Assembly: GCA_000004695.1 (NCBI GenBank) | Contig: CM000151.3 | Span: 1,248,001-1,312,000, forward strand | Length of the DNA stretch: 64,000 bases | Origin: Dictyostelium discoideum | Lineage: Eukaryota | Reading direction: 5' to 3' | Part shown: piece after piece, positions 1 through 64,000 of the stretch | Position numbering within the stretch: the first letter of the stretch is position 1 | How the letters are laid out: each line of letters opens with the position of its first letter | The notes under the pieces: model-generated | The model's input: the letters and a program-made list of their open reading frames with translations, nothing else | The model's database searches: none | What the model was told of the DNA's origin: nothing | Translations under genes and position numbers: made by a program

Positions 1-2066
1 ATAATAATAATGTATCATCATCATCATCAATAACAATTACAAATACAACATTAGATAATAGTTTAGATTTAGTTACATCAGCAAGATCATTAAGATCAAG
101 TGCTACAGATAATTTATTCCAACCATGTCAAGTATTATGTAAATCTACAGATAATTTATTTAAACAACAAATTGAAAGTATAATAACAGAGACTAAATTA
201 GAAATGGATGAACCAAAACAATTTAAACTAACATTAAGAACTTATCAAAGACAAGCATTATATTGGATGCATCATAGAGAATTATCTGAACCAGAGGAAA
301 TCATTTCATTGGTTGATTTAGATGGTAGTAAAGATTTATCATTTGTAAAGGGTGGTTTATTATGTGATGATATGGGTATGGGTAAAACTATTGAAATCAT
401 TGCAACAATACTTGCAAATAAAAGTAATTATCCAATAAATAGCAGCAGTGATATTGAAAACAATAATAATAATAATAATAATTATAATAATAATAATAAT
501 AATACCAATCAAGTTCAACAATCAAATTGTACATTAATTGTTTGCCCAGTATCTGTATTACAACAATGGCATAGTGAAATTATTAATAATACAAATCCAA
601 GTTTAAATGTTTATATTTATCATGGTCCAAATAGAAATAGAGATAGGTCATTTTTAATGAAACATGATATTATTTTAACAACATATACTACTTTGGTTGC
701 TGAACATAATGACGATGTTATCATTAATTTAAATAATAATAACAATAATAATAATAATAATAACAATAATAATAACAATAATAATAATAATAATAATGGT
801 ATTCATCACTCTGCTGAACATAATAATTTTATTGATCCAAATAATTTCAATAATGAATCAAAATCAACACCTACATCACCAACACATCAATCACCTTTAA
901 TGTCATCATTTCCAATGCCATTATCACCAACTCAACAACAAATTCAATCAAAACATAAAAGGAAAAGGTTAGGAGATATTAATGAAAATGATGAAACAAT
1001 TAATAGTAATAATAATAATAATAGCAATAGTAATATAACAAGTAGTGGTATTCATAGTGTAAAATGGTTTAGAGTTGTTTTAGATGAAGCACATACAATT
1101 AAAGAAAGATCGACAAGAACATCGAAAGCAACCTATGCATTGGAATCTATAATTAGATGGTGTGTTACAGGTACACCAATTCAAAACAAATTGGACGATT
1201 TATTCTCCTTATTACATTTTTTACGTGTCGAACCATTCCATAATTATAGTTGGTGGAATCAATATATTTTAAAACCTTCAAAATTAAAAGATGATATTGG
1301 TTTCTCAAGATTAAGAGTAATAATTATTTTTTAAGCTTTTTAAAAAAATATATACACAAATTACTAATTCTCTTTTTTTTTTATTTTTTATTTTTTTATT
1401 ATTATAAAGGTTTTATTATCAAAAATATTATTAAGAAGATTAAAAGATCAAAAAATAAATAATACACCAATTTTGAAATTACCTGATAGAACAATTATGA
1501 TTAAAAGGGATATTTTCAGTGAAGAAGAAGAACAAATTTATCAAGATTTATGGAAAACTGCTAAAACTAAATTTAATAATTTATTTCAAAGTGGTTCACT
1601 TTTAAAAAATTATGCACATGTATTGGAAATGTTATTAAGATTAAGACAAGTTTGTGATCATCCTTATTTAGTTCAAAAGAAACAAGATAATAACAATGAT
1701 GATGCTGCTGATAATAATGATAATAATAGTTTAGATAGTGACAATGATGATAAAAATAAAATTCAAAATAATTTAAATCATGAATCTGATTGGTCAACAT
1801 TTTTAGATTTTATAAATTCAAAACCAAATCATTATAATCAATTTGAATTGGGTAAATGTTTAAAAAAAATACTTGGAAAGGGTATAAAAGATCAAGAATG
1901 TACCATATGTATGGAAACTTTAGAAAATCCTTCAATCACAACTTGTGGTCATTTCTTTTGTACTCTTTGTATTCAAAAGAATTTAATTGCTGATACAAAA
2001 TTAGTACCAACTATTAATAATACAAATAATAATAATAATAATAATAATACAAATAATAATAATGCA

Positions 2067-2147
<81 letters not shown>

Positions 2148-2657
2148 TTATCACCAACTGGAACATCACCAACACAATCAACAACATCACCAACATTTTC
2201 AATACCATCATTACCAATTCCAAATAAAACCAATTTATTATCATCAAGTGGTGGAGCAATGTTAATTAGTCCATCAAGATCACAAAGTGAATCACCAAGA
2301 TATAAAACCAACCATTTAAATCAATCGAGTAATTGTGTTTCAAATACACCAACACCACTACAATCACCACATTCAACTCCACATTCAACTCCACCAATGT
2401 CACCAAGAATTATTAAACCATCATCAACAAATCTAGTATCATTATCACCAAAGAGTAGTTATGAAAATGTACCAATTTCAAAGATTTTAAATAGTAGTGG
2501 TGGTGCTCAAAATTTAAATACAATTATTAATAATTTAAATACTGATCAAGAGAAAATATTTTTATGTCCAATTTGTAAACAATCAATTAAACAAAGTACA
2601 ATTAAACCAATTTCATTTAAATCTTCATCAAATAATAATATTAATAATAATAATAAC

Positions 2658-2689
<32 letters not shown>

Positions 2690-3311
2690 TAATAATAATA
2701 ATAATAACAATAATAATAATAATAACAATAATAATAATAACAATAATAATAATTTGATAAAAAAAAAGAATATTTTTAATTCAAATAATTGGAAAAGTAG
2801 TACAAAAATTGATTCGTTATTAGATGAATTGAATAAAGTTTTTAAAAATGAACCAGATTCAAAATGTTTAATTTTTTCACAATGGACATCAATGTTAGAT
2901 TTATTAGAGTATCCATTAAATTTGAATCAATTCCAATTCGTAAGATTAGATGGCAAAATTCCACAAAAACAAAGAGAAGTTGCAATTAAAAGATTTAAAG
3001 AAGAACCAAATGTTAAAATATTTTTAATATCAATAAAAGCAGGTGGTTTAGGTTTAAATTTAGTTGCTGCCTCACATGTATTCCTAATGGACCCATGGTG
3101 GAATCCCTCAACTGAAGAACAAGCAATTGATAGAGTTTATCGTATTGGTCAAAATAAAAATGTAAATGTAATTAGATTTTTAATCAAAGATTCAATTGAA
3201 GAAAGAATTTTAAATCTTCAAAAATCAAAAAAAGATTTAGCAAAGGAAGCTTTAAATACAATGAAAAAACAAACAAGAATTGAAGAATTAAAAATGTTAT
3301 TTGATGATTAA
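1..3311 (+). CDS. SNF2-family helicase with an embedded C3HC4 RING finger (Rad5/Rad16/HLTF-like), 5' partial. Exons 1..1316 and 1410..3311.
   Basis: The frame is open from the window edge. It contains LRTYQRQAL, a GMGKT P-loop, a DEAH box ([10 protein letters not shown]), a RING finger ([23 protein letters not shown]) placed between the helicase lobes, and helicase-C motifs ([24 protein letters not shown]). Intron 1317..1409 (GTAATA..AAAG) joins ..GFSRLR|[14 protein letters not shown] in phase 0. The ORF-track M at 1473 is a TTG. PolyN runs come from (AAT)n. Confidence 0.85.
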
Positions 3312-3604
3312 TTGAATTCCATCAATCGTGCCATCTACCAAAAAAAAAAAATTTTTTTTTTTTTTAATTCCTTTAAAAAAAAAGATACTTGTTTTATTAT
3401 TATAATTATTTAATAGATTTTTGTTTAATAAAAATTCTAGAATCTTATTTTTAAATTAATTTTTATTTTTATAAAAAATATTTTTTATTATTATCTTTTT
3501 TTTTTTCTTTCTTTTTTTTTTTTCTTGGTTTATTTTTTTTCTTTTCTTTTTTTTTTTTTTTTATTTGATTGAAATATTTATTTTATTGATGTGAATTTAT
3601 TTAT

Positions 3605-7395
<3,791 letters not shown>

Positions 7396-7769
7396 AGTTT
7401 AATTTTAAAGTTGTAATTATTTGTAAAAAAAATAAAAAAAAATTAAAAAAAATAAAAAAAAAAAAATAAAAAAAAATTAAAAAAATAAAAATAAAAAAAA
7501 TTAAAAAAAAAAAAAAAAAAAAATAAAAATAAAAAAAAAATAAAATTAAAAAAATAAATAAAAAAAATAAAAATATTGATCAATATTCACAAACACAAAA
7601 AAAATCATACTTGGAAAAAAAATAACAAATTCTTACACACACCTTTGTTCAATAGATTTTTTATTAGATCGGTATGAAATATAATTTAGAAATTATTTTT
7701 GAACACCACACAAGATAATAAAAATTAAAAAAAACCATTTAAATTAATTATTTATTTTATTTTATTTGG

Positions 7770-7800
<31 letters not shown>

Positions 7801-8466
7801 CTTTATCTGGAACGATGTTTTGCAAAGCAACATATCCCAATACACCTTTTTTAATTTTATTAATTCATTATCTTCCTTTTTTCCCATATTATTTAAATTT
7901 GATTATCTATTTAATGGGGAATTAGAATGAGATATTTCTTTTTTTATTTTTATCAATTCTAACTTTTTTAAAAAAAAAAAAATAAAAAATAAAAAAAAAT
8001 AAAAAAAGTAAATTTGTTAAAGAAAGAAACTTGTTTTATTTTATTTTTATTTATTTTAAAAAAATAAAATTAAGACTCTTAATTATTAAAATTAATATTA
8101 ATTTATTTATTTATTTACTTATTTATTTTTTTTTTATAATTTCTAACTGATGTAAAAATTAAATTGAATATTAAAAACCATTTACTATCATATTTCCATA
8201 TTTTATCCCTTTTAGGTTTGGCAATAAATAAAAGAAAAAAAAAAAAAATGAAAATCCATTTTTATTTTTTTTTTTTTTTATTTTTTTTTTTTTGATATAT
8301 TTTTTAACAAAATAAAAAAAAAAAAAAAAAAAAACTATTGAGGTTGTATTTTAAAAAATAACACATTTTATTTATTAATTTTTTTTTTTTTTTTTGTGTT
8401 ATTATTAATTATTTTTTATTTTGTTATTATTTTTTTTTTTTTTTTTTTTTTGATCCAAACCTTTGG

Positions 8467-8568
<102 letters not shown>

Positions 8569-8633
8569 CCAAAAAAAAAAAAAAAAAAAACTGTGAAGTG
8601 GCTCTTATTGTGCTAAAAAAAAANNNNNNNNNN

Positions 8634-8723
8634 NNNNNNNNNNNNNNNNNNNNNNNNNNNNNNNNNNNNNNNNNNNNNNNNNNNNNNNNNNNNNNNNNNN
8701 NNNNNNNNNNNNNNNNNNNNNNN
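8634..8723. other. Assembly gap (90 N) flanked by long poly(A) and poly(T) tracts
   Basis: Run of N characters. A50 and T30 homopolymers sit on both sides. Confidence 0.99.
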
Positions 8724-8811
8724 AACTCTCTCTTTTTTATATAGTGTAAACAATTTTTCAAAAAGTATATTAAAATAAAATAAAATAATATATTTCATAT
8801 TATAGCGGTTA

Positions 8812-8879
<68 letters not shown>

Positions 8880-8943
8880 AAAAAAAAAAAAAAATGAAAA
8901 CTAATATCTCTTAATTTGAAAAAAAAAAATATATATATACACA

Positions 8944-9057
8944 GAATCGAGATACTTGCATCATCAACCAAACATTTTCAATCAATATGTAGAAGACTAT
9001 ATAGAATATTTGCACATGCATTTTATCATCACAGAGAAGCTTATAATGAATATGAAG
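8944..9057 (+). CDS. Orphan internal exon of a MOB kinase activator (Mob1/phocein) family gene; partial, possibly a pseudogene fragment
   Basis: The translation IEILASSTKHFQSICRRLYRIFAHAFYHHREAYNEYE matches the conserved MOB core (..KTILKRLFRVYAHIYHQHFDSV..QEE). It is preceded by an ..ACACAG acceptor and followed by a GTAATA donor. The upstream exons would fall in or before the N gap. I found no downstream HLNTSFKHF-type exon in the 1 kb that follows. Confidence 0.5.
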
Positions 9058-9159
9058 TAATATTATTTTATTTTATTTTTTTTTATTTTATTATTATTTT
9101 ATTTTATTTTATTTTATTTTTGTTTCATTACTAACAATCAAAAATAATTATTTTTTTGG

Positions 9160-9205
<46 letters not shown>

Positions 9206-9401
9206 ACAATAACCAGAGTAAAACTTTATTACATAAAAGATTTGTAAAATTTTGTTTAAAGAATAGTTTATTACCAAAATCGGCAATCATTATAAAAGAA
9301 AATTAATTCAAAAAAATAAACCCTTTGTAAACTTAAATCATTAAAATAATAGCGCAATTTTAAATTTATATAACCATGTATCAATAAATATAAATAAATA
9401 A

Positions 9402-9435
<34 letters not shown>

Positions 9436-9581
9436 AATTATTTGTAAAAAAAAAAAAATCATTTGCCTAACCTTTTTTTAAAAATAAATGTATGTTTTTA
9501 TAACTTAATATTTTATTTTATTATTATATTATTTTTTTTTATTTTTTTTTTTTTTAAAATTAATAAAATGGATTCGAGTAT

Positions 9582-9622
<41 letters not shown>

Positions 9623-10762
9623 TAATTTAAATCTTAACAAATTCAAAATAAAAAAATAATTATGATTAAAAATAAAATGGGGAACTTGGTTTAAATTACA
9701 ATTTAAAAATTATAATAAGTTGAGAAAATAAAAAAAATAATTTGATTAAAAAAAAAAACAAAAACAATAAAATAAAACAAAACAAGAAATAATTTGATTA
9801 AAAAAAAAACAAAACAAAAACAAAAACAAAAACAAAATAAAATAAAAACAAAATAAAAAAAAAATAAAATAAAATAAAATAAAATAAAATAAAAAAAGAA
9901 AAAAATACATATGTATATACAATGTATATATCATATTTTATTATATTAAAAAAACAAAACAAAAACAAAATAAAATAAAATAAAATAAAAAAAGAAAAAA
10001 ATATATTGTATATCTCATTTTTTTAACAAATATGTTGCCTCTATCTCATTGTTTTGAAAATTTCGCGCAAACTAAAAAAAAAAAAAACCAAATTTTTTAT
10101 TTTTTTTTACATTGGAATGTAAAAGCTGTGTCAAAATTTTACATTTCCAGTGATAATTTTTTTTTTTTGGCATCACAATTTTTTTTTTACGGCGTCTCGG
10201 GCTGAAAAAAAAAAAAAAACATTTCAGAAGGGTCTTTTTCAATTTTCATAATACACGTATAATGTAATATTTCAATCTCTCATTTTTTTTTTTTCTAATT
10301 AAAAAAAAAAAAAAAAAAAAAAAGTAAAAAATAAATAAAAAAGAGAGAATAAGGTGAAGAAAAAAAAAGATTAATGGCAGCCACGAATATAATAAATAAA
10401 TAACAGTGATAAAAAAAATAATAAAAAAAAAATAATAAAAAAAAAAAACCGAGTTGAGAAACAGAAATGGTTTAAGTTAGCAAAAAAAAAAAAAAAAAAA
10501 AAAAACATATAGTAAAAAAAAAAAAAATAATAATAAAAAACAGACTCGACAGAAATAATAGAGAGAACACTTACAATTGGATAGGACAAAATATTTAAGA
10601 AAAAAAAAAATAGTATTATATGACTGATAGAGGAAAAAATACAAATAAAGAAACAACGAAACAGATCTATTATTTCCAACACAATCACCAACGTTGCTGC
10701 TGGGTTTTTTTTATTTTTTTTATCACTCTTTTCCATCAATTTTTTACTTTTTTTTATTTTTC

Positions 10763-10799
<37 letters not shown>

Positions 10800-10877
10800 A
10801 TTTCGAACCACCTTCTAATATTTTTTTTTTATTTTTTTTTTTACACAAATTCCCATCATCACAATAATAGAGAAAAT

Positions 10878-11135
10878 ATGGCTAGAGAATTATGGTTAAC
10901 TCACCCAAGAAACTTCGGTCCAGGTTCCCGTACCTGTCGTAAATGTGGCAACCATCACGGTATCATCAGAAAATACGACTTAAACATGTGCAGACGTTGT
11001 TTCCGTACCGACGCTGAAGCCATCGGTTTCAACAAAGTAAGTCTTTATATTATTTTTTTTTAAAAAAAAAAAGAAAACATTTAACTAATATATTTTTTTT
11101 AAATAAATCAATTTTAATAACTTTAGTACCGTTAA
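10878..11135 (+). CDS. rps29: 40S ribosomal protein S29, two exons: 10878..11036 and 11127..11135
   Basis: [53 protein letters not shown]|YR is 55 aa and carries the zinc-binding CxxC..CxxC of S29/S14. Intron 11037..11126 has a GTAAGT donor and a CTTTAG acceptor. The ATG has an A-rich context. Confidence 0.9.
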
Positions 11136-11237
11136 GCTCTATATAATTATTTTTTATTTAAATAAAAAGAAACGATTAGAAAAGCAATTTAGAAAAAAAA
11201 AAAAAAAAAAAAAAACCACTCTTTTTTTATATATTTT

Positions 11238-11360
11238 TTTATTCCTTTTTTTTTATTCTTTTTTTTTTATTCCTTTTTTTTATTCCTTTTTTTTATTCCT
11301 TTTTTTTTATTCCTTTTTTTTATTCCTTTTTATTCCTTTTTTTTTTATTCCTTTTTTTAT
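11238..11360. repeat. Tandem repeat of a roughly 16-17 nt unit (TTATTCC followed by T8-9) with about 9 copies, 3' of rps29
   Basis: Direct reading of 11221-11360. Confidence 0.8.
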
Positions 11361-11740
11361 GACGGAAGACCATTGTTTAAAATTTTTAATTTTTTTTTTT
11401 ATCCTTTTTTTTTTATTTTTTAAAAACGAGCAATGAACAAATAACTCTGTGATCAACCAACACTACTACAACAATCGCAACAAAACCAATTCGAATTCCG
11501 CTCAAACGATCAGCACCAACTTCAAAAACCATCGGTGCCAATTTCGAAACACATCATTTTTTTTTTTTTTTTTTCAACACTTTATATTTTTAACAAAAAA
11601 CAAAAACTTTAAAAAATAAAATTTAAAAATATAATTTTAAATAATCAAATAAAATAAATATATATACATATATATAATTTTAAATAATTAAATTATAATC
11701 AGAAATATACAAAGACTAAACTTTTATTTTTTTTGATAAA

Positions 11741-14700
11741 TTAATTAATTAAAACCAAAGAAAATGAAAATGATACACTAGTCAACACTAAACCTTGGCC
11801 AAAAAGCGACCCTAATTGCAGTAAATTTGAATTTGCAACAATGAAAATTATTAATTGTGCCAAATTAATATAGTTATTTAAATCTCTTGATGAGTTATTT
11901 GAGGAGGTGGCCAAGAAGAAATAAAAGGACATATAAACTATTTGAATTGAGGTATAATAGCAGTATAAAATTGTATTAAAGATATTGAGTTGAACATCAA
12001 AGGTATTACAAAAAGTTGAAATAAATGACCAAATCGATTTCCAATAATATACTTTTGAATTTGATTTTTCATTTATTCTCTTTTTTATTTTTTCTTTTAA
12101 AAATCTGGGGCACCATGTTTTTTCAATTATTGTCTTCTCTGAATCATTTATATTTTTTTTCCTATTTCTAATGCTATTATTATTTGCTATTAATGGTATT
12201 TTCTCGTAAATTTTAATTAAAACTATAGGCGTAATATCAGTTGAACCAATTAAAAATAATGAAATTATAATTGAAAACGATAAAAAGCTTTTGAAATTAT
12301 AATTTAAACCCTCCCATAGACAATAACCATCTAGCATGTCTACTGACATTCCGAATAATGGTAAAATGTAAATACCACTATATGAAAAGAATACTACTGA
12401 ATTAATTTGAAGGAATATTATAATTTGACTAATTGGTATTCTAAAACTATTATGTTTAATTAACGATAATACTAATGCAAATATTAAATGGAATACTAAA
12501 ATTGGTATTAAAAGTATTGGTTTGAAATGTGAGAAACATCTTATACCATTCTTTGTTTGGACTTTATTACCATATTCATCTTTACAGCCAAAGTATAAAT
12601 TACCAAAACTTGAATTTGATGTACAAAGATTATAAGAAAGACACATATCCAATGGACATTGTTCAACCATTGAAACATCATTATTACTAAGTAATAGCCA
12701 TCGATTGCAAATACAGTTGAGGTGAAACAATTCATTATATTTGTATTACATGGGTAGCACCGATTCAACGATTGGCTAAATGCATAATTATTTGGACGAT
12801 AATTACAGGTTTCATTAACCAAAGAGAGATATTGGTATGGTAAACAGCCATCAACATAGAAAATTTGTTCTAAATTTAATGTTGGATCTACATATTGCAC
12901 TAAATACATTTCACCTATATCACCTTTAAACTGATAAAGGAATGCCTTTACCTGCCATAATACTTAAAGAGAACTTGGTTGAACTATCTAAAAGTCTAGT
13001 AATACTAATATTTAATGGCATTGACAAAGACGCAAATGTATTATTAAAATAGTCAAAAAAATAAAATTCTACCAAAGTATCAACACCATTTATAACATTT
13101 ATACTATCATTTGAAAATATTGCTTTTTGTAATTCTTTTAATAAAAAAAAAAAAGAAAAATTAGTAATTTTATTTTATTATTATTGTTATTTATTATTTT
13201 TACATACCAGAAGAAAAATTAGGACCACATAAGGAGGTATTATTTTCAAAATTATTTAATTTTATTATTTGAAAATGAGAAATTTTCAGTGTAAATTACA
13301 CCGCCTTGTTGTGAACCAATATTTGAAGAGAATTTATTATTGATAAATTTAGAGATTGGATTTATGAAAGCATCATTTTTATTTGAATAAGCACCACCAA
13401 ATTGAAATACACCACCAAATTTCGCAATATTAAATGATGCAATTAAATCTGAAATTTTAAAATAATTAAAAGTAATTGAATTAAAAAATGATTAAGATTA
13501 GAATTTATTAAATTCATACTATCACCTAGATTCCAATAAATTTAGAATTTAACATTGTAATATTAGATTCAATAGTTTGAATAAAATAATATCGATTACC
13601 AATTATTTTTAATTATTAAATTTACAGATTGAAAATAAAAGAAATTTGATGATATTATATTATCAACAATAATTAATCTATTCATTGAAAGATTATTAAT
13701 TTCATTAAAAAATATTAATGATGAAGATGATATAGAAAATGGTGATGAGTTTTGATTAATTGTTACAATTTTATTATTTGTAAAATTAAAATTTGAAATT
13801 TTCATAAACACCATTAATCAAAATTAAATATTGAGTTAAATAATTATTAACCATGGAAATTGAATTTAAAATTATTTCATTACAATTTTCAATTGAAAAT
13901 AAATAGTCATATGGTATTTTATTATCATTATAAATTAAAGTATTTATATGTAAACTTTTATCATTTGAACTTTTTAAAAAGGAACCAACATTTTCATTAA
14001 GTTTTATAGAGTTAAATATTATTAAACTTGCATTTTCACTTATAATCATTGGTGAGAATGAATTATCAATGAAATTAGTTGAAATTATTTAAAAATGAAT
14101 TGATTGATTTCATTGAAAAAGTTGATAACCAAAACCATGAATATTTATAAATAATGAATTTGAAATTATTATAGAATCTGAATTAGATTGAAATAATCTA
14201 TATTGTGTAAAGAAATTTGTCATTACCAATTGATTTATAATTATATTTGAACCAAAACCATCTAAAAATACATCACCCAATGTATCGATTGTGCAAATAT
14301 CAATAGTAATATTTGATATGAAACTATCAATTAATGAAGTTGATGGTATATATGTTTGTTCAAAAGTACAATTATAAAAATCCAATGTTGAATGACCAAT
14401 AGTAAAAACAGGTACACTTAGAATTATACTTAGAATTCTTGTATTTACTAAAGTTATACTAGATCCATTTGTTGATACAACAATACCAGTACCCGAATAA
14501 CCAAATATACTATCAACAATATATAAATCACTAATGTTTTCAACCAAGAATGCTGTACTTTTTGTTGAACATGTTAATGGATCTAAAATGAAATCACATC
14601 TATCAATTACTAAAATACTCTCTTTAGTTAGAGTAAATAAAAATTGATTAAATGAAGCTGACATATTAACTATTAACAATTCAACTAATGCTCTTTCAAA

Positions 14701-16157
14701 TTGAAATGAACCAATACAACTTAATTCCATAAATGAAAAACTAACATTACTCTTTGATAAGTATTGATTATTAACATCATAAACATCATCAGCTGTTGCC
14801 ATTACAATCATTGAATAGAATTTATTATTCATTTCACATGTTGTAATTAATTCACTAATTGTTACATTTGAAACACCAGTCACATCAATTATTGAATCGA
14901 ATGTATTATCTTTGAATTTAATTTTATTAATTTCAATACTACCACCATCACTAAAACCTCCTTTTCTAGTTGATATTAATGAGTTTGATATACAATCTTC
15001 AATGAAAATTGAATTCATTATTATTTCAGAACCTTCACTTGAAATTACCATTGGATTTGAACTTCTGTAACCTTTTATTTTTACATTTTCAATTGATACA
15101 TATGAATACCGATAGGCTATAATTATAATTAATGGATCAACTGATTTGGAAAATGTAATGGTTGTATCTATAATTGATAAAAACAATTGATCATTAAATC
15201 AATATTTTTCTAAATAAAATAATTCATTTGTTAATAACTTTTCTATTGGTAAAGTTTGAGAAATCTCTGATTTTGAAACTAAAATAGTTGAACCTTTAGA
15301 ATCTACTGCTGAATCTCTTCATTTTGAATTGGGTAAAATTTAAATCAAATGAACCTAATGAAATTTCAGTTAGATCAAAAATACTATTATCACTAAATGA
15401 TACACCACAACCACTAATACAAATAATATTACTATTACTACTACTACTACTATTACTACTACTATTACTACTACTATTGCTACTACTATCACCGCTACTA
15501 CTATCACTATTTATTAAATTAAAAACAATTCCACCATTTATAAATGATGAGCCAATGAATCTAAATAAACTATTTGTTGCATTTAATTCACCAGTGAAAA
15601 CTGTAAATCTAAAGGTTGAGTTTACGAATACCATTGATGAATTATTTATATTATTTTCATTTTGACTTGGTATACCATAGCGAGTAGTTTATTATAATAT
15701 CATCATTAAAATTTGAAAAACTATTAATAGAATTAATTCCTGTCATATTCAATGTTATGGACCATTAATTATTAAATTTGTATTTTCAAGATTTAAAAAT
15801 AAATTTTCAATTATTGTTTGATTTTGATTAAAATTATACGGAGATATTGAAATATTATTAAAGTTTGAAATTGAGATTGATTGGCAAGTCAGATTATAAT
15901 TTCCATATCCAATATAAATTTTTATAATTGAATTCAAATTATTTTGATTAAAATTAATATTTTCATAATAATTATTATTAAAATTATAAAATGATTGTTG
16001 TAAAATATTATTTAATATACATAAATCTTGGAATGGATTGATTATTGTTCCATTGCTTTCATTATTACTATTAATAATTAATTGTGTTTTGGGAATGAAT
16101 TAAAATATAATTTATTTGAAAAAAGATAAAATAAATTAAAAAAGTTGGTCGTTTCAT
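11741..16157 (-). pseudogene. Degenerate tandem paralog of the downstream Pmp-like/Cys-rich multi-pass membrane gene. It has frameshifts and internal deletions.
   Basis: Seven or more ORF fragments in different frames (15755..15937, 15296..15634, 14110..15186, 13786..14049, 13596..13814, 12541..12909, 11741..12730) are collinear with the intact gene 16510..21657. The ATG at 16157 reads MKRPTFLIYFIFFQ.. and hits a stop after about 28 codons, and homology then resumes in another frame. Overlapping ORFs at 12541..12730 show a frameshift between ..AIDGYYLV and NNDVSMVEQCPLDMC, which is contiguous in the intact copy. The TM region has large deletions. Stretches such as FKPILLIPILVFHLIFALVLSLIKHNSFRIPISQIIIFLQINSVVFFSYSGIYILPLF are near-identical. 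Confidence 0.7.
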
Positions 16158-16509
16158 TATTACATTATTTAGATTTTGATTTATAAAAAAAAAAAAAAAA
16201 CTAGTAAAAAAAACGATTTTTTATTTAGATATTTTATTAAAAATCTTTTCTTTTTACAATTTTTTCATTTTTTTAAATAAAAAAAAGCAAAACAATCTTT
16301 TTTTTTCTGTGTCATTTTTACATTCTGATTATTATTTTTTTTAATTTTTTTTTTATTTATTTTTTTCTCTCCAATCATTTTTTTTTTTTTTTTATTTAAA
16401 ATATCAAAAAAAAAATTATCAAATATTTTAATATTATTAAAATACTTTCATTTTTTTACCATATTGTTTGGTTTTTTATATTTATTTTGAAATATTATTA
16501 TTACTATTA

Positions 16510-19500
16510 TTATTTAAGTTTTCTTCTAATTTTTTTATTTTTTCCATTATATAATAAAAAAATGGAAATTATTGAGAGTAAAGCAAAAGAGAAAGTGATA
16601 ATGGTTATTATTAAACCTTCATTAAAGAGTGATTTTGATTGTAATAAATTTGAGTTGGCAGTGATTAAAATCACCACTTGTAATAAATTGATAATATTAT
16701 TAAAATCTCTTAAATATTTCCATTTGATTGGATTAATTAACAAAGAAATTATTGTATAAAAGATTTGAATTAATAGAATGATTGGAATGTAATATTGTGC
16801 TTTAAATAATAAAACTATTGATAAAACACAAATAATAATTGATCTGGAGTTTATGACAATTGGAAACCATTTAAAGTTTGTTCTGTATTCTAATTGATAT
16901 TGTTGAATCTTTAATAGAGATTCTGTAATTCTATTTTTAAATATTCGATTACCACCAATTTTAAATTTAGACAATAATAATATTAATTGCATAAATAAAA
17001 CAATGGCTAAAATTATAAAGATTAAAATTGCAATTAAAATACAAGCTTGATTTGAATTTGATTGAAAATCAATTGAAAAATCTACTGCTAAATAATTTTC
17101 ACTACCAACTTGTTTTGAAATTACTAATGACATTGCATTGAATGCTAATGGAATTACAAATAATTGAAATAACGACCAAATGGATTTCCAATAATAAATT
17201 GATCTATGCTTAATTTTTCCTTCTAAAATTTTAATTATGTAATTTGGATATTTTGCTATTGGTTGTTGTTGTTGTTGTAGTGGAGTTATATTTCTATCAT
17301 TAATTAACAATGATAAATTTCTATTATCTTTTCTTGTTGAAATTTTTTTATAAATTTTAATTATAATTGAAGGTGTAATATCAGTTGAACCAATTAAAAA
17401 TAATGAAATTATAATTGAAAATGATAAAAAGCTTTTGAAATTATAATTTAAACCCTCCCATAGACAATAACCATCTAACATATCTACTGACATTCTGAAT
17501 AATGGTAAAATGTAAATACCACTATATGAAAAGAATACTACTGAATTAATTTGAAGGAATATTATAATTTGACTAATTGGTATTCTAAAACTATTATGTT
17601 TAATTAACGATAATACTAATGCAAATATTAAATGGAATACTAAAATTGGTATTAAAAGTATTGGTTTGAAATGTGAACAACATCTTATACCATTCTTTGT
17701 TTGAACTAAATTACCATACTCATCTTTACAACTAAAGCATAAATTACCAAAACTTGAATTTGATGTACAAAGATTATAAGAAAGACACATATCCAATGGA
17801 CATTGTTCAACCATTGAAACATCATTATTCACTAAATAATAACCATCAATTGCAAATACAGTTGATGCCAAACAATTCATTATATTTGTATTACATGGAT
17901 AACATTTTCCTAACAATTGACTAAGGGCGTAGTTATTTGGACAATAGGTACACATTTCACTCGTTGTATTATAGAATTGATATGGCGAACAACCATCAAC
18001 ATAAACTTTTGCAAGCACTGGTGTTGGACTATTCACACCAATTAAATATTCATCATTAATACTACCAATGAATTCAAATGTGAATTTACCCATTCCAGCA
18101 TTAACATTATTTGTAACATTCATCAAATGATTGGTTGATGTTCTATTAACATAAATAGTAAGTATTGAAGAGAATGGAGTAAACAAATTACCATAATAAT
18201 CTACAAATTGATATTCAATTATTGATGAACCATCATCAACAACTTGACTAATTGGATTTGAAAGTTGTGGATTTTTCATCATATCTATTTAATAATAATA
18301 TTAGTATTTATTTTATTATTATTATTATTATTTTTTTTCAAAAAAAAAATAAAACTTACTTGATGAAAAGTTTGGACCACAAAATGCAGTATTGCCAATA
18401 AAAAAATTAGAGTTAAGAACTTTGGTCATATTTTCATTGAAAGGAGAATCTGTTGTATATACAACACCGCCTTGTTGTAAAGCTCGATTATTTATAAAAG
18501 AATTATTTTCTATTTTAGATAATGGGTTATTTAGAGACTGGGGAGAGTTGAAATAAAGTACACCACCATAGATACCAAAGTTTGTAGTCAAAAGAGATTG
18601 TACAATAACAAACCATTGAAAACTATCATCTATTAAGTAGTCTGGGAAAAATGATAATATTGCACCCGTTCCATTTTCAAAAAAATTTGAATCTATTGAA
18701 CAACCATAAATTGTTATATTTGAATTTATGACCAATATTAAACCCTTACCATTACCTTGATTTCCATTAAAATAAGTTAAAGAAATTGAAACTTCTGAAC
18801 TTTTAGATTCAATTAAATAGTTGGATTCTGAATATAAACTTATATCACTTTGAATGGTATTTGAAGTGAATTGTGAATTTTGAATATTAACACTACCACT
18901 ACAACTACTACTACCGCTACTACTGCCGCTACTACTGCCACTACAACTACCACTACTACCACCACCAACACCACTTCCAGTATTACTATAACTATTACTA
19001 TAACTATTACTATTACTATTGTTACTATTATATTTACTAAAGACACAATCATAAAAAGTTAAAAATGTAGTACCAATTTGATTATTTCTAATATTAAAGT
19101 TTTTGATTAATACATTGGAAACTTGAGTTAATGATATAAAACCACCTAATCCATCAAATTGATTGTAAGGACATAATAGCATTGGAACATGAACTATTAA
19201 ATTATTGCCAAATTCGAAAGTATCGATTTCAAATGTTTCAGCATTAAAAGAACTAATGAAAAATTGAGTGAAATAATTATTATTGATAAATATTTGATTT
19301 AAAATAATGGTTTTGGTACTATCTGAACTTAAAAGATAGTTAATTGGTAGTCTACTATCATAGAATTCGAGAAATGAAATTGAAATCAATTGATCATCTT
19401 TACTATTTATAAATGAACCTGTATTATTTGAATAAAGAGTTTCAACGAATTCTATGGTCGAATTTACACTTTTAATCAATGGATTAAATGAATTTCCGTT

Positions 19501-21174
19501 GAATTGAGTTTGAGTGATATTTAAAATTGAACCATTTAAAGTAAACATTTGATAACTTAAACCATGATTACCATCAAATACTGAACTTGCAATGAAAATA
19601 TAATCATCTACTGATGTTATCAATTGACTTTGTGTAAAACTTTGAGAAACATTAACAATATTCATGGAGATCTTTGACCGTGATGAATTGAATAGTTGTT
19701 GACTAACCAATAGAAAGTTAGTCTCACTAATATAAACCAATGAACTCTCTGATTGAATTAAAGATGATGAACTAATTCTACAATTGTTAAATAGTGTAGA
19801 ATATATCTCCAATATCGAGTCATCAGCAACGGTAATTATCGGCTGACTGGTTTGAAGGTCAATAAATTTTGAATTGTTATCAATTAACACAGAGGAATTC
19901 TTCACAGCCATCACTATTGGTACTGCGCTATCAAAGAAATTAGATTGTGATATTGTTATTGAACTTTGTTCGAAATAGAAAAGTTGATTAATTTTACCAA
20001 ATGGATTTGAAATGAAATCACTTGATATAATATTAACTATGCTCCCTTGATAGCCATTTATGAATGAATCACTACCTATTGATATCATTGTTACAAATTC
20101 GAAATTAACAATTGAATTTCTGAACTCAAATGAACCTTCAATAGATTCCAAGAAAATATTAGAGAATTCAATACTACTCGACATTTCGAAACTATTTTCA
20201 TCTTTTGGCATCGACAAAAACTTTTGAATTATATTATTTTGTGTAGAGTTAATTGATAGATTTGAAATTTCAATATTTGATGAATTACGTGCTTCTAACA
20301 TTGTCTCAAAAATACAATTTGTAAAAATTAAATCACTGATTACTAAATTTGTATTCTCCATTGTAAACATTGATGGTGAAACGCAATTATCAAATTCCAC
20401 CAACTCCAATGATATTGTTATATTTCCACCATAGGATGTCGATGCAAACATTGACTCATATTTATGAAATCCTATCATTCTAATATTATACAATATAATC
20501 AATACATCTTGCTCAATATCAAGTGAAACTATTAATGAAAGTGCGCCATATTTAGGATTGGCTCTAAATTCTGAATTTAGAATAGTAATTTTTGAGCCAT
20601 TTTCATTGAATAACTCTTTATCTATATTAATAATGCCAACACTATTATAATATTCTGACCATAATTTTAGGTCATTTTGATTAAATAATATATTTTCAAA
20701 TTTACTATTATCTGCTACTGTAAATAGTACAGTTTCTTGCCATATTGAATTTTTAACATTTATATCACTAAATCCCATTTGAAAGAAACTTCCCATTACT
20801 TTAGAATCTATAATTTCTACTCTACCACCACCACCACTACTAGCGAATTTCGGATTTGAATTGAAATTAATTGATACTTGTTTTAATGTTGATTTTTGAA
20901 AATATAGTAAACTATCCTCTATCATATATTTTTGATCATAGATTGATGATATCATTGTTGAATTTATTAATTTAATCACTGAATTTGAAATTATACTATA
21001 TATATTATATTTATCCTTGAAAATTATATAAGCATTATCTATAATATTCATTTCACTATTACTTATATTCCAACTACCATAAAATGTTATAAAAGGTCCT
21101 TGAATATAAAATTTTGAATTTATTATTTTAAATGAATTATAAATTGAAACTTTTTGTTCTCCTTCTTCTTCTTC

Positions 21175-21254
<80 letters not shown>

Positions 21255-21397
21255 CTTTACTACTGCTACTATTACTTATATATGGTTTGAATGTAACATT
21301 TTTACAATTTAAAATTAAAAATTGATAACAATTTGTATCATTGTATATACCATATCCTATATTTACTATTATTATAGATGTAGCTATATTATTATTA

Positions 21398-21435
<38 letters not shown>

Positions 21436-21657
21436 ATTATTAAGTATTGATTCTATTTGACAAATGCTATTGTATGGATTTATAATTGTTCCATTACCAT
21501 TATTTTGATTGTTTGAATTTATGTAAATATTTATTATATTATTATCTTCATATTGGTTAATATTATTATTATTATTATTAATATTTTGTGAACAAACGTT
21601 ATTTAAAAAAATAAAAATTAAAAAAATAAAAGTTAATGAATATTTATATATTTTCAT
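16510..21657 (-). CDS. Large secreted and multi-pass membrane protein: signal peptide, long Pmp-like (GGA[IV], FxxN) beta-helix-type N/S-rich ectodomain, GCC2/GCC3-like Cys-rich module, then 7-9 TM helices. Two exons: 21657..18360 and 18284..16510.
   Basis: It starts MKIYKYSLTFIFLIFIFLNNVCSQ (signal peptide). The ectodomain has repeats such as GTGAILSF, GGVLYF, FINNRALQQGGVVY and FIGNTAF. Intron 18359..18285 (GTAAGT..AAATAG) joins ..GPNFSS|NMMKNPQLSNP in phase 1. The Cys-rich region is CSPYQFYNTTSEMCTYCPNNYALSQLLGKCYPCNTN..CKDEYGN..C. The C-terminus has several hydrophobic helices. An (AAAT)17 array sits in the 5' leader. The family assignment is a hedged inference. Confidence 0.7.
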
Positions 21658-21680
21658 TGTGTGTAGGTATTATTGTTACT

Positions 21681-21682
21681 AT

Positions 21683-21749
<67 letters not shown>

Positions 21750-21753
21750 TTTT
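21681..21753. repeat. (TTTA)n array of about 18 units immediately 5' of the large membrane-protein gene's ATG
   Basis: Direct reading. Confidence 0.9.
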
Positions 21754-22770
21754 ACAGGCAATCATCTTAATTATTTTTTTTTAAAAATAAAAAATTGTAA
21801 AAAAAAAAAAAATCACTGGAAAAATCTTTGGGAAATATCTTTTCTTTAAAATTTGAAATAATTGAAAAAAAAAAAAAAAAGAAGACCGAATTTTCTTTTA
21901 AGATAATAATGGATATTTTTTAAAATTTTATTTCACACGTCATTAAATTAAAAATAAAAAATAAAAAAATAAAAATTAAAATTAATAGCGCCCACAATAA
22001 ATCATTTTGATTTATTTTAATTTAAATTATACATTTTGGGTATACCAAAAATAAATTTATTATTTGAAAAAAAATTCATTTAAATGATTAACTATGTCTA
22101 AAAACTTGGTAATCATAATTCTCAATACATGTTAAAAATTATCTAGGAACAGAATAAAGAGATTAAAGATTTCCATAATAGTTTTTGATTAAAAAAAAAT
22201 AATAAATTATTATGATTTTTTTTTTTTTTTTTTTTTTGTCAATAAATTTTAATAATTTTGTTTTATTACATTTAAAATATATATATATAATTCAATAGAT
22301 TGATTATTTTTGTGTAAAAAGATCTGTTTTCAAGATTTATATTAAGATTTCCCACTATTTATGTTTTTAATAATAATAATAATTGTATGGCTACATCTGT
22401 AATAATTTTTTTTTTTTGTCATGGTGGGTGAGCTAGTGGTTGTGTTGAAATTTTTGGTGAAATTATTATTTATTTATGTGCATATCTAAATACAAATTTG
22501 TTTTATTTTGTTTTACTACTCACCATAACTTAAATTGTTCCCATTTTGAGTTTTTTTTTTTTTTTTTTTTTTGGACAACACTAAGCCCAGATTGAATCTT
22601 TCTGTGTTTATCAGAATATATTCCTAATTTTATTTATTTTACAAATATTAAAAATTAAATATATTTATGTTTTTGTTTCATATAAAAAGAATATTTTTTT
22701 GTTTTTTTTTTCAATAAATAAAAATTATCAAAACAAATTACTAAATATACAAAAAAAAAAAAAAAAAAAA

Positions 22771-23085
22771 ATGCCAATTTTAGGTAAATAATATAAAAAA
22801 AATATAATAAAATGTTTAAAATTTTTAAAAAGTAATAATAATTTTATTAATTTATTTTTTTTTTTATTTTTTTTTTTAATCCAAATTTTAAATATTAACA
22901 ATTCAGGATCCATAAGCACATTTTCACAATTTAATGTAAAGAAAAGTAAAAATGATTCAATTTCATCATTTTTAAAATCTAATGTTGGGTATTCAAATTC
23001 AATGGTTAGTGAAATAGATGGTAGATTCGATAATCTTCCTATTATTATCCAAAAACCACCAAATAAACCAAATGCTTACATTTAA
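22771..23085 (+). CDS. Hypothetical small protein (63 aa), two exons: 22771..22783 and 22907..23085
   Basis: AAAAAATGCCAATTTTAG|GTAAAT..(T-rich)..ATTCAG|GATCC gives MPILG|SISTFSQFNVKKSKNDSISSFLKSNVGYSNSMVSEIDGRFDNLPIIIQKPPNKPNAYI*. The donor is canonical, the acceptor has a polypyrimidine tract, and the exon is less AT-rich than its surroundings. I could not assign a family. Confidence 0.4.
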
Positions 23086-23353
23086 TCAAGAAAACAAGAT
23101 TTTATTTTGAATTTAAAAATAAAATTATTTCTTTAAGTTTTCTTTTTGTTCATCAAATTTATTTTAATAAAATATTTTATTTTAAAATCCATTTTTATTG
23201 CTTACAATTAAAAATAAAAAATATATAAAGAGATAAAATAGAAATAAAAAAAACTAATAAATAAAAGAAAGGATCCAACACATTTTAAAAGTTTTTTATT
23301 TTTTTTTATTTTTATGTTTAAAAAAATATTAATTTATTAAATTTTAAAGGTTA

Positions 23354-26300
23354 TTAATCCCAAGAACTATTGTTATTGTTATTTTGACCCCATTGATTTT
23401 GTTGTTGTGGTGGTACATTCCATGGTTGATTTGGTGGTCTGTTAAATTGTTGTTGTTGTTGTGGTTGTTGTGGCATTTGGCCATATGGTTGTTGTTGTTG
23501 GCCATATGGTCCTTGTTGTTGTTGTTGTGGTGGACCCCATTGATTTGGAGGTCTGTTATATTGTTGTTGTTGCTGATATTGTTGTTGTGGTGGCATTTGT
23601 CCATATGGTTGTTGTTGTGGTGGTCTTTGTTGATATTGTTGTGGTTGTTGTTGTTGGTATTGATTGTCGTTCCAACTTTGTGGTCTTTGTGGTGGTTGTT
23701 GTTGTTGATATGGATTATATTGTTGTTGTTGTTGTTGTGGTTGCTGTTGTTGTGGTGGTTGTTGTTGATATGGCTGTTGTTGTTGTTGTTGTTGTTGTGG
23801 TGGTTGTTGATAAGGTGGTCTACCTTGAGAGTATGGTTGTTGTTGTGGCATTTGCCCATATGGTTGGTTTGGTTGTGGTTGTTGTTGGTAAACTGATTGA
23901 GGTGGTGGTTGTTGATATTGATTTGGTTGTTGTTGTTGATATTGATTTGGTTGTTGTTGTTGATGTTGAGGTCTTTGTGGTGGTTGTTGAGTTGATTGTT
24001 GGAATTGTTGATGTTGTGATCTTTGTTGAGACATATTATTATTATTATTAGAATTATTATTAGAATTATTACTACTATTTTTAATATTATTATTATTATT
24101 ATTTGAAACAGAACGTGAAGAAGTATTTGAAGGTAATCTTTGATTTGATGTATTATTATTATTATTATTACTTGATGAACCACTACTACTACTACTACTA
24201 CTACCTGGTTGTAATAATTGAGCATAATTTCTTTTAAAATATTTAATTAATTCATAATAAGTTGGATAAAGTTTTTTTCTTAAGATAAAGCCATCAGCTT
24301 TAACTAAAACAGGTTCATGTCTTGGAGTATTTGAAGGTACATGATAGAGTGTAAGGAAACCTGGATGTTCGAAATCATAACCGAAATAATAAGGAATCGT
24401 TTTTGGATTCTTTTTCTTTTCTTCTCTAATTAGATCATCAACATCTGAACGATTACCATCCTTCCAATGGGCAGTATTTGATTTGACTTCATTGAGATTG
24501 TTTATTAAATATTCTACATGTCTAGCCAAGATTTCATCCAATGAATCATATTTTACATCACCCATATAGAAAGATTTACCTAAACTTACTGCATTTGGTT
24601 TATCGGCTTCTTTAATGTCATGATGTAAGAATATACTATCGGCAAATTTGAAGGTAGCAGTGATATGATCATGACCTTTACTTGATGGACGTAATAAAAC
24701 ATCACCAATTGGTTTATCACTTAAATAGGTTTCAGCCTCTAAACAACTAAAGTCATGCCATAATGGATGAACCACGGTTCTTTTTATTCTTCTTTCTCTC
24801 TTTGGTTTTCTCTTTGTTTGTTCTACTGGTGGAGCAACCTCTTCAAGACGTAAATATTGATTAGCACCATTCTCTTTCAATTCACGGAAAATAGTTTCCT
24901 CCCAGAAACTTGGATTAAGATCCGATGGTTTACAAGATAATGAAACGGTGAATTGATATTTATCAACACCCATCACTCTACAATTGATAGTGACACCTCT
25001 ACCTAAAGATTTAGTTTCCCCATTGTCACTGATACAATCGGTTGGAATGGAACCTTCTAAACCATTATCCAATCTACATTTGACTGAATTATCAAAGGTA
25101 CGAATAGTGGTTACAGTTACGAGGGTACCTCTTCTTAATGATTGATTGGTTTCACCTGTTAACCATTCAAAGATTGTATCGGCCGATGGCTCTTCATATG
25201 GATGTCTAATATCGGCGAATGGATTTGTCAACTCTTTCTTTATGAAATATAATAACTTTCTAGCTGGACGATCCTCATGTGACTCGATGATATCAGCAAA
25301 ACCATCCAAATCTAAACGATCCAATTTCTTTGGTCTCTTTATGATATCTTCAATGTAGGAATGGAAATTTCTTTCATCTAAATTCTTATCCAATGCTTCG
25401 GCTGCGATACGATAAGTGATTGGATAAGAGGTTGGATGAATTCTTGTGTCATCCAATAGATCAGCTTTATAGTCTGCTGCATGTCTTTCACGAATTTGAA
25501 TGAAACCAATACAATTTCTATAGATGACATCTTGACTCAACACCTTCTCCAATGATTGTCTGCTAGTGACAAAACCACCACGACGGAATAAAGAATTTAA
25601 TAACATTTGAGCCTTTCTTGAACCCAAACCACTGACAAATTGTAAAGTAGCCGATGTGAATCTACATTGAATCATACGATTGATATCTACACCCACTGCA
25701 TTGACGACATTAATGAAACAACGATGTAATAATTTCACCAAATAATCCTTACCAATCATATCTTGAAGTGGATGTAACTTTAGGAATAGGATCTCGTTAT
25801 GATCGTTGCACAATGATGCATACTCTGTGATTGGATCCAATGCACAACGACCCACAGCAATTGTGTGTCTAAGAATTGGTGGATACTCTTTAAACTCTTC
25901 TTGTAATCTTGATGAGGTTTGTAATGATAAACCAATCTCTGGACTATAATAATTCAAGAGTACACTCTTTCTAATGATACGTCTCTCACCATTGGACCAA
26001 CGTTGAAGATGATCTTTCACCTCTTCATAGAGACGTTTACTATCCATCTCTGTTGCACTTACCAACACCAAACGTGGTTGATACTCTTGACAAATCTCCT
26101 CCAATCTCTTTATATCCTTTTCTTTCTTCTCTTTTAATGACTCACCTAAACGATCACAAATGAAATCCAATTTAATATGTGACAATACTTCACCATCTGA
26201 ATTTAAAACTGCACCCATAGTTGGAATTTTATCTGAACCCCAACAAAGTGATAAAATTTTAAATGGTATTGGATTACCATCTCTATCGTAATCAACTTCT

Positions 26301-28784
26301 TCATCATCATCTTCATCTTCGTCATCATCATTACTATAACCGTTATTTGCTCTTGAACCACCAAATAGTACACTTGAATTTGAATGACCAATACCACTAG
26401 ACGAAGAAACTGGTCTCCAAGGTGCAACACGAATTTTGTCTTCCAATTTCTTTGCACATTCAAAAGCCACACGATTACTTGCTTCGGTTAATAATTTATT
26501 TCTTAATTCTTTCTCTAAAACTGGATAAAGGAATTTATTTAATGCTTCACGAATGATAAGTTTTCTTTGTTCATTCCATTGTTGAGTGATTGCTGATGTA
26601 CCATCACTTAGATACAATGATTCCATCTCTGGAATGATGACGGAATTATGAGTTTTCTCGGTGATTGCCATAGTGGATTTGATGAAACCTTCCTTCTCTG
26701 CTTTGAGAATCAAAAGATATTGAGAGTCTTCAAAGAGATGAGCTGGTTTCTCTTGAATACTTTTCACTGTGAAATAAGGATGGAAAACATCAATCTCTTT
26801 GAACCCTTTCAAAGTGGGTGTGGTTGTAATATGTGCATACTTTCTATAGATCATTCTAACCGAGTAACGTACATGTGGATCATATCCAATCTCTTGTGCC
26901 ATCATATAACGAGTTGCTTGTAAAACACGATCTTTATTATCAGCCTCCAAACAAATGTGAACCAATGCCATTGTCGATGGTTCTGCCATTTGGTCTCTAG
27001 GTTTGTTGGTTGTATAATTATCCATTAAATTTTGACCAAATTCTTGTGCTGTCATACCAAAATTTGGTAAAAATTTTGATAACCCTGCTTTAGTATAAAT
27101 TGTATAAAGATCTCTCTTGATTGCTTTCTTTTGTCTACTTAAACCACCAACTGTATTACCTTGAGTTGCACTACTACCACCCTCTTTATCATCATAACCA
27201 TCGCCACCACTGCCTAATGATGAACTACCATTTAAAAGATTAGTATTCTTTTGAATACCATTTATCATTTGAAAAAGATCATAAAGATCAGAGATACTCT
27301 CTTCGGAACGACTCTCCAATAGAACCGATTTATAAGGCTCCAATTGTTGATTGTTTGAACCGATTTGCTCTAAATTTCTTTTATTCACCTTCATATGAGC
27401 CCATTTCTCGTCGAGATCAAATATATTCCAAAGTTCTTGAAGGGTGAAATAAGGTTCATAGATGTCCTTTTCATAGGTGTAGATGAATGGTATCTCCAAG
27501 AGATCACGTTGAATGAATTGTAATATCTTAAAGATCGCTGTGATTGCCTTTGCGTCTCTAACAGGTTCAGTATTTGGATTTCTTTGTTGCTGTTGTTGGA
27601 AATCACGTTGTTCAAATGCAACTTCATAAATCCATTCAGCTTCTTCTTCACAAGCCATCTCACCTGCATATTGTGTACCCTTTCTACTTTGTAATCTCTC
27701 TGGTACATTCTTATTACGAATTTCCTCATCAGCATCTGTAAAATGTTTCTCTTCCAATAATGATGGTTCGTATTGTTCTCTGATCGCTGCTAATCTATCC
27801 TTGGCTCTATCAGCTTCGGTTTTATTTATACCTGAATCCTCCTCTTCCTCTCCACTACCATATCCTTCTTCCTCATCATCATCGAAAATATCACTCATAA
27901 TTCTAGAACGATTAGAACTCTCATAGCTCATACGTTCACGCTCATGACTCCTCTTTACTGGTTTACCATGTGAATCAACTACAAATCCATCATCCTCTTG
28001 TTCACCATTATATCCATCCTCTACATCATCTTCTTTATCTGATAAATCTAATTATTATTATATTAAAATTAATATATATTATATTATACTTTTGTTTTTT
28101 TTTTATATTATTTACCTTTATTTGAAGCTCTTAATTTCTTTAAACGTTGTAAACCACCTTTTTCACGTTTTCTTCTCTCTTCACGTCTTTTTCTTCTTCT
28201 TTCTCTTCTAGCTTGTGCAACTTCTTCGTCCTCTTCAGATTCAGATTCAGATTCACTTCCATCTGATCCATCATCACCATCTTCATCACCATCAATATCT
28301 TCATCAAGATGATTATTGGTTCGTTTTGGGCTACTACTATTACGGCCACCACTACCACCACTACCTCCACTACCACTACCACCACCACCACCACGATCCT
28401 CCTCCTCTTCTTCTTCATTATCATCTTCATTATCGCTATTTGATGATGATTTCTTTCTTTTTTCTTTTTTCTTTCTTTTTCGACGTTCATCGTCATCACC
28501 ACCAACCACGAAATCATCATATTGATACTGATTTGGTTCATTTTCATCCTCCTCACTACTATCATGATATTCCTCTAGTTCTGATGATTCATCATCTTTA
28601 TTTTTATTTAAATTCTTGAATTTCTTTTTTGGATGAATATTTTCTTCATTTTCAATTTCATCATCACTATAATTTTCTAGATTTTATTTAATTTTTTTAT
28701 TTAATTTTTTAATTTAATTTAATAAATTTGTATTTCTTATGTTTTATATTGAAAAAAAAATAATAAATACATACTTGAACTCAT
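23354..28784 (-). CDS. spt6: Transcription elongation factor SPT6, three exons: 28784..28775, 28676..28116, 28047..23354
   Basis: The first coding exon is a 10-nt micro-exon, ATGAGTTCAA, with a GTATGT donor. Exon 2 encodes the acidic N-terminus (..ENEPNQYQYDDFVVGGDDDERRKRKKKEK..SESESEEDEE); the ORF-track M at 28509 is a GTG. Intron 2 (28115..28048, GTAAAT..AATTAG) joins ..RASNK|D|LSDKEDD.. in frame to the 1525-aa body. The body has YqgF/HhH/S1-like regions and a C-terminal SH2 domain (HPLWHDFSCLEAETYLSDKPIGDVLLRPSSKGHDHITATFKF). The Q/P/N-rich tail comes from (CAA/CCA)n. Confidence 0.85.
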
Positions 28785-29151
28785 TTATGATTTCTATATA
28801 TAAAATGTATATAATATGTATTTATTGTGTAATGAGCTGTGTTAATATCTCCTATATAATTAAAATATTGTTGAATATAGGTGATTTAAAAAAAAAAAAA
28901 AAAAGAAAAAAATAAAAATAAAAAAAGTTGAAACTATTTATTTTTTATTTTTTTTATTTTTTATTTTTTTTTTTTTTATTATTAACTATTTTTATAAAAT
29001 TTTTTTTTTTTTTTTTTTTTTTTGTTTTGATTTTTATATGGTAAAAAGAATAAATAAAAGACTAGTTCAAATAAAAAAATTATATTTAGTATGCAACTGA
29101 AGCCTATTTGAATTCAAAAAATTGAAAAAAATTAAAAAAAAAATTTAAAAA

Positions 29152-29184
<33 letters not shown>

Positions 29185-30286
29185 TGAAAAAAAAAAAAAT
29201 AAAAATAAAAATGAAAATAAAAAAAGAGAATGAACATGAGAAAAAAAAAAAAAAATTAATTAAAAAATAAAAAAAAGAAATCTGATGATTTTAAAAAAAA
29301 TAAAAAAAAGATAAAAAAAGAGAAATCATTTTTCTTTTTTTATTTTTACTTTTCTTTTTATTTTTTATTTTTTTTTTATTTTTCTTTTTATTTTTTTTAT
29401 TTTTTATTTTTTTTTTTATTTTTTTCTTTTTATTTTATTTTTTTTTTTTTTATCGTTCAGCACCGAATCGATATTTTTAACCCCACTTTGGAATTGAAAT
29501 AATTTTTTTTTTTCTTTTATCATTATTACCGTTTTGGTTTTGGATTTCCAATTTTTTCCTTTTTCTTTTTATTTTTCCATTTTTTTTTTTAAAAAAAATA
29601 TTATTTTCCTTTATTTTTAATTAAAGTGTATTTATTTAGAATTTAAATTAAAACTAAAACTAGTTTTTATTTTAATTTATTTTTAATAATTAAATAAAAT
29701 TTTAACTTATCTTTCAAAATATTTATTTATTTTTAAAAAAAAGAGAGGGAGACTTGTGAACTTCCAATTTTTTCCTTTTTCTTTTTTTTCTTTTTTTTTT
29801 TGCTTTTTTTTTTCTTTTCAAATTTTTTTTTTAGTTTTTTCAAAGTAACAATTTGTTCGTGTGGTCAATTCTAAAAAAAGGTAAAAAACAGTGTTTAAAA
29901 CAATAGTTTATAACTTGTTAATTTGGTGTTACAATAATCTTTAAAATTTTTAAAATTTTAAAATAAAATTTTTTTTTAATAAAGACGACCATAATTGGGG
30001 GTGGAGGGGGGAAATTAATTATAATAATTTTTGTGATAAATTTGGATATTATCTATTTATATCACTTTAGGAAAAGAAATAAAAATAAAATAAAAATAAA
30101 CTAAAACTAGTTAAACAATTTTTTTTTTTTTTGATTTATTTCTTTTTATTTTTTTTTTTTTATTTTTTTTCCATATTATTTTGTCTTGCAAGTAATAACT
30201 TTTTTTTTTTTTTTATTTTTTTATTTTTTTTTTTATTTTGTTTTCATTCTATTTACGGGGAGTTATAATGATTTTAAAATTAAAAA

Positions 30287-30322
<36 letters not shown>

Positions 30323-30810
30323 TTTTTTTTTATTTTATTTTTTTTTTATTTTTTTTGAATTCAAATAAAAATTTTTTTTTTTTATTTTTTTTTTTTTTAT
30401 TTTTTTTTTTTTTTTATTTTATTTTTTTTTTTTTTTATTTTTTTTTTTTTTTTTTTTAAATTTTCATTTTATAGAGCGTGTGTTTATTGTGGTGGGTTTA
30501 TTATTATTATAAATTTTTATTATTATTCTTATTTTTTTTTTTTAAAAAATTATACGAATATTTATATATTAACATCATATCTTTATTTTTTTCTTTCTTT
30601 CGTTTTTTTTTTTTCTATTATAAAAATAATTTGACACAGGGTTTTTTTATTTTTTTTTTTTTTTTTTTAAAAAAATATATTTCATAAAAATTCAAAAATA
30701 ACTCAAGAGAAGAGAATAAAATTTCAAATATTTAAATAACTTTAACAGAAATCAAAAAAAAAGTAATTGTAAAAAGAGTAGTATCAATATAGAATATAAA
30801 TAAAAACAAA

Positions 30811-32712
30811 ATGCAAAGATCAAAACAAGAAACTAGAAAATCACAATATAAAAAGTCAATTGATTCAGATGAGTCACGTAGAAAGAGAGAAGAAGCTTCA
30901 CTCTCTATTAGAAAGAATAAAAGAGAAGAAAGTTTATTAAAAAAGAGAACTCAAGCAGTCCCAGGTTCTACTCCAGTTAAAGTTGATTCTTTAATTAACC
31001 AAAGAGTATGGTTTATTCAATTTTATTACTATTATTATTTTATCCCTCTTCTTTAGTTCAAGCAATATCTTTTTTTTTTTTTTTTTTTTTTTTATTATTA
31101 TTATTATATAAAATAGTAATAAGAAAAAAAAAAAAGTTATATATTATTATTAATAATTTATAATTATTATTAAAATTTATACTAATTTTTTTATTTTTTT
31201 TAATTTTTATTATTTTAATTTAAAACAGTTGGAACAACTCCCATCTTTAGTTGCAGAAATTAATTCAGAAAACCCAGATTTAATTTTAAAATCAACTACA
31301 GCATTTAGAAAATTACTTTCAATTGAAAAATCCCCACCAATTGAAGAAGTTATTAAAACTGGTATTGTCCCAAGACTCGTTAAATTTTTATATATGCAAG
31401 ATTTCCCACAACTTCAAGTAAGTATTTCTTTTTGTTTGTTTTAAAATGATATCTATTAAATTATTTATAATATTAACTTTTTAATTATTTTATTATTTTT
31501 ATTATTTATTATTATTATTTATTATTATTATTTTTCTAATTATAGTTTGAAGCAGCATGGGCATTAACAAATATTGCATCAGGTACACCAGAACAAACTA
31601 GAGTTGTAATTGAAAATGGTGCAATTCAAGTATTCGTTTTATTATTAAGTTCACCACATGATGACGTTAGAGAACAAGCAGTTTGGGCCTTAGGTAATAT
31701 TGCAGGTGATTCACATTATTGTAGAGATTTGGTATTAAGTCACAATGCTTTACCACCATTATTAAGTCTCTTACAAAATCCAGCAGCAATCAAAGTTAGT
31801 ATGGTTAGAAATGCTACATGGACATTATCCAACTTTTGCAGAGGTAAACCACAACCACCATTTGAAATTGTACGTGCCTCACTTCCAGTATTAGCCAAAT
31901 TAATCTACTATCAAGATGAAGAAGTATTAATTGATGCATGTTGGGCTCTCTCTTATCTCTCTGACGGTTCCAATGAAAGAATTCAAGAAGTTATTGACGC
32001 TAAAGTTTGTCGTAAGATGGTTGAACTCTTGGGTCATCCAACTATTGCCGTTCAAACACCAGCACTTCGTACCATTGGTAACATTGTAACTGGTGATGAT
32101 AATCAAACCCAAATTGTATTAAGTGTTCAAGCTCTTTCACATCTCTTGAACCTCTTACAATCACCAAAGAGAGCCATTCGTAAAGAAGCCTGTTGGACCA
32201 TCTCCAATATTACTGCAGGTGATAAAAATCAAATTCAACAAGTCATCGATGCCAATATCATTCCATCACTCGTTTATCTCTTGGCAAATGCTGAATTTGA
32301 AATTCAAAAAGAAGCCGCTTGGGCCATCAGTAACGCTACCTCTTGTGGTACCCCTCAACAAATTCATTTCCTCGTTAGCCAAGGTTGTGTCAAACCATTA
32401 TGTGATCTCCTCAAGGTTTCAGATCCACGTATTATCAATGTTGCACTCGAAGGTATTGAAAATATTTTAGTTGCTGGTAAAAAAGAAGCTCAAGTCACTG
32501 GTGTCAATCCATACAAAAAGATCATCGAAGATGCTGATGGTCTTGGTAAAATCTATGATTTACAACATCATATGAACAAAGATACCTTTGAAAAAGTTTC
32601 AAGAATTATCTCTACTTATTTGGAAGATGAACAAGAAGATGAAGGTGATCTCATGCCAGAAGGTTCTTCTTTCTCCTTTTCAAATCAAACAAATTCCAAT
32701 TTTAACCTTTAA
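30811..32712 (+). CDS. Importin subunit alpha (karyopherin alpha), three exons: 30811..31005, 31229..31417, 31546..32712
   Basis: IBB domain ([24 protein letters not shown]), then ..LQ|[13 protein letters not shown] and ARM repeats, ending at an acidic C-terminus. Introns are GTATGG..AAACAG and GTAAGT..TTATAG. Phases are consistent, and the ORF-track Ms at 31229 and 31729 are TTG. Confidence 0.88.
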
Positions 32713-32807
32713 AAAAAAAAAAAATTTCTTTTTTTTTCTTTCAAAAAAACAAAAAAAAAAAAAAACATATAATTAATAATCACGCACATAAAAATTTAAA
32801 TTTATTC

Positions 32808-32892
32808 ACTCACTCACTCATTCACTCCTCACACTTCACCTCACTCCTCACGCTCACATTAATTCACTCACTCACACATCACTCCTCACGCA
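32808..32892. repeat. C-rich (CACT/CTCA)n-like low-complexity tract 3' of the importin-alpha gene
   Basis: The sequence runs cactcactcactcattcactcctcacacttcacctcactcctcacgctcac.. and is atypical for this AT-rich genome. Confidence 0.7.
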
Positions 32893-33319
32893 TAATATAA
32901 ATAATAATGATATAATTACTCTTTCTCTTTCTTCTCTTCTATCAAACATGTTTGTTTTATTATTAACATGTAAATTTCACCATTTCCCGTTCGACCATCT
33001 AATATATTAAATTAATAAAAGTAATATATTTAAAAAAATAACCATCTATTATTTAATCACTTTTATTTTTTCTTTTTTTCCTTCATTGTATTTTTAATTT
33101 ATTCTTTTTTAAAAAAGAAAAATAAATTATATAATTTATCTAAACAATTTTTTTCTTTTTTTTTTTTTTAAAGTTTTTTAGTTTATATATATCATTTATT
33201 TTTTTAGTTTCAAAGAAAAAAAAAAAAAGAAAAAATTGTTTAGATATTTATTACAAAATAATATCAAAGAGCTGATATTATCCAATGTTTATTTTTTTTA
33301 TTTTTTTTTTTAATAATTT

Positions 33320-33976
33320 TTATTCATATTTTGGAAGTTGTCTACGAGGATTTTCGCTATTTATGTTATCATAACCATCTCCATTGGAATTTTCACTATC
33401 ATTTCTCTCTATTTGTTCATTATTTTCTGAGGTAGTTGGGATGAATTCTATAAAAGAGATTATTAAAAAAAAAAAAAAAAAAAAAAAAAATGTTAGATAA
33501 AGTGAAAAAAAAAAAAAAAAAAAATTAAAGGAGGGAATATTACTTTCAGGTTTATAATAATCTTGATCAACTGGTAAATTACTGTTTGAGGAGATAGTTT
33601 CACTATTTGAAATTGATGTGGTTGGACTAAATTGAATTGAATTATTAACATTGTTTGAATTATAGTTGTTATAACTGCTGCTGGTGTTATTATTATTAAT
33701 ATTATTATTGTAATTATTATTATTGTTATTATTATTATAATTATATGGGAGTGATGATGGTGCTTGTTGGTATGGGTTTGGGTTTATTGGTAAATTATAG
33801 TTGTTATTAAAGTTGATATTTCTTCTACTTGGACCACTAGCACCACCATTACTGTAAATTTTGGAACCAGCACTTGATTGACCAACTTTGACTGGATTAC
33901 CATCAACTAAACCTCCATTCATACCTGCGATTGCTCTTACACATGATTCACTATCTTTATAATTAACAAATGCAAA

Positions 33977-34032
<56 letters not shown>

Positions 34033-34797
34033 GAAAATAATAAATAGGTTAATAATAATTATTTATAATTTATAAATAAAATAAAATAAAATAATTAAAT
34101 ACCCTCTAGAAGGAAATAATCTAATTGAAGTGATTTCACCAAATTCTTTAAAAATATTATTTAATGTTTGTTCTTGGGCTATTGGAGTTAGATCACCTAC
34201 AAAAATAGCGTTTGAATTATTTTTTGGTGAATATTCTCTTGGTTGGAAACCACCATTACTATTACCATTCCTAAAATTATTGCCACCACCACCACCACCA
34301 TATGGATGATATCCATTTGGACGGTTTGACCTATCAAAACCATTATTATTATTATTATTATTATTGTTATTATTATTGTTATTATTGTTGTTATTATATT
34401 TATTATCATTATTTTCACCATTTTCATAATTAAAAGGCGGTGGTTTATGTCTTTCTACCATACCATATGGTGATCCATTTCCATTTCCATTTCCATTTCC
34501 ATTTTCATTTCCATTTTTATAATTATTATTACTATTATTATAATTATTATTATTATTATTATTTCTATTATCATTCATTACTTGTTCTTCATATTCACCA
34601 TCTTCAAAGTTGGTTGTATTATCTGACCTAAACCTTTTAATTCCATCTCTTTCTTGGCCATTATGATTACTATTACTATTATTACAACTATTATTACCAT
34701 TACTATTATTAATATTTCCATTTGATATTGTTTTATTTATTGTCGGTCTTTTGAAACCAGTTGCTTTGTTATCACTTGAATTTGTGGGTTCTAATTT
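33320..34797 (-). CDS. RRM-domain RNA-binding protein, with exons at 34797..~34104, ~33978..33544 and 33447..33320; a further 5' exon at 35399..35247 is possible
   Basis: RNP2 is IFVGDL and RNP1 is RGFAFVNY, split by an AT-rich intron (~34103..33979). The last intron (33543..33448, GTAATA..TTTATAG) removes a poly(A) tract that the ORF track reads as FFFFF. The tail is N/G-rich. A GGG triplet on both sides of the RRM intron makes the exact GT-AG junction ambiguous (see findings). The upstream frame is open to an AG at 34798-34799. Confidence 0.6.
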
Positions 34798-34961
34798 CTT
34801 TAATTATTAAAATAAAAAAATTATTAATAACTGAACATATATATGTATATTTATATTTATATTTAAATATAAAATCTATAAATAAATGAAGGAGATAAAA
34901 TAAAATAAAATAATAATAAAATAAAATTAATAATAAATTAAAAAGTTTTTGTTTTTATTTT

Positions 34962-35011
<50 letters not shown>

Positions 35012-35150
35012 ATGGTTTAAATAAAAAATTTGGGAGGGACAAAAAAAAAAAATAGATTAAAAAAAACAATAAATCGCGATTAAAAAAAAAAATTAAAAAA
35101 AAAAAAAAAATTAAATAAAAAAAAAAAAAAAAAAAAAAAAAAGCGGATGA

Positions 35151-35399
35151 TTAAAAAACAAAATAAAAAGAAAAAAAGGTTTTTATTTTATTTATTGTTG
35201 TTTTTTTATTTGCTATTATTATTATTGTTATTATTGTCATTATTACTTTTGCCAATATTTTTTTAGCTTCATCTAATTTTAATCTTTGTTCATCTTCTTT
35301 TTCTTTCTTATCTTTTTCTAACTTTTTTTCAATTTCTTCATATTTTTGTTTTAATGACTTCTCTTTATCATCTAATGCTGCCGCTTTTTTAGAGCTCAT
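35151..35399 (-). CDS. K/E-rich coiled-coil ORF (MSSKKAAALDDKEKSLKQKYEEIEKKLEKDKKEKEDEQRLKLDEAKKILAK), either a separate small gene or exon 1 of the RRM gene
   Basis: ATG with A-rich context. The ORF ends at a GTAATA donor at 35246. Joining to the acceptor at 34798 keeps phase 0 and is in frame with the RRM gene, which would give a 449-nt intron. Confidence 0.35.
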   Translation of the reverse strand: MSSKKAAALDDKEKSLKQKYEEIEKKLEKDKKEKEDEQRLKLDEAKKILAKVIMTIITIIIIANKKTTINKIKTFFSFYFVF

Positions 35400-35406
35400 T
35401 TCTGCT

Positions 35407-35442
<36 letters not shown>

Positions 35443-35679
35443 TTAAGGTGAATGTTAATGTGTCAATAATAAAAAAAAAGAAAAAAAAAAAAAAAAAAAA
35501 AAATTTAAATAAAAAAAAAAAAAATTTAACGGTTTCAAAAAATTTAAATTTAATTCAAAAAAAAATAAAAAAAAAAAACAAATTTAATTCCAAAAAAAAA
35601 AAAAAAAATAAATAAAAAAAATTAAAAAATTAAAAAATATAATAATGAACAATGTTTTGAGATCAATGATTTTGTTTAA

Positions 35680-35713
<34 letters not shown>

Positions 35714-35863
35714 GTTTGTAATTATTATTTTAAAATGTGTCCAAATTGAAGTTTTTTTTTTTTTTATTATCTATTATTATTTTTTTTTTTTTTTGTTTCC
35801 TTTGAGAAATTTTTTTTTTTTTTTTTTTTTTTTTCCAGATTTTTTATTTTTTATTATCTATTA

Positions 35864-36679
35864 TTATTTTCTTTGGAAACCACCTCTACCCATTGGTCCA
35901 CCTGGTGGGAAACCTTGTGGTGGCATATTGTTGAAGTTTGGGCCACCTGGTGGGAAACCTTGTGGAGGGAAACCACCTCTACCCATTGGACCACCTGGTG
36001 GGAAACCTTGTGGTGGCATATTACCATTATTGAGATTTGGGCCACCCATTGGACCACCTGGTGGGAAACCTTGTGGTGGGAAACCACCTCTACCTATTGG
36101 ACCACCTGGTGGGAAACCTTGTGGTGGACCGCCATTATTGTTATTTGGATTATTATTGAAAGCACCTTGTGGTGATGGGCCACCTGGTGGGAAGCCTTGT
36201 GGAGGGAAACCACCTCTTCCCATTGGTGGTGGAACACCGCCACCTGGCATCATTGAATGTGGAGCTGGACCACCAACACCTCTAACTGGACCAGTCAAAC
36301 CTGACATTGGTCCACTACCACCCATACCCATACCACCCATTGGCATACCTCTACCAACGGCTCTACCAATACCAGGACCACCTGGAATTTGTGGTGGCAT
36401 CTTTGAGGTTGCTGCTAATTTGGCTTCCTCTGGTGGTGGTGCCTCAACTGACATTGAAACCACAGTTTCACCTCTAATTAAAATCATACCCAATGTTCTC
36501 TTTTCTTCTCTATCCTCTTTACCTTTTTGTCTAATTCTTCTAAATTCCTCTGCGTCACAAATAACAACATTCATATGTTTATCAAATGCTAAAAATCTAC
36601 CAACAATAACTCTACCATCTTGAATTGTTACTCTCATTCTATAATTAATGTATTGTAACATTTTACTACTTTTGGGCAT
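35864..36679 (-). CDS. snrpB: Small nuclear ribonucleoprotein-associated protein B (SmB/SNRPB), single exon
   Basis: N-terminal Sm fold [57 protein letters not shown], followed by a Gly/Pro-rich tail with repeated GFPPGGP(M/I)GRGG motifs typical of SmB. Confidence 0.85.
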
Positions 36680-37050
36680 ACCACTCTATATTTTTTTTTT
36701 TTTTTTGTTTTTTTGTTTTTTTGTTTTTTTGGTTTTTTTTTTAATATTATATAATAGTTTATAAATATAAATTAGTAAAAATATATTTATATTAATTTTT
36801 TTTTAAAAAAAAGTATTTACCATTTTGTGTGTATATATATATTGTGGTGTTTGGGATTTGTTTTTTTCGGGAGTTTTTTTAGTTTGGTATTTTTTTTTTT
36901 TTTTTTATATTAATTTAAGATTATAGTATAAATAAAATAATCTAACAAAAATTTCTAAAATGAATCTAATTTAAAATTAAAAATAGATTAAAAATAGGGT
37001 TTTATATATTTGTGTTTTAATGAACCGATCAATGAAATCAAAAAACAATA

Positions 37051-37083
<33 letters not shown>

Positions 37084-37358
37084 ATGAAAAAGTGAATTTT
37101 TTTTTTTTAAAAAAAAAAATAAAAATAAAATAACCTAATTGATGAAATTTTTCATATGCAAAAAAAAAAAAAAAAGAAAGATATATTTTTTGAACAGTGT
37201 GTGAAAAAAAAGATATATAAGTGTTTAGATAATTAGAAAAAAAAAAAAAAGAAAATTTTTAAAAGAGTGTTTAGATAATTAGAGAAAAAAAAAAAAAAAA
37301 ACAGGAAAAAAAAAAACCTTTTACTTTATTACTTTTTTTTTTTTTTTTTTTTTTTAAT

Positions 37359-38321
37359 TTAATTTAATTCAGCAATCATACATCTAATACCACCACCACC
37401 AACAGATTGAATTGTTGGAATTTCACGAGTAATGAAACCACCATTACAATTTTTAGAGATGATATCTTTTTGAGAATCAGTGAAAGCATCAAAAGAAGAT
37501 TTTGAACAAACCAAGAATTGATCACCTTTTTCATTTTGAACTTCAATGACATTACCACAGAAATTGTTTACTTGATCTTTAGAGATATCAATGATGGTAT
37601 GAGTTTTTGAGAGAGTTGATTGAACGAGTTCTCTTTCTTGTGGATTTGGAATTGAGTCTAAACAGATGACAGCAATCTTTGTACCAATTGCCATGATTAC
37701 ATTTGTATGATAAACGATTTTATCGTTTGAGTCTAATGATTGGAATGAAATTAAATTGTAGCCTAGCTTATCACACCATTCTTGAGCCAATTCTTTATTT
37801 GATCTTTGTGAGATACAAATGTATGCATTCTTATTGACCCTATCCAACACGAATGAGCCAGTACCTTCTAAAAATTTATTTTCATTCTCGTAATGTGTCA
37901 AATCGATTATGTCCAAAAGATCTTCAGAATGACGAGATTTAAGATATTCGATAATATTTGATCTTCTCTCTAATCTACGATTTGGGTGACACATTGGGTA
38001 TAAGACTAAAGTATTCTTACCGCCACTGCATCCATTAACATTTGACATTTCCTCTACTGAATGTGTTGAGAACCAATTGTTTGGGAATAAACAATCTGGT
38101 GTTTCAATACCATCACCTCTTGGTTGAAACAATTTAACATTTACTCCTTTTTCAATCAATGCTTCATAATATCTTGTAAATTCTTGAACTCCCATCTTAT
38201 GAACATCAATTGATTCCTCTGGTTTATTCATAAATGTATTATCATTAATTGCTTGTGCATTACTCTCAAAATGAGTTGGTTCAACCATTAAAATTGATTT
38301 ACTTGATTGTTGTCTTGACAT
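37359..38321 (-). CDS. Amidinotransferase-fold enzyme of the guanidino-group-modifying (GME) superfamily, DDAH/arginine-deiminase-like, single exon
   Basis: 320 aa ending ..SVGGGGIRCMIAELN, which places the catalytic Cys in a GGGxxC motif typical of GME enzymes. The overall length and fold signature fit. The exact subfamily is not resolved. Confidence 0.55.
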   Translation of the reverse strand: MSRQQSSKSILMVEPTHFESNAQAINDNTFMNKPEESIDVHKMGVQEFTRYYEALIEKGVNVKLFQPRGDGIETPDCLFPNNWFSTHSVEEMSNVNGCSGGKNTLVLYPMCHPNRRLERRSNIIEYLKSRHSEDLLDIIDLTHYENENKFLEGTGSFVLDRVNKNAYICISQRSNKELAQEWCDKLGYNLISFQSLDSNDKIVYHTNVIMAIGTKIAVICLDSIPNPQERELVQSTLSKTHTIIDISKDQVNNFCGNVIEVQNEKGDQFLVCSKSSFDAFTDSQKDIISKNCNGGFITREIPTIQSVGGGGIRCMIAELN

Positions 38322-38360
38322 TATTTATTTTTACAAAAAACTATTATATATATATTACTG

Positions 38361-38415
<55 letters not shown>

Positions 38416-38461
38416 AAAAAAAAATGAATAAAAAAAAAAAAAAAAAAACTATACAAAATTT

Positions 38462-38511
<50 letters not shown>

Positions 38512-39156
38512 AAAAAAAACAACAATTCTAACCGGTTTGAAATTTCGACCAGAGTCTATACAAAAACTTAAATTAGACCCATATCTCCTAATTATTTTAA
38601 AATTTTTTTTTTTTATTTTTTTAAATTAGATTTAAAATTTTTAAACATATTTTTTTTATTTTTTAAGAAATTAAATTTTTTATTATTTTTATTTTTATTT
38701 TTATTTTTATTTTTTTTTTTTTTTTTTTTTTTTCTTTTTAACCCCCGATTAAAATGTATTTCTATTATTTATTAATATTAAATAATTAAATTAAAAAAAG
38801 ATATTTTTAAAAAAAAAAATAAAACAAAATAATTTTTTTTCTTATAAACTACTCACTTTTAAATTTTTTTTTTTTTTTTTTTTTTTTTATAAAATTATCA
38901 AATAATCTGATTGATCATTTATTAATAAATTAGTTTTTTAATTTTAATTTTTTTTATTTTTTATTTTTTTTTTTTTCGTTTTGTTCGTTCATAAAAAAAA
39001 AAAAAAAAAAAATGAAAATAAAATTTTTTAATTTCTCCTTTTCACCCCTCAAATAAAATAAAATAAAATAAAAATTTTTTTTTTTTTTATTTAAAAAATA
39101 ATAATAATAATAAACTTTAATATATTTATATAAATATATACTTTTAAAATAAAAAA

Positions 39157-40101
39157 ATGAGTATTTTTACACCTGTAAATAATAAAACACTTACGAATAT
39201 AGTTGTTGTAAGATATAAAAAGGGAGCTGCTAAATTCGAAATTGCATGTTACCCATCAAAAGTACAATCTTATAGATCAAAAATGTAATTATTTATTTTA
39301 CTTTATCCTATTATTTTTTATAAATAATTGTTATTAATAAATTATTCATTTATTTATTATTTTATTATTTTTTTATTATTTATTATTTTTTTTTTATAAA
39401 ATAGTGAAAAAGATTTAAATGAAGTAATTCAAATTCATAGAATTTTTACAAATGTATCAAAAGGTATTATTGCGAAAAAGGATGAATTAATTAAAGCATT
39501 TGGAACAGATAACGAACAAGAGATTATATTATTGATTTTAGAAAAAGGTGAATTACAAGTTTCATCAAAAGAGAGAGATAACCAATCAGAGCAGACATTT
39601 AAGGATATAGCAACCATTGTGGCAGAGAAATGTGTAAATACAGAGACCCAACGTCCAATTCCAGTATCGATCATTGAAAAGGCAATGAAAGACGTCCACT
39701 ACTCAATTCACCCAACTAAATCATCCAAACAACAATCATTAGAAGTTATTAAACAAATCTCATCAGTTATTCCAATTCAAAGAGCACAAATGAGATTAAA
39801 TATTACAATTCCAACTAAAGAATCTAAAACTTTAAATCGTGATAAATTGATGGTTTTAGTTTCAAAAATTGAAGAAGAAGATCGTGATGGTGGTGGTTTA
39901 TCAATCGTTTGTTTAGTTGATCCCGGTTCATATAGAAAAATAGATGAATTAATAAAACAAGAAACTAAAGGTAAAGGTTTTATTGATATCATAAATTTAG
40001 CTGTTGCAAAAGAAGGTGAAACTAAAATTAATGAAACTGGTAAATCTGCTCCAACCTCCACCACCACTACTACCACCACCACAACTTCATCTTCAAAATA
40101 A
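39157..40101 (+). CDS. sbds: Shwachman-Bodian-Diamond syndrome protein homolog (ribosome maturation factor SBDS), two exons: 39157..39284 and 39405..40101
   Basis: Exon 1 is MSIFTPVNNKTLTNIVVVRYKKGAAKFEIACYPSKVQSYRSKI, and exon 2 begins EKDLNEVIQIHRIFTNVSKGIIAKKDELIKAFGTDNEQEI..IATIVAEKCVNTETQRPIPVSIIEKAMKDVHYSIHP..KQQSLEVIKQ. This is collinear with human SBDS. Intron 39285..39404 is GTAATT..AAATAG. Confidence 0.88.
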
Positions 40102-40190
40102 AAATAAATAAAAAAAAAAAAAAAAAAAAAACAAATTCCCAAGAATACAATTTATTTTAATTTTTTTTTTTTTTATAAATTTTATTTAAA

Positions 40191-40212
40191 TTAAGTTTGT
40201 ACATTTTCATTC

Positions 40213-40259
<47 letters not shown>

Positions 40260-40865
40260 ATTATTTAAATCATTTGTATTGTTACTACTACTACTATTAA
40301 AATTTGGTTTAAAAGGACTATTATTATTACTTGGGATATTTGTACTATTAATATCAAAACTATTATTTTTTGTATTTTCGAAATGAGTTAGCAATGAACC
40401 TGTGGGTGTTGAATTACTGTTGTTGTTGTTGTTATTATTATTATTATTGTTACTTCCACAACTACTAATAATATCTAATGGAGGTGAAGAAGTTTTAAAA
40501 TCACTTAAATTTGTAAAAGAATTTTGATGTTTTAAAACTGGTGAAGTCGGTGTACCTATATCTTGTCCATTTGATGAAACATTACCACCATTTGATTTTA
40601 TTTTAAAATTTGAAATTCTTGTCTCTAAATCTGTAACTAAATTAATTAGATCATTTACAACCACCAATGAACTTGCCCTTGATGATGATGCTGTATCCTC
40701 TGTTCTTTGTCTTTGTGATTTTTGTGCTCTTGGTATATTATATGCTGTTGGATTTTCACGTTTTATATTTATACTCTTTTCGCCATTCGATTTACCATTA
40801 ATACTATTTGATGCTGAACTTGGTTTTCTTTCTCTAACTGATAATTCATGTCTTAAATCTATAAA

Positions 40866-40944
<79 letters not shown>

Positions 40945-41623
40945 GGTAGTAGTACCAAAAATTAGTCAAACCTATCTAAATAAATTGTATTTTGTTTGTT
41001 TGCCTGTTTAATTACCTCTAATATCATCTCTTAATCTTTGAATTGTTTCATCTGCAACTTGTTTTGATTCTTCTAATTCACTTTGCATCCAAACGTTTTC
41101 TTCCATTACTCTATCTAATTTATCGGAAAGATCTATAACTGATGCTGAAGAGTTTCTTTCTCTTCTTTCTAATGAATCATTATCTTGTTCTAATCTTCTT
41201 TTATCCTCTAATAATGATTGTTTCGTTGTTTGTAATTTTGTTACTTCATCCTGTAAACTATTTATTAATTTTGATGATTCTTTATTTGTCGTATTTAATT
41301 TATCTACAATTGTTTCATGATCATTTTTTAATCGCCTAAATTATATATGGGTATATATGGATATAAGTAATCAATTTTTATTTTTATTTTTTTCAATTTT
41401 ATCTTTTAACATACGCATATTGTGAAGCTAAATCTGCACATTTTTTTTCACAGATTCTTAATTCATCTTCCATTTCTTCTTCTAATTGTTTTGAAAAATC
41501 TTGAAATTCAGTAAATGTCGTCTCTAAATCGTCCATCTCTTGTTGTTTATCTTCTACTCTCTTTTTCCAATATTGAATCTCTTCTTGAGGTGTTGTAAAT
41601 ATAGGTATCTCTGTTGATGCCAT
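40191..41623 (-). CDS. NudE/Nde1-family (LIS1-interacting) coiled-coil protein, three exons: 41623..41415, 41335..41016, 40858..40191
   Basis: The N-terminus ..QEEIQYWKKRVEDKQQEMDDLETTFTEFQDFSKQLEEEMEDELR matches the NudE signature (EEEANYWKDLA..ELREFQEGSREYEAELE). Exon 2 continues the coiled coil (..DNDSLERRERNSSASVIDLSDKLDRVMEENVWMQSELEESKQVADETIQRLRDDIR). Introns are 41414..41336 (GTATGT..ATTTAG) and 41015..40859 (GTAATT..TTATAG, containing an (ATT)n repeat). The tail is S/N-rich. Confidence 0.75.
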
Positions 41624-42468
41624 TTTATTTTATCTTTTTATTTTATATATAATGTGGTTTATTTTTATTATTGTTGTTGTAATTGAAATAAATAAATAAA
41701 TAAATTAATTAATTAAATTCAACCTTTTTTTTTTTTTAACAAATAAAATTTATAAAAAAAAAAAAAAAATTTAAAATAAATAAAAGAAAATTTTTTTTAA
41801 TTTTAAAAAAAAAAAATAATTGTTGTTCTTGAAATGGTAAATTATATGTGTGTTTGATTGTGTGTTGTGTGTGGTGTGGGTTTTTATTGTATGTGCCTTT
41901 ATGAGGGTTGATGTGATTTTTTTTTTTTTTTCTATTAAAAAAAAATTGTGTGAAGTTTGGGTAGTGGTGAGTTATTCTTTTTTTTTATTTATTTATTTGT
42001 TCTTTATCTCTTTTTTTGACTTTTGACTTTTTTTCTTTTTTTCTTTCTTTTTATTTATTTTCCCTATAACAATATTATCACTATTGCCTAATTATTTTTC
42101 TAATTATTTGTTATTATTTTATTATATTATAATAAATTTTTTTTTAGAACCACTTTTTTTTTTACCACATGGGGTATTGTAATTAAACAAAATATGGGTT
42201 TTGTATAAAAAAAACTCCAAAAAAAAAAAAAAAAAAAAAAACTAAAAAAAAAAAAAAATTTATAAAAAAAAAAAAAAATAAAAAAATAAAAAAATTGATA
42301 AAAAAAAAATTTCAAATCAAATTTCTGTCTTCCAAAAAAAGAAATTATTAATTTTCTGGAAAACCAATGGATTCATGGTTTTCTTTTTTTTTTTTTTTTT
42401 TTTTTTTATTGTTTCATTTTTAGAGATTTTATTTTATTTATACAATTAATTTTTTTTTCTTTTTTTTT

Positions 42469-44193
<1,725 letters not shown>

Positions 44194-44665
44194 GGTTCAA
44201 CAACTAATTTTTATATTCTTTTTTTATTATTTATTTATTTATTTGTATTTATTTTATACATATATAAAATAAAAAAAATTAAAATGATTAAAAAATAAAA
44301 AAAATGATTGAATGTGGACTAAGACTCTTTGTGGATAGTTTTAAAAAAAAAAAAAAATAAAAAAAAAAAAAAAATAAAAAAACTGAAAAACGCAAATTTG
44401 TGTTAGATAGATATTTTTTTTTTTTTTTTTTTTTTAGATTTTTAATCCAAAAACAAAACAACCTAAATATTTGAATTACACTAAAATTATTTTTTTTTTT
44501 TTTTTTTCTATCTACAAAATTTTATTACAATATTATTTTATTTTATTTTTTTTATTTTTTTGGGGATTATTTATTAGTGTACTACAATTATTGGTAATTA
44601 ATAAATAATAAATATTAATAATGATGAATTTGGTTAATAAAGGTAAAAATAATAAATTCAAACAC

Positions 44666-44686
44666 TCAAAAAGAAATAAAAATAAA

Positions 44687-44720
<34 letters not shown>

Positions 44721-44935
44721 ACCTTTTTTATAATATATTTTAAACTAGTATAACCCTTTTTTACTAAAAATTTTATATGTTCTTGATCAGTTTCATATTT
44801 GTGACCCTCAAAATGTTCACGTGTAAAAGTCCAATAATAATTTTGTGCTGGTTTTGGTAATTTTTGATTAATCGATCTTACTATAGTTCTATACAATGCT
44901 AATGATGCTGGAGAAATTGTATTGGGTTGACCCAT
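44666..44935 (-). CDS. LYR-motif (Complex1_LYR family) small protein; C-terminus uncertain
   Basis: MGQPNTISPASLALYRTIVRSINQKLP..FTREHFEGHKYETDQEHIKFLVKKGYTSLKYIIKK carries the L-Y-R tripeptide and the basic helix pattern of LYRM proteins. The ORF runs into a (TA/AAAATA)n tract. A GTAATT donor after ..KYIIKK is possible. Confidence 0.55.
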
Positions 44936-45360
44936 TTTCGGTTTATTTGGGTATTTTTTTTTTTTTGTTATTTAAATTTATTCTTATTATAGGTGCTGAT
45001 GTATTTGGAATTTTTTGAAATGAAATTAAAAAAAAAAATTAAAAAAGTAAAAAATAAAATTTTAAAAAAAAAAAAAAAAAAAAAAAAGGATTATTTTAAA
45101 AATTTAAAAATATATAAATATATAAAGGCTGATTCACAAATTATTGTCAAAATTAATTTTTCTAAACACTTTGCCCACAAATGAAAATATCTTTTTAAAG
45201 AATATTATGCTTGTTTTGGTATGATTTCCCAATATTTTATTTTATTTTATTTTATTTTATTTTTTTTTTTTTTTTTTTCGACAATTTTTTTTTTTATTTT
45301 ATTTTATTTTTTTTTTTTTTTAATTTTCATTTCAACCATAACGACCAAAACAAAAAAAAA

Positions 45361-46394
<1,034 letters not shown>

Positions 46395-46566
46395 ATATAA
46401 AATGTTTATTTAAATAAATAAAAAAAAAAAAAACTAATTATCTCATAAAATGTTTAAAAAAAAAAAAAAAAAAAATCTAATTTATTTACTCGATCAAAAG
46501 ATTGATCAAAATAATTTTATTTTTTTATTTTTATTTATAATTTTATTCCAATTTGGAAATGTTTTT

Positions 46567-46608
<42 letters not shown>

Positions 46609-46744
46609 TTTTTTTTTTTTTTTTTTTAATTTTTCATTTTCAAATTTTTTTCATTTTTTTTTTTTAATTACAGTTACAGTTAGACGCAATCAAAAATATA
46701 AAAACACACTTTTTTTTTTTTTTTTTTTTTTTTTTTTGTAAAAT

Positions 46745-48604
46745 ATGAGTTCAAACGAAACTCTTCCAAATTCAGAACAAGAAAATAATAGTAAAACTGA
46801 TACCAAAAATGATAATAAAAATATAGGTGATGAAAACAAAATAATCGATACAGATAAAGATATGAAAGACAATGATACCATAAATGGTAAAGAGAATGGC
46901 AACATAAACATAAATAGTAATAATAACAATAATAATAATATTGATACAGATAAGGAAATGAAAGAAACTTCCTCAATTGAGGAAGATGATAATAATAATA
47001 ATAAAAACCAAAACAACAATAATAATAATAATATTAAAGAGGAGAACGATAATTTAACCGAACTCAAAAATAATAATAATAAAGAAAATAAAGAAAATAA
47101 AGAAGAAACAATTAAAGAGGATAAAGAAAAAGAGAATAATAAAGAACCTGTAAAAAATAAAGAAGAAACAAACAATATAAATAATAATAATAATAAAAAT
47201 AATAATAGTGACAATATAAATAATAATAATAATAATAATAGTAAAGAAACATTAAATAAAATATCATCAATGTCAAAAGTATCATTAACAAGTGAAAGTT
47301 CAGAGATTAACGGTCAAGTGAATACGGGTGTAGTTAATAACAATACAAATATAGATATCACACAAACCAATCTTGATGAGCCAAGAGATTCAAGAGTAAT
47401 AAAATCAATTTTAAAAACTATGGGTATTCAAGCTCATGAGCCAAGAGTTGTTAACCAACTCTTAGAATTTATGTATAAATATGTTTTTGAGGTATTACAA
47501 GACGCAATGATATATGGTGAACATTCAGGAAAGACTGATATTGATGTATCAGATGTTAGATTATCAATTCAATCGAGAGTTAATTATCAAATTTCAACAC
47601 CACCACCAAGGGAGCTATTATTATCAATAGCCGAAGAAAAGAATAAAACACCATTACCACCCATTCCAAATAGATATGGTGTGTTTTTACCACCTGATGA
47701 ATATTGTTTAACCAATCCAAACTATCAAGCAAATCCAACAAAACCTGTATTTCAACCTGTTCAACCATTGGTTGGAAATACTTCACGTGGTAATTATAAT
47801 AAAAAACAATCTGATAAACAAGTTTCAATTAAATTTAATTCAATGTCAAATAATTCTACTACTACTACTACAACTACACCACCAACTATTGGTAGTCAAA
47901 ATGGTACAACAATCGTTTCACCTCCAAATTTAGGTAGTTTAGGAACTACAACAACTACTACTACTACTACAATTACACCACCCCCACCAATTTTACCATT
48001 ATCATCTAATATTAAACCACCAACATTATCAATTCCATCATCAATTACATCACCACCAACAGTAACTACAAAAAATACATCCACACCAATCATTGGATTG
48101 GGTTCTACTACTGTTGCACCACCTAAAACTTCTTCTTCCTCTTCAACAATCGCTCCACCTGTATTGTCATTACCAACTTCAATCACTTCACCACCAACTG
48201 TAACTGCTTCCTCAACAACAACAACCACAACAGCACCTACAACAACATCACCAACCATTCCATCTTTATCATCACCAACTACAGCAGCAACAACAATTAC
48301 TGTAAAGAAAGAGGATGTAAAAATGGATGATTTTGATGATTTTGATGGTCAAATGAAAGATGACATAACACCATCATCAACACCACAACAACCATCACAA
48401 CCAACAGAATCAGAAACAACAACAACTGCGACAGCAACAACAACACCTGCTGTAACAACAACAACAATACCACCAACAACAACTTCAACCACACCACCAA
48501 CAACAGCAACAACCTCAACAACACCACCACCATCAACAACAACTACTTCAACACCACCAACAACTTCAACAACACCACCTCCACAAATAAAAGAAGAAAA
48601 ATAA
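46745..48604 (+). CDS. taf9: TFIID subunit TAF9 (histone-fold), single exon
   Basis: VIKSILKTMGIQAHEPRVVNQLLEFMYKYVFEVLQDAMIYGEHSGKTDIDVSDVRLSIQSRVNYQISTPPPRELLLSIAEEKNKTPLPPIPNRYGVFLPPDEYCLTNPNYQ is collinear with the TAF9 histone-fold plus conserved region. The N-terminus is N/K/E-rich and the C-terminus is T/S/P-rich. Confidence 0.85.
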   Translation: MSSNETLPNSEQENNSKTDTKNDNKNIGDENKIIDTDKDMKDNDTINGKENGNININSNNNNNNNIDTDKEMKETSSIEEDDNNNNKNQNNNNNNNIKEENDNLTELKNNNNKENKENKEETIKEDKEKENNKEPVKNKEETNNINNNNNKNNNSDNINNNNNNNSKETLNKISSMSKVSLTSESSEINGQVNTGVVNNNTNIDITQTNLDEPRDSRVIKSILKTMGIQAHEPRVVNQLLEFMYKYVFEVLQDAMIYGEHSGKTDIDVSDVRLSIQSRVNYQISTPPPRELLLSIAEEKNKTPLPPIPNRYGVFLPPDEYCLTNPNYQANPTKPVFQPVQPLVGNTSRGNYNKKQSDKQVSIKFNSMSNNSTTTTTTTPPTIGSQNGTTIVSPPNLGSLGTTTTTTTTTITPPPPILPLSSNIKPPTLSIPSSITSPPTVTTKNTSTPIIGLGSTTVAPPKTSSSSSTIAPPVLSLPTSITSPPTVTASSTTTTTTAPTTTSPTIPSLSSPTTAATTITVKKEDVKMDDFDDFDGQMKDDITPSSTPQQPSQPTESETTTTATATTTPAVTTTTIPPTTTSTTPPTTATTSTTPPPSTTTTSTPPTTSTTPPPQIKEEK

Positions 48605-48712
48605 ATAGAAATTAAATCATTTATATTTATTCATATCATATTATATATATTTATAATAAAAAAAAATAAAAAAAAGAAAAAAATAAAAAAAAAAAAACTT
48701 TAAATTATTTTT

Positions 48713-50183
48713 TTAGTGTAAACCATTTCCATTTCCATTTCCATTTCCATTTCCATTTCCATTTTCATTTTCATTTCCATTTCCATTTCCATTACCATTC
48801 GTAATTTCATTTCCATTTGTTTTTCCATTTGTATTAGTATTTGTATTTTGAAGTTTATTTTCACAACCTGGACAATTATGTAATGATTCATGTATAAATA
48901 GATCACAATCTAAACAAAATATCTCTTGACAACGTGGACATGAAAAAAATAAAGATAATATTGATTTCTCTGATGATGATAAACAACCTATACATGTTAC
49001 ATTTTTATTTAATTCCCTATTATAATAATAATAATGATAATAATTAAGATTAATATAATTATTAATTAATATAAATAAAAATAATAATATAAAACACTTA
49101 CTTCCAATTAACTTCATTAAATAAAGGTATTTGAAATAAATGATGATATGATCTTGCTAAATGAGGTGAAGAAACTAAAGAAAGATTACAAATTTGACAA
49201 TCAGTTGGTAATTCACAAGATTTAACACCACAACGTGGACATATGTAGCCAGAGTATTTCATTTTCTCATGACAAATACAAGGTGATGGTACAGTGGAAG
49301 TGATTTGTTGAGGAAAACCCATTTCAACCAAAGCTGCTTCAGTTTTACCAATGGTTGGTGGTGGTTGACATTTTAACATTAAACTTTCATTGAAATGTTC
49401 TTCATTTAGAATTACTTTTGAGGTACCATTAGTTTGTTCTGCTATAGCCTTACAAATGTATAGTTCGGCAGCCATATGAATGAATGAAACTCTAATGGAT
49501 TCATTCTTTAATGATTGAATTGTTTTTTGTAATGATGAAGGATCGCATGTCGTCAATGATGAGAATATGAATAACACTTCCCTACTACCATACTTTGGTA
49601 CATAGCATAGTGATGATAGTGCAACCTCTAATGAATTTTGAATTGATGGTTCACCTTCCATCGCTATGGCATCTTTCATAGCTTGTATATGTCTTAATCG
49701 GTTACCTGATAGTTCAGAGATTTTCTCTGCTTTACTGTTTTTTGTGATGATAATTGATAATTGTGAGATTGGATTTTGGTCGAAAAATTCCTTTATAAAG
49801 AGTTCAACATTTTGTAAAAGCACTTGATAACGTGATGGTTTTAAATCTTGATTGGATAACGTCTTTGAAAGATCCAATATCAAACATAAATGTCTTTGCA
49901 TACCTCTTCGTACACGTTGATCTTGACTTAATATACCATCCCTATCTTTATTTTTTAATCTACGATTACGTGTATTCCTCTCCTCTTGATTCGATGGTCT
50001 TAATCCATGTTCATCTTCATCTATTGTTAACCATGTCTTTTCAAATCGATTCTCCCATTTATATTTATTTGTTCCATCTTCATCATTGGTTTGTAATACA
50101 TGTGCTGGCCCATCTTCATCATCATATAATGATCTATTGGTCCTTTTATTTTGTGCATTGTTATTATATATATTCTTACTCAT
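48713..50183 (-). CDS. gtf2h2: General transcription factor IIH subunit 2 (p44/Ssl1), two exons: 50183..49102 and 49016..48713
   Basis: It has a vWA-like domain, a C4 zinc finger (CICHEKMKYSGYICPRCGVKSCELPTDCQICNLSL) and a C-terminal RING-like finger (CIGCLSS..CPRCQEIFCLDCDLFIHESLHNCPGC). Intron 49101..49017 (GTAAGT..TTATAG) resolves the overlap between the two track ORFs. The (NG)n tail comes from an (AATGGA)n array. Confidence 0.85.
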
Positions 50184-50774
50184 TTCTATTTTATATATAT
50201 ATTTATATTTTTTTTTTTTTTTTTTTAAATGAATATGAAAAAAAAAAAAAAAAAAATAAAATTAGTGAAAAAAAAAAAAATTAAAAAAAAAAAAAAAAAA
50301 AAAAATATACAAATAAATAAAATTGAAAAAATTATATAAATAAAATTTTAAATAGATACAATGAAGGAATTGAATTATAATATTATAAATTTAAAATTTT
50401 AAAAAAATCTGATCCAAGTATTTTATTCTTAAAAAATTAATTCTTTTAATTTAAAAAATTAATAAAAAAATAAAAATTGTTTTTTTTTTATTTTTTTTTT
50501 ATTTTATTTTTATTTTTATTTTTATTTTTTTTTTTTTTTAATACACACGAAAGAAAACACCACACAAAATTTTTTTTTTTTTTTTTTTTATTTATTTTAA
50601 AATTTATTTATATTTAACACAATAAAAAAAAACAAATAAACAATTAAAAAAATTATATATAAAACATCCGATTTATAAATAATAATAATTTTTAGGTTTA
50701 ATTAAATAGTATCAGAAATAAACTATACAATTTACACATATAGAGTATAGTTTAAATAAATAACAATATATAAA

Positions 50775-51620
50775 ATGAATAATTTTATGATAAAATGTGT
50801 ATCAAATGCAGTATTCAAATTTATAGGAGTTAGAAGGTTAGCAAGTTTTGCGGCTCTATCAATTGGTCCCAAAATAGTAGATCATACAGTAAATAAAGTG
50901 ACAGGAGGTTTAATACCTGTTCAAGTTGTTAGATTACTTCGTACCTCTTTATCTTATGCTCCATTGGCTGTTGTAATGGGTACAAGTGGTGCAACAGGTG
51001 GTGTTGCTCCAGTTGCTTCTGCTGTTACCTATTATATTTTAGTTCAAGTTTCGGAAAGTAAGATATTATTATAAATTCAATATTATTATTAATAATAATA
51101 ATAATAATAATTAATAATACCATTTTATAATTTATACTAATAAAATATATTATTAGCATTATGTATGTTATTAGTCAGAGAAGCAACAGGTGCAACATTT
51201 AGAGGGGTAAAATATGTAGTATCGTCAACCTACAATACAATTACAGGTAAAGATAGAAGAGAAGAAAAAATGGTAGATATAGAGTTAGAAAGTTGGGTAT
51301 TTTTAGAAAAAGAGGAAATTCCAGTTGAAGAATTTTCACCTGAAAAGGTAAAAGAGGTTGAAAACTATTTTAATTCAATAGAATTAGATAGATTAGGTGT
51401 AGATAGTGAAAATAATAATCATATGAATGACAATAACAATAACAACAACATTATAAATAATGGCCAACAAATTAATATAAATAACAGTTATTATCAAGCA
51501 AAAGATCCAAAAGAAATGGAAGAAATTTTAACAAATTTAAATAACAATATAAAACTAGATAAATTAGAAAAAACAAATATTAGAAGTAGTAATAATCTCG
51601 ATGATTTCATTCTATTGTAA
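50775..51620 (+). CDS. Small hydrophobic (two or three TM-like segments) protein of unknown family, two exons: 50775..51057 and 51157..51620
   Basis: Intron 51058..51156 (GTAAGA..TATTAG) joins ..ILVQVSE|T|LCMLLVREATGATFRGVKYVV in frame. The N-terminal half is Gly/Ala/Val-rich and hydrophobic. The C-terminal half is acidic and N-rich. Confidence 0.55.
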
Positions 51621-52432
51621 AATTAAAACTAAAAAAAAAAAAAAAAACGACTGTAACCAAGCATTTACATGTATATAATAACAATTTAAAATAAAAATTA
51701 TAATAATAATAAAATATTATTATCCAATACCTTTTTTTTATTTATCTTTTTTTTTTTAAACAACTAATGACCCATCTAAAAAAAACAGATTTAAATTTAT
51801 AAACCTGTTTTTTTTTTTAACAACGAATGATGCCCATAAATTTAAAATGAACCAGACGAACCAACTTACTGCTCACTTAAACCCTAAAATACATAATCTA
51901 TAATTAATATTAGTAACAACAAATACCTCAACCCAAAAAAAAAAAAAAAAAAAAAGAGTCCAAAAACCAAAAAAAATTAAAAAACATATTATCATTATTA
52001 TTTTTTTATTTTTTTTTCGTATTAATTAATATGCAGGTGCGTCTTTTTTGTTTTGTTGGTTATGTGGCAACAGAATGTTAAAAAAAAGGTTAACAATTAA
52101 AACAATTTTCTGATAAATATCTAGTCATTTATTTTTTTTTTTTAAAAAAAAACAGATCCCATATCATAAAAACAACTCGATTTCAAAAGTAAAAAAAAAA
52201 AAAAAGATTCACAGGTCGGAAAATAATAAAAAAAGGTTCACAGGTCGGAAAAAATAAAGATATTTTCTCACAGCAGAAGATATTTTTTTTTTTTTGGGTA
52301 TTCTTTTCATTTTTTTTTTTATTTTTTGGTATTCTTTTCATTTTTTTTTTTATCTGGTAATAATATGATGTGTCATTTTTTTTTTTTTTTTTCATTTTGT
52401 TTTTTAATTATTTTTTAGTATATAGATTTTAA

Positions 52433-52831
52433 ATGGGGAAATTTTTTATTTGTTTTTTGATGTGTTCAATGTTTTTTTGTTTTGTTAATTGTGTTGAACC
52501 TCCAAAAGATGAATATGACTGTTTCTTTAATTTTATTACAAAAATAAACCTTTTTTCATTCTTTCCAAAAATCAATGCCACTCACTATAATTTTTGTTCA
52601 GTTAATATTAAGTGTGATGAAGTTACTGGAACAATAAAAGAGTTTGTATTTTATTTTTATTTTATTTTATTTTATTTTATTTTATTTTTTATATTATTTT
52701 AACAAACTTTATTAAATATAATTTATTTTATAGTGTTACTATATTAAACACATTAACTAGTGGATATAACAACCAAGCAATACTGCCAACAGATTTAGCG
52801 TGTCTTCCTAATTTTAGTAGAATGTATGTAT

Positions 52832-52868
<37 letters not shown>

Positions 52869-55800
52869 CCTATTAAACGTCATAATATAATATATAGATT
52901 TTTACAAAATTTAAATATTTCAAAAGAACTTGTATTTTATCAATTCCCACAAACAATTTATGAAGTAACATATAATTATGAAAACTATGCTTGTAGTCCA
53001 ATTGATCAAAAATTACCTGATATTCCATCTTTGTAAGTATACGGATATATTTTTTTTTTTTTTTTTTTTTTTGATTAAATAAAAAAGTAATCTAAAATAA
53101 TATTTTATTTTTAGTTTTTTTTATTGTAAATCCATTTCCGGAACAAGAATAAAAATGTCACACATAATGAATCAGAGACTTTTTAATTTAAAATATAGTT
53201 ACGTATATTTTGAAAACGATGTTATTGCAACGCATAATATCTCAATGGTTGCGTTTACAGCAACTTCATTAAACTTTGCAGACTTTTCAAACTTTAAGAG
53301 TTTACAAACTTTCTCAATGTATTTTAATCAAGATTTTGTAATTTCATCAATCCAAAACTTTTCAACAATTATTGCAAATTCCATACAAATAGAGCACGAC
53401 ACAGGTATTTTGTATCCATTTTATATACCATTAAATAATTTCACTCAATTACTAGCAATAACCGCACTTTTTGAAAAACCAATTTCATTAATAAATCTTT
53501 CAACTTATGGTTTTAAGCAACTGCATCTTTTGCATGTTGGAAACGAGTTTAATTTAAATGGTGAGATTCCGATAATTCCACCTCATGATTGCTATTTTTT
53601 AGTATACTATGGCAATTTTAATGTATTTCCAAATTTTTCAATTATTACAGGATCTTTTGGTTCTTATCAGTCAAACTTTTCAATTACTTTACCACCATAT
53701 TCAGGTAAAGGTGCAATGATCTCTTTAATAAACAATAACCTTATTGGAACAATTGATGAATCTTGGTGTAATGTCAATTTGGTAATTTATAAAAATAAAT
53801 TAACAGGGTATGTTTAAAAAAATATATAAATTGCGCAAATTTAACTATCTAACTTTTTTTTTTTTTTCAATTAATAGAAAAATACCTTCATGTTTTACTT
53901 GTTATTTTTCAGATCCCTCTATATTTAATTATTTTTCTGGTAACCAATTTACAAACTACAACCAATCAATTGGATGTTCTGAATTTGCACCAAGATTTCA
54001 ATTATTGGACATTTCAACCAAAACTTTCCGTGTAACAGGTATTAATATAGGTTTTTATCCTAATAATTGGTTATTAAACTCAGTTGATTCCCCATATAGT
54101 ACTCAAATTATCTCAATGGGGTATGAATATGTTGTGATGTACTTATTTTCAATAATACCAAGTCCAAAATACTTTAATGTTACATTTGTGCATCCAGCAC
54201 CATCACGAACAATATCATTCCCTCTTGGTTATCAATTCCCAAATCCAACAGGTATAAAAATAACAGCAAATCAATTAATAATTACAGGTGAACTATTTTC
54301 AAGTTATATGGGTTACTCAGATCAATCAGTCCAATTTGAAGAAACATCTACTAATTGTACAATAAAAGATGGTAATTTCTTTAATATAACTTGTGAATTT
54401 GTACCATCATCTATTTCTACCTTAACATACCCAACAATCATTAAAATTAAAAATGATAATTTAACACCTAAATCAAATTCCATGTCCTAATAATTGCGAT
54501 GATATTAATAATAGTATTTGTGATCTTTCTAAGGGTATTTGTGTCCCACCTTGTAAAAATGATTGTGGAATATTCGGTGAATGTAATGATCAAACTGGAG
54601 AGTGTGATTGTGATTCAAACCATCAAGGTCCAAATTGTTCTGTACCATTTAAACAATGTCCAACAGGTTCAAATTCTTTAATTTGTAGTAGTGCAGATTA
54701 CAATATGTGTAACAATCAAACTGGTATTTGTACATGTTCTCCTAGTCAACAAGGTCAAAATTGTTCATTACCATTTAAACAATGTCCAGTTGGCTCGGAT
54801 TCTTTAATATGTAGTGGAGGTAATAACAATTGTAATAATCAAACAGGTATTTGTTATTGTGATTCAAACCATCAAGGATCTGCTTGTTCAATACCATTTA
54901 AACAATGTCCAGTTGGTTTGGATTCTTTAATTTGTAGTGGAGGTGACAATAATTGTAATAATCAAACTGGTGTTTGTACTTGTTCTCCAAGTCAACAAGG
55001 CTCTGATTGCTCATTACCATTTAAACAATGCCCAGTTGGTTTAGATTCATTAGTATGTAGTGGAGATTACAACAACTGTAATAATCAAACAGGTATTTGT
55101 TATTGTGATATTAAATTTACAAATGATGATTGTTCAAAACCAAATCAATATATATCATCTGTTTCACCATCGACCACAAATGGAGGTGAGGCATCATTTT
55201 TTGGTTGGTTTGGAGATATTCATTCAAATCCATCATTATTAATTGGAGCTCAACAATGTCAACCAATAACATATAATTCTTCAATCGAAATTAGATGTAT
55301 TGCACCACCAGGTAATGGAGTATATGATATTACTTTTAATCAAAATGATATCATGTATCAATTAAGAAATGGTTATAGTTACCTTGAAATTTTTAAAAAT
55401 TGTCCAAACAATTGTACAAATTCAAATCAAGGAAATTGCAATACTTCAAATGGAGAATGTAATTGTATAAACAATTACTATTCATTCGATTGTAGTTTAA
55501 AAAGAAATAATAACACAGGTGGTAACAATGGTGGTAACAATGGTGGTAACAATGGTGGTAACAATGGTGGTAATCCCTCGATTGATCCATCAACAGGTGG
55601 AACTAATATTACTGATAATCAAGTAAATTTCCAAATTTATTTTAAAAATTTATTTGAAATTGATTTCAACGGTAATATTGTAAATCAATATTCATTGCAA
55701 AGTAATTGGACTCTCAATAAGACTAAAGATTCACAAGAAAATAATATTTACAAATTAACACAAATCATTCAACAATCATGTGAAATTGTAACATTGATAG

Positions 55801-56396
55801 AAGAAGTTTCAACATCTAAACAATATTCATTTGCAGGCTCAACATTCACATTAGATGCTGGTTCAATTAAATTAACAATTTCGATATCAAATTATATTTA
55901 TAATAGCAGTTTAAATACATTACAACTTCAATTAATATCATCAGTAGATAATGAAAGTGAAGGATCAGATTGTAATATTAAACAAGTTTCTACAAATGAA
56001 ACCAATACATCCTCATTTAAATATATTAAAATTTCAAAAGATAATAGAGTCCTTCAAGGTAGATTCATTAATCAAATACTATCAGATGGAAGACCAACAT
56101 ATTTATCAATTGATGTTAATAATAATGGTAATTCAGTAATTGCAACATTAAATCTACCACATTTTGTAAACCAATCAATTATCGATCCAGACTTTTCAGT
56201 TTTACTCGAAACTGATTTTAAATCGGAATGTGACAATAAAAACTCTCGTAAATGGTTAATACCAGTTGCTGTGGCAGTCCCAATCGTTGGTCTTTGTTCT
56301 ATTGGAGTGATTGTATATTTTTTATATAGAAAACATTTTGTTGAAATACCTCTAAAAGTTAAATTACAAAGTATTGGAAATAAAATAAATAAATAA
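52433..56396 (+). CDS. Copy 1 of a paralog family: signal peptide, plant-type LRR, EGF-like Cys repeats, single TM. Multi-exon. It carries a frameshifting indel near 54462 and may be a pseudogene.
   Basis: Exons:
- A: 52433..~52641, signal peptide MGKFFICFLMCSMFFCFVNC.
- B: 52734..52823.
- C: 52898..53032.
- D: 53115..53807, LRRs (LHLLHVGNEFNLNGEIPIIPP, LINNNLIGTIDESW).
- E: 53877 onward.
Donors include GTATGT and GTAAGT. Relative to copy 2, 36 nt (..RRVIVNPLIGQL..) are replaced by 4 nt at about 54462, which shifts the frame: frame 2 stops at 54490 and frame 0 reopens at 54465. Frame 0 then runs through the (CNNQTGxCxC..PFKQCPVG..LICSG)x5 repeats, the TM (WLIPVAVAVPIVGLCSIGVIVYFLY) and the stop at 56396. 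The exon A donor phase is uncertain. Confidence 0.6.
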
Positions 56397-57299
56397 AAAA
56401 CCTTTACATTAAAATGTAAATCGTCCCTCATATTTTATTTTATATTTTAATTTATTTGTAAATCATTTGAAAAAAAAAAAAAAGAAAAAAAACAGACTGG
56501 ATACATACTTTAGTTTTTATATTTTATATTATTTTGTATTTTTGGTTGAGTTTCTTTTTTTAAATACTAAATTCATATTAAAAATTAAATCATTTGATTT
56601 TTTTTATTTTAAGTGTATATATTATTATTATAATTATTATTATTTTATTTTATTTTTTTCGGATTAAACTTTGATAAAAAAAATGTAATAAATATGAATT
56701 TTGTGTGTAATTTTTTTTTTTTTTACACAAGCAATACAAAACAAAGCTTTTTTTCCAATTTTTTTTATATTTGTCGAGCAATAAAAAAAAAAAAAAAAAG
56801 CAGCTGAAAATCAAATAAAATTAAAAAAATAATTATTTTTTTTCCTCGTCTTGCTTGATTAATATTCAGATATGACTCAATAATTATCTTTTTTTTTTAT
56901 GAAATTTTGTTTTTATTTTTTTTTCTCCTCTTGCTTAATTGATATGCAGATATGACCTAATAAGAAGAGATATTGAATTTTTTTCCATAGATTGTATCAC
57001 CAAAAGAATCTATTTATGTTTGATTTGGAAAGACACTAAATTTAAAAAAAAAAAAAAAATAATTATTAAGTGCAAAAAAAAAAGATATTATAACAAAAAA
57101 AAAAAAAAAAATGGAAAAAAAAATCAAAAAAAAAAAAATCTTTTTTTATGTGCGACAACTATTTATTTTTTAAAAATGATATGGGATCTGTTTTTTTTTT
57201 TTTTTTTTTTTTAAAAAAATCTTTTTTTTTAAAATATTTGAGGTTTTTTACGAAACATTTTTTTTTATATTTTATTTTCACAAAATAAAAAATAAGCCA

Positions 57300-57348
57300 A
57301 AAAATACCCATTGCGTTATAATATGATGTGGCTTAAAAGAATTTTTTT

Positions 57349-57384
<36 letters not shown>

Positions 57385-57873
57385 TTTTTTAATTTTTATT
57401 TAGTATATAGATTTTATATTTTTGTAATAAAATTAAAGAAACAGTCATATTCATCTTTTGGAGGTTCAACACAATTAACAAAACAAAAAAACATTGAACA
57501 CATCAAAAAACAAATAAAAAATTTCCCCATTTAAAATCTATATACTAAAAAATAATTAAAAAACAAAATGAAAAAAAAAAAAAAAAATGACACATCATAT
57601 TATTACCAGATAAAAAAAAAAATGAAAAGAATACCAAAAAATAAAAAAAAAAATGAAAAGAATACCCAAAAAAAAAAAAATATCTTCTGCTGTGAGAAAA
57701 TATCTTTATTTTTTCCGACCTGTGAACCTTTTTTTATTATTTTCCGACCTGTGAATCTTTTTTTTTTTTTTTACTTTTGAAATCGAGTTGTTTTTATGAT
57801 ATGGGATCTGTTTTTTTTTAAAAAAAAAAAATAAATGACTAGATATTTATCAGAAAATTGTTTTAATTGTTAA
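57300..57873. repeat. Rearranged 5' region of paralog copy 2. A segment homologous to the copy-1 promoter plus signal-peptide exon is present in inverted orientation, flanked by inverted repeats of about 100 bp.
   Basis: 57417..57526 is the reverse complement of copy-1 52433..52548 (the ATG and signal-peptide coding sequence). 57527..57873 is the reverse complement of copy-1 ~52087..52432. 57311..57416 matches copy-1 52340..52432 in direct orientation. This creates inverted repeats at 57311..57416 and 57527..57640 (about 85% identity, including the shared 17-mer tagtatatagattttaa) around a 110-bp core. The junction ttaattgttaa|aaatcaatgcc lies inside exon A. Confidence 0.8.
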
Positions 57874-58142
57874 AAATCAATGCCACTCACTATAATTTTT
57901 GTTCAGGTAATATTAAGTGTGATGAAGTTACTGGAACAATAAAAGAGTTTGTATTTTATTTTTATTTTTTATTTTTTATTTTTTATATTTTTTATATTTT
58001 TTATATTATTTTAACAAACTTTATTAAATATAATTTATTTTTTAGTGTTACTATATTAAACACCTTAATTAGTGGATATAATAACCAATCAATATTGCCA
58101 ACAGATTTAGCGTGTCTTCCTAATTTTAGTAGGATGTATGTA

Positions 58143-58174
<32 letters not shown>

Positions 58175-61100
58175 TTCCCATTAAACGTCATAATATAATA
58201 TATAGATTTTTACAAAATTTAAATATTTCAAAAGAACTTGTATTTTATCAATTCCCACAAACAATTTATGATGTAACATATAATTATGAAAACTATGCTT
58301 GTAGTCCAATTGATCAAAAATTACCTGATATTCCAACTTTGTAAGTATATGGATATATATTTTTTTTTGACTAAATAAAAAAGTAATCTAAAATAATATT
58401 TTATTTTTAGTAATTTTAATTGTAAATCCATTTCCGGAACAACAATAAAAATATCGCACATAATGAAACAGAGAGTTTTTAATTTAAAATATAGTTACGT
58501 ATATTTTGAAAATGATGTTATTGCAACTCATAATATCTCAATGTCTACATTTACAGCAACTTCATTAAACTTTGCAGACTTTTCAAACTTTCAGAGTTTA
58601 CAAACTATCTATATATATTTTAATCAAGATTTTGTTATTTCATCAATCCAAAACTTTTCAACCATTAAATCAAATTCCCTACATATAGAGCACGACACAG
58701 GTATTTTGTATCCATTTTATATACCATTAAATAATTCCACTCAGTTGCTATCAATGGCCGCACTTTTTGAAAAACCAATTTCATTAATAAATCTTTCAAC
58801 TTATGGTTTTAAGCAACTGCATCTTTTGCATGTTGGAAACGAGTTTAATTTAAATGGTGAGATTCCGATAATTCCACCTCTTAGTTGCGATTTTTTAATA
58901 TTCTATGGCAATTTTAATGTATTTCCAAATTTTTCAATTATTACAGGATCTTTTAGTTCTTATCAGTCAAACTTTTCAATTGCTTTACCACCATATTCAG
59001 GTAAAGGTGCAATGGTCTCTCTAATAAACAATAACCTTTTTGGAACAATTGATGAATCTTGGTGCAATGTCAATTTGGTAATTTATAATAATAAATTAAC
59101 AGGGTATGTTTAAAAAAATATAAAATTAATAATTTATTCAAATTTAAACATATCTAACTTATTTTTTTATAATAAAAAGAAAAATACCTTCATGTTTTAC
59201 TTGTTATTTTTCAGTCGCATCTTTTTTTAATTATTTTTCTGGTAACCAATTTACAAACTACAACCAATCAATTGGATGCTCTGAATTTGCACCAAGATTT
59301 CAATTATTAGACATTTCAACCAAAACTTTCCGTGTAACAGGTATTAATATAGGTTTTAATTCTAGATATTGGTTATTAAACTCAGTTGACTTTCCATATA
59401 GTACCAACGTTATCTCAATGGGATATGAATATGTTGTGATGTACTTATTTGCAATAATACCTAATCCAAAATACTTTAATGTTACATTTGTGCATCCAGC
59501 ACCATCACGAACAATATACTTCCCTCTTGGTGATCAATTCCCAAATCCAACCGGTATTAAAATAACATCAAATCAATTAATAATTACAGGTGAATTATTT
59601 TCAAGTTATATGGGTTACTCAAATCAATCAGTCCAATTTGAAGAAACATCTACTAATTGTACAATAAAAGATGGTAATTTCTTTAATATAACTTGTGAAT
59701 TTGTACCATCATCTATTTCTACCTTAACATACCCAACAATCATTAAAATTAAAAATGATAATTTAATAAGAAGAGTAATTGTCAATCCATTAATTGGACA
59801 ACTAAATCAAATTCCATGTCCTAATAATTGCGATGATATTAGTAATAGTATTTGTGATCTTTCTCAGGGTATTTGTGTCAAATCTTGTAAAAATGATTGT
59901 GGAATATTCGGTGAATGTAATGATCAAACTGGAGAATGTGATTGTGATTCAAATCATCAAGGTCCAAATTGTTCTATACCATTTATGCAATGTCCAACAG
60001 GTTCAAATTCTTTAATTTGTAGTAGTGCAGATTACAATATGTGTAACAATCAAACTGGTATTTGTACATGTTCTCAAAATCAACAAGGTCAAGATTGTTC
60101 ATTACCATTTAAGCAATGTCCAGTTGGTTCAGATTCGTTAATATGCAGTGGAGGTAATAACAATTGTAACAATCAAACAGGTGTTTGTACTTGTTCTTCA
60201 AGTCAACAAGGTCAAGATTGCTCATTACCATTTAAACAATGTCCAGTTGGTTTGGATTCGTTAATATGTAGTGGAGGTAATAACAATTGTAACAATCAAA
60301 CTGGTATTTGTTATTGCGACAGTAAATTTACTAATATTGACTGTTCAAAACCAAATCAATATATATCATCTGTTTCACCATCAAATACAAATGGAGGTGA
60401 AGCATCATTTTTTGGTTGGTTTGGAGATATTCATTCAAATCCATCATTATTAATTGGAAATCAACAATGTCAACCAATTACATATAATTCTTCAATCGAA
60501 ATTAGATGTATTGCACCACCAGGTAATGGAGTATATGATATTACTTTTAATCAAAATGATATCATGTATAAATTAAGAAATGGTTATAGCTACCTCGAAA
60601 TTTTTAAAAATTGTCCAAACAATTGTACAAATTCAAATCAAGGAAATTGCAATACTTCAAATGGAGAATGTAATTGTATAAACAATTATTACTCATTCGA
60701 TTGTAGTTTAAAAAGAAATAATAATACAGGTGGTAACAATGGTGGTAATCCCTCGATTGATCCATCAACAGGTGGAACTAATATTACTGATAATCAAGTA
60801 AATTTCCAAATTTATTTTAAAAATTTATTTGAAATCGATTTCAACGGTAATATTGTAAATCAATATTCATTACAAAGTAATTGGACTCTCAATAAGACTA
60901 AAGATTCACAAGAAAATAATATTTATAAATTAACACAAATCATTCAACAATCATGTGAAATTATAACATTGATAGAAGAAGTTTCAACATCTAAACAATA
61001 TTCATTTGCAGGCTCAACATTCACATTAGATGCTGGTTCAATTAAATTAACAATTTCAATATCAAATTATATTTATAAAAGCAGTTTAAATACATTACAA

Positions 61101-61568
61101 CTTCAATTAATATCATCAGTAGATAATGAAAATGAAGGATCAGATTGTAATATTAAACAAGTTTCTACAAATGAAACCAATACATCCTCATTTAAATATA
61201 TTAAAATTTCAAAAGATAATAGAGTCCTTCAAGGTAGATTCATTAATCAAATACTATCAGATGGAAGACCAACATATTTATCAATTGATGTTAATAATAA
61301 TGGTAATTCAGTAATTGCAACATTAAATCTACCACATTTTGTAAATCAATCAATTATCGATCCAGACTTTTCAGTTTTACTCGAAACTGATTTTAAATCG
61401 GAATGTGACAATAAAAACTCTCGTAAATGGTTAATACCAGTTGCTGTGGCAGTCCCAATCGTTGGTCTTTGTTCTATTGGAGTGATTGTATATTTTTTAT
61501 ATAGAAAACATTTTATTGAAATACCTCTAAAAGTAAAATTAGCAAGTATTGGAAATAAAACAAAATAA
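57874..61568 (+). CDS. Copy 2 of the LRR, EGF-like, TM paralog family. It has an intact ORF from mid exon A through the stop, with the 5' signal-peptide exon disrupted by the inversion. Exons: ~57874..57946, 58046..58135, 58206..58340, 58411..59103, 59180..61568.
   Basis: Collinear with copy 1 and carries the same splice sites. LRR exon D is 58411..59103. Exon E is continuous through the five Cys repeats, the TM helix and the stop at 61568, with no frameshift here. In direct orientation, the sequence upstream of 57874 is the inverted promoter rather than the start of exon A. Confidence 0.6.
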
Positions 61569-61840
61569 ATAAATAAAAAACTTTTACATTAAAAAGTAAA
61601 ATTGTTCCTATTATTTTATTTTTTAATTTATTTGTAAATATCATTTAATAGATTAAGTTTTTATTTTTATTTTTTTTTTTTTTTTTTTTTGTTTTTATTT
61701 TTATTTTTAGGTTTAATTAATTAATTAATTTTCATTTATAAAATCATTATAAAATGAAACTTTATTTATACTTTATTAATTTTTAATATAATAAAATACT
61801 GATAATACAAATATTTATTTTTTGATGCAAGTTAACATTT

Positions 61841-62637
61841 TTATAATCTATTTGAGCTTGATGGGATTGAAACTTTGCCAGAACAAGTATCAAAACCATC
61901 AACTTCAGGGCAATCCATAATTGAGAGTGTTTTTTTATCAATACATAATGCAATAGTTGATAATTTATTATTATCACATTGCATAACTGGTTGGCCACCA
62001 AATTGACTATTAATTGCACTTGAAATTGAATCGGATTCATAGGTATCTTGATCTGATGGGTAAATATTTTCTGAAATTAATGCAGATGTTAAATTATGTT
62101 GAGTATATAATTTGAGACCAGCAACAAAATAATCATGTTCATTTGAAATTGGTGAACCTGCTACAACTGCGCATGTACCTATAGATAAATAAATAAATTA
62201 ATTGGTTAAATTATTTATTATTTTTTATTTATTATTTATTATTTATTATTTATTATTTATTATTATTTATTTTTAATATTGAATATTAAGTGTACACATA
62301 CCATGTTTTTTATATTCACTTGTCCAGAATAAATCATTATCTTCAGTTAATGAAATCCAATCAACATTTAATTGATCTTCTAAATCTGAAATTTCACCTA
62401 AATCAAATGATGGACCAGTACAGAAAGCTGGATAGGAGTTGTTTCTGTCGTTTGGCCATAATCCATGAATTGTAAATGCTTCTCTTTCTTTATTTTCAAT
62501 ACATTTGCTTTCACTACAATATGAATAAATCCATTGTTGAACGAATAAATAGTAATCAAAATCACCCGGCGTTGTATCTGATGAACCTGATGATGAATCC
62601 CATCTAGTTTCGTTTGAATTTACTATTTTAAATTATA

Positions 62638-62718
<81 letters not shown>

Positions 62719-62835
62719 TAGTTAAATATTAATATATATATAGTAATTTATATTAAAATGTTAAAAATTATATATCTTCATACCTGATAAAACAATTAAT
62801 AGTACAGATAAAATTAAAATAATTAATTTATTCAT
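61841..62835 (-). CDS. Ribonuclease T2 family, secreted, three exons: 62835..62784, 62622..62302, 62178..61841
   Basis: Signal peptide MNKLIILILSVLLIVLS. CAS I motif FTIHGLWP. CAS II motif LFWTSEYKKHG|TCAV is split by intron 2 (62301..62179, GTATGT..CTATAG). Intron 1 (62783..62623, GTATGA..AAATAG) holds an (ATT)n repeat. The C-terminal Cys pattern is typical of T2 RNases. The ORF-track ORFs 61783..62040(-) and 62290..62475(+) are out of frame or antisense. Confidence 0.8.
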
Positions 62836-62863
62836 TTTTAATTATTTTTTTTTTAAAAGAGTG

Positions 62864-62907
<44 letters not shown>

Positions 62908-63272
62908 GATTGTTTTACGAGTGGTTTAAAAAATTAATTTTTTTTTTTTTTTTTATTTTTATTTTTTATTTTTAAATAATTTTTGTACAATAAATGACCC
63001 GAAAAGAATATTCTAAACCAAAAAGAAAATTCTGTTAATGTTAAACCTGAAAATATTTTTTTTTTTTTTTAATTATTTTATGTACTAAATTCATATTAAA
63101 ATGAATGACAAATAAAATAAATTGTAAAAAAAAAAAAAATTAAAAAAATAAAATGATTAAATTCATTTTTTTTATTTTATATCATTTTGTATATTTTTAT
63201 ATACTAAATTCATGTTAAAAATAAATATAATTAATTTTTGTGGTTTCGCATTCTCCCCTCACAAAAATTTAC

Positions 63273-63305
<33 letters not shown>

Positions 63306-63861
63306 ATTCACAGAAAAAATAAAAAAAAAAGAGCATTCAAAGTAAAAAAAAAAAAAAAAAAAATGGAAATAAAATGAAAAAATAGCAAAGATTAAATTTT
63401 AATTTTTTTTTTTTTTTTTTTTTTTGTTTTTAACATAAAGATGAAAAATAATCATTTCAGATTTTTATTTTTCAAAGGTCATTGACGTCACCAAAAAAAA
63501 AAAAGGAAGGAGCTGTGCATTGAGGACTTTGGTTAGATATTAAAAAAAAAAAAAATCAAATCTTTTTATTCCCAATATAAATATCTCAATATTTTTATTT
63601 TTTTTTTATTATTTTTTTTTTTTTTTTTTTTTTTTTTTCAAAAATCAGATTACCGTATCATTTTCAAATAAAACCAATTTAATTATCAAAATAAATTATT
63701 AAAAAAAAAAATATGTTTTTTTTTCCCTGTTGGAGGATATTTTTTTTTGTCAACAATAAAAAAAAAAAAAAAACCCATTAATTATTTTCATATTTTTCAT
63801 TTTGTTTTTTTTTTTTCCTAATATTTTTTTTTTGATTTTAAGTTAATACTTAGATTTTAAA

Positions 63862-64000
63862 TGGGTAAATTTATTATTTGTTTTTTATTGTGTTCAATGT
63901 TTTTTTGTTATGTTAATTGCATTGAACCTCCAATAGATGAATATGACTGTTTCCTTAATTTTATTACAAAAATAAACTTTTTGTCAATTTTTCCAAAAAC
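63862..64000 (+). CDS. Start of a third paralog of the LRR, EGF-like, TM family (signal-peptide exon), 3' partial at the window edge
   Basis: ATGGGTAAATTTATTATTTGTTTTTTATTGTGTTCAATGTTTTTTTGTTATGTTAATTGCATTGAACCTCCAATAGATGAATATGACTGTTTCCTTAATTTTATTACAAAAATAAAC.. gives MGKFIICFLLCSMFFCYVNCIEPPIDEYDCFLNFITKIN. That is 85-90% identical to copy-1 exon A and in the same direct orientation. Confidence 0.7.

Follow-up and report, generated by a model that had tools for sequence, protein, structure and literature searches.

An intact gene for a giant putative beta-helix membrane protein and its decayed tandem paralog in Dictyostelium discoideum

We analysed a window of 64,000 nt from chromosome 2 of Dictyostelium discoideum AX4, in which a long gene, gene A, and a related copy, copy B, lie side by side on the minus strand (all positions are those of the window). 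Gene A (21657..16510) has two exons. Exon 1 (18360..21657) begins with the ATG at 21657 and carries codons 1-1099 and the first base of codon 1100; a GTAAGT donor follows directly after 18360, and an intron of 75 nt (18285..18359, GTAAGT...AG) separates it from exon 2 (16510..18284), which encodes residues 1100-1690 and the stop. The spliced coding sequence of 5073 nt is in frame and its sole stop is the terminal one, which confirms the intact giant two-exon gene of about 1700 aa predicted in the initial annotation as an ORF of 1690 aa with no internal stops. The N-terminus MKIYKYSLTFIFLIFIFLNNVCS (21589..21657) was signal-peptide-like by inspection, as had also been predicted. In an independent D. 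discoideum assembly (L003) gene A was identical, and the Spt6 ORF in the window was 100% identical to the AX4 protein over 100% of its length. Comparison with a sister lineage gave a dN/dS of 0.30 (dS 0.10) and comparison with D. dimigraforme a dN/dS of 0.45 (dS 0.41); these ratios of 0.30-0.45 indicate that purifying selection acts on gene A.

The ectodomain of the predicted protein comprises residues 170-1099 (18361..21150, about 930 aa) and is interrupted by an S/G-rich low-complexity linker at 18883..19026. No significant Pfam match was found in gene A, Beta_helix (PF13229) included, and a single-sequence search with the ectodomain reached only the closest paralogs, the ectodomains of the family being highly diverged. 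Three paralogs, however, scored above the Beta_helix cutoff of 25.9 bits (P0018, 50.5 bits; P0020, 48.1 bits; P0021, 28.8 bits), and a profile of gene A and its close paralogs matched P0021 at E=2e-46. In addition, a PDB search with the family profile gave weak matches to beta-helix proteins, and the profile matched Rhombotarget A (9cdu) at E=1.1e-4 across its part with Pmp-like turns. By transitive homology through P0021 to the Beta_helix-positive paralogs, we infer that the gene A ectodomain is a right-handed parallel beta-helix ending, next to the membrane, in two to three Pmp-like turns of the form FxxN...GG[AV][IV]Y (18364..18600), which are kept in the family consensus. Of the chlamydial Pmp-type GGA[IV]/FxxN repeats proposed earlier, these turns are the part with support: Chlam_PMP (PF02415) gave 11.6 bits in gene A (E=0.39), under its cutoff of 20.6, and also stayed below it in the paralogs (P0009, the best of the family, 17.4 bits; P0013, 14.7 bits). 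The motif counts in residues 170-1100 were only modestly above those of shuffled sequences, with GG[AVIL]x seen 2 times (0.28 expected) and FxxN 17 times (9.6 +/- 2.8 expected from shuffles). A C-terminal autotransporter beta-barrel had no Pfam match in gene A, the C-terminus of which consists of nine predicted alpha-helical TM segments.

Downstream of the turns, an Ig-like beta-sandwich similar to filamin and macroglobulin domains (17998..18228) is followed by a Cys-rich module of about 105 aa (17674..17991), modelled as beta-hairpins, whose 13 Cys are invariant in 14 family members (alignment A2). A module of this kind had been anticipated as GCC2/GCC3-like, and the module exists, but PF07699 (Ephrin_rec_like), which we take to be the present name of GCC2_GCC3, had no match in gene A at E<=10. 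One paralog reached 18.6 bits with it, short of the 23.1 cutoff, and the matches to Ephrin_rec_like, TNFR_ELAPOR1_6th and DUF7630 were all sub-threshold and restricted to paralogs. The likeness to TNFR and ephrin receptors is found at the motif level: the first unit of the module shares C-x2-[GP]-x-[FY]...C-x2-C-P-x-G...C-x2-C with Ephrin_rec_like and the TNFR-like repeats of ELAPOR1, whereas the rest (a CC pair and C-x4-C) has no counterpart there and nothing rose above cutoff anywhere. On this evidence, TNFR/ephrin-receptor-like is the defensible label for the module.

The C-terminal region had been expected to contain seven to nine TM segments. The AlphaFold model (pLDDT 78, pTM 0.71, with 14 sequences behind it) shows nine long hydrophobic helices (16546..17670) before a basic cytoplasmic tail (16510..16545), and the count of K+R across the domain was 29 on the predicted inside versus 4 on the outside; both fit a nine-TM topology with the N-terminus out and the C-terminus in. 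The domain had no Pfam, PDB-sequence or PDB-fold match, and the fold miss could reflect error in the AF2 model. Polar and charged residues conserved in or beside the helices (Q244, K283, D401 and the FKWWD and NPxK motifs) would suit a transporter or channel that the ectodomain merely regulates or anchors. We consider this rather unlikely, since the structural matches span only about 100 residues of a generic helical bundle, Pfam and the PDB sequences offer no match, and internal repeats and known transporter motifs are absent. A family-3 GPCR with a Pmp-like N-terminus and seven TM segments can also be envisaged, because GrlP, GrlQ and GrlR of D. discoideum are reported to have long N-termini homologous to the Chlamydia polymorphic membrane protein (PMC1885808) and their layout is analogous. 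This is very unlikely for gene A: a 7tm_3 match is absent from it and from all 24 representatives of its family, the predicted helices number nine and not seven, and no Grl name occurs among the source-checked matches, though the library includes AX4 proteins. Taken over the whole gene A product, the profile searches thus left Pmp, GCC2_GCC3 and 7TM sub-threshold or absent, and the beta-helix emerged by way of the paralogs.

An exhaustive phmmer search with the single sequence as query returned 24 cluster representatives among 1.84 billion (E-values from 0 to 5e-9), mostly 1000-1941 aa long, so the architecture is indeed as uncommon as first suggested. The 21 representatives whose source was checked are all unnamed proteins and come from Dictyostelium, Tieghemostelium, Acytostelium, Heterostelium or Synstelium, except for one sequencing-run fragment, the cluster of which contains a D. 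discoideum protein; every source-checked one is thus dictyostelid, and with a single-sequence search the family has been seen so far only in Dictyostelia. Members share homology over the C-terminal half, the 13-Cys pattern and the motifs FLQxNS...ILPLFR...FKWWD, and the closest paralogs are homologous in the ectodomain too. Three members were found in AX4, namely gene A, DDB_G0272102 (Q55A59) and DDB_G0289049 (Q54I37). F0ZDA8 and F0ZYZ5 of D. purpureum, which carry the label 'Right handed beta helix domain-containing proteins', are likewise true members, and all four of these paralogs match gene A in length range and Cys pattern. The nine-TM core is common to the paralogs with a complete C-terminal region, while DDB_G0289049 and F0ZYZ5 match its first part only. 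The ectodomains of these four proteins are highly diverged and none of the four has a described function.

Copy B (11741..16157) retains the ATG at 16157, a signal peptide (16157..16089) and the intron (13207..13135), which occupies the same position in gene A and in the D. dimigraforme ortholog of B, and it ends at a premature terminal stop (11743..11741). Measured against the open D. dimigraforme ortholog, its disabling lesions extend over 11953..16073 and comprise 13 coding frameshift indels, four nonsense codons (15321, 15201, 14112 and 14091) and an in-frame deletion of 330 bp at about 11973, by which TM5-TM6 were lost. The frameshifts fall into a 5' group (~16073, -11; 15758, -1; 15668/15670, +1; 15333, +1), a middle group (13806, -8; 13608, -26; 13532, -1; 13493, -76; 13264, -14) and a 3' group (12944, -2; 12686, -1; 12026, +1; 11953, -1). 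A downstream paralog keeping its start and signal peptide and broken by frameshifts and deletions was therefore described correctly in the initial annotation, and the frameshifts that it placed near 16.07 and 12.73 kb are real, corresponding to the -11 at ~16073 and the -1 at ~12686, both of which are present in L003.

Uncorrected sequencing errors had been suggested as another cause of the frameshifts, in which case copy B would be an intact gene spoiled by the reference assembly. The genome is AT-rich and homopolymer-rich, and L003 lacks two of the +1 insertions, those at 15668/15670 and 15333, which are specific to this sequence, so that errors fit two of the 13 frameshifts. However, L003 carries the other 11 in identical form, and with them the deletion of 330 bp and all four nonsense substitutions; many of the lesions are multi-base deletions (8, 11, 14, 26 and 76 bp), no errors occur in the neighbouring gene A, 5 kb long, or in Spt6, and most of B is deleted in the sister lineage. 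The probability that copy B is intact is close to nil. Its syntenic open ortholog, the retained intron and the independently confirmed lesions identify it as a real, non-processed, unitary pseudogene. This affects the existing annotation: the AX4 protein-coding call DDB_G0272352 (Q55A53, 313 aa, 11741..12670) lies on a fragment of copy B and should not count as a protein-coding gene. The P0004 sequence equals this ORF from MVEQCPLDM on, save the last 8 residues, and the AX4 and ACTFIT annotations have gene models of 313, 558 and 585 aa on fragments of copy B. In addition, the two reference bases at 15668 and 15333 differ from the independent assembly.

Copy B had been taken for a possible recent pseudogene, a decayed tandem duplicate of gene A. 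The two copies are adjacent, in the same orientation and with the same intron position, and a block of 660 bp (17342..18003 on the A side) is 90.7% identical in nucleotides, as would be expected if a recent duplicate had decayed rapidly. Beyond this block, however, most segments are only about 50-65% identical in nucleotides, and the ectodomains share 24-31% of their amino acids (about 28%). Moreover, copy B is syntenic with, and 78-83% identical in nucleotides to, a separate D. dimigraforme gene (L002; 83% overall) that adjoins the A ortholog, and the block of high identity is explained by conversion, as described below. Recent duplication is refuted by this orthology and we regard it as exceedingly improbable; the comparisons show copy B to be an old tandem paralog of gene A. 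One D. dimigraforme assembly shows the ortholog as an ORF without interruptions, in a gene model that also fuses an upstream gene, and the dN/dS between this ortholog and copy B was 0.32 and not raised, which suggests that copy B was inactivated late relative to the D. dimigraforme split.

We also looked at the sister-lineage assembly GCA_054859355.1, which is labelled D. discoideum and diverges by 2-8% from AX4 at this locus. It has a 4.26-kb deletion in the interior of B (window 16088->12063 missing), with the 5' end and the 3' part kept. It retains the 330 bp lost in AX4, and no lesion is shared in the overlap; the sister lineage lost B independently, by a separate deletion.

The most similar part of the two copies is a tract of about 455 bp running from the end of the Cys-rich module to TM3 (17375..17829 in gene A; 12230..12685 in copy B, where it starts directly 3' of the -1 frameshift at 12686). 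The tract is 96.5% identical (about 16 differences) and includes a perfect run of 180 bp at 17676..17497, synonymous positions included. Within it, A and B are 92-100% identical, compared with 87-95% for A and its ortholog and 85-92% for B and its ortholog; paralogs are more alike than orthologs within D. dimigraforme as well, and at the edges the identity drops abruptly to flanks of about 50%. The excess of paralog over ortholog identity in two species, together with these flanks, points to gene conversion between A and B. Strong purifying selection on this segment might be invoked instead, given that it codes for the stretch in which the family is most conserved and that pairwise identity among the four sequences is mostly 85-100% across it. 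Such selection is an unlikely explanation, as copy B is a pseudogene now beyond selection at the protein level, the 180 bp agree at every site, paralogs exceed orthologs in identity in both genomes, and the tract ends abruptly.

Overall, it is likely that gene A is an intact, constrained member of a Dictyostelia family and that copy B is an ancient tandem paralog turned pseudogene, with which conversion continues. Copy B would have become a pseudogene in the D. discoideum lineage, the sister lineage having deleted the B interior separately, and conversion would persist over the 0.45-0.65 kb or so encoding the most conserved part, from the end of the Cys module to TM3. Pseudogene formation and conversion of this kind are ordinary gene-family dynamics. 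The gene A protein would consist, in order, of a signal peptide, a fast-evolving beta-helix, the Pmp-like turns, the Ig-like domain, the 13-Cys module, the conserved nine-helix domain and the basic tail, and its architecture and evolutionary pattern suggest a cell-surface receptor or adhesin. Beta-helix proteins usually bind glycans or other cell-surface molecules. The ligand of the variable beta-helix in gene A would be extracellular and most plausibly a molecule of this sort, and the conserved Cys-rich and nine-TM core would anchor the protein and relay or transport. An uncharacterised family of social amoebae would thus combine an adhesin-like beta-helix with a membrane domain without recognisable relatives, and it is a candidate system for environmental or cell-cell recognition.

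Among known proteins, those with chlamydial Pmp or POMP repeats, such as Rhombotarget A, similarly display at the cell surface a right-handed beta-helix with FxxN...GG[AV][IV]Y turns. Gene A differs from the chlamydial Pmp in having only two to three such turns and a sub-threshold Chlam_PMP score, and in being a eukaryotic protein with a signal peptide and a putative alpha-helical nine-TM anchor in place of the autotransporter beta-barrel. GrlP, GrlQ and GrlR, which are family-3 GPCRs of the metabotropic-glutamate/GABA-B-like type with Pmp-homologous N-termini (PMC1885808, PMC10445921), belong to the same organism, and in them too a very long extracellular N-terminus resembling Pmp or a parallel beta-helix appears to be set on a multi-pass domain, with lineage-specific expansion within Dictyostelia. 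In contrast to these receptors, gene A has nine predicted helices with neither a 7tm_3 signature nor a GPCR fold match, and an Ig-like domain and 13-Cys module are inserted between the beta-helix region and the membrane. We tentatively raise the possibility, which we hold to be less than probable, that the nine-helix domain is an unclassified membrane fold and, together with the ectodomain, defines a Dictyostelia-specific class of surface receptors with turnover by birth-and-death and conversion. If so, the turnover of this class would suggest recognition of prey, microbes or other amoebae, and the class would run in parallel to the Grl GPCRs and Tgr allorecognition proteins while being distinct from both.

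Gene A is read on the minus strand from an ATG at 21657. Its first exon ends at 18360 and is directly followed by a GTAAGT donor, an AT-rich intron of 75 nt ends with AG at 18285, and the second exon continues in frame to a stop codon at 16510. The spliced coding sequence of 5073 nt encodes 1690 amino acids without an internal stop, which bears out the initial annotation of an intact two-exon gene of about 1700 residues. The DNA of gene A is identical in an independent D. discoideum assembly (GCA_054883475.1), and intact orthologs were found in the sister lineage GCA_054859355.1 (1655-aa model, ~94–95% amino acid identity) and in D. dimigraforme (1680-aa model). Against the sister lineage the Nei–Gojobori dN/dS was 0.30 (dS 0.10), and for the D. 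dimigraforme comparison it was 0.45 (dS 0.41), with a minimum in the Ig/Cys region (0.14) and a maximum in the membrane-proximal ectodomain (0.65). By the intact orthologs and these values, gene A is a functional gene under moderate constraint. The exact sequence, spliced or each exon singly, was absent from the protein collection. Gene A has long stretches of poly-Asn, together with a tract rich in S and G, at 21150..21420 and 18883..19026 (minus strand). The models in GCA_054859355.1 and GCA_054883475.1 are 21–35 aa shorter; in the latter this is a gene-model difference only, because the DNA is identical across gene A, and in the former the length difference falls mostly in the N-terminal poly-Asn region.

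The N-terminus of gene A, MKIYKYSLTFIFLIFIFLNNVCS, looks by inspection like a signal peptide. Neither the whole product nor any of five segments had a significant match in Pfam or NCBIfam; Chlam_PMP scored 11.6 bits at best (E=0.39; cutoff 20.6). The Beta_helix model (PF13229) matched 5 of the 24 family representatives, three of them above the cutoff (clusters P0018, 50.5 bits; P0020, 48.1 bits; P0021, 28.8 bits). A single-sequence search detected the ectodomain solely among the closest paralogs; a profile of gene A and these paralogs matched P0021 along the length of the ectodomain (E=2e-46), which argues that the gene A ectodomain is homologous to a Pfam-positive beta-helix. The PDB-sequence matches of the full-length family profile were weak and solely to beta-helix-type proteins. 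The best of them was Rhombotarget A (9cdu, E=1.1e-4), whose likeness to the family lies in the conserved FxxN...GG[AV]xY turns, placed via the family consensus at residues ~1020–1098 of gene A. In the ectodomain we counted 17 FxxN motifs (9.6 ± 2.8 expected) and 2 GG[AVIL]x motifs (0.28 expected). Considering the sub-threshold score together with the number and placement of the motifs, the proposed 'Pmp-type' repeats seem fairly described as such at the motif level for the last 2–3 rungs, without constituting a family assignment.

AlphaFold modelling of the exon-2 product from an alignment of 14 family sequences reached a pLDDT of 78 and a pTM of 0.71; the single-sequence model was useless (pLDDT 41). 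Residues 19–95 of the exon-2 product are modelled as a beta-sandwich and the Cys-rich segment, residues 98–205, as a string of beta-hairpins; the model also has nine long helices. The Cys module contains 13 cysteines invariant in the family alignment, and the spacing in its first unit is ephrin-receptor-like. The suggested GCC2/GCC3-like nature of this module was not supported by HMM matches: PF07699 was absent from the full protein and the five segments of gene A, and sub-threshold matches occurred in paralogs only (Ephrin_rec_like, 18.6 bits vs 23.1; TNFR_ELAPOR1_6th, 16.9 vs 33.2; DUF7630, 19.4 vs 27). Both the Pmp and the GCC2/GCC3 labels are soft. When the nine helices were taken as transmembrane, 29 lysines and arginines fell in predicted inside loops and 4 outside, which supports an N-out/C-in topology and agrees with the C-terminal domain of 7–9 TM segments originally described. 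Fold comparison of the helical domain returned generic bundles of ~100 residues alone, with no GPCR among the best 60 matches, and the C-terminal alignment, used as a profile against PDB sequences, had no match; the membrane domain of the family appears to match nothing known. The evidence shows a predicted secreted-pathway, N-out, 9-TM, glycoprotein-like architecture.

Copy B, the adjacent paralog, extends on the minus strand from an ATG at 16157 to 11741. It retains a signal peptide (MKRPTFLIYFIFFQINYILIHSQ) and the family intron (GTATGT...AG, 13207..13135). Its lesions were called by alignment to the open D. dimigraforme ortholog (83% nucleotide identity) and comprise 13 coding frameshift indels (-11, -1, +1, +1, -8, -26, -1, -76, -14, -2, -1, +1, -1), an in-frame deletion of 330 bp spanning the TM5–TM6 equivalents, and nonsense substitutions at 15321, 15201, 14112 and 14091. 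GCA_054883475.1 carries all of them, including the frameshifts noticed earlier at ~16.07 kb and ~12.7 kb, except one inserted A and one inserted C, at 15668 and 15333. Uncorrected sequencing error, the alternative initially offered for the decay of copy B, could thus apply to these two positions and is contradicted at every other lesion. Each insertion shifts the frame with respect to the D. dimigraforme ortholog, and the two could be errors in the reference or changes specific to the strain. Judged by its sequence, copy B qualifies as a true pseudogene.

In the AX4 annotation, a 313-aa 'hypothetical protein', DDB_G0272352 (Q55A53), has been placed at 11741..12670 (minus strand). It lies wholly on the 3' fragment of copy B, without the signal peptide and TM5–6, and this protein-coding model is likely a mis-annotation. 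The annotation of GCA_054883475.1 has models of 585 and 558 aa threaded around the lesions.

Copy B had been described as a decayed tandem duplicate and perhaps a recent pseudogene. Tblastn of A against B showed 24–31% identity in the ectodomain and 59–63% in the C-terminal part, and the nucleotide comparison gave one similar block only. In D. dimigraforme, the A and B orthologs are found upstream of a Mob1 gene with their order preserved. The low ectodomain identity and the syntenic ortholog rule out a recent origin, and the duplication appears to be ancient. Within 1..6441 and 6781..9536, the D. dimigraforme locus also has a third family paralog directly upstream of the A ortholog and ~5 kb of extra sequence with a 389-aa gene between A and B; in AX4, Spt6 is upstream of A and the A–B gap is 353 bp. 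The true start of the D. dimigraforme B ortholog (MKLLTFSIYF..., signal peptide) is at 11509 of its locus. In the region 10001..11001 of the locus, the deposited model KAN0053184.1 (1941 aa) joins this ortholog, through a 480-bp 'intron', to ~300 residues encoded by an unrelated gene upstream.

In the sister lineage, whose substitution identity to AX4 is 92–97.6% (dS ~0.10), the interior of B is missing and the equivalents of 16088 and 12063 are joined, a deletion of ~4.26 kb as measured on the D. dimigraforme ortholog. This lineage (ACTFIW) keeps the 330 bp deleted from AX4 B, and none of the AX4 lesions was shared in the short overlap. It seems from these differences that B was damaged independently in the two lineages. 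The dN/dS between the D. dimigraforme and AX4 copies of B, 0.32, suggests that B stayed under constraint through most of the period after the D. dimigraforme split and was inactivated comparatively late. The GCA_054859355.1 contig (JBTAPG010000035.1) is labelled D. discoideum and shows 2.4–8% substitutions relative to AX4 across 2917..31325. Such divergence is far above expectation within one species, and the assembly may represent a cryptic sister species.

Scanning exon 2 in 100-column windows, we found that A and B are ~50–60% identical on the flanks and 92–100% identical between A 17900 and 17400. In this tract, the two AX4 copies resemble each other more than A resembles its D. dimigraforme ortholog (87–95%) or B its own (85–92%), and the D. 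dimigraforme copies show an equivalent peak, mostly 93–100%. Within the core tract of 455 bp, which pairs A 17829..17375 with B 12685..12230, the copies show ~16 differences and share a perfect run of 180 bp; the tract starts directly 3' of a -1 frameshift in B. As B is dead, selection on the protein cannot account for a match that extends to every site. Recurrent gene conversion would explain it better, perhaps with independent events in the two species.

The window has a G+C content of ~22% and its ORFs are asparagine-rich. The 1525-aa ORF at 27931..23354 is identical over its full length (100%) to the AX4 Spt6-like 'SH2 domain-containing protein' Q55A48, which makes the window AX4 chromosome 2 or a sequence that cannot be told apart from it; two other ORFs had no record in the protein look-up. 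Searches of the window found no tRNA or Rfam family, and no further copies of the family in its remainder. Over the 15.2 kb of 24052..8851, GCA_054883475.1 is 99.8% identical, the differences being 2 mismatches and 8 indels. The region 8001..10000 is extremely AT-rich (G+C 11%) with long T runs, of which those at 9618, 9433, 9202 and 8894 are of unequal length in AX4 and the second assembly. Just downstream of B, an ORF at ~10875..11063 (plus strand) encodes a small Cys-rich sequence, which may be ribosomal protein S29.

Word-index homolog searches gave one match each with the ectodomain-to-C-terminus query and the family profile, a result attributed to low-complexity words swamping the candidates. 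Because these searches were uninformative, an exhaustive HMMER search was used, and phmmer with the exon-2 product found 24 proteins among 1.84 billion representatives. The source was looked up for 21 of them, P0005, P0007 and P0011 being covered by cluster listings at most. Twenty of the 21 are dictyostelid (Dictyostelium, Tieghemostelium, Acytostelium, Heterostelium, Synstelium), and the remaining one, a fragment from a sequencing run, is unnamed and shares its cluster with a D. discoideum protein. The looked-up names are 'hypothetical', 'uncharacterized', 'transmembrane protein' or a beta-helix domain only, and the lengths are mostly 1000–1941 aa. Literature searches by gene ID for DDB_G0272352, DDB_G0272102 and DDB_G0289049 found nothing. 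By these matches, gene A belongs to an unnamed, uncharacterised dictyostelid family with a fast-evolving ectodomain and a strongly conserved Cys-rich/TM core; turnover in the family proceeds through tandem duplication, loss and conversion. The pseudogene and the A/B conversion are ordinary, and the finding first noticed is real.

Beta-helix ectodomains usually belong to adhesins or to carbohydrate-binding or -modifying proteins. From this and the evolutionary pattern we infer, tentatively, that a surface receptor or adhesin is the most likely role of gene A; the main alternative, a ligand-gated transporter or channel, appears rather improbable. Multi-pass proteins with a Pmp/beta-helix ectodomain have a precedent in D. 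discoideum, since GrlP, GrlQ and GrlR are reported to be family-3 GPCRs whose long N-termini show homology to Chlamydia Pmp (Prabhu et al., PMC1885808), and all three are included in the Grl phylogeny (Hall et al., PMC10445921). No Grl name occurred among the looked-up matches, though the library includes AX4 proteins. Gene A shares with GrlP, GrlQ and GrlR a long Pmp-like ectodomain and a multi-pass membrane part in the same organism, whereas its family has nine predicted helices and no 7tm_3 match in any member, and we rejected a GPCR of that type. Gene A is probably best grouped with the beta-helix-ectodomain multi-pass receptors already seen in Dictyostelium.

Follow-up and report, generated by a model that had tools for sequence, protein, structure and literature searches.

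We estimate at roughly 80% the probability that the analysed window, a 64,000-nt stretch of chromosome 2 of D. discoideum AX4, holds the 5' end of a ComC-family tandem array with at least five genes, in which copies 1 and 2 are young pseudogenes produced by ordinary lesions and an inverted repeat is a mutational scar and not a switch. The three copies in the window are DDB_G0272330 (annotated partial), DDB_G0272334 and DDB_G0272336, which are already annotated genes for ComC-family surface proteins. A sequence-only reading of this DNA had proposed three head-to-tail copies, and this arrangement was confirmed by direct-orientation matches between 52567-56463 and 57872-61639 (identity 90-97%) and between 52373-52571 and 63797-63999 (87%). 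The RNase T2 gene that it placed between copies 2 and 3 was also recovered; it possesses the HGLWP and KHGTC catalytic motifs, and syntenic RNase T2 genes were called in loci L001-L004 and L006. Copy 3 had been described as normal at its 5' end and, in fact, its translation from 63861, MGKFIICFLLCSMFFCYVNCIEPPIDEYDCFLNFITKINFLSIFPK, is exactly the N-terminus of P0036 (DDB_G0272336). Copies 4 and 5 follow the complete copy 3 beyond the window, as seen in L006, and copy 3 and the copies beyond it remain intact. The features are as follows.

52090..52546, + strand: left arm of the inverted repeat, 457 nt, 100% complementary to 57417-57873
52433..56396, + strand: copy 1, ComC-like, frameshifted (translation and splice model); N-terminal part annotated as DDB_G0272330 'partial'
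52433-52641, 52734-52823, 52898-53032, 53115-53807, 53878-56396, + strand: copy 1 exons (splice model)
54465..54468, + strand: copy 1 lesion, CACC instead of 36 nt, net -32 nt
54582..55109, + strand: tandem 123-nt (41-aa) EGF-like repeats of copy 1 (Tandem Repeats Finder, period 123, 4.3 copies)
56835..57416, + strand: upstream region and proximal promoter native to copy 2, direct orientation, ending 2 nt before the expected ATG
57417..57873, - strand: right arm of the inverted repeat, perfect inverted duplicate of 52090-52546
57874..61568, + strand: copy 2 body, DDB_G0272334; frame fully open, without start codon or signal peptide
57874-57946 (rest of exon A), 58046-58135, 58206-58340, 58411-59103, 59180-61568, + strand: copy 2 exons
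59948..60311, + strand: tandem 123-nt EGF-like repeats of copy 2 (Tandem Repeats Finder, 2.9 copies)
61841..62835, - strand: RNase T2 gene, exons 62835-62784, 62622-62302 and 62178-61841 (PF00445, E=1.1e-51)
63861..64000, + strand: 5' end of copy 3, DDB_G0272336, intact, direct orientation, continuing past the window edge

Domain architecture and likely function

The gene product is a type I membrane glycoprotein. A signal peptide is followed by an internalin-like LRR solenoid, two beta-sandwiches and a variable number of 41-aa EGF-like units; next come an IPT/TIG-like domain, a further EGF and a beta-supersandwich, and the protein ends with a TM helix and a tail some 25 residues long. In the Pfam scan, all four ComC-specific domains matched far above their gathering thresholds (LRR_ComC, E=9e-93; ComC_SSD, E=3e-72; and the two ComC beta-sandwiches), together with EGF_2, and there is a single hydrophobic helix, WLIPVAVAVPIVGLCSIGVIV. 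The signal peptide, LRR, EGF and one-TM architecture proposed earlier was thus upheld. Two details of that proposal stood only in part: five EGF-like repeats occur in copy 1 but four in copy 2 by motif counts, and among the LRRs only the last two or three conform to the plant-type NxLxGxIP motif. The AlphaFold2 model had pLDDT >90 throughout the LRR region, with strands about every 23 residues (read from the strand list), and its fold matches included LRR proteins, internalin A among them, along with the EBF IPT/TIG domain and supersandwich domains. No PDB relative of the LRR domain was detectable by sequence.

The array genes share with the ComC family (LRR_ComC PF24141, Beta-sand_ComC PF24142 and PF24143, ComC_SSD PF22933) the full domain set in the same order, as well as the signal peptide, EGF-like repeats and single TM helix. 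However, they are only about 33-44% identical to the more distant members recovered by our protein similarity search, so that we call them family members, not orthologs, of ComC, and they differ from ComC in being arranged in tandem with copy-number variation. ComC is developmentally essential, has a signal peptide, TM helix and EGF domains, and is found in group 4 dictyostelids only (PMC4931340). In our protein similarity search the relatives of the array genes came from Dictyostelium species only, which fits this restriction. By domain architecture and analogy with ComC, the array proteins most likely act as receptors for extracellular binding or adhesion, and we infer that the fast-evolving LRR end sets specificity while the conserved membrane-proximal part is structural. 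A further difference from ComC is that the array genes have no known developmental phenotype. The one paralog knocked out, the intact DDB_G0272364, was picked as a target in a screen for genes whose induction comes early in dedifferentiation; its knockout behaved as wild type in the dedifferentiation assay, one narrow assay (PMC7190356).

Lesions of copies 1 and 2

The spliced model of copy 1 was 100% identical to P0048 (DDB_G0272330, 457 aa). The replacement of 36 nt by 4 nt, claimed in the sequence-only reading to shift the frame, proved correct. The copy 2 counterpart of the lost 36 nt is TAAGAAGAGTAATTGTCAATCCATTAATTGGACAAC (59767-59802), and these 36 nt are kept in 15 of 15 other copies from six loci. 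A premature stop follows downstream of CACC at 54488-54490; both halves of the gene are otherwise open, with no second defect, and no plausible intron that could rescue the frame was found. An end-joining-type deletion with a 4-nt filler would produce such a frameshift.

In copy 2, the promoter and signal-peptide exon had been thought to be inverted. An inverted segment is indeed present at 57417-57873; however, it does not derive from the 5' end of copy 2 itself but is a 100% identical inverted duplicate of the copy 1 sequence, and it belongs to the sole long, high-identity inverted repeat within the window. The left arm contains the promoter and 5' UTR of copy 1 (52090-52432) and then its first 114 coding nt, which encode the signal peptide and about 18 further residues. 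The right arm stands in for about 136 nt of copy 2, comprising 1 nt of 5' UTR and the signal-peptide coding start, and as placed it offers only a 38-aa ORF (MGKFF...ITKI, then stop). The native promoter of copy 2, which shares about 85% identity with that of copy 1, is kept in direct orientation up to 57416, and 56835-57416 aligns collinearly with the copy 2 upstream region of strain ACTFIW (L001 9387-9963, 81%). In the alignments the breakpoint falls directly after GATTTTA, where the native sequence goes on as AATGGG. The copy 2 body matched P0003 with 99% identity over 96% of the query. By our own reading an in-frame TAA (57864-57866) lies immediately 5' of this body, and the deposited copy 2 model begins at ATG 57653, within the inverted promoter. 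One break-repair or replication template-switch event may have copied 457 bp of copy 1 in inverted orientation, and the copied patch would have removed the start codon and signal peptide of copy 2. Copy 2 could be transcribed from its retained promoter.

Authenticity, age and origin of the lesions

Arms that are 100% identical amid surroundings diverged by 3-10% might be the look of a mis-join, and probable low-quality reference stretches (57074-57366) adjoin the patch, as would be expected if the indel and the inverted 457-bp patch were assembly or cloning errors of the 2005 Sanger AX4 reference. However, the independent contig-level assembly GCA_054883475.1 (loci L006 and L007), from a near-identical strain and collinear with the window across 32 kb at 99.56%, carries the identical frameshift sequence (from L006 position 613 on), both inverted-repeat junctions and both arms. 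The junction sequences occur verbatim in L006 at 3549 and 4002 and also in L007, where the arms (15346-15802 and 20654-21108) differ from each other by two 1-nt homopolymer lengths only. This assembly shows 41 small differences from the reference in the 21.9 kb compared and is therefore not a copy of it, so both lesions are true sequence and not the assembly errors that the sequence-only reading had named as its possible refutation. Furthermore, the patch has two clean junctions back to collinear sequence, which a single chimeric clone would not give, and an artefact is extremely improbable. Should GCA_054883475.1 be AX4 itself, the comparison would still exclude assembly error but would not date the lesions (wild NC4 isolate versus laboratory).

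Neither lesion occurs in four other strains or sibling species, in which the array is collinear. Strain ACTFIW, for example, carries both genes intact at the syntenic places, copy 1 with 1244 aa and copy 2 with 1200 aa. The two arms match at 100%, whereas dS between copies 1 and 2 is 0.085-0.12. Identical arms could also be expected of an old inverted duplication kept uniform by continuing gene conversion, in the style of palindrome arms, and gene conversion is clearly active in the array, where C-terminal thirds cluster by strain. We consider this unlikely, since neither the two other D. discoideum strains nor the two D. cf. discoideum assemblies examined have the arrangement, the arm boundaries are sharp with diverged sequence directly outside, and the copy 2 frame has no second defect though its start codon is missing, which argues for a short time since that loss. 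The lesions thus appear to be lineage-specific and recent in the AX4 lineage and, being real and recent, would make copies 1 and 2 young pseudogenes.

A regulated rearrangement had also been suggested as a possibility. In a programmed form of it, the inverted repeats would act as an on/off switch for family members, in the manner of phase or antigenic variation. A 4.87-kb segment lies between the perfect 457-bp inverted repeats, each arm carries a promoter and start codon, and their geometry allows inversion by homologous recombination. However, a flip, when worked through, only moves copy 1 to the opposite strand, where it is rejoined to the other arm; no flip gives copy 2 a start codon or signal peptide, and the gene between the arms, copy 1, is itself frameshifted. 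The same orientation was found in two AX4-lineage assemblies, and 12 of 12 ComC-like 5' ends in other strains were direct and none inverted (L001-L004, the four loci with a detected 5' end). No recombinase domain was found among ten large ORFs scanned. A programmed switch is accordingly very hard to sustain, and the inverted piece stems from a single duplication in inverted orientation. Bacterial invertible promoter switches of the fim and hin type likewise associate inverted repeats with a promoter, but there the promoter sits between the arms, whereas in the array it sits inside them, without a recombinase, in a single orientation and with no on/off effect of inversion. The one-off duplication resembles the products of microhomology-mediated break-induced replication, template switching and end-joining: a short segment inverted a few kb off, local sequence replaced, junctions that are blunt or show 2 nt of microhomology, and absence of a target-site duplication. 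The difference is that in the array the mechanism is read from junctions only, with neither an intermediate nor a second, independent case seen. We infer repair at both lesions from their sequences, the copy 2 event from its two junctions, which by sequence and alignments are blunt on the left and a 2-nt (AA) microhomology on the right.

Array dynamics and sequence divergence

At the syntenic loci of other D. discoideum strains, D. cf. discoideum and D. firmibasis, the number and arrangement of ComC-like copies differ, and the loci also contain gene fragments, a split copy, an RNase T2 relic (between the copies in ACTFIW) and a DDE transposase insertion. Birth-and-death evolution of the family, as proposed earlier, is borne out by this varying copy number, by the fragments and relics, and by the two freshly disabled copies of the AX4 lineage. 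In trees, LRR exons cluster by ortholog across strains and the C-terminal third by strain, which supports concerted evolution in which the 3' thirds undergo gene conversion. The array changes by unequal crossing-over (gain and loss of copies), conversion of the 3' third and decay of single copies, processes that are evidenced by the comparison of strain sequences.

The pattern had further been likened to self/non-self recognition loci. The tgrB1/tgrC1 allorecognition locus also encodes surface glycoproteins with a variable extracellular end in multigene clusters that contain pseudogenes. A polymorphic locus of this kind, for self/non-self or partner recognition, would be under diversifying selection, with copy loss as allelic diversification. 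It would fit the strain differences in copy number, a nucleotide divergence of the genes about twice that of the flanks, and the LRR exon being the most variable part: dN/dS drops along the gene from 0.59 in the LRR exon to 0.40 in the beta-sandwiches and 0.24 in the C-terminal part, and the LRR exon reaches 0.78-0.86 for copy 1 and copy 2 orthologs, with one 25-codon window at 1.0. However, the ortholog dS (0.065-0.12) is not above that of the flanking Ssl1 gene (0.081), and thus gives no sign of long-lived balanced alleles. dN exceeded dS in 0 of 361 pairwise comparisons, whole-segment dN/dS was above 1 in no gene pair, and sliding 25-codon windows barely reached 1.0-1.1 in 2 of 79 cases. 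The genes are of the ComC type, not the multi-IPT/TIG Tgr type, and stand head-to-tail, in contrast to the divergent ligand-receptor pair of tgrB1/tgrC1. Relaxed constraint explains the high dN/dS together with freshly dead copies equally well. The recognition claim was therefore not borne out, and we regard such a locus as improbable. Plant LRR receptor and resistance-gene clusters, which evolve by birth and death, differ from the array in domains, since its proteins have no kinase or NB-ARC and their LRR domain forms a separate Pfam family; in the array, positive selection at the LRR surface is at most a candidate. They are alike in their tandem LRR-ectodomain genes, unequal crossing-over, gene conversion and frequent pseudogenes, in the LRR part evolving fastest, and in the NxLxGxIP motif found in the array's last LRRs.

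Gene array, neighbours and encoded proteins

The window is AT-rich (G+C about 22%) and below 52 kb it carries housekeeping genes (SNF2/RING helicase, kinase, Spt6, Arm-repeat protein, C2 protein, TAF9 and Ssl1). Further to the right lies an array of ComC-like genes, for which the sequence-only reading had proposed head-to-tail copies with an RNase T2 gene between copies 2 and 3. Both points were confirmed: self-comparison returned direct matches of 52567-56463 with 57872-61639 (90-97% identity) and of 52373-52571 with 63797-63999 (87% identity), and the intervening gene matched the RNase T2 family. The features are as follows.

Features of the array (window coordinates)
52090-52546: left arm, copy 1 promoter and first 114 coding nt
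52433 to 54488-54490, plus: copy 1 (DDB_G0272330), open frame from ATG to stop
54465-54468: CACC, lesion of copy 1
57417-57873: right arm, inverted patch before copy 2
57874 to 61566-61568, plus: copy 2 (DDB_G0272334), frame open to the stop in a five-exon gene model
61841-62835, minus: RNase T2 gene (PF00445, E=1.1e-51)
about 63.9 kb, plus: start of copy 3 (DDB_G0272336)

Protein searches assigned the window to chromosome 2 of D. discoideum AX4: the translation of copy 2 was 99% identical to DDB_G0272334. The annotated DDB_G0272330, a partial protein, is 100% identical to the N-terminal half of copy 1 and confirmed the splice joins of the five-exon model, and the N-terminus of DDB_G0272336 corresponds to the first 46 residues of copy 3. 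Past the window end the array of the AX4 lineage runs on with DDB_G0272336, DDB_G0272364 and DDB_G0272366. The family and its genes are already in public annotation and Pfam, and our gain is corrective: corrected structures, pseudogene calls and a warning on the deposited DDB_G0272334 model. This model (P0003, 1146 aa) is a chimera without signal peptide, of which the first 33 residues (window 57653-57751) start at an ATG within the inverted copy 1 promoter, whereas the last ~43 (61875-62006) are encoded by an ORF on the plus strand that runs antisense to exon 3 of RNase T2. The RNase T2 translation has both catalytic histidine motifs, FTIHGLWP and EYKKHGTC, and a perfect (AAT)27 lies in intron 1 of the gene (62638-62718). 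No tRNA or Rfam match was found across the whole 64-kb window. An assembly gap of 100 N between long A and T homopolymers (8624-8723) is distant from the array.

Pfam assigned the whole ComC-specific domain set to the window protein: an N-terminal LRR_ComC (PF24141, E=8.9e-93, 311 bits against a cut-off of 27, profile positions 1-288 of 288), a first and a second Beta-sand_ComC (PF24142, E=3.7e-9; PF24143, E=2.4e-22), EGF_2 after the beta-sandwiches (E=9.4e-10) and a C-terminal ComC_SSD (PF22933, E=3.1e-72, positions 2-222 of 222), followed by a 21-residue hydrophobic run that makes a single TM helix (residues 1126-1146). Relatives in the protein search were restricted to Dictyostelium species, and a PDB sequence search gave no match. 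An AlphaFold2 model was built on an intact ortholog from another strain; its LRR region had pLDDT >90, with beta strands every ~23 residues as read off the strand list. Because the model is multi-domain (pTM 0.48), the whole-model fold search was weak and gave domain-wise matches only. In Foldseek, the LRR region matched internalin A, LRRC8 and SDS22, and the supersandwich matched GLMP, kojibiose phosphorylase and glycoside phosphorylases and the YidC periplasmic domain.

The architecture of the sequence-only reading stood with two corrections, one concerning the repeats and the other the nature of the inverted segment. Five EGF-like repeats had been given to each copy; the 41-aa unit (a 123-nt tandem repeat) occurs five times in copy 1 but four times in copy 2. 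Similarly, the plant-type consensus LxxLxLxxNxLxGxIP holds for the last two or three LRRs (NNLFGTID, NKLTGKIP and NLNGEIP), whereas the remaining ones are irregular. A coding microsatellite, (GGTGGTAACAAT)n, has 4.7 units in copy 1 (55518-55573), translated as a GGNN repeat, and two units at its copy 2 counterpart (60735-60752), as read from the translations.

From this layout we infer type I surface proteins in which a variable LRR tip sits on a conserved stalk; by analogy with ComC, their most likely role is that of receptors for binding or adhesion. ComC is developmentally essential, has a signal peptide, a TM helix and EGF domains and is found in group 4 dictyostelids only (PMC4931340). 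DDB_G0272364, an intact paralog, was a knockout candidate among genes induced in early dedifferentiation with minimal developmental expression, and its knockout behaved as wild type in the PCNA-induction (dedifferentiation) assay (PMC7190356).

Lesions in copies 1 and 2

The 36-nt to 4-nt replacement proposed for copy 1 was found as described. Its frame is broken because CACC at 54465-54468 stands for 36 nt that are present in copy 2 and every other copy (15 of 15 retain them). Past 54490 the sequence is open again, one position out of frame, to a stop at 56394-56396. A rescuing intron around 54465 was considered and rejected: 39 GT..AG pairs have a frame-restoring spacing, not one of them with a consensus-like donor, and the stretch is 73% A+T while real introns have 84-95%.

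For copy 2, the claim had been that its own promoter and signal-peptide exon were inverted. An inverted segment is indeed present, but it is a duplicate of copy 1 sequence. The stretch 57417-57873 is 100% complementary to 52090-52546, and the two form the sole long, high-identity inverted repeat in the 64 kb. The native upstream region of copy 2 persists in direct orientation, ~81-85% identical to its counterparts, so that copy 2's own 5' end was not simply turned round. When aligned to copies 1 and 3 and to the syntenic copy 2 of another strain, this native region ends at 57416, 2 nt short of the expected ATG, and direct homology restarts at 57872-57874 (copy 1 52567-52569), indicating that ~136 nt of copy 2 were swapped for a 457-nt inverted copy 1 duplicate. 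Copy 2 thereby lost its ATG, signal peptide and another ~25 codons. Of the two junctions, the left is blunt and the right has AA in common. There were 0 differences in the 457 nt, three quarters of them non-coding, whereas copies 1 and 2 elsewhere differ by dS 0.085-0.12, so the copy is very recent or under continuing conversion. The 38-aa ORF specific to the junction was not on record in read-level assemblies.

An assembly artefact would explain both lesions, and it was ruled out with GCA_054883475.1 (locus tags ACTFIT), whose sequence runs collinear with 36745-64000 of the window (99.56%). It has the frameshift sequence and both patch junctions verbatim, and both arms are present, differing from each other by two 1-nt homopolymer lengths only. 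Only homopolymer lengths and two clusters of intergenic substitutions distinguish it from the reference and thus make it an independent sequence; over 32 kb not one coding position differs, so the strain must be either AX4 itself or very close to it. The locus is a clean, doubly confirmed case of a small inverted duplication in place of a gene's 5' end. On the sequence, DDB_G0272330 and DDB_G0272334 are best regarded as putative young pseudogenes, and the reference strain or its lineage would be without two ComC-like genes that are intact in other isolates. The two tight substitution clusters (44761-45088 and 57074-57366, A/T-rich intergenic) have the look of poor-quality reference sequence, because at 57074-57366, which directly adjoins the inverted patch, the new assembly matches an outgroup strain.

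Several smaller features were seen in the upstream regions. An apparent older inverted promoter copy at 57044-57171 (77% BLAST match) was rejected as A-rich low complexity, because matches as good occur all over the window and only one 15-mer is specific. This 15-mer, ATGATATGGGATCTG, lies at 52153-52167 (-), 57176-57190 (+) and 57796-57810 (+), three occurrences against 0.15 expected by chance. In the native sequence upstream of copy 1 it runs opposite to its counterpart upstream of copy 2, and the D. discoideum assembly ACTFIW has it with two mismatches at the copy 2 position. This points to a promoter element that works in either orientation or to a small inversion of older date. The copy 1 promoter (52191-52353) has tandem repeats of a 29-nt unit x2.3 (containing GATTCACAGGTCGG) and a 31-nt unit x2.3 (containing GGTATTCTTTTCATTT), which recur in the inverted arm, and the copy 3 promoter (63285-63360) has 2.6 copies of a 29-nt unit of another sequence. 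Such repeats are possible regulatory elements.

The sequence-only reading had also raised regulated rearrangement, and our results did not support it. The left arm is followed by the rest of copy 1, intergenic DNA and the native copy 2 promoter, then by the oppositely oriented right arm and the copy 2 body. When recombination between the arms was worked out, the inter-arm segment was reversed and copy 1, now on the other strand, was joined to the right arm; at the left arm, reading then ended in the 38-aa dead end that the right arm now has, and the copy 2 body was still headless. Such a flip leaves copy 2 without a start codon and is thus functionally neutral. The gene between the arms, copy 1, is itself frameshifted. 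A programmed invertible switch shows both orientations and altered expression, whereas here a single orientation of the inter-arm segment was found in 2 of 2 assemblies and the flip only re-orients copy 1. A scan of the window's ten largest ORFs showed no recombinase, and a DDE_1 transposase occurred in the array of one other strain only (cfY, a D. cf. discoideum). We concluded that the repeat is a scar, probably left by one event of repair or template switching.

Other strains and mode of evolution

Syntenic loci in other strains and species
D. discoideum ACTFIW (L001): intact copy 1 (1244 aa), intact copy 2 (1200 aa), RNase T2, copy 3
D. discoideum ACTFIR (L002): ComC_SSD fragment, RNase T2, then three copies
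D. cf. discoideum cfY (L003): split copy (209 + 887 aa), DDE_1 transposase inside the array
D. cf. discoideum cfZ (L004): three copies
D. firmibasis (L005): at least 2 copies

The gene order of ACTFIW is collinear with AX4, and all 12 ComC-like 5' ends in other strains are in direct orientation. Copy number and arrangement varied among strains, which bears out the proposed birth-and-death evolution; concerted evolution is to be added to it. In neighbour-joining trees the LRR exon grouped by ortholog across strains (AX4 copy 1 with ACTFIW copy 1; AX4 copy 2 with ACTFIW copy 2), while the C-terminal third grouped by strain, a signature of gene conversion. The 5' LRR part evolves by descent, whereas gene conversion homogenises the 3' part.

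Mean pairwise divergence along the gene
LRR exon: dN/dS 0.59, dS 0.31
Beta-sandwiches: dN/dS 0.40, dS 0.23
C-terminal part: dN/dS 0.24, dS 0.18

The mean dN/dS dropped along the gene and did not exceed 1 in any pair; in sliding 25-codon windows, 2 of 79 reached ~1.0-1.1 (LRR exon 1.02; C-terminal part 1.11).

RNase T2 3'-end relics of 160-180 nt (L001 8839-8997 and L002 18520-18687) sit downstream of other ComC-like copies, indicating that the ancestral duplication unit held part of the RNase T2 gene. In ACTFIW a 162-nt relic lies between copies 1 and 2; AX4 has none there. In cfY the split copy (209-aa and 887-aa calls), probably another pseudogene, and the 541-aa transposase gene occupy L003 14420-18220 and 20121-21976.

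Self/non-self recognition

Kinship to self/non-self recognition loci, also suggested earlier, was not borne out by comparison with the Tgr system (tgrB1/tgrC1). Tgr ectodomains have repeated IPT/TIG domains, whereas the window protein had no PF01833 (IPT/TIG) match at E<=0.1 and only one IPT/TIG-like fold match in Foldseek, a domain of EBF1. The tgr genes form an adjacent divergent ligand-receptor pair, whereas the ComC-like copies are head-to-tail on one strand at every locus. Tgr allelic polymorphism is exceptional against its background, whereas between AX4 and ACTFIW the dS of ComC-like orthologs (0.065-0.12) was not above that of the flanking Ssl1 (dS 0.081, dN 0.005). Only dN was raised (dN/dS 0.15-0.86, two to three strains compared), so the ~two-fold higher nucleotide divergence of the array reflects amino-acid change and not old balanced alleles. 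This would fit fast or relaxed evolution of a putative ligand-facing end. These sequence comparisons argue against a tgr-like hyperpolymorphism.

A different kind of recognition locus may be imagined, varying in copy number, in which the fast-evolving LRR ends would bind partners that differ among strains, e.g., other amoebae or prey bacteria, and intact members would be switched on when feeding resumes. In the AX4 lineage, a copy 2 transcript would have a 457-nt leader perfectly antisense to the copy 1 5' end and facing a convergent promoter, a natural source of double-stranded RNA that could silence paralogs. We give this combined reading a probability of only about 7%. If the variable LRR ends did mediate strain or prey recognition, the array would be of greater significance. 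As a minor observation, the housekeeping Ssl1 (window 49101-50183) has dS ~0.08 and dN 0.005 between ACTFIW and AX4; their split is surprisingly deep for one nominal species.
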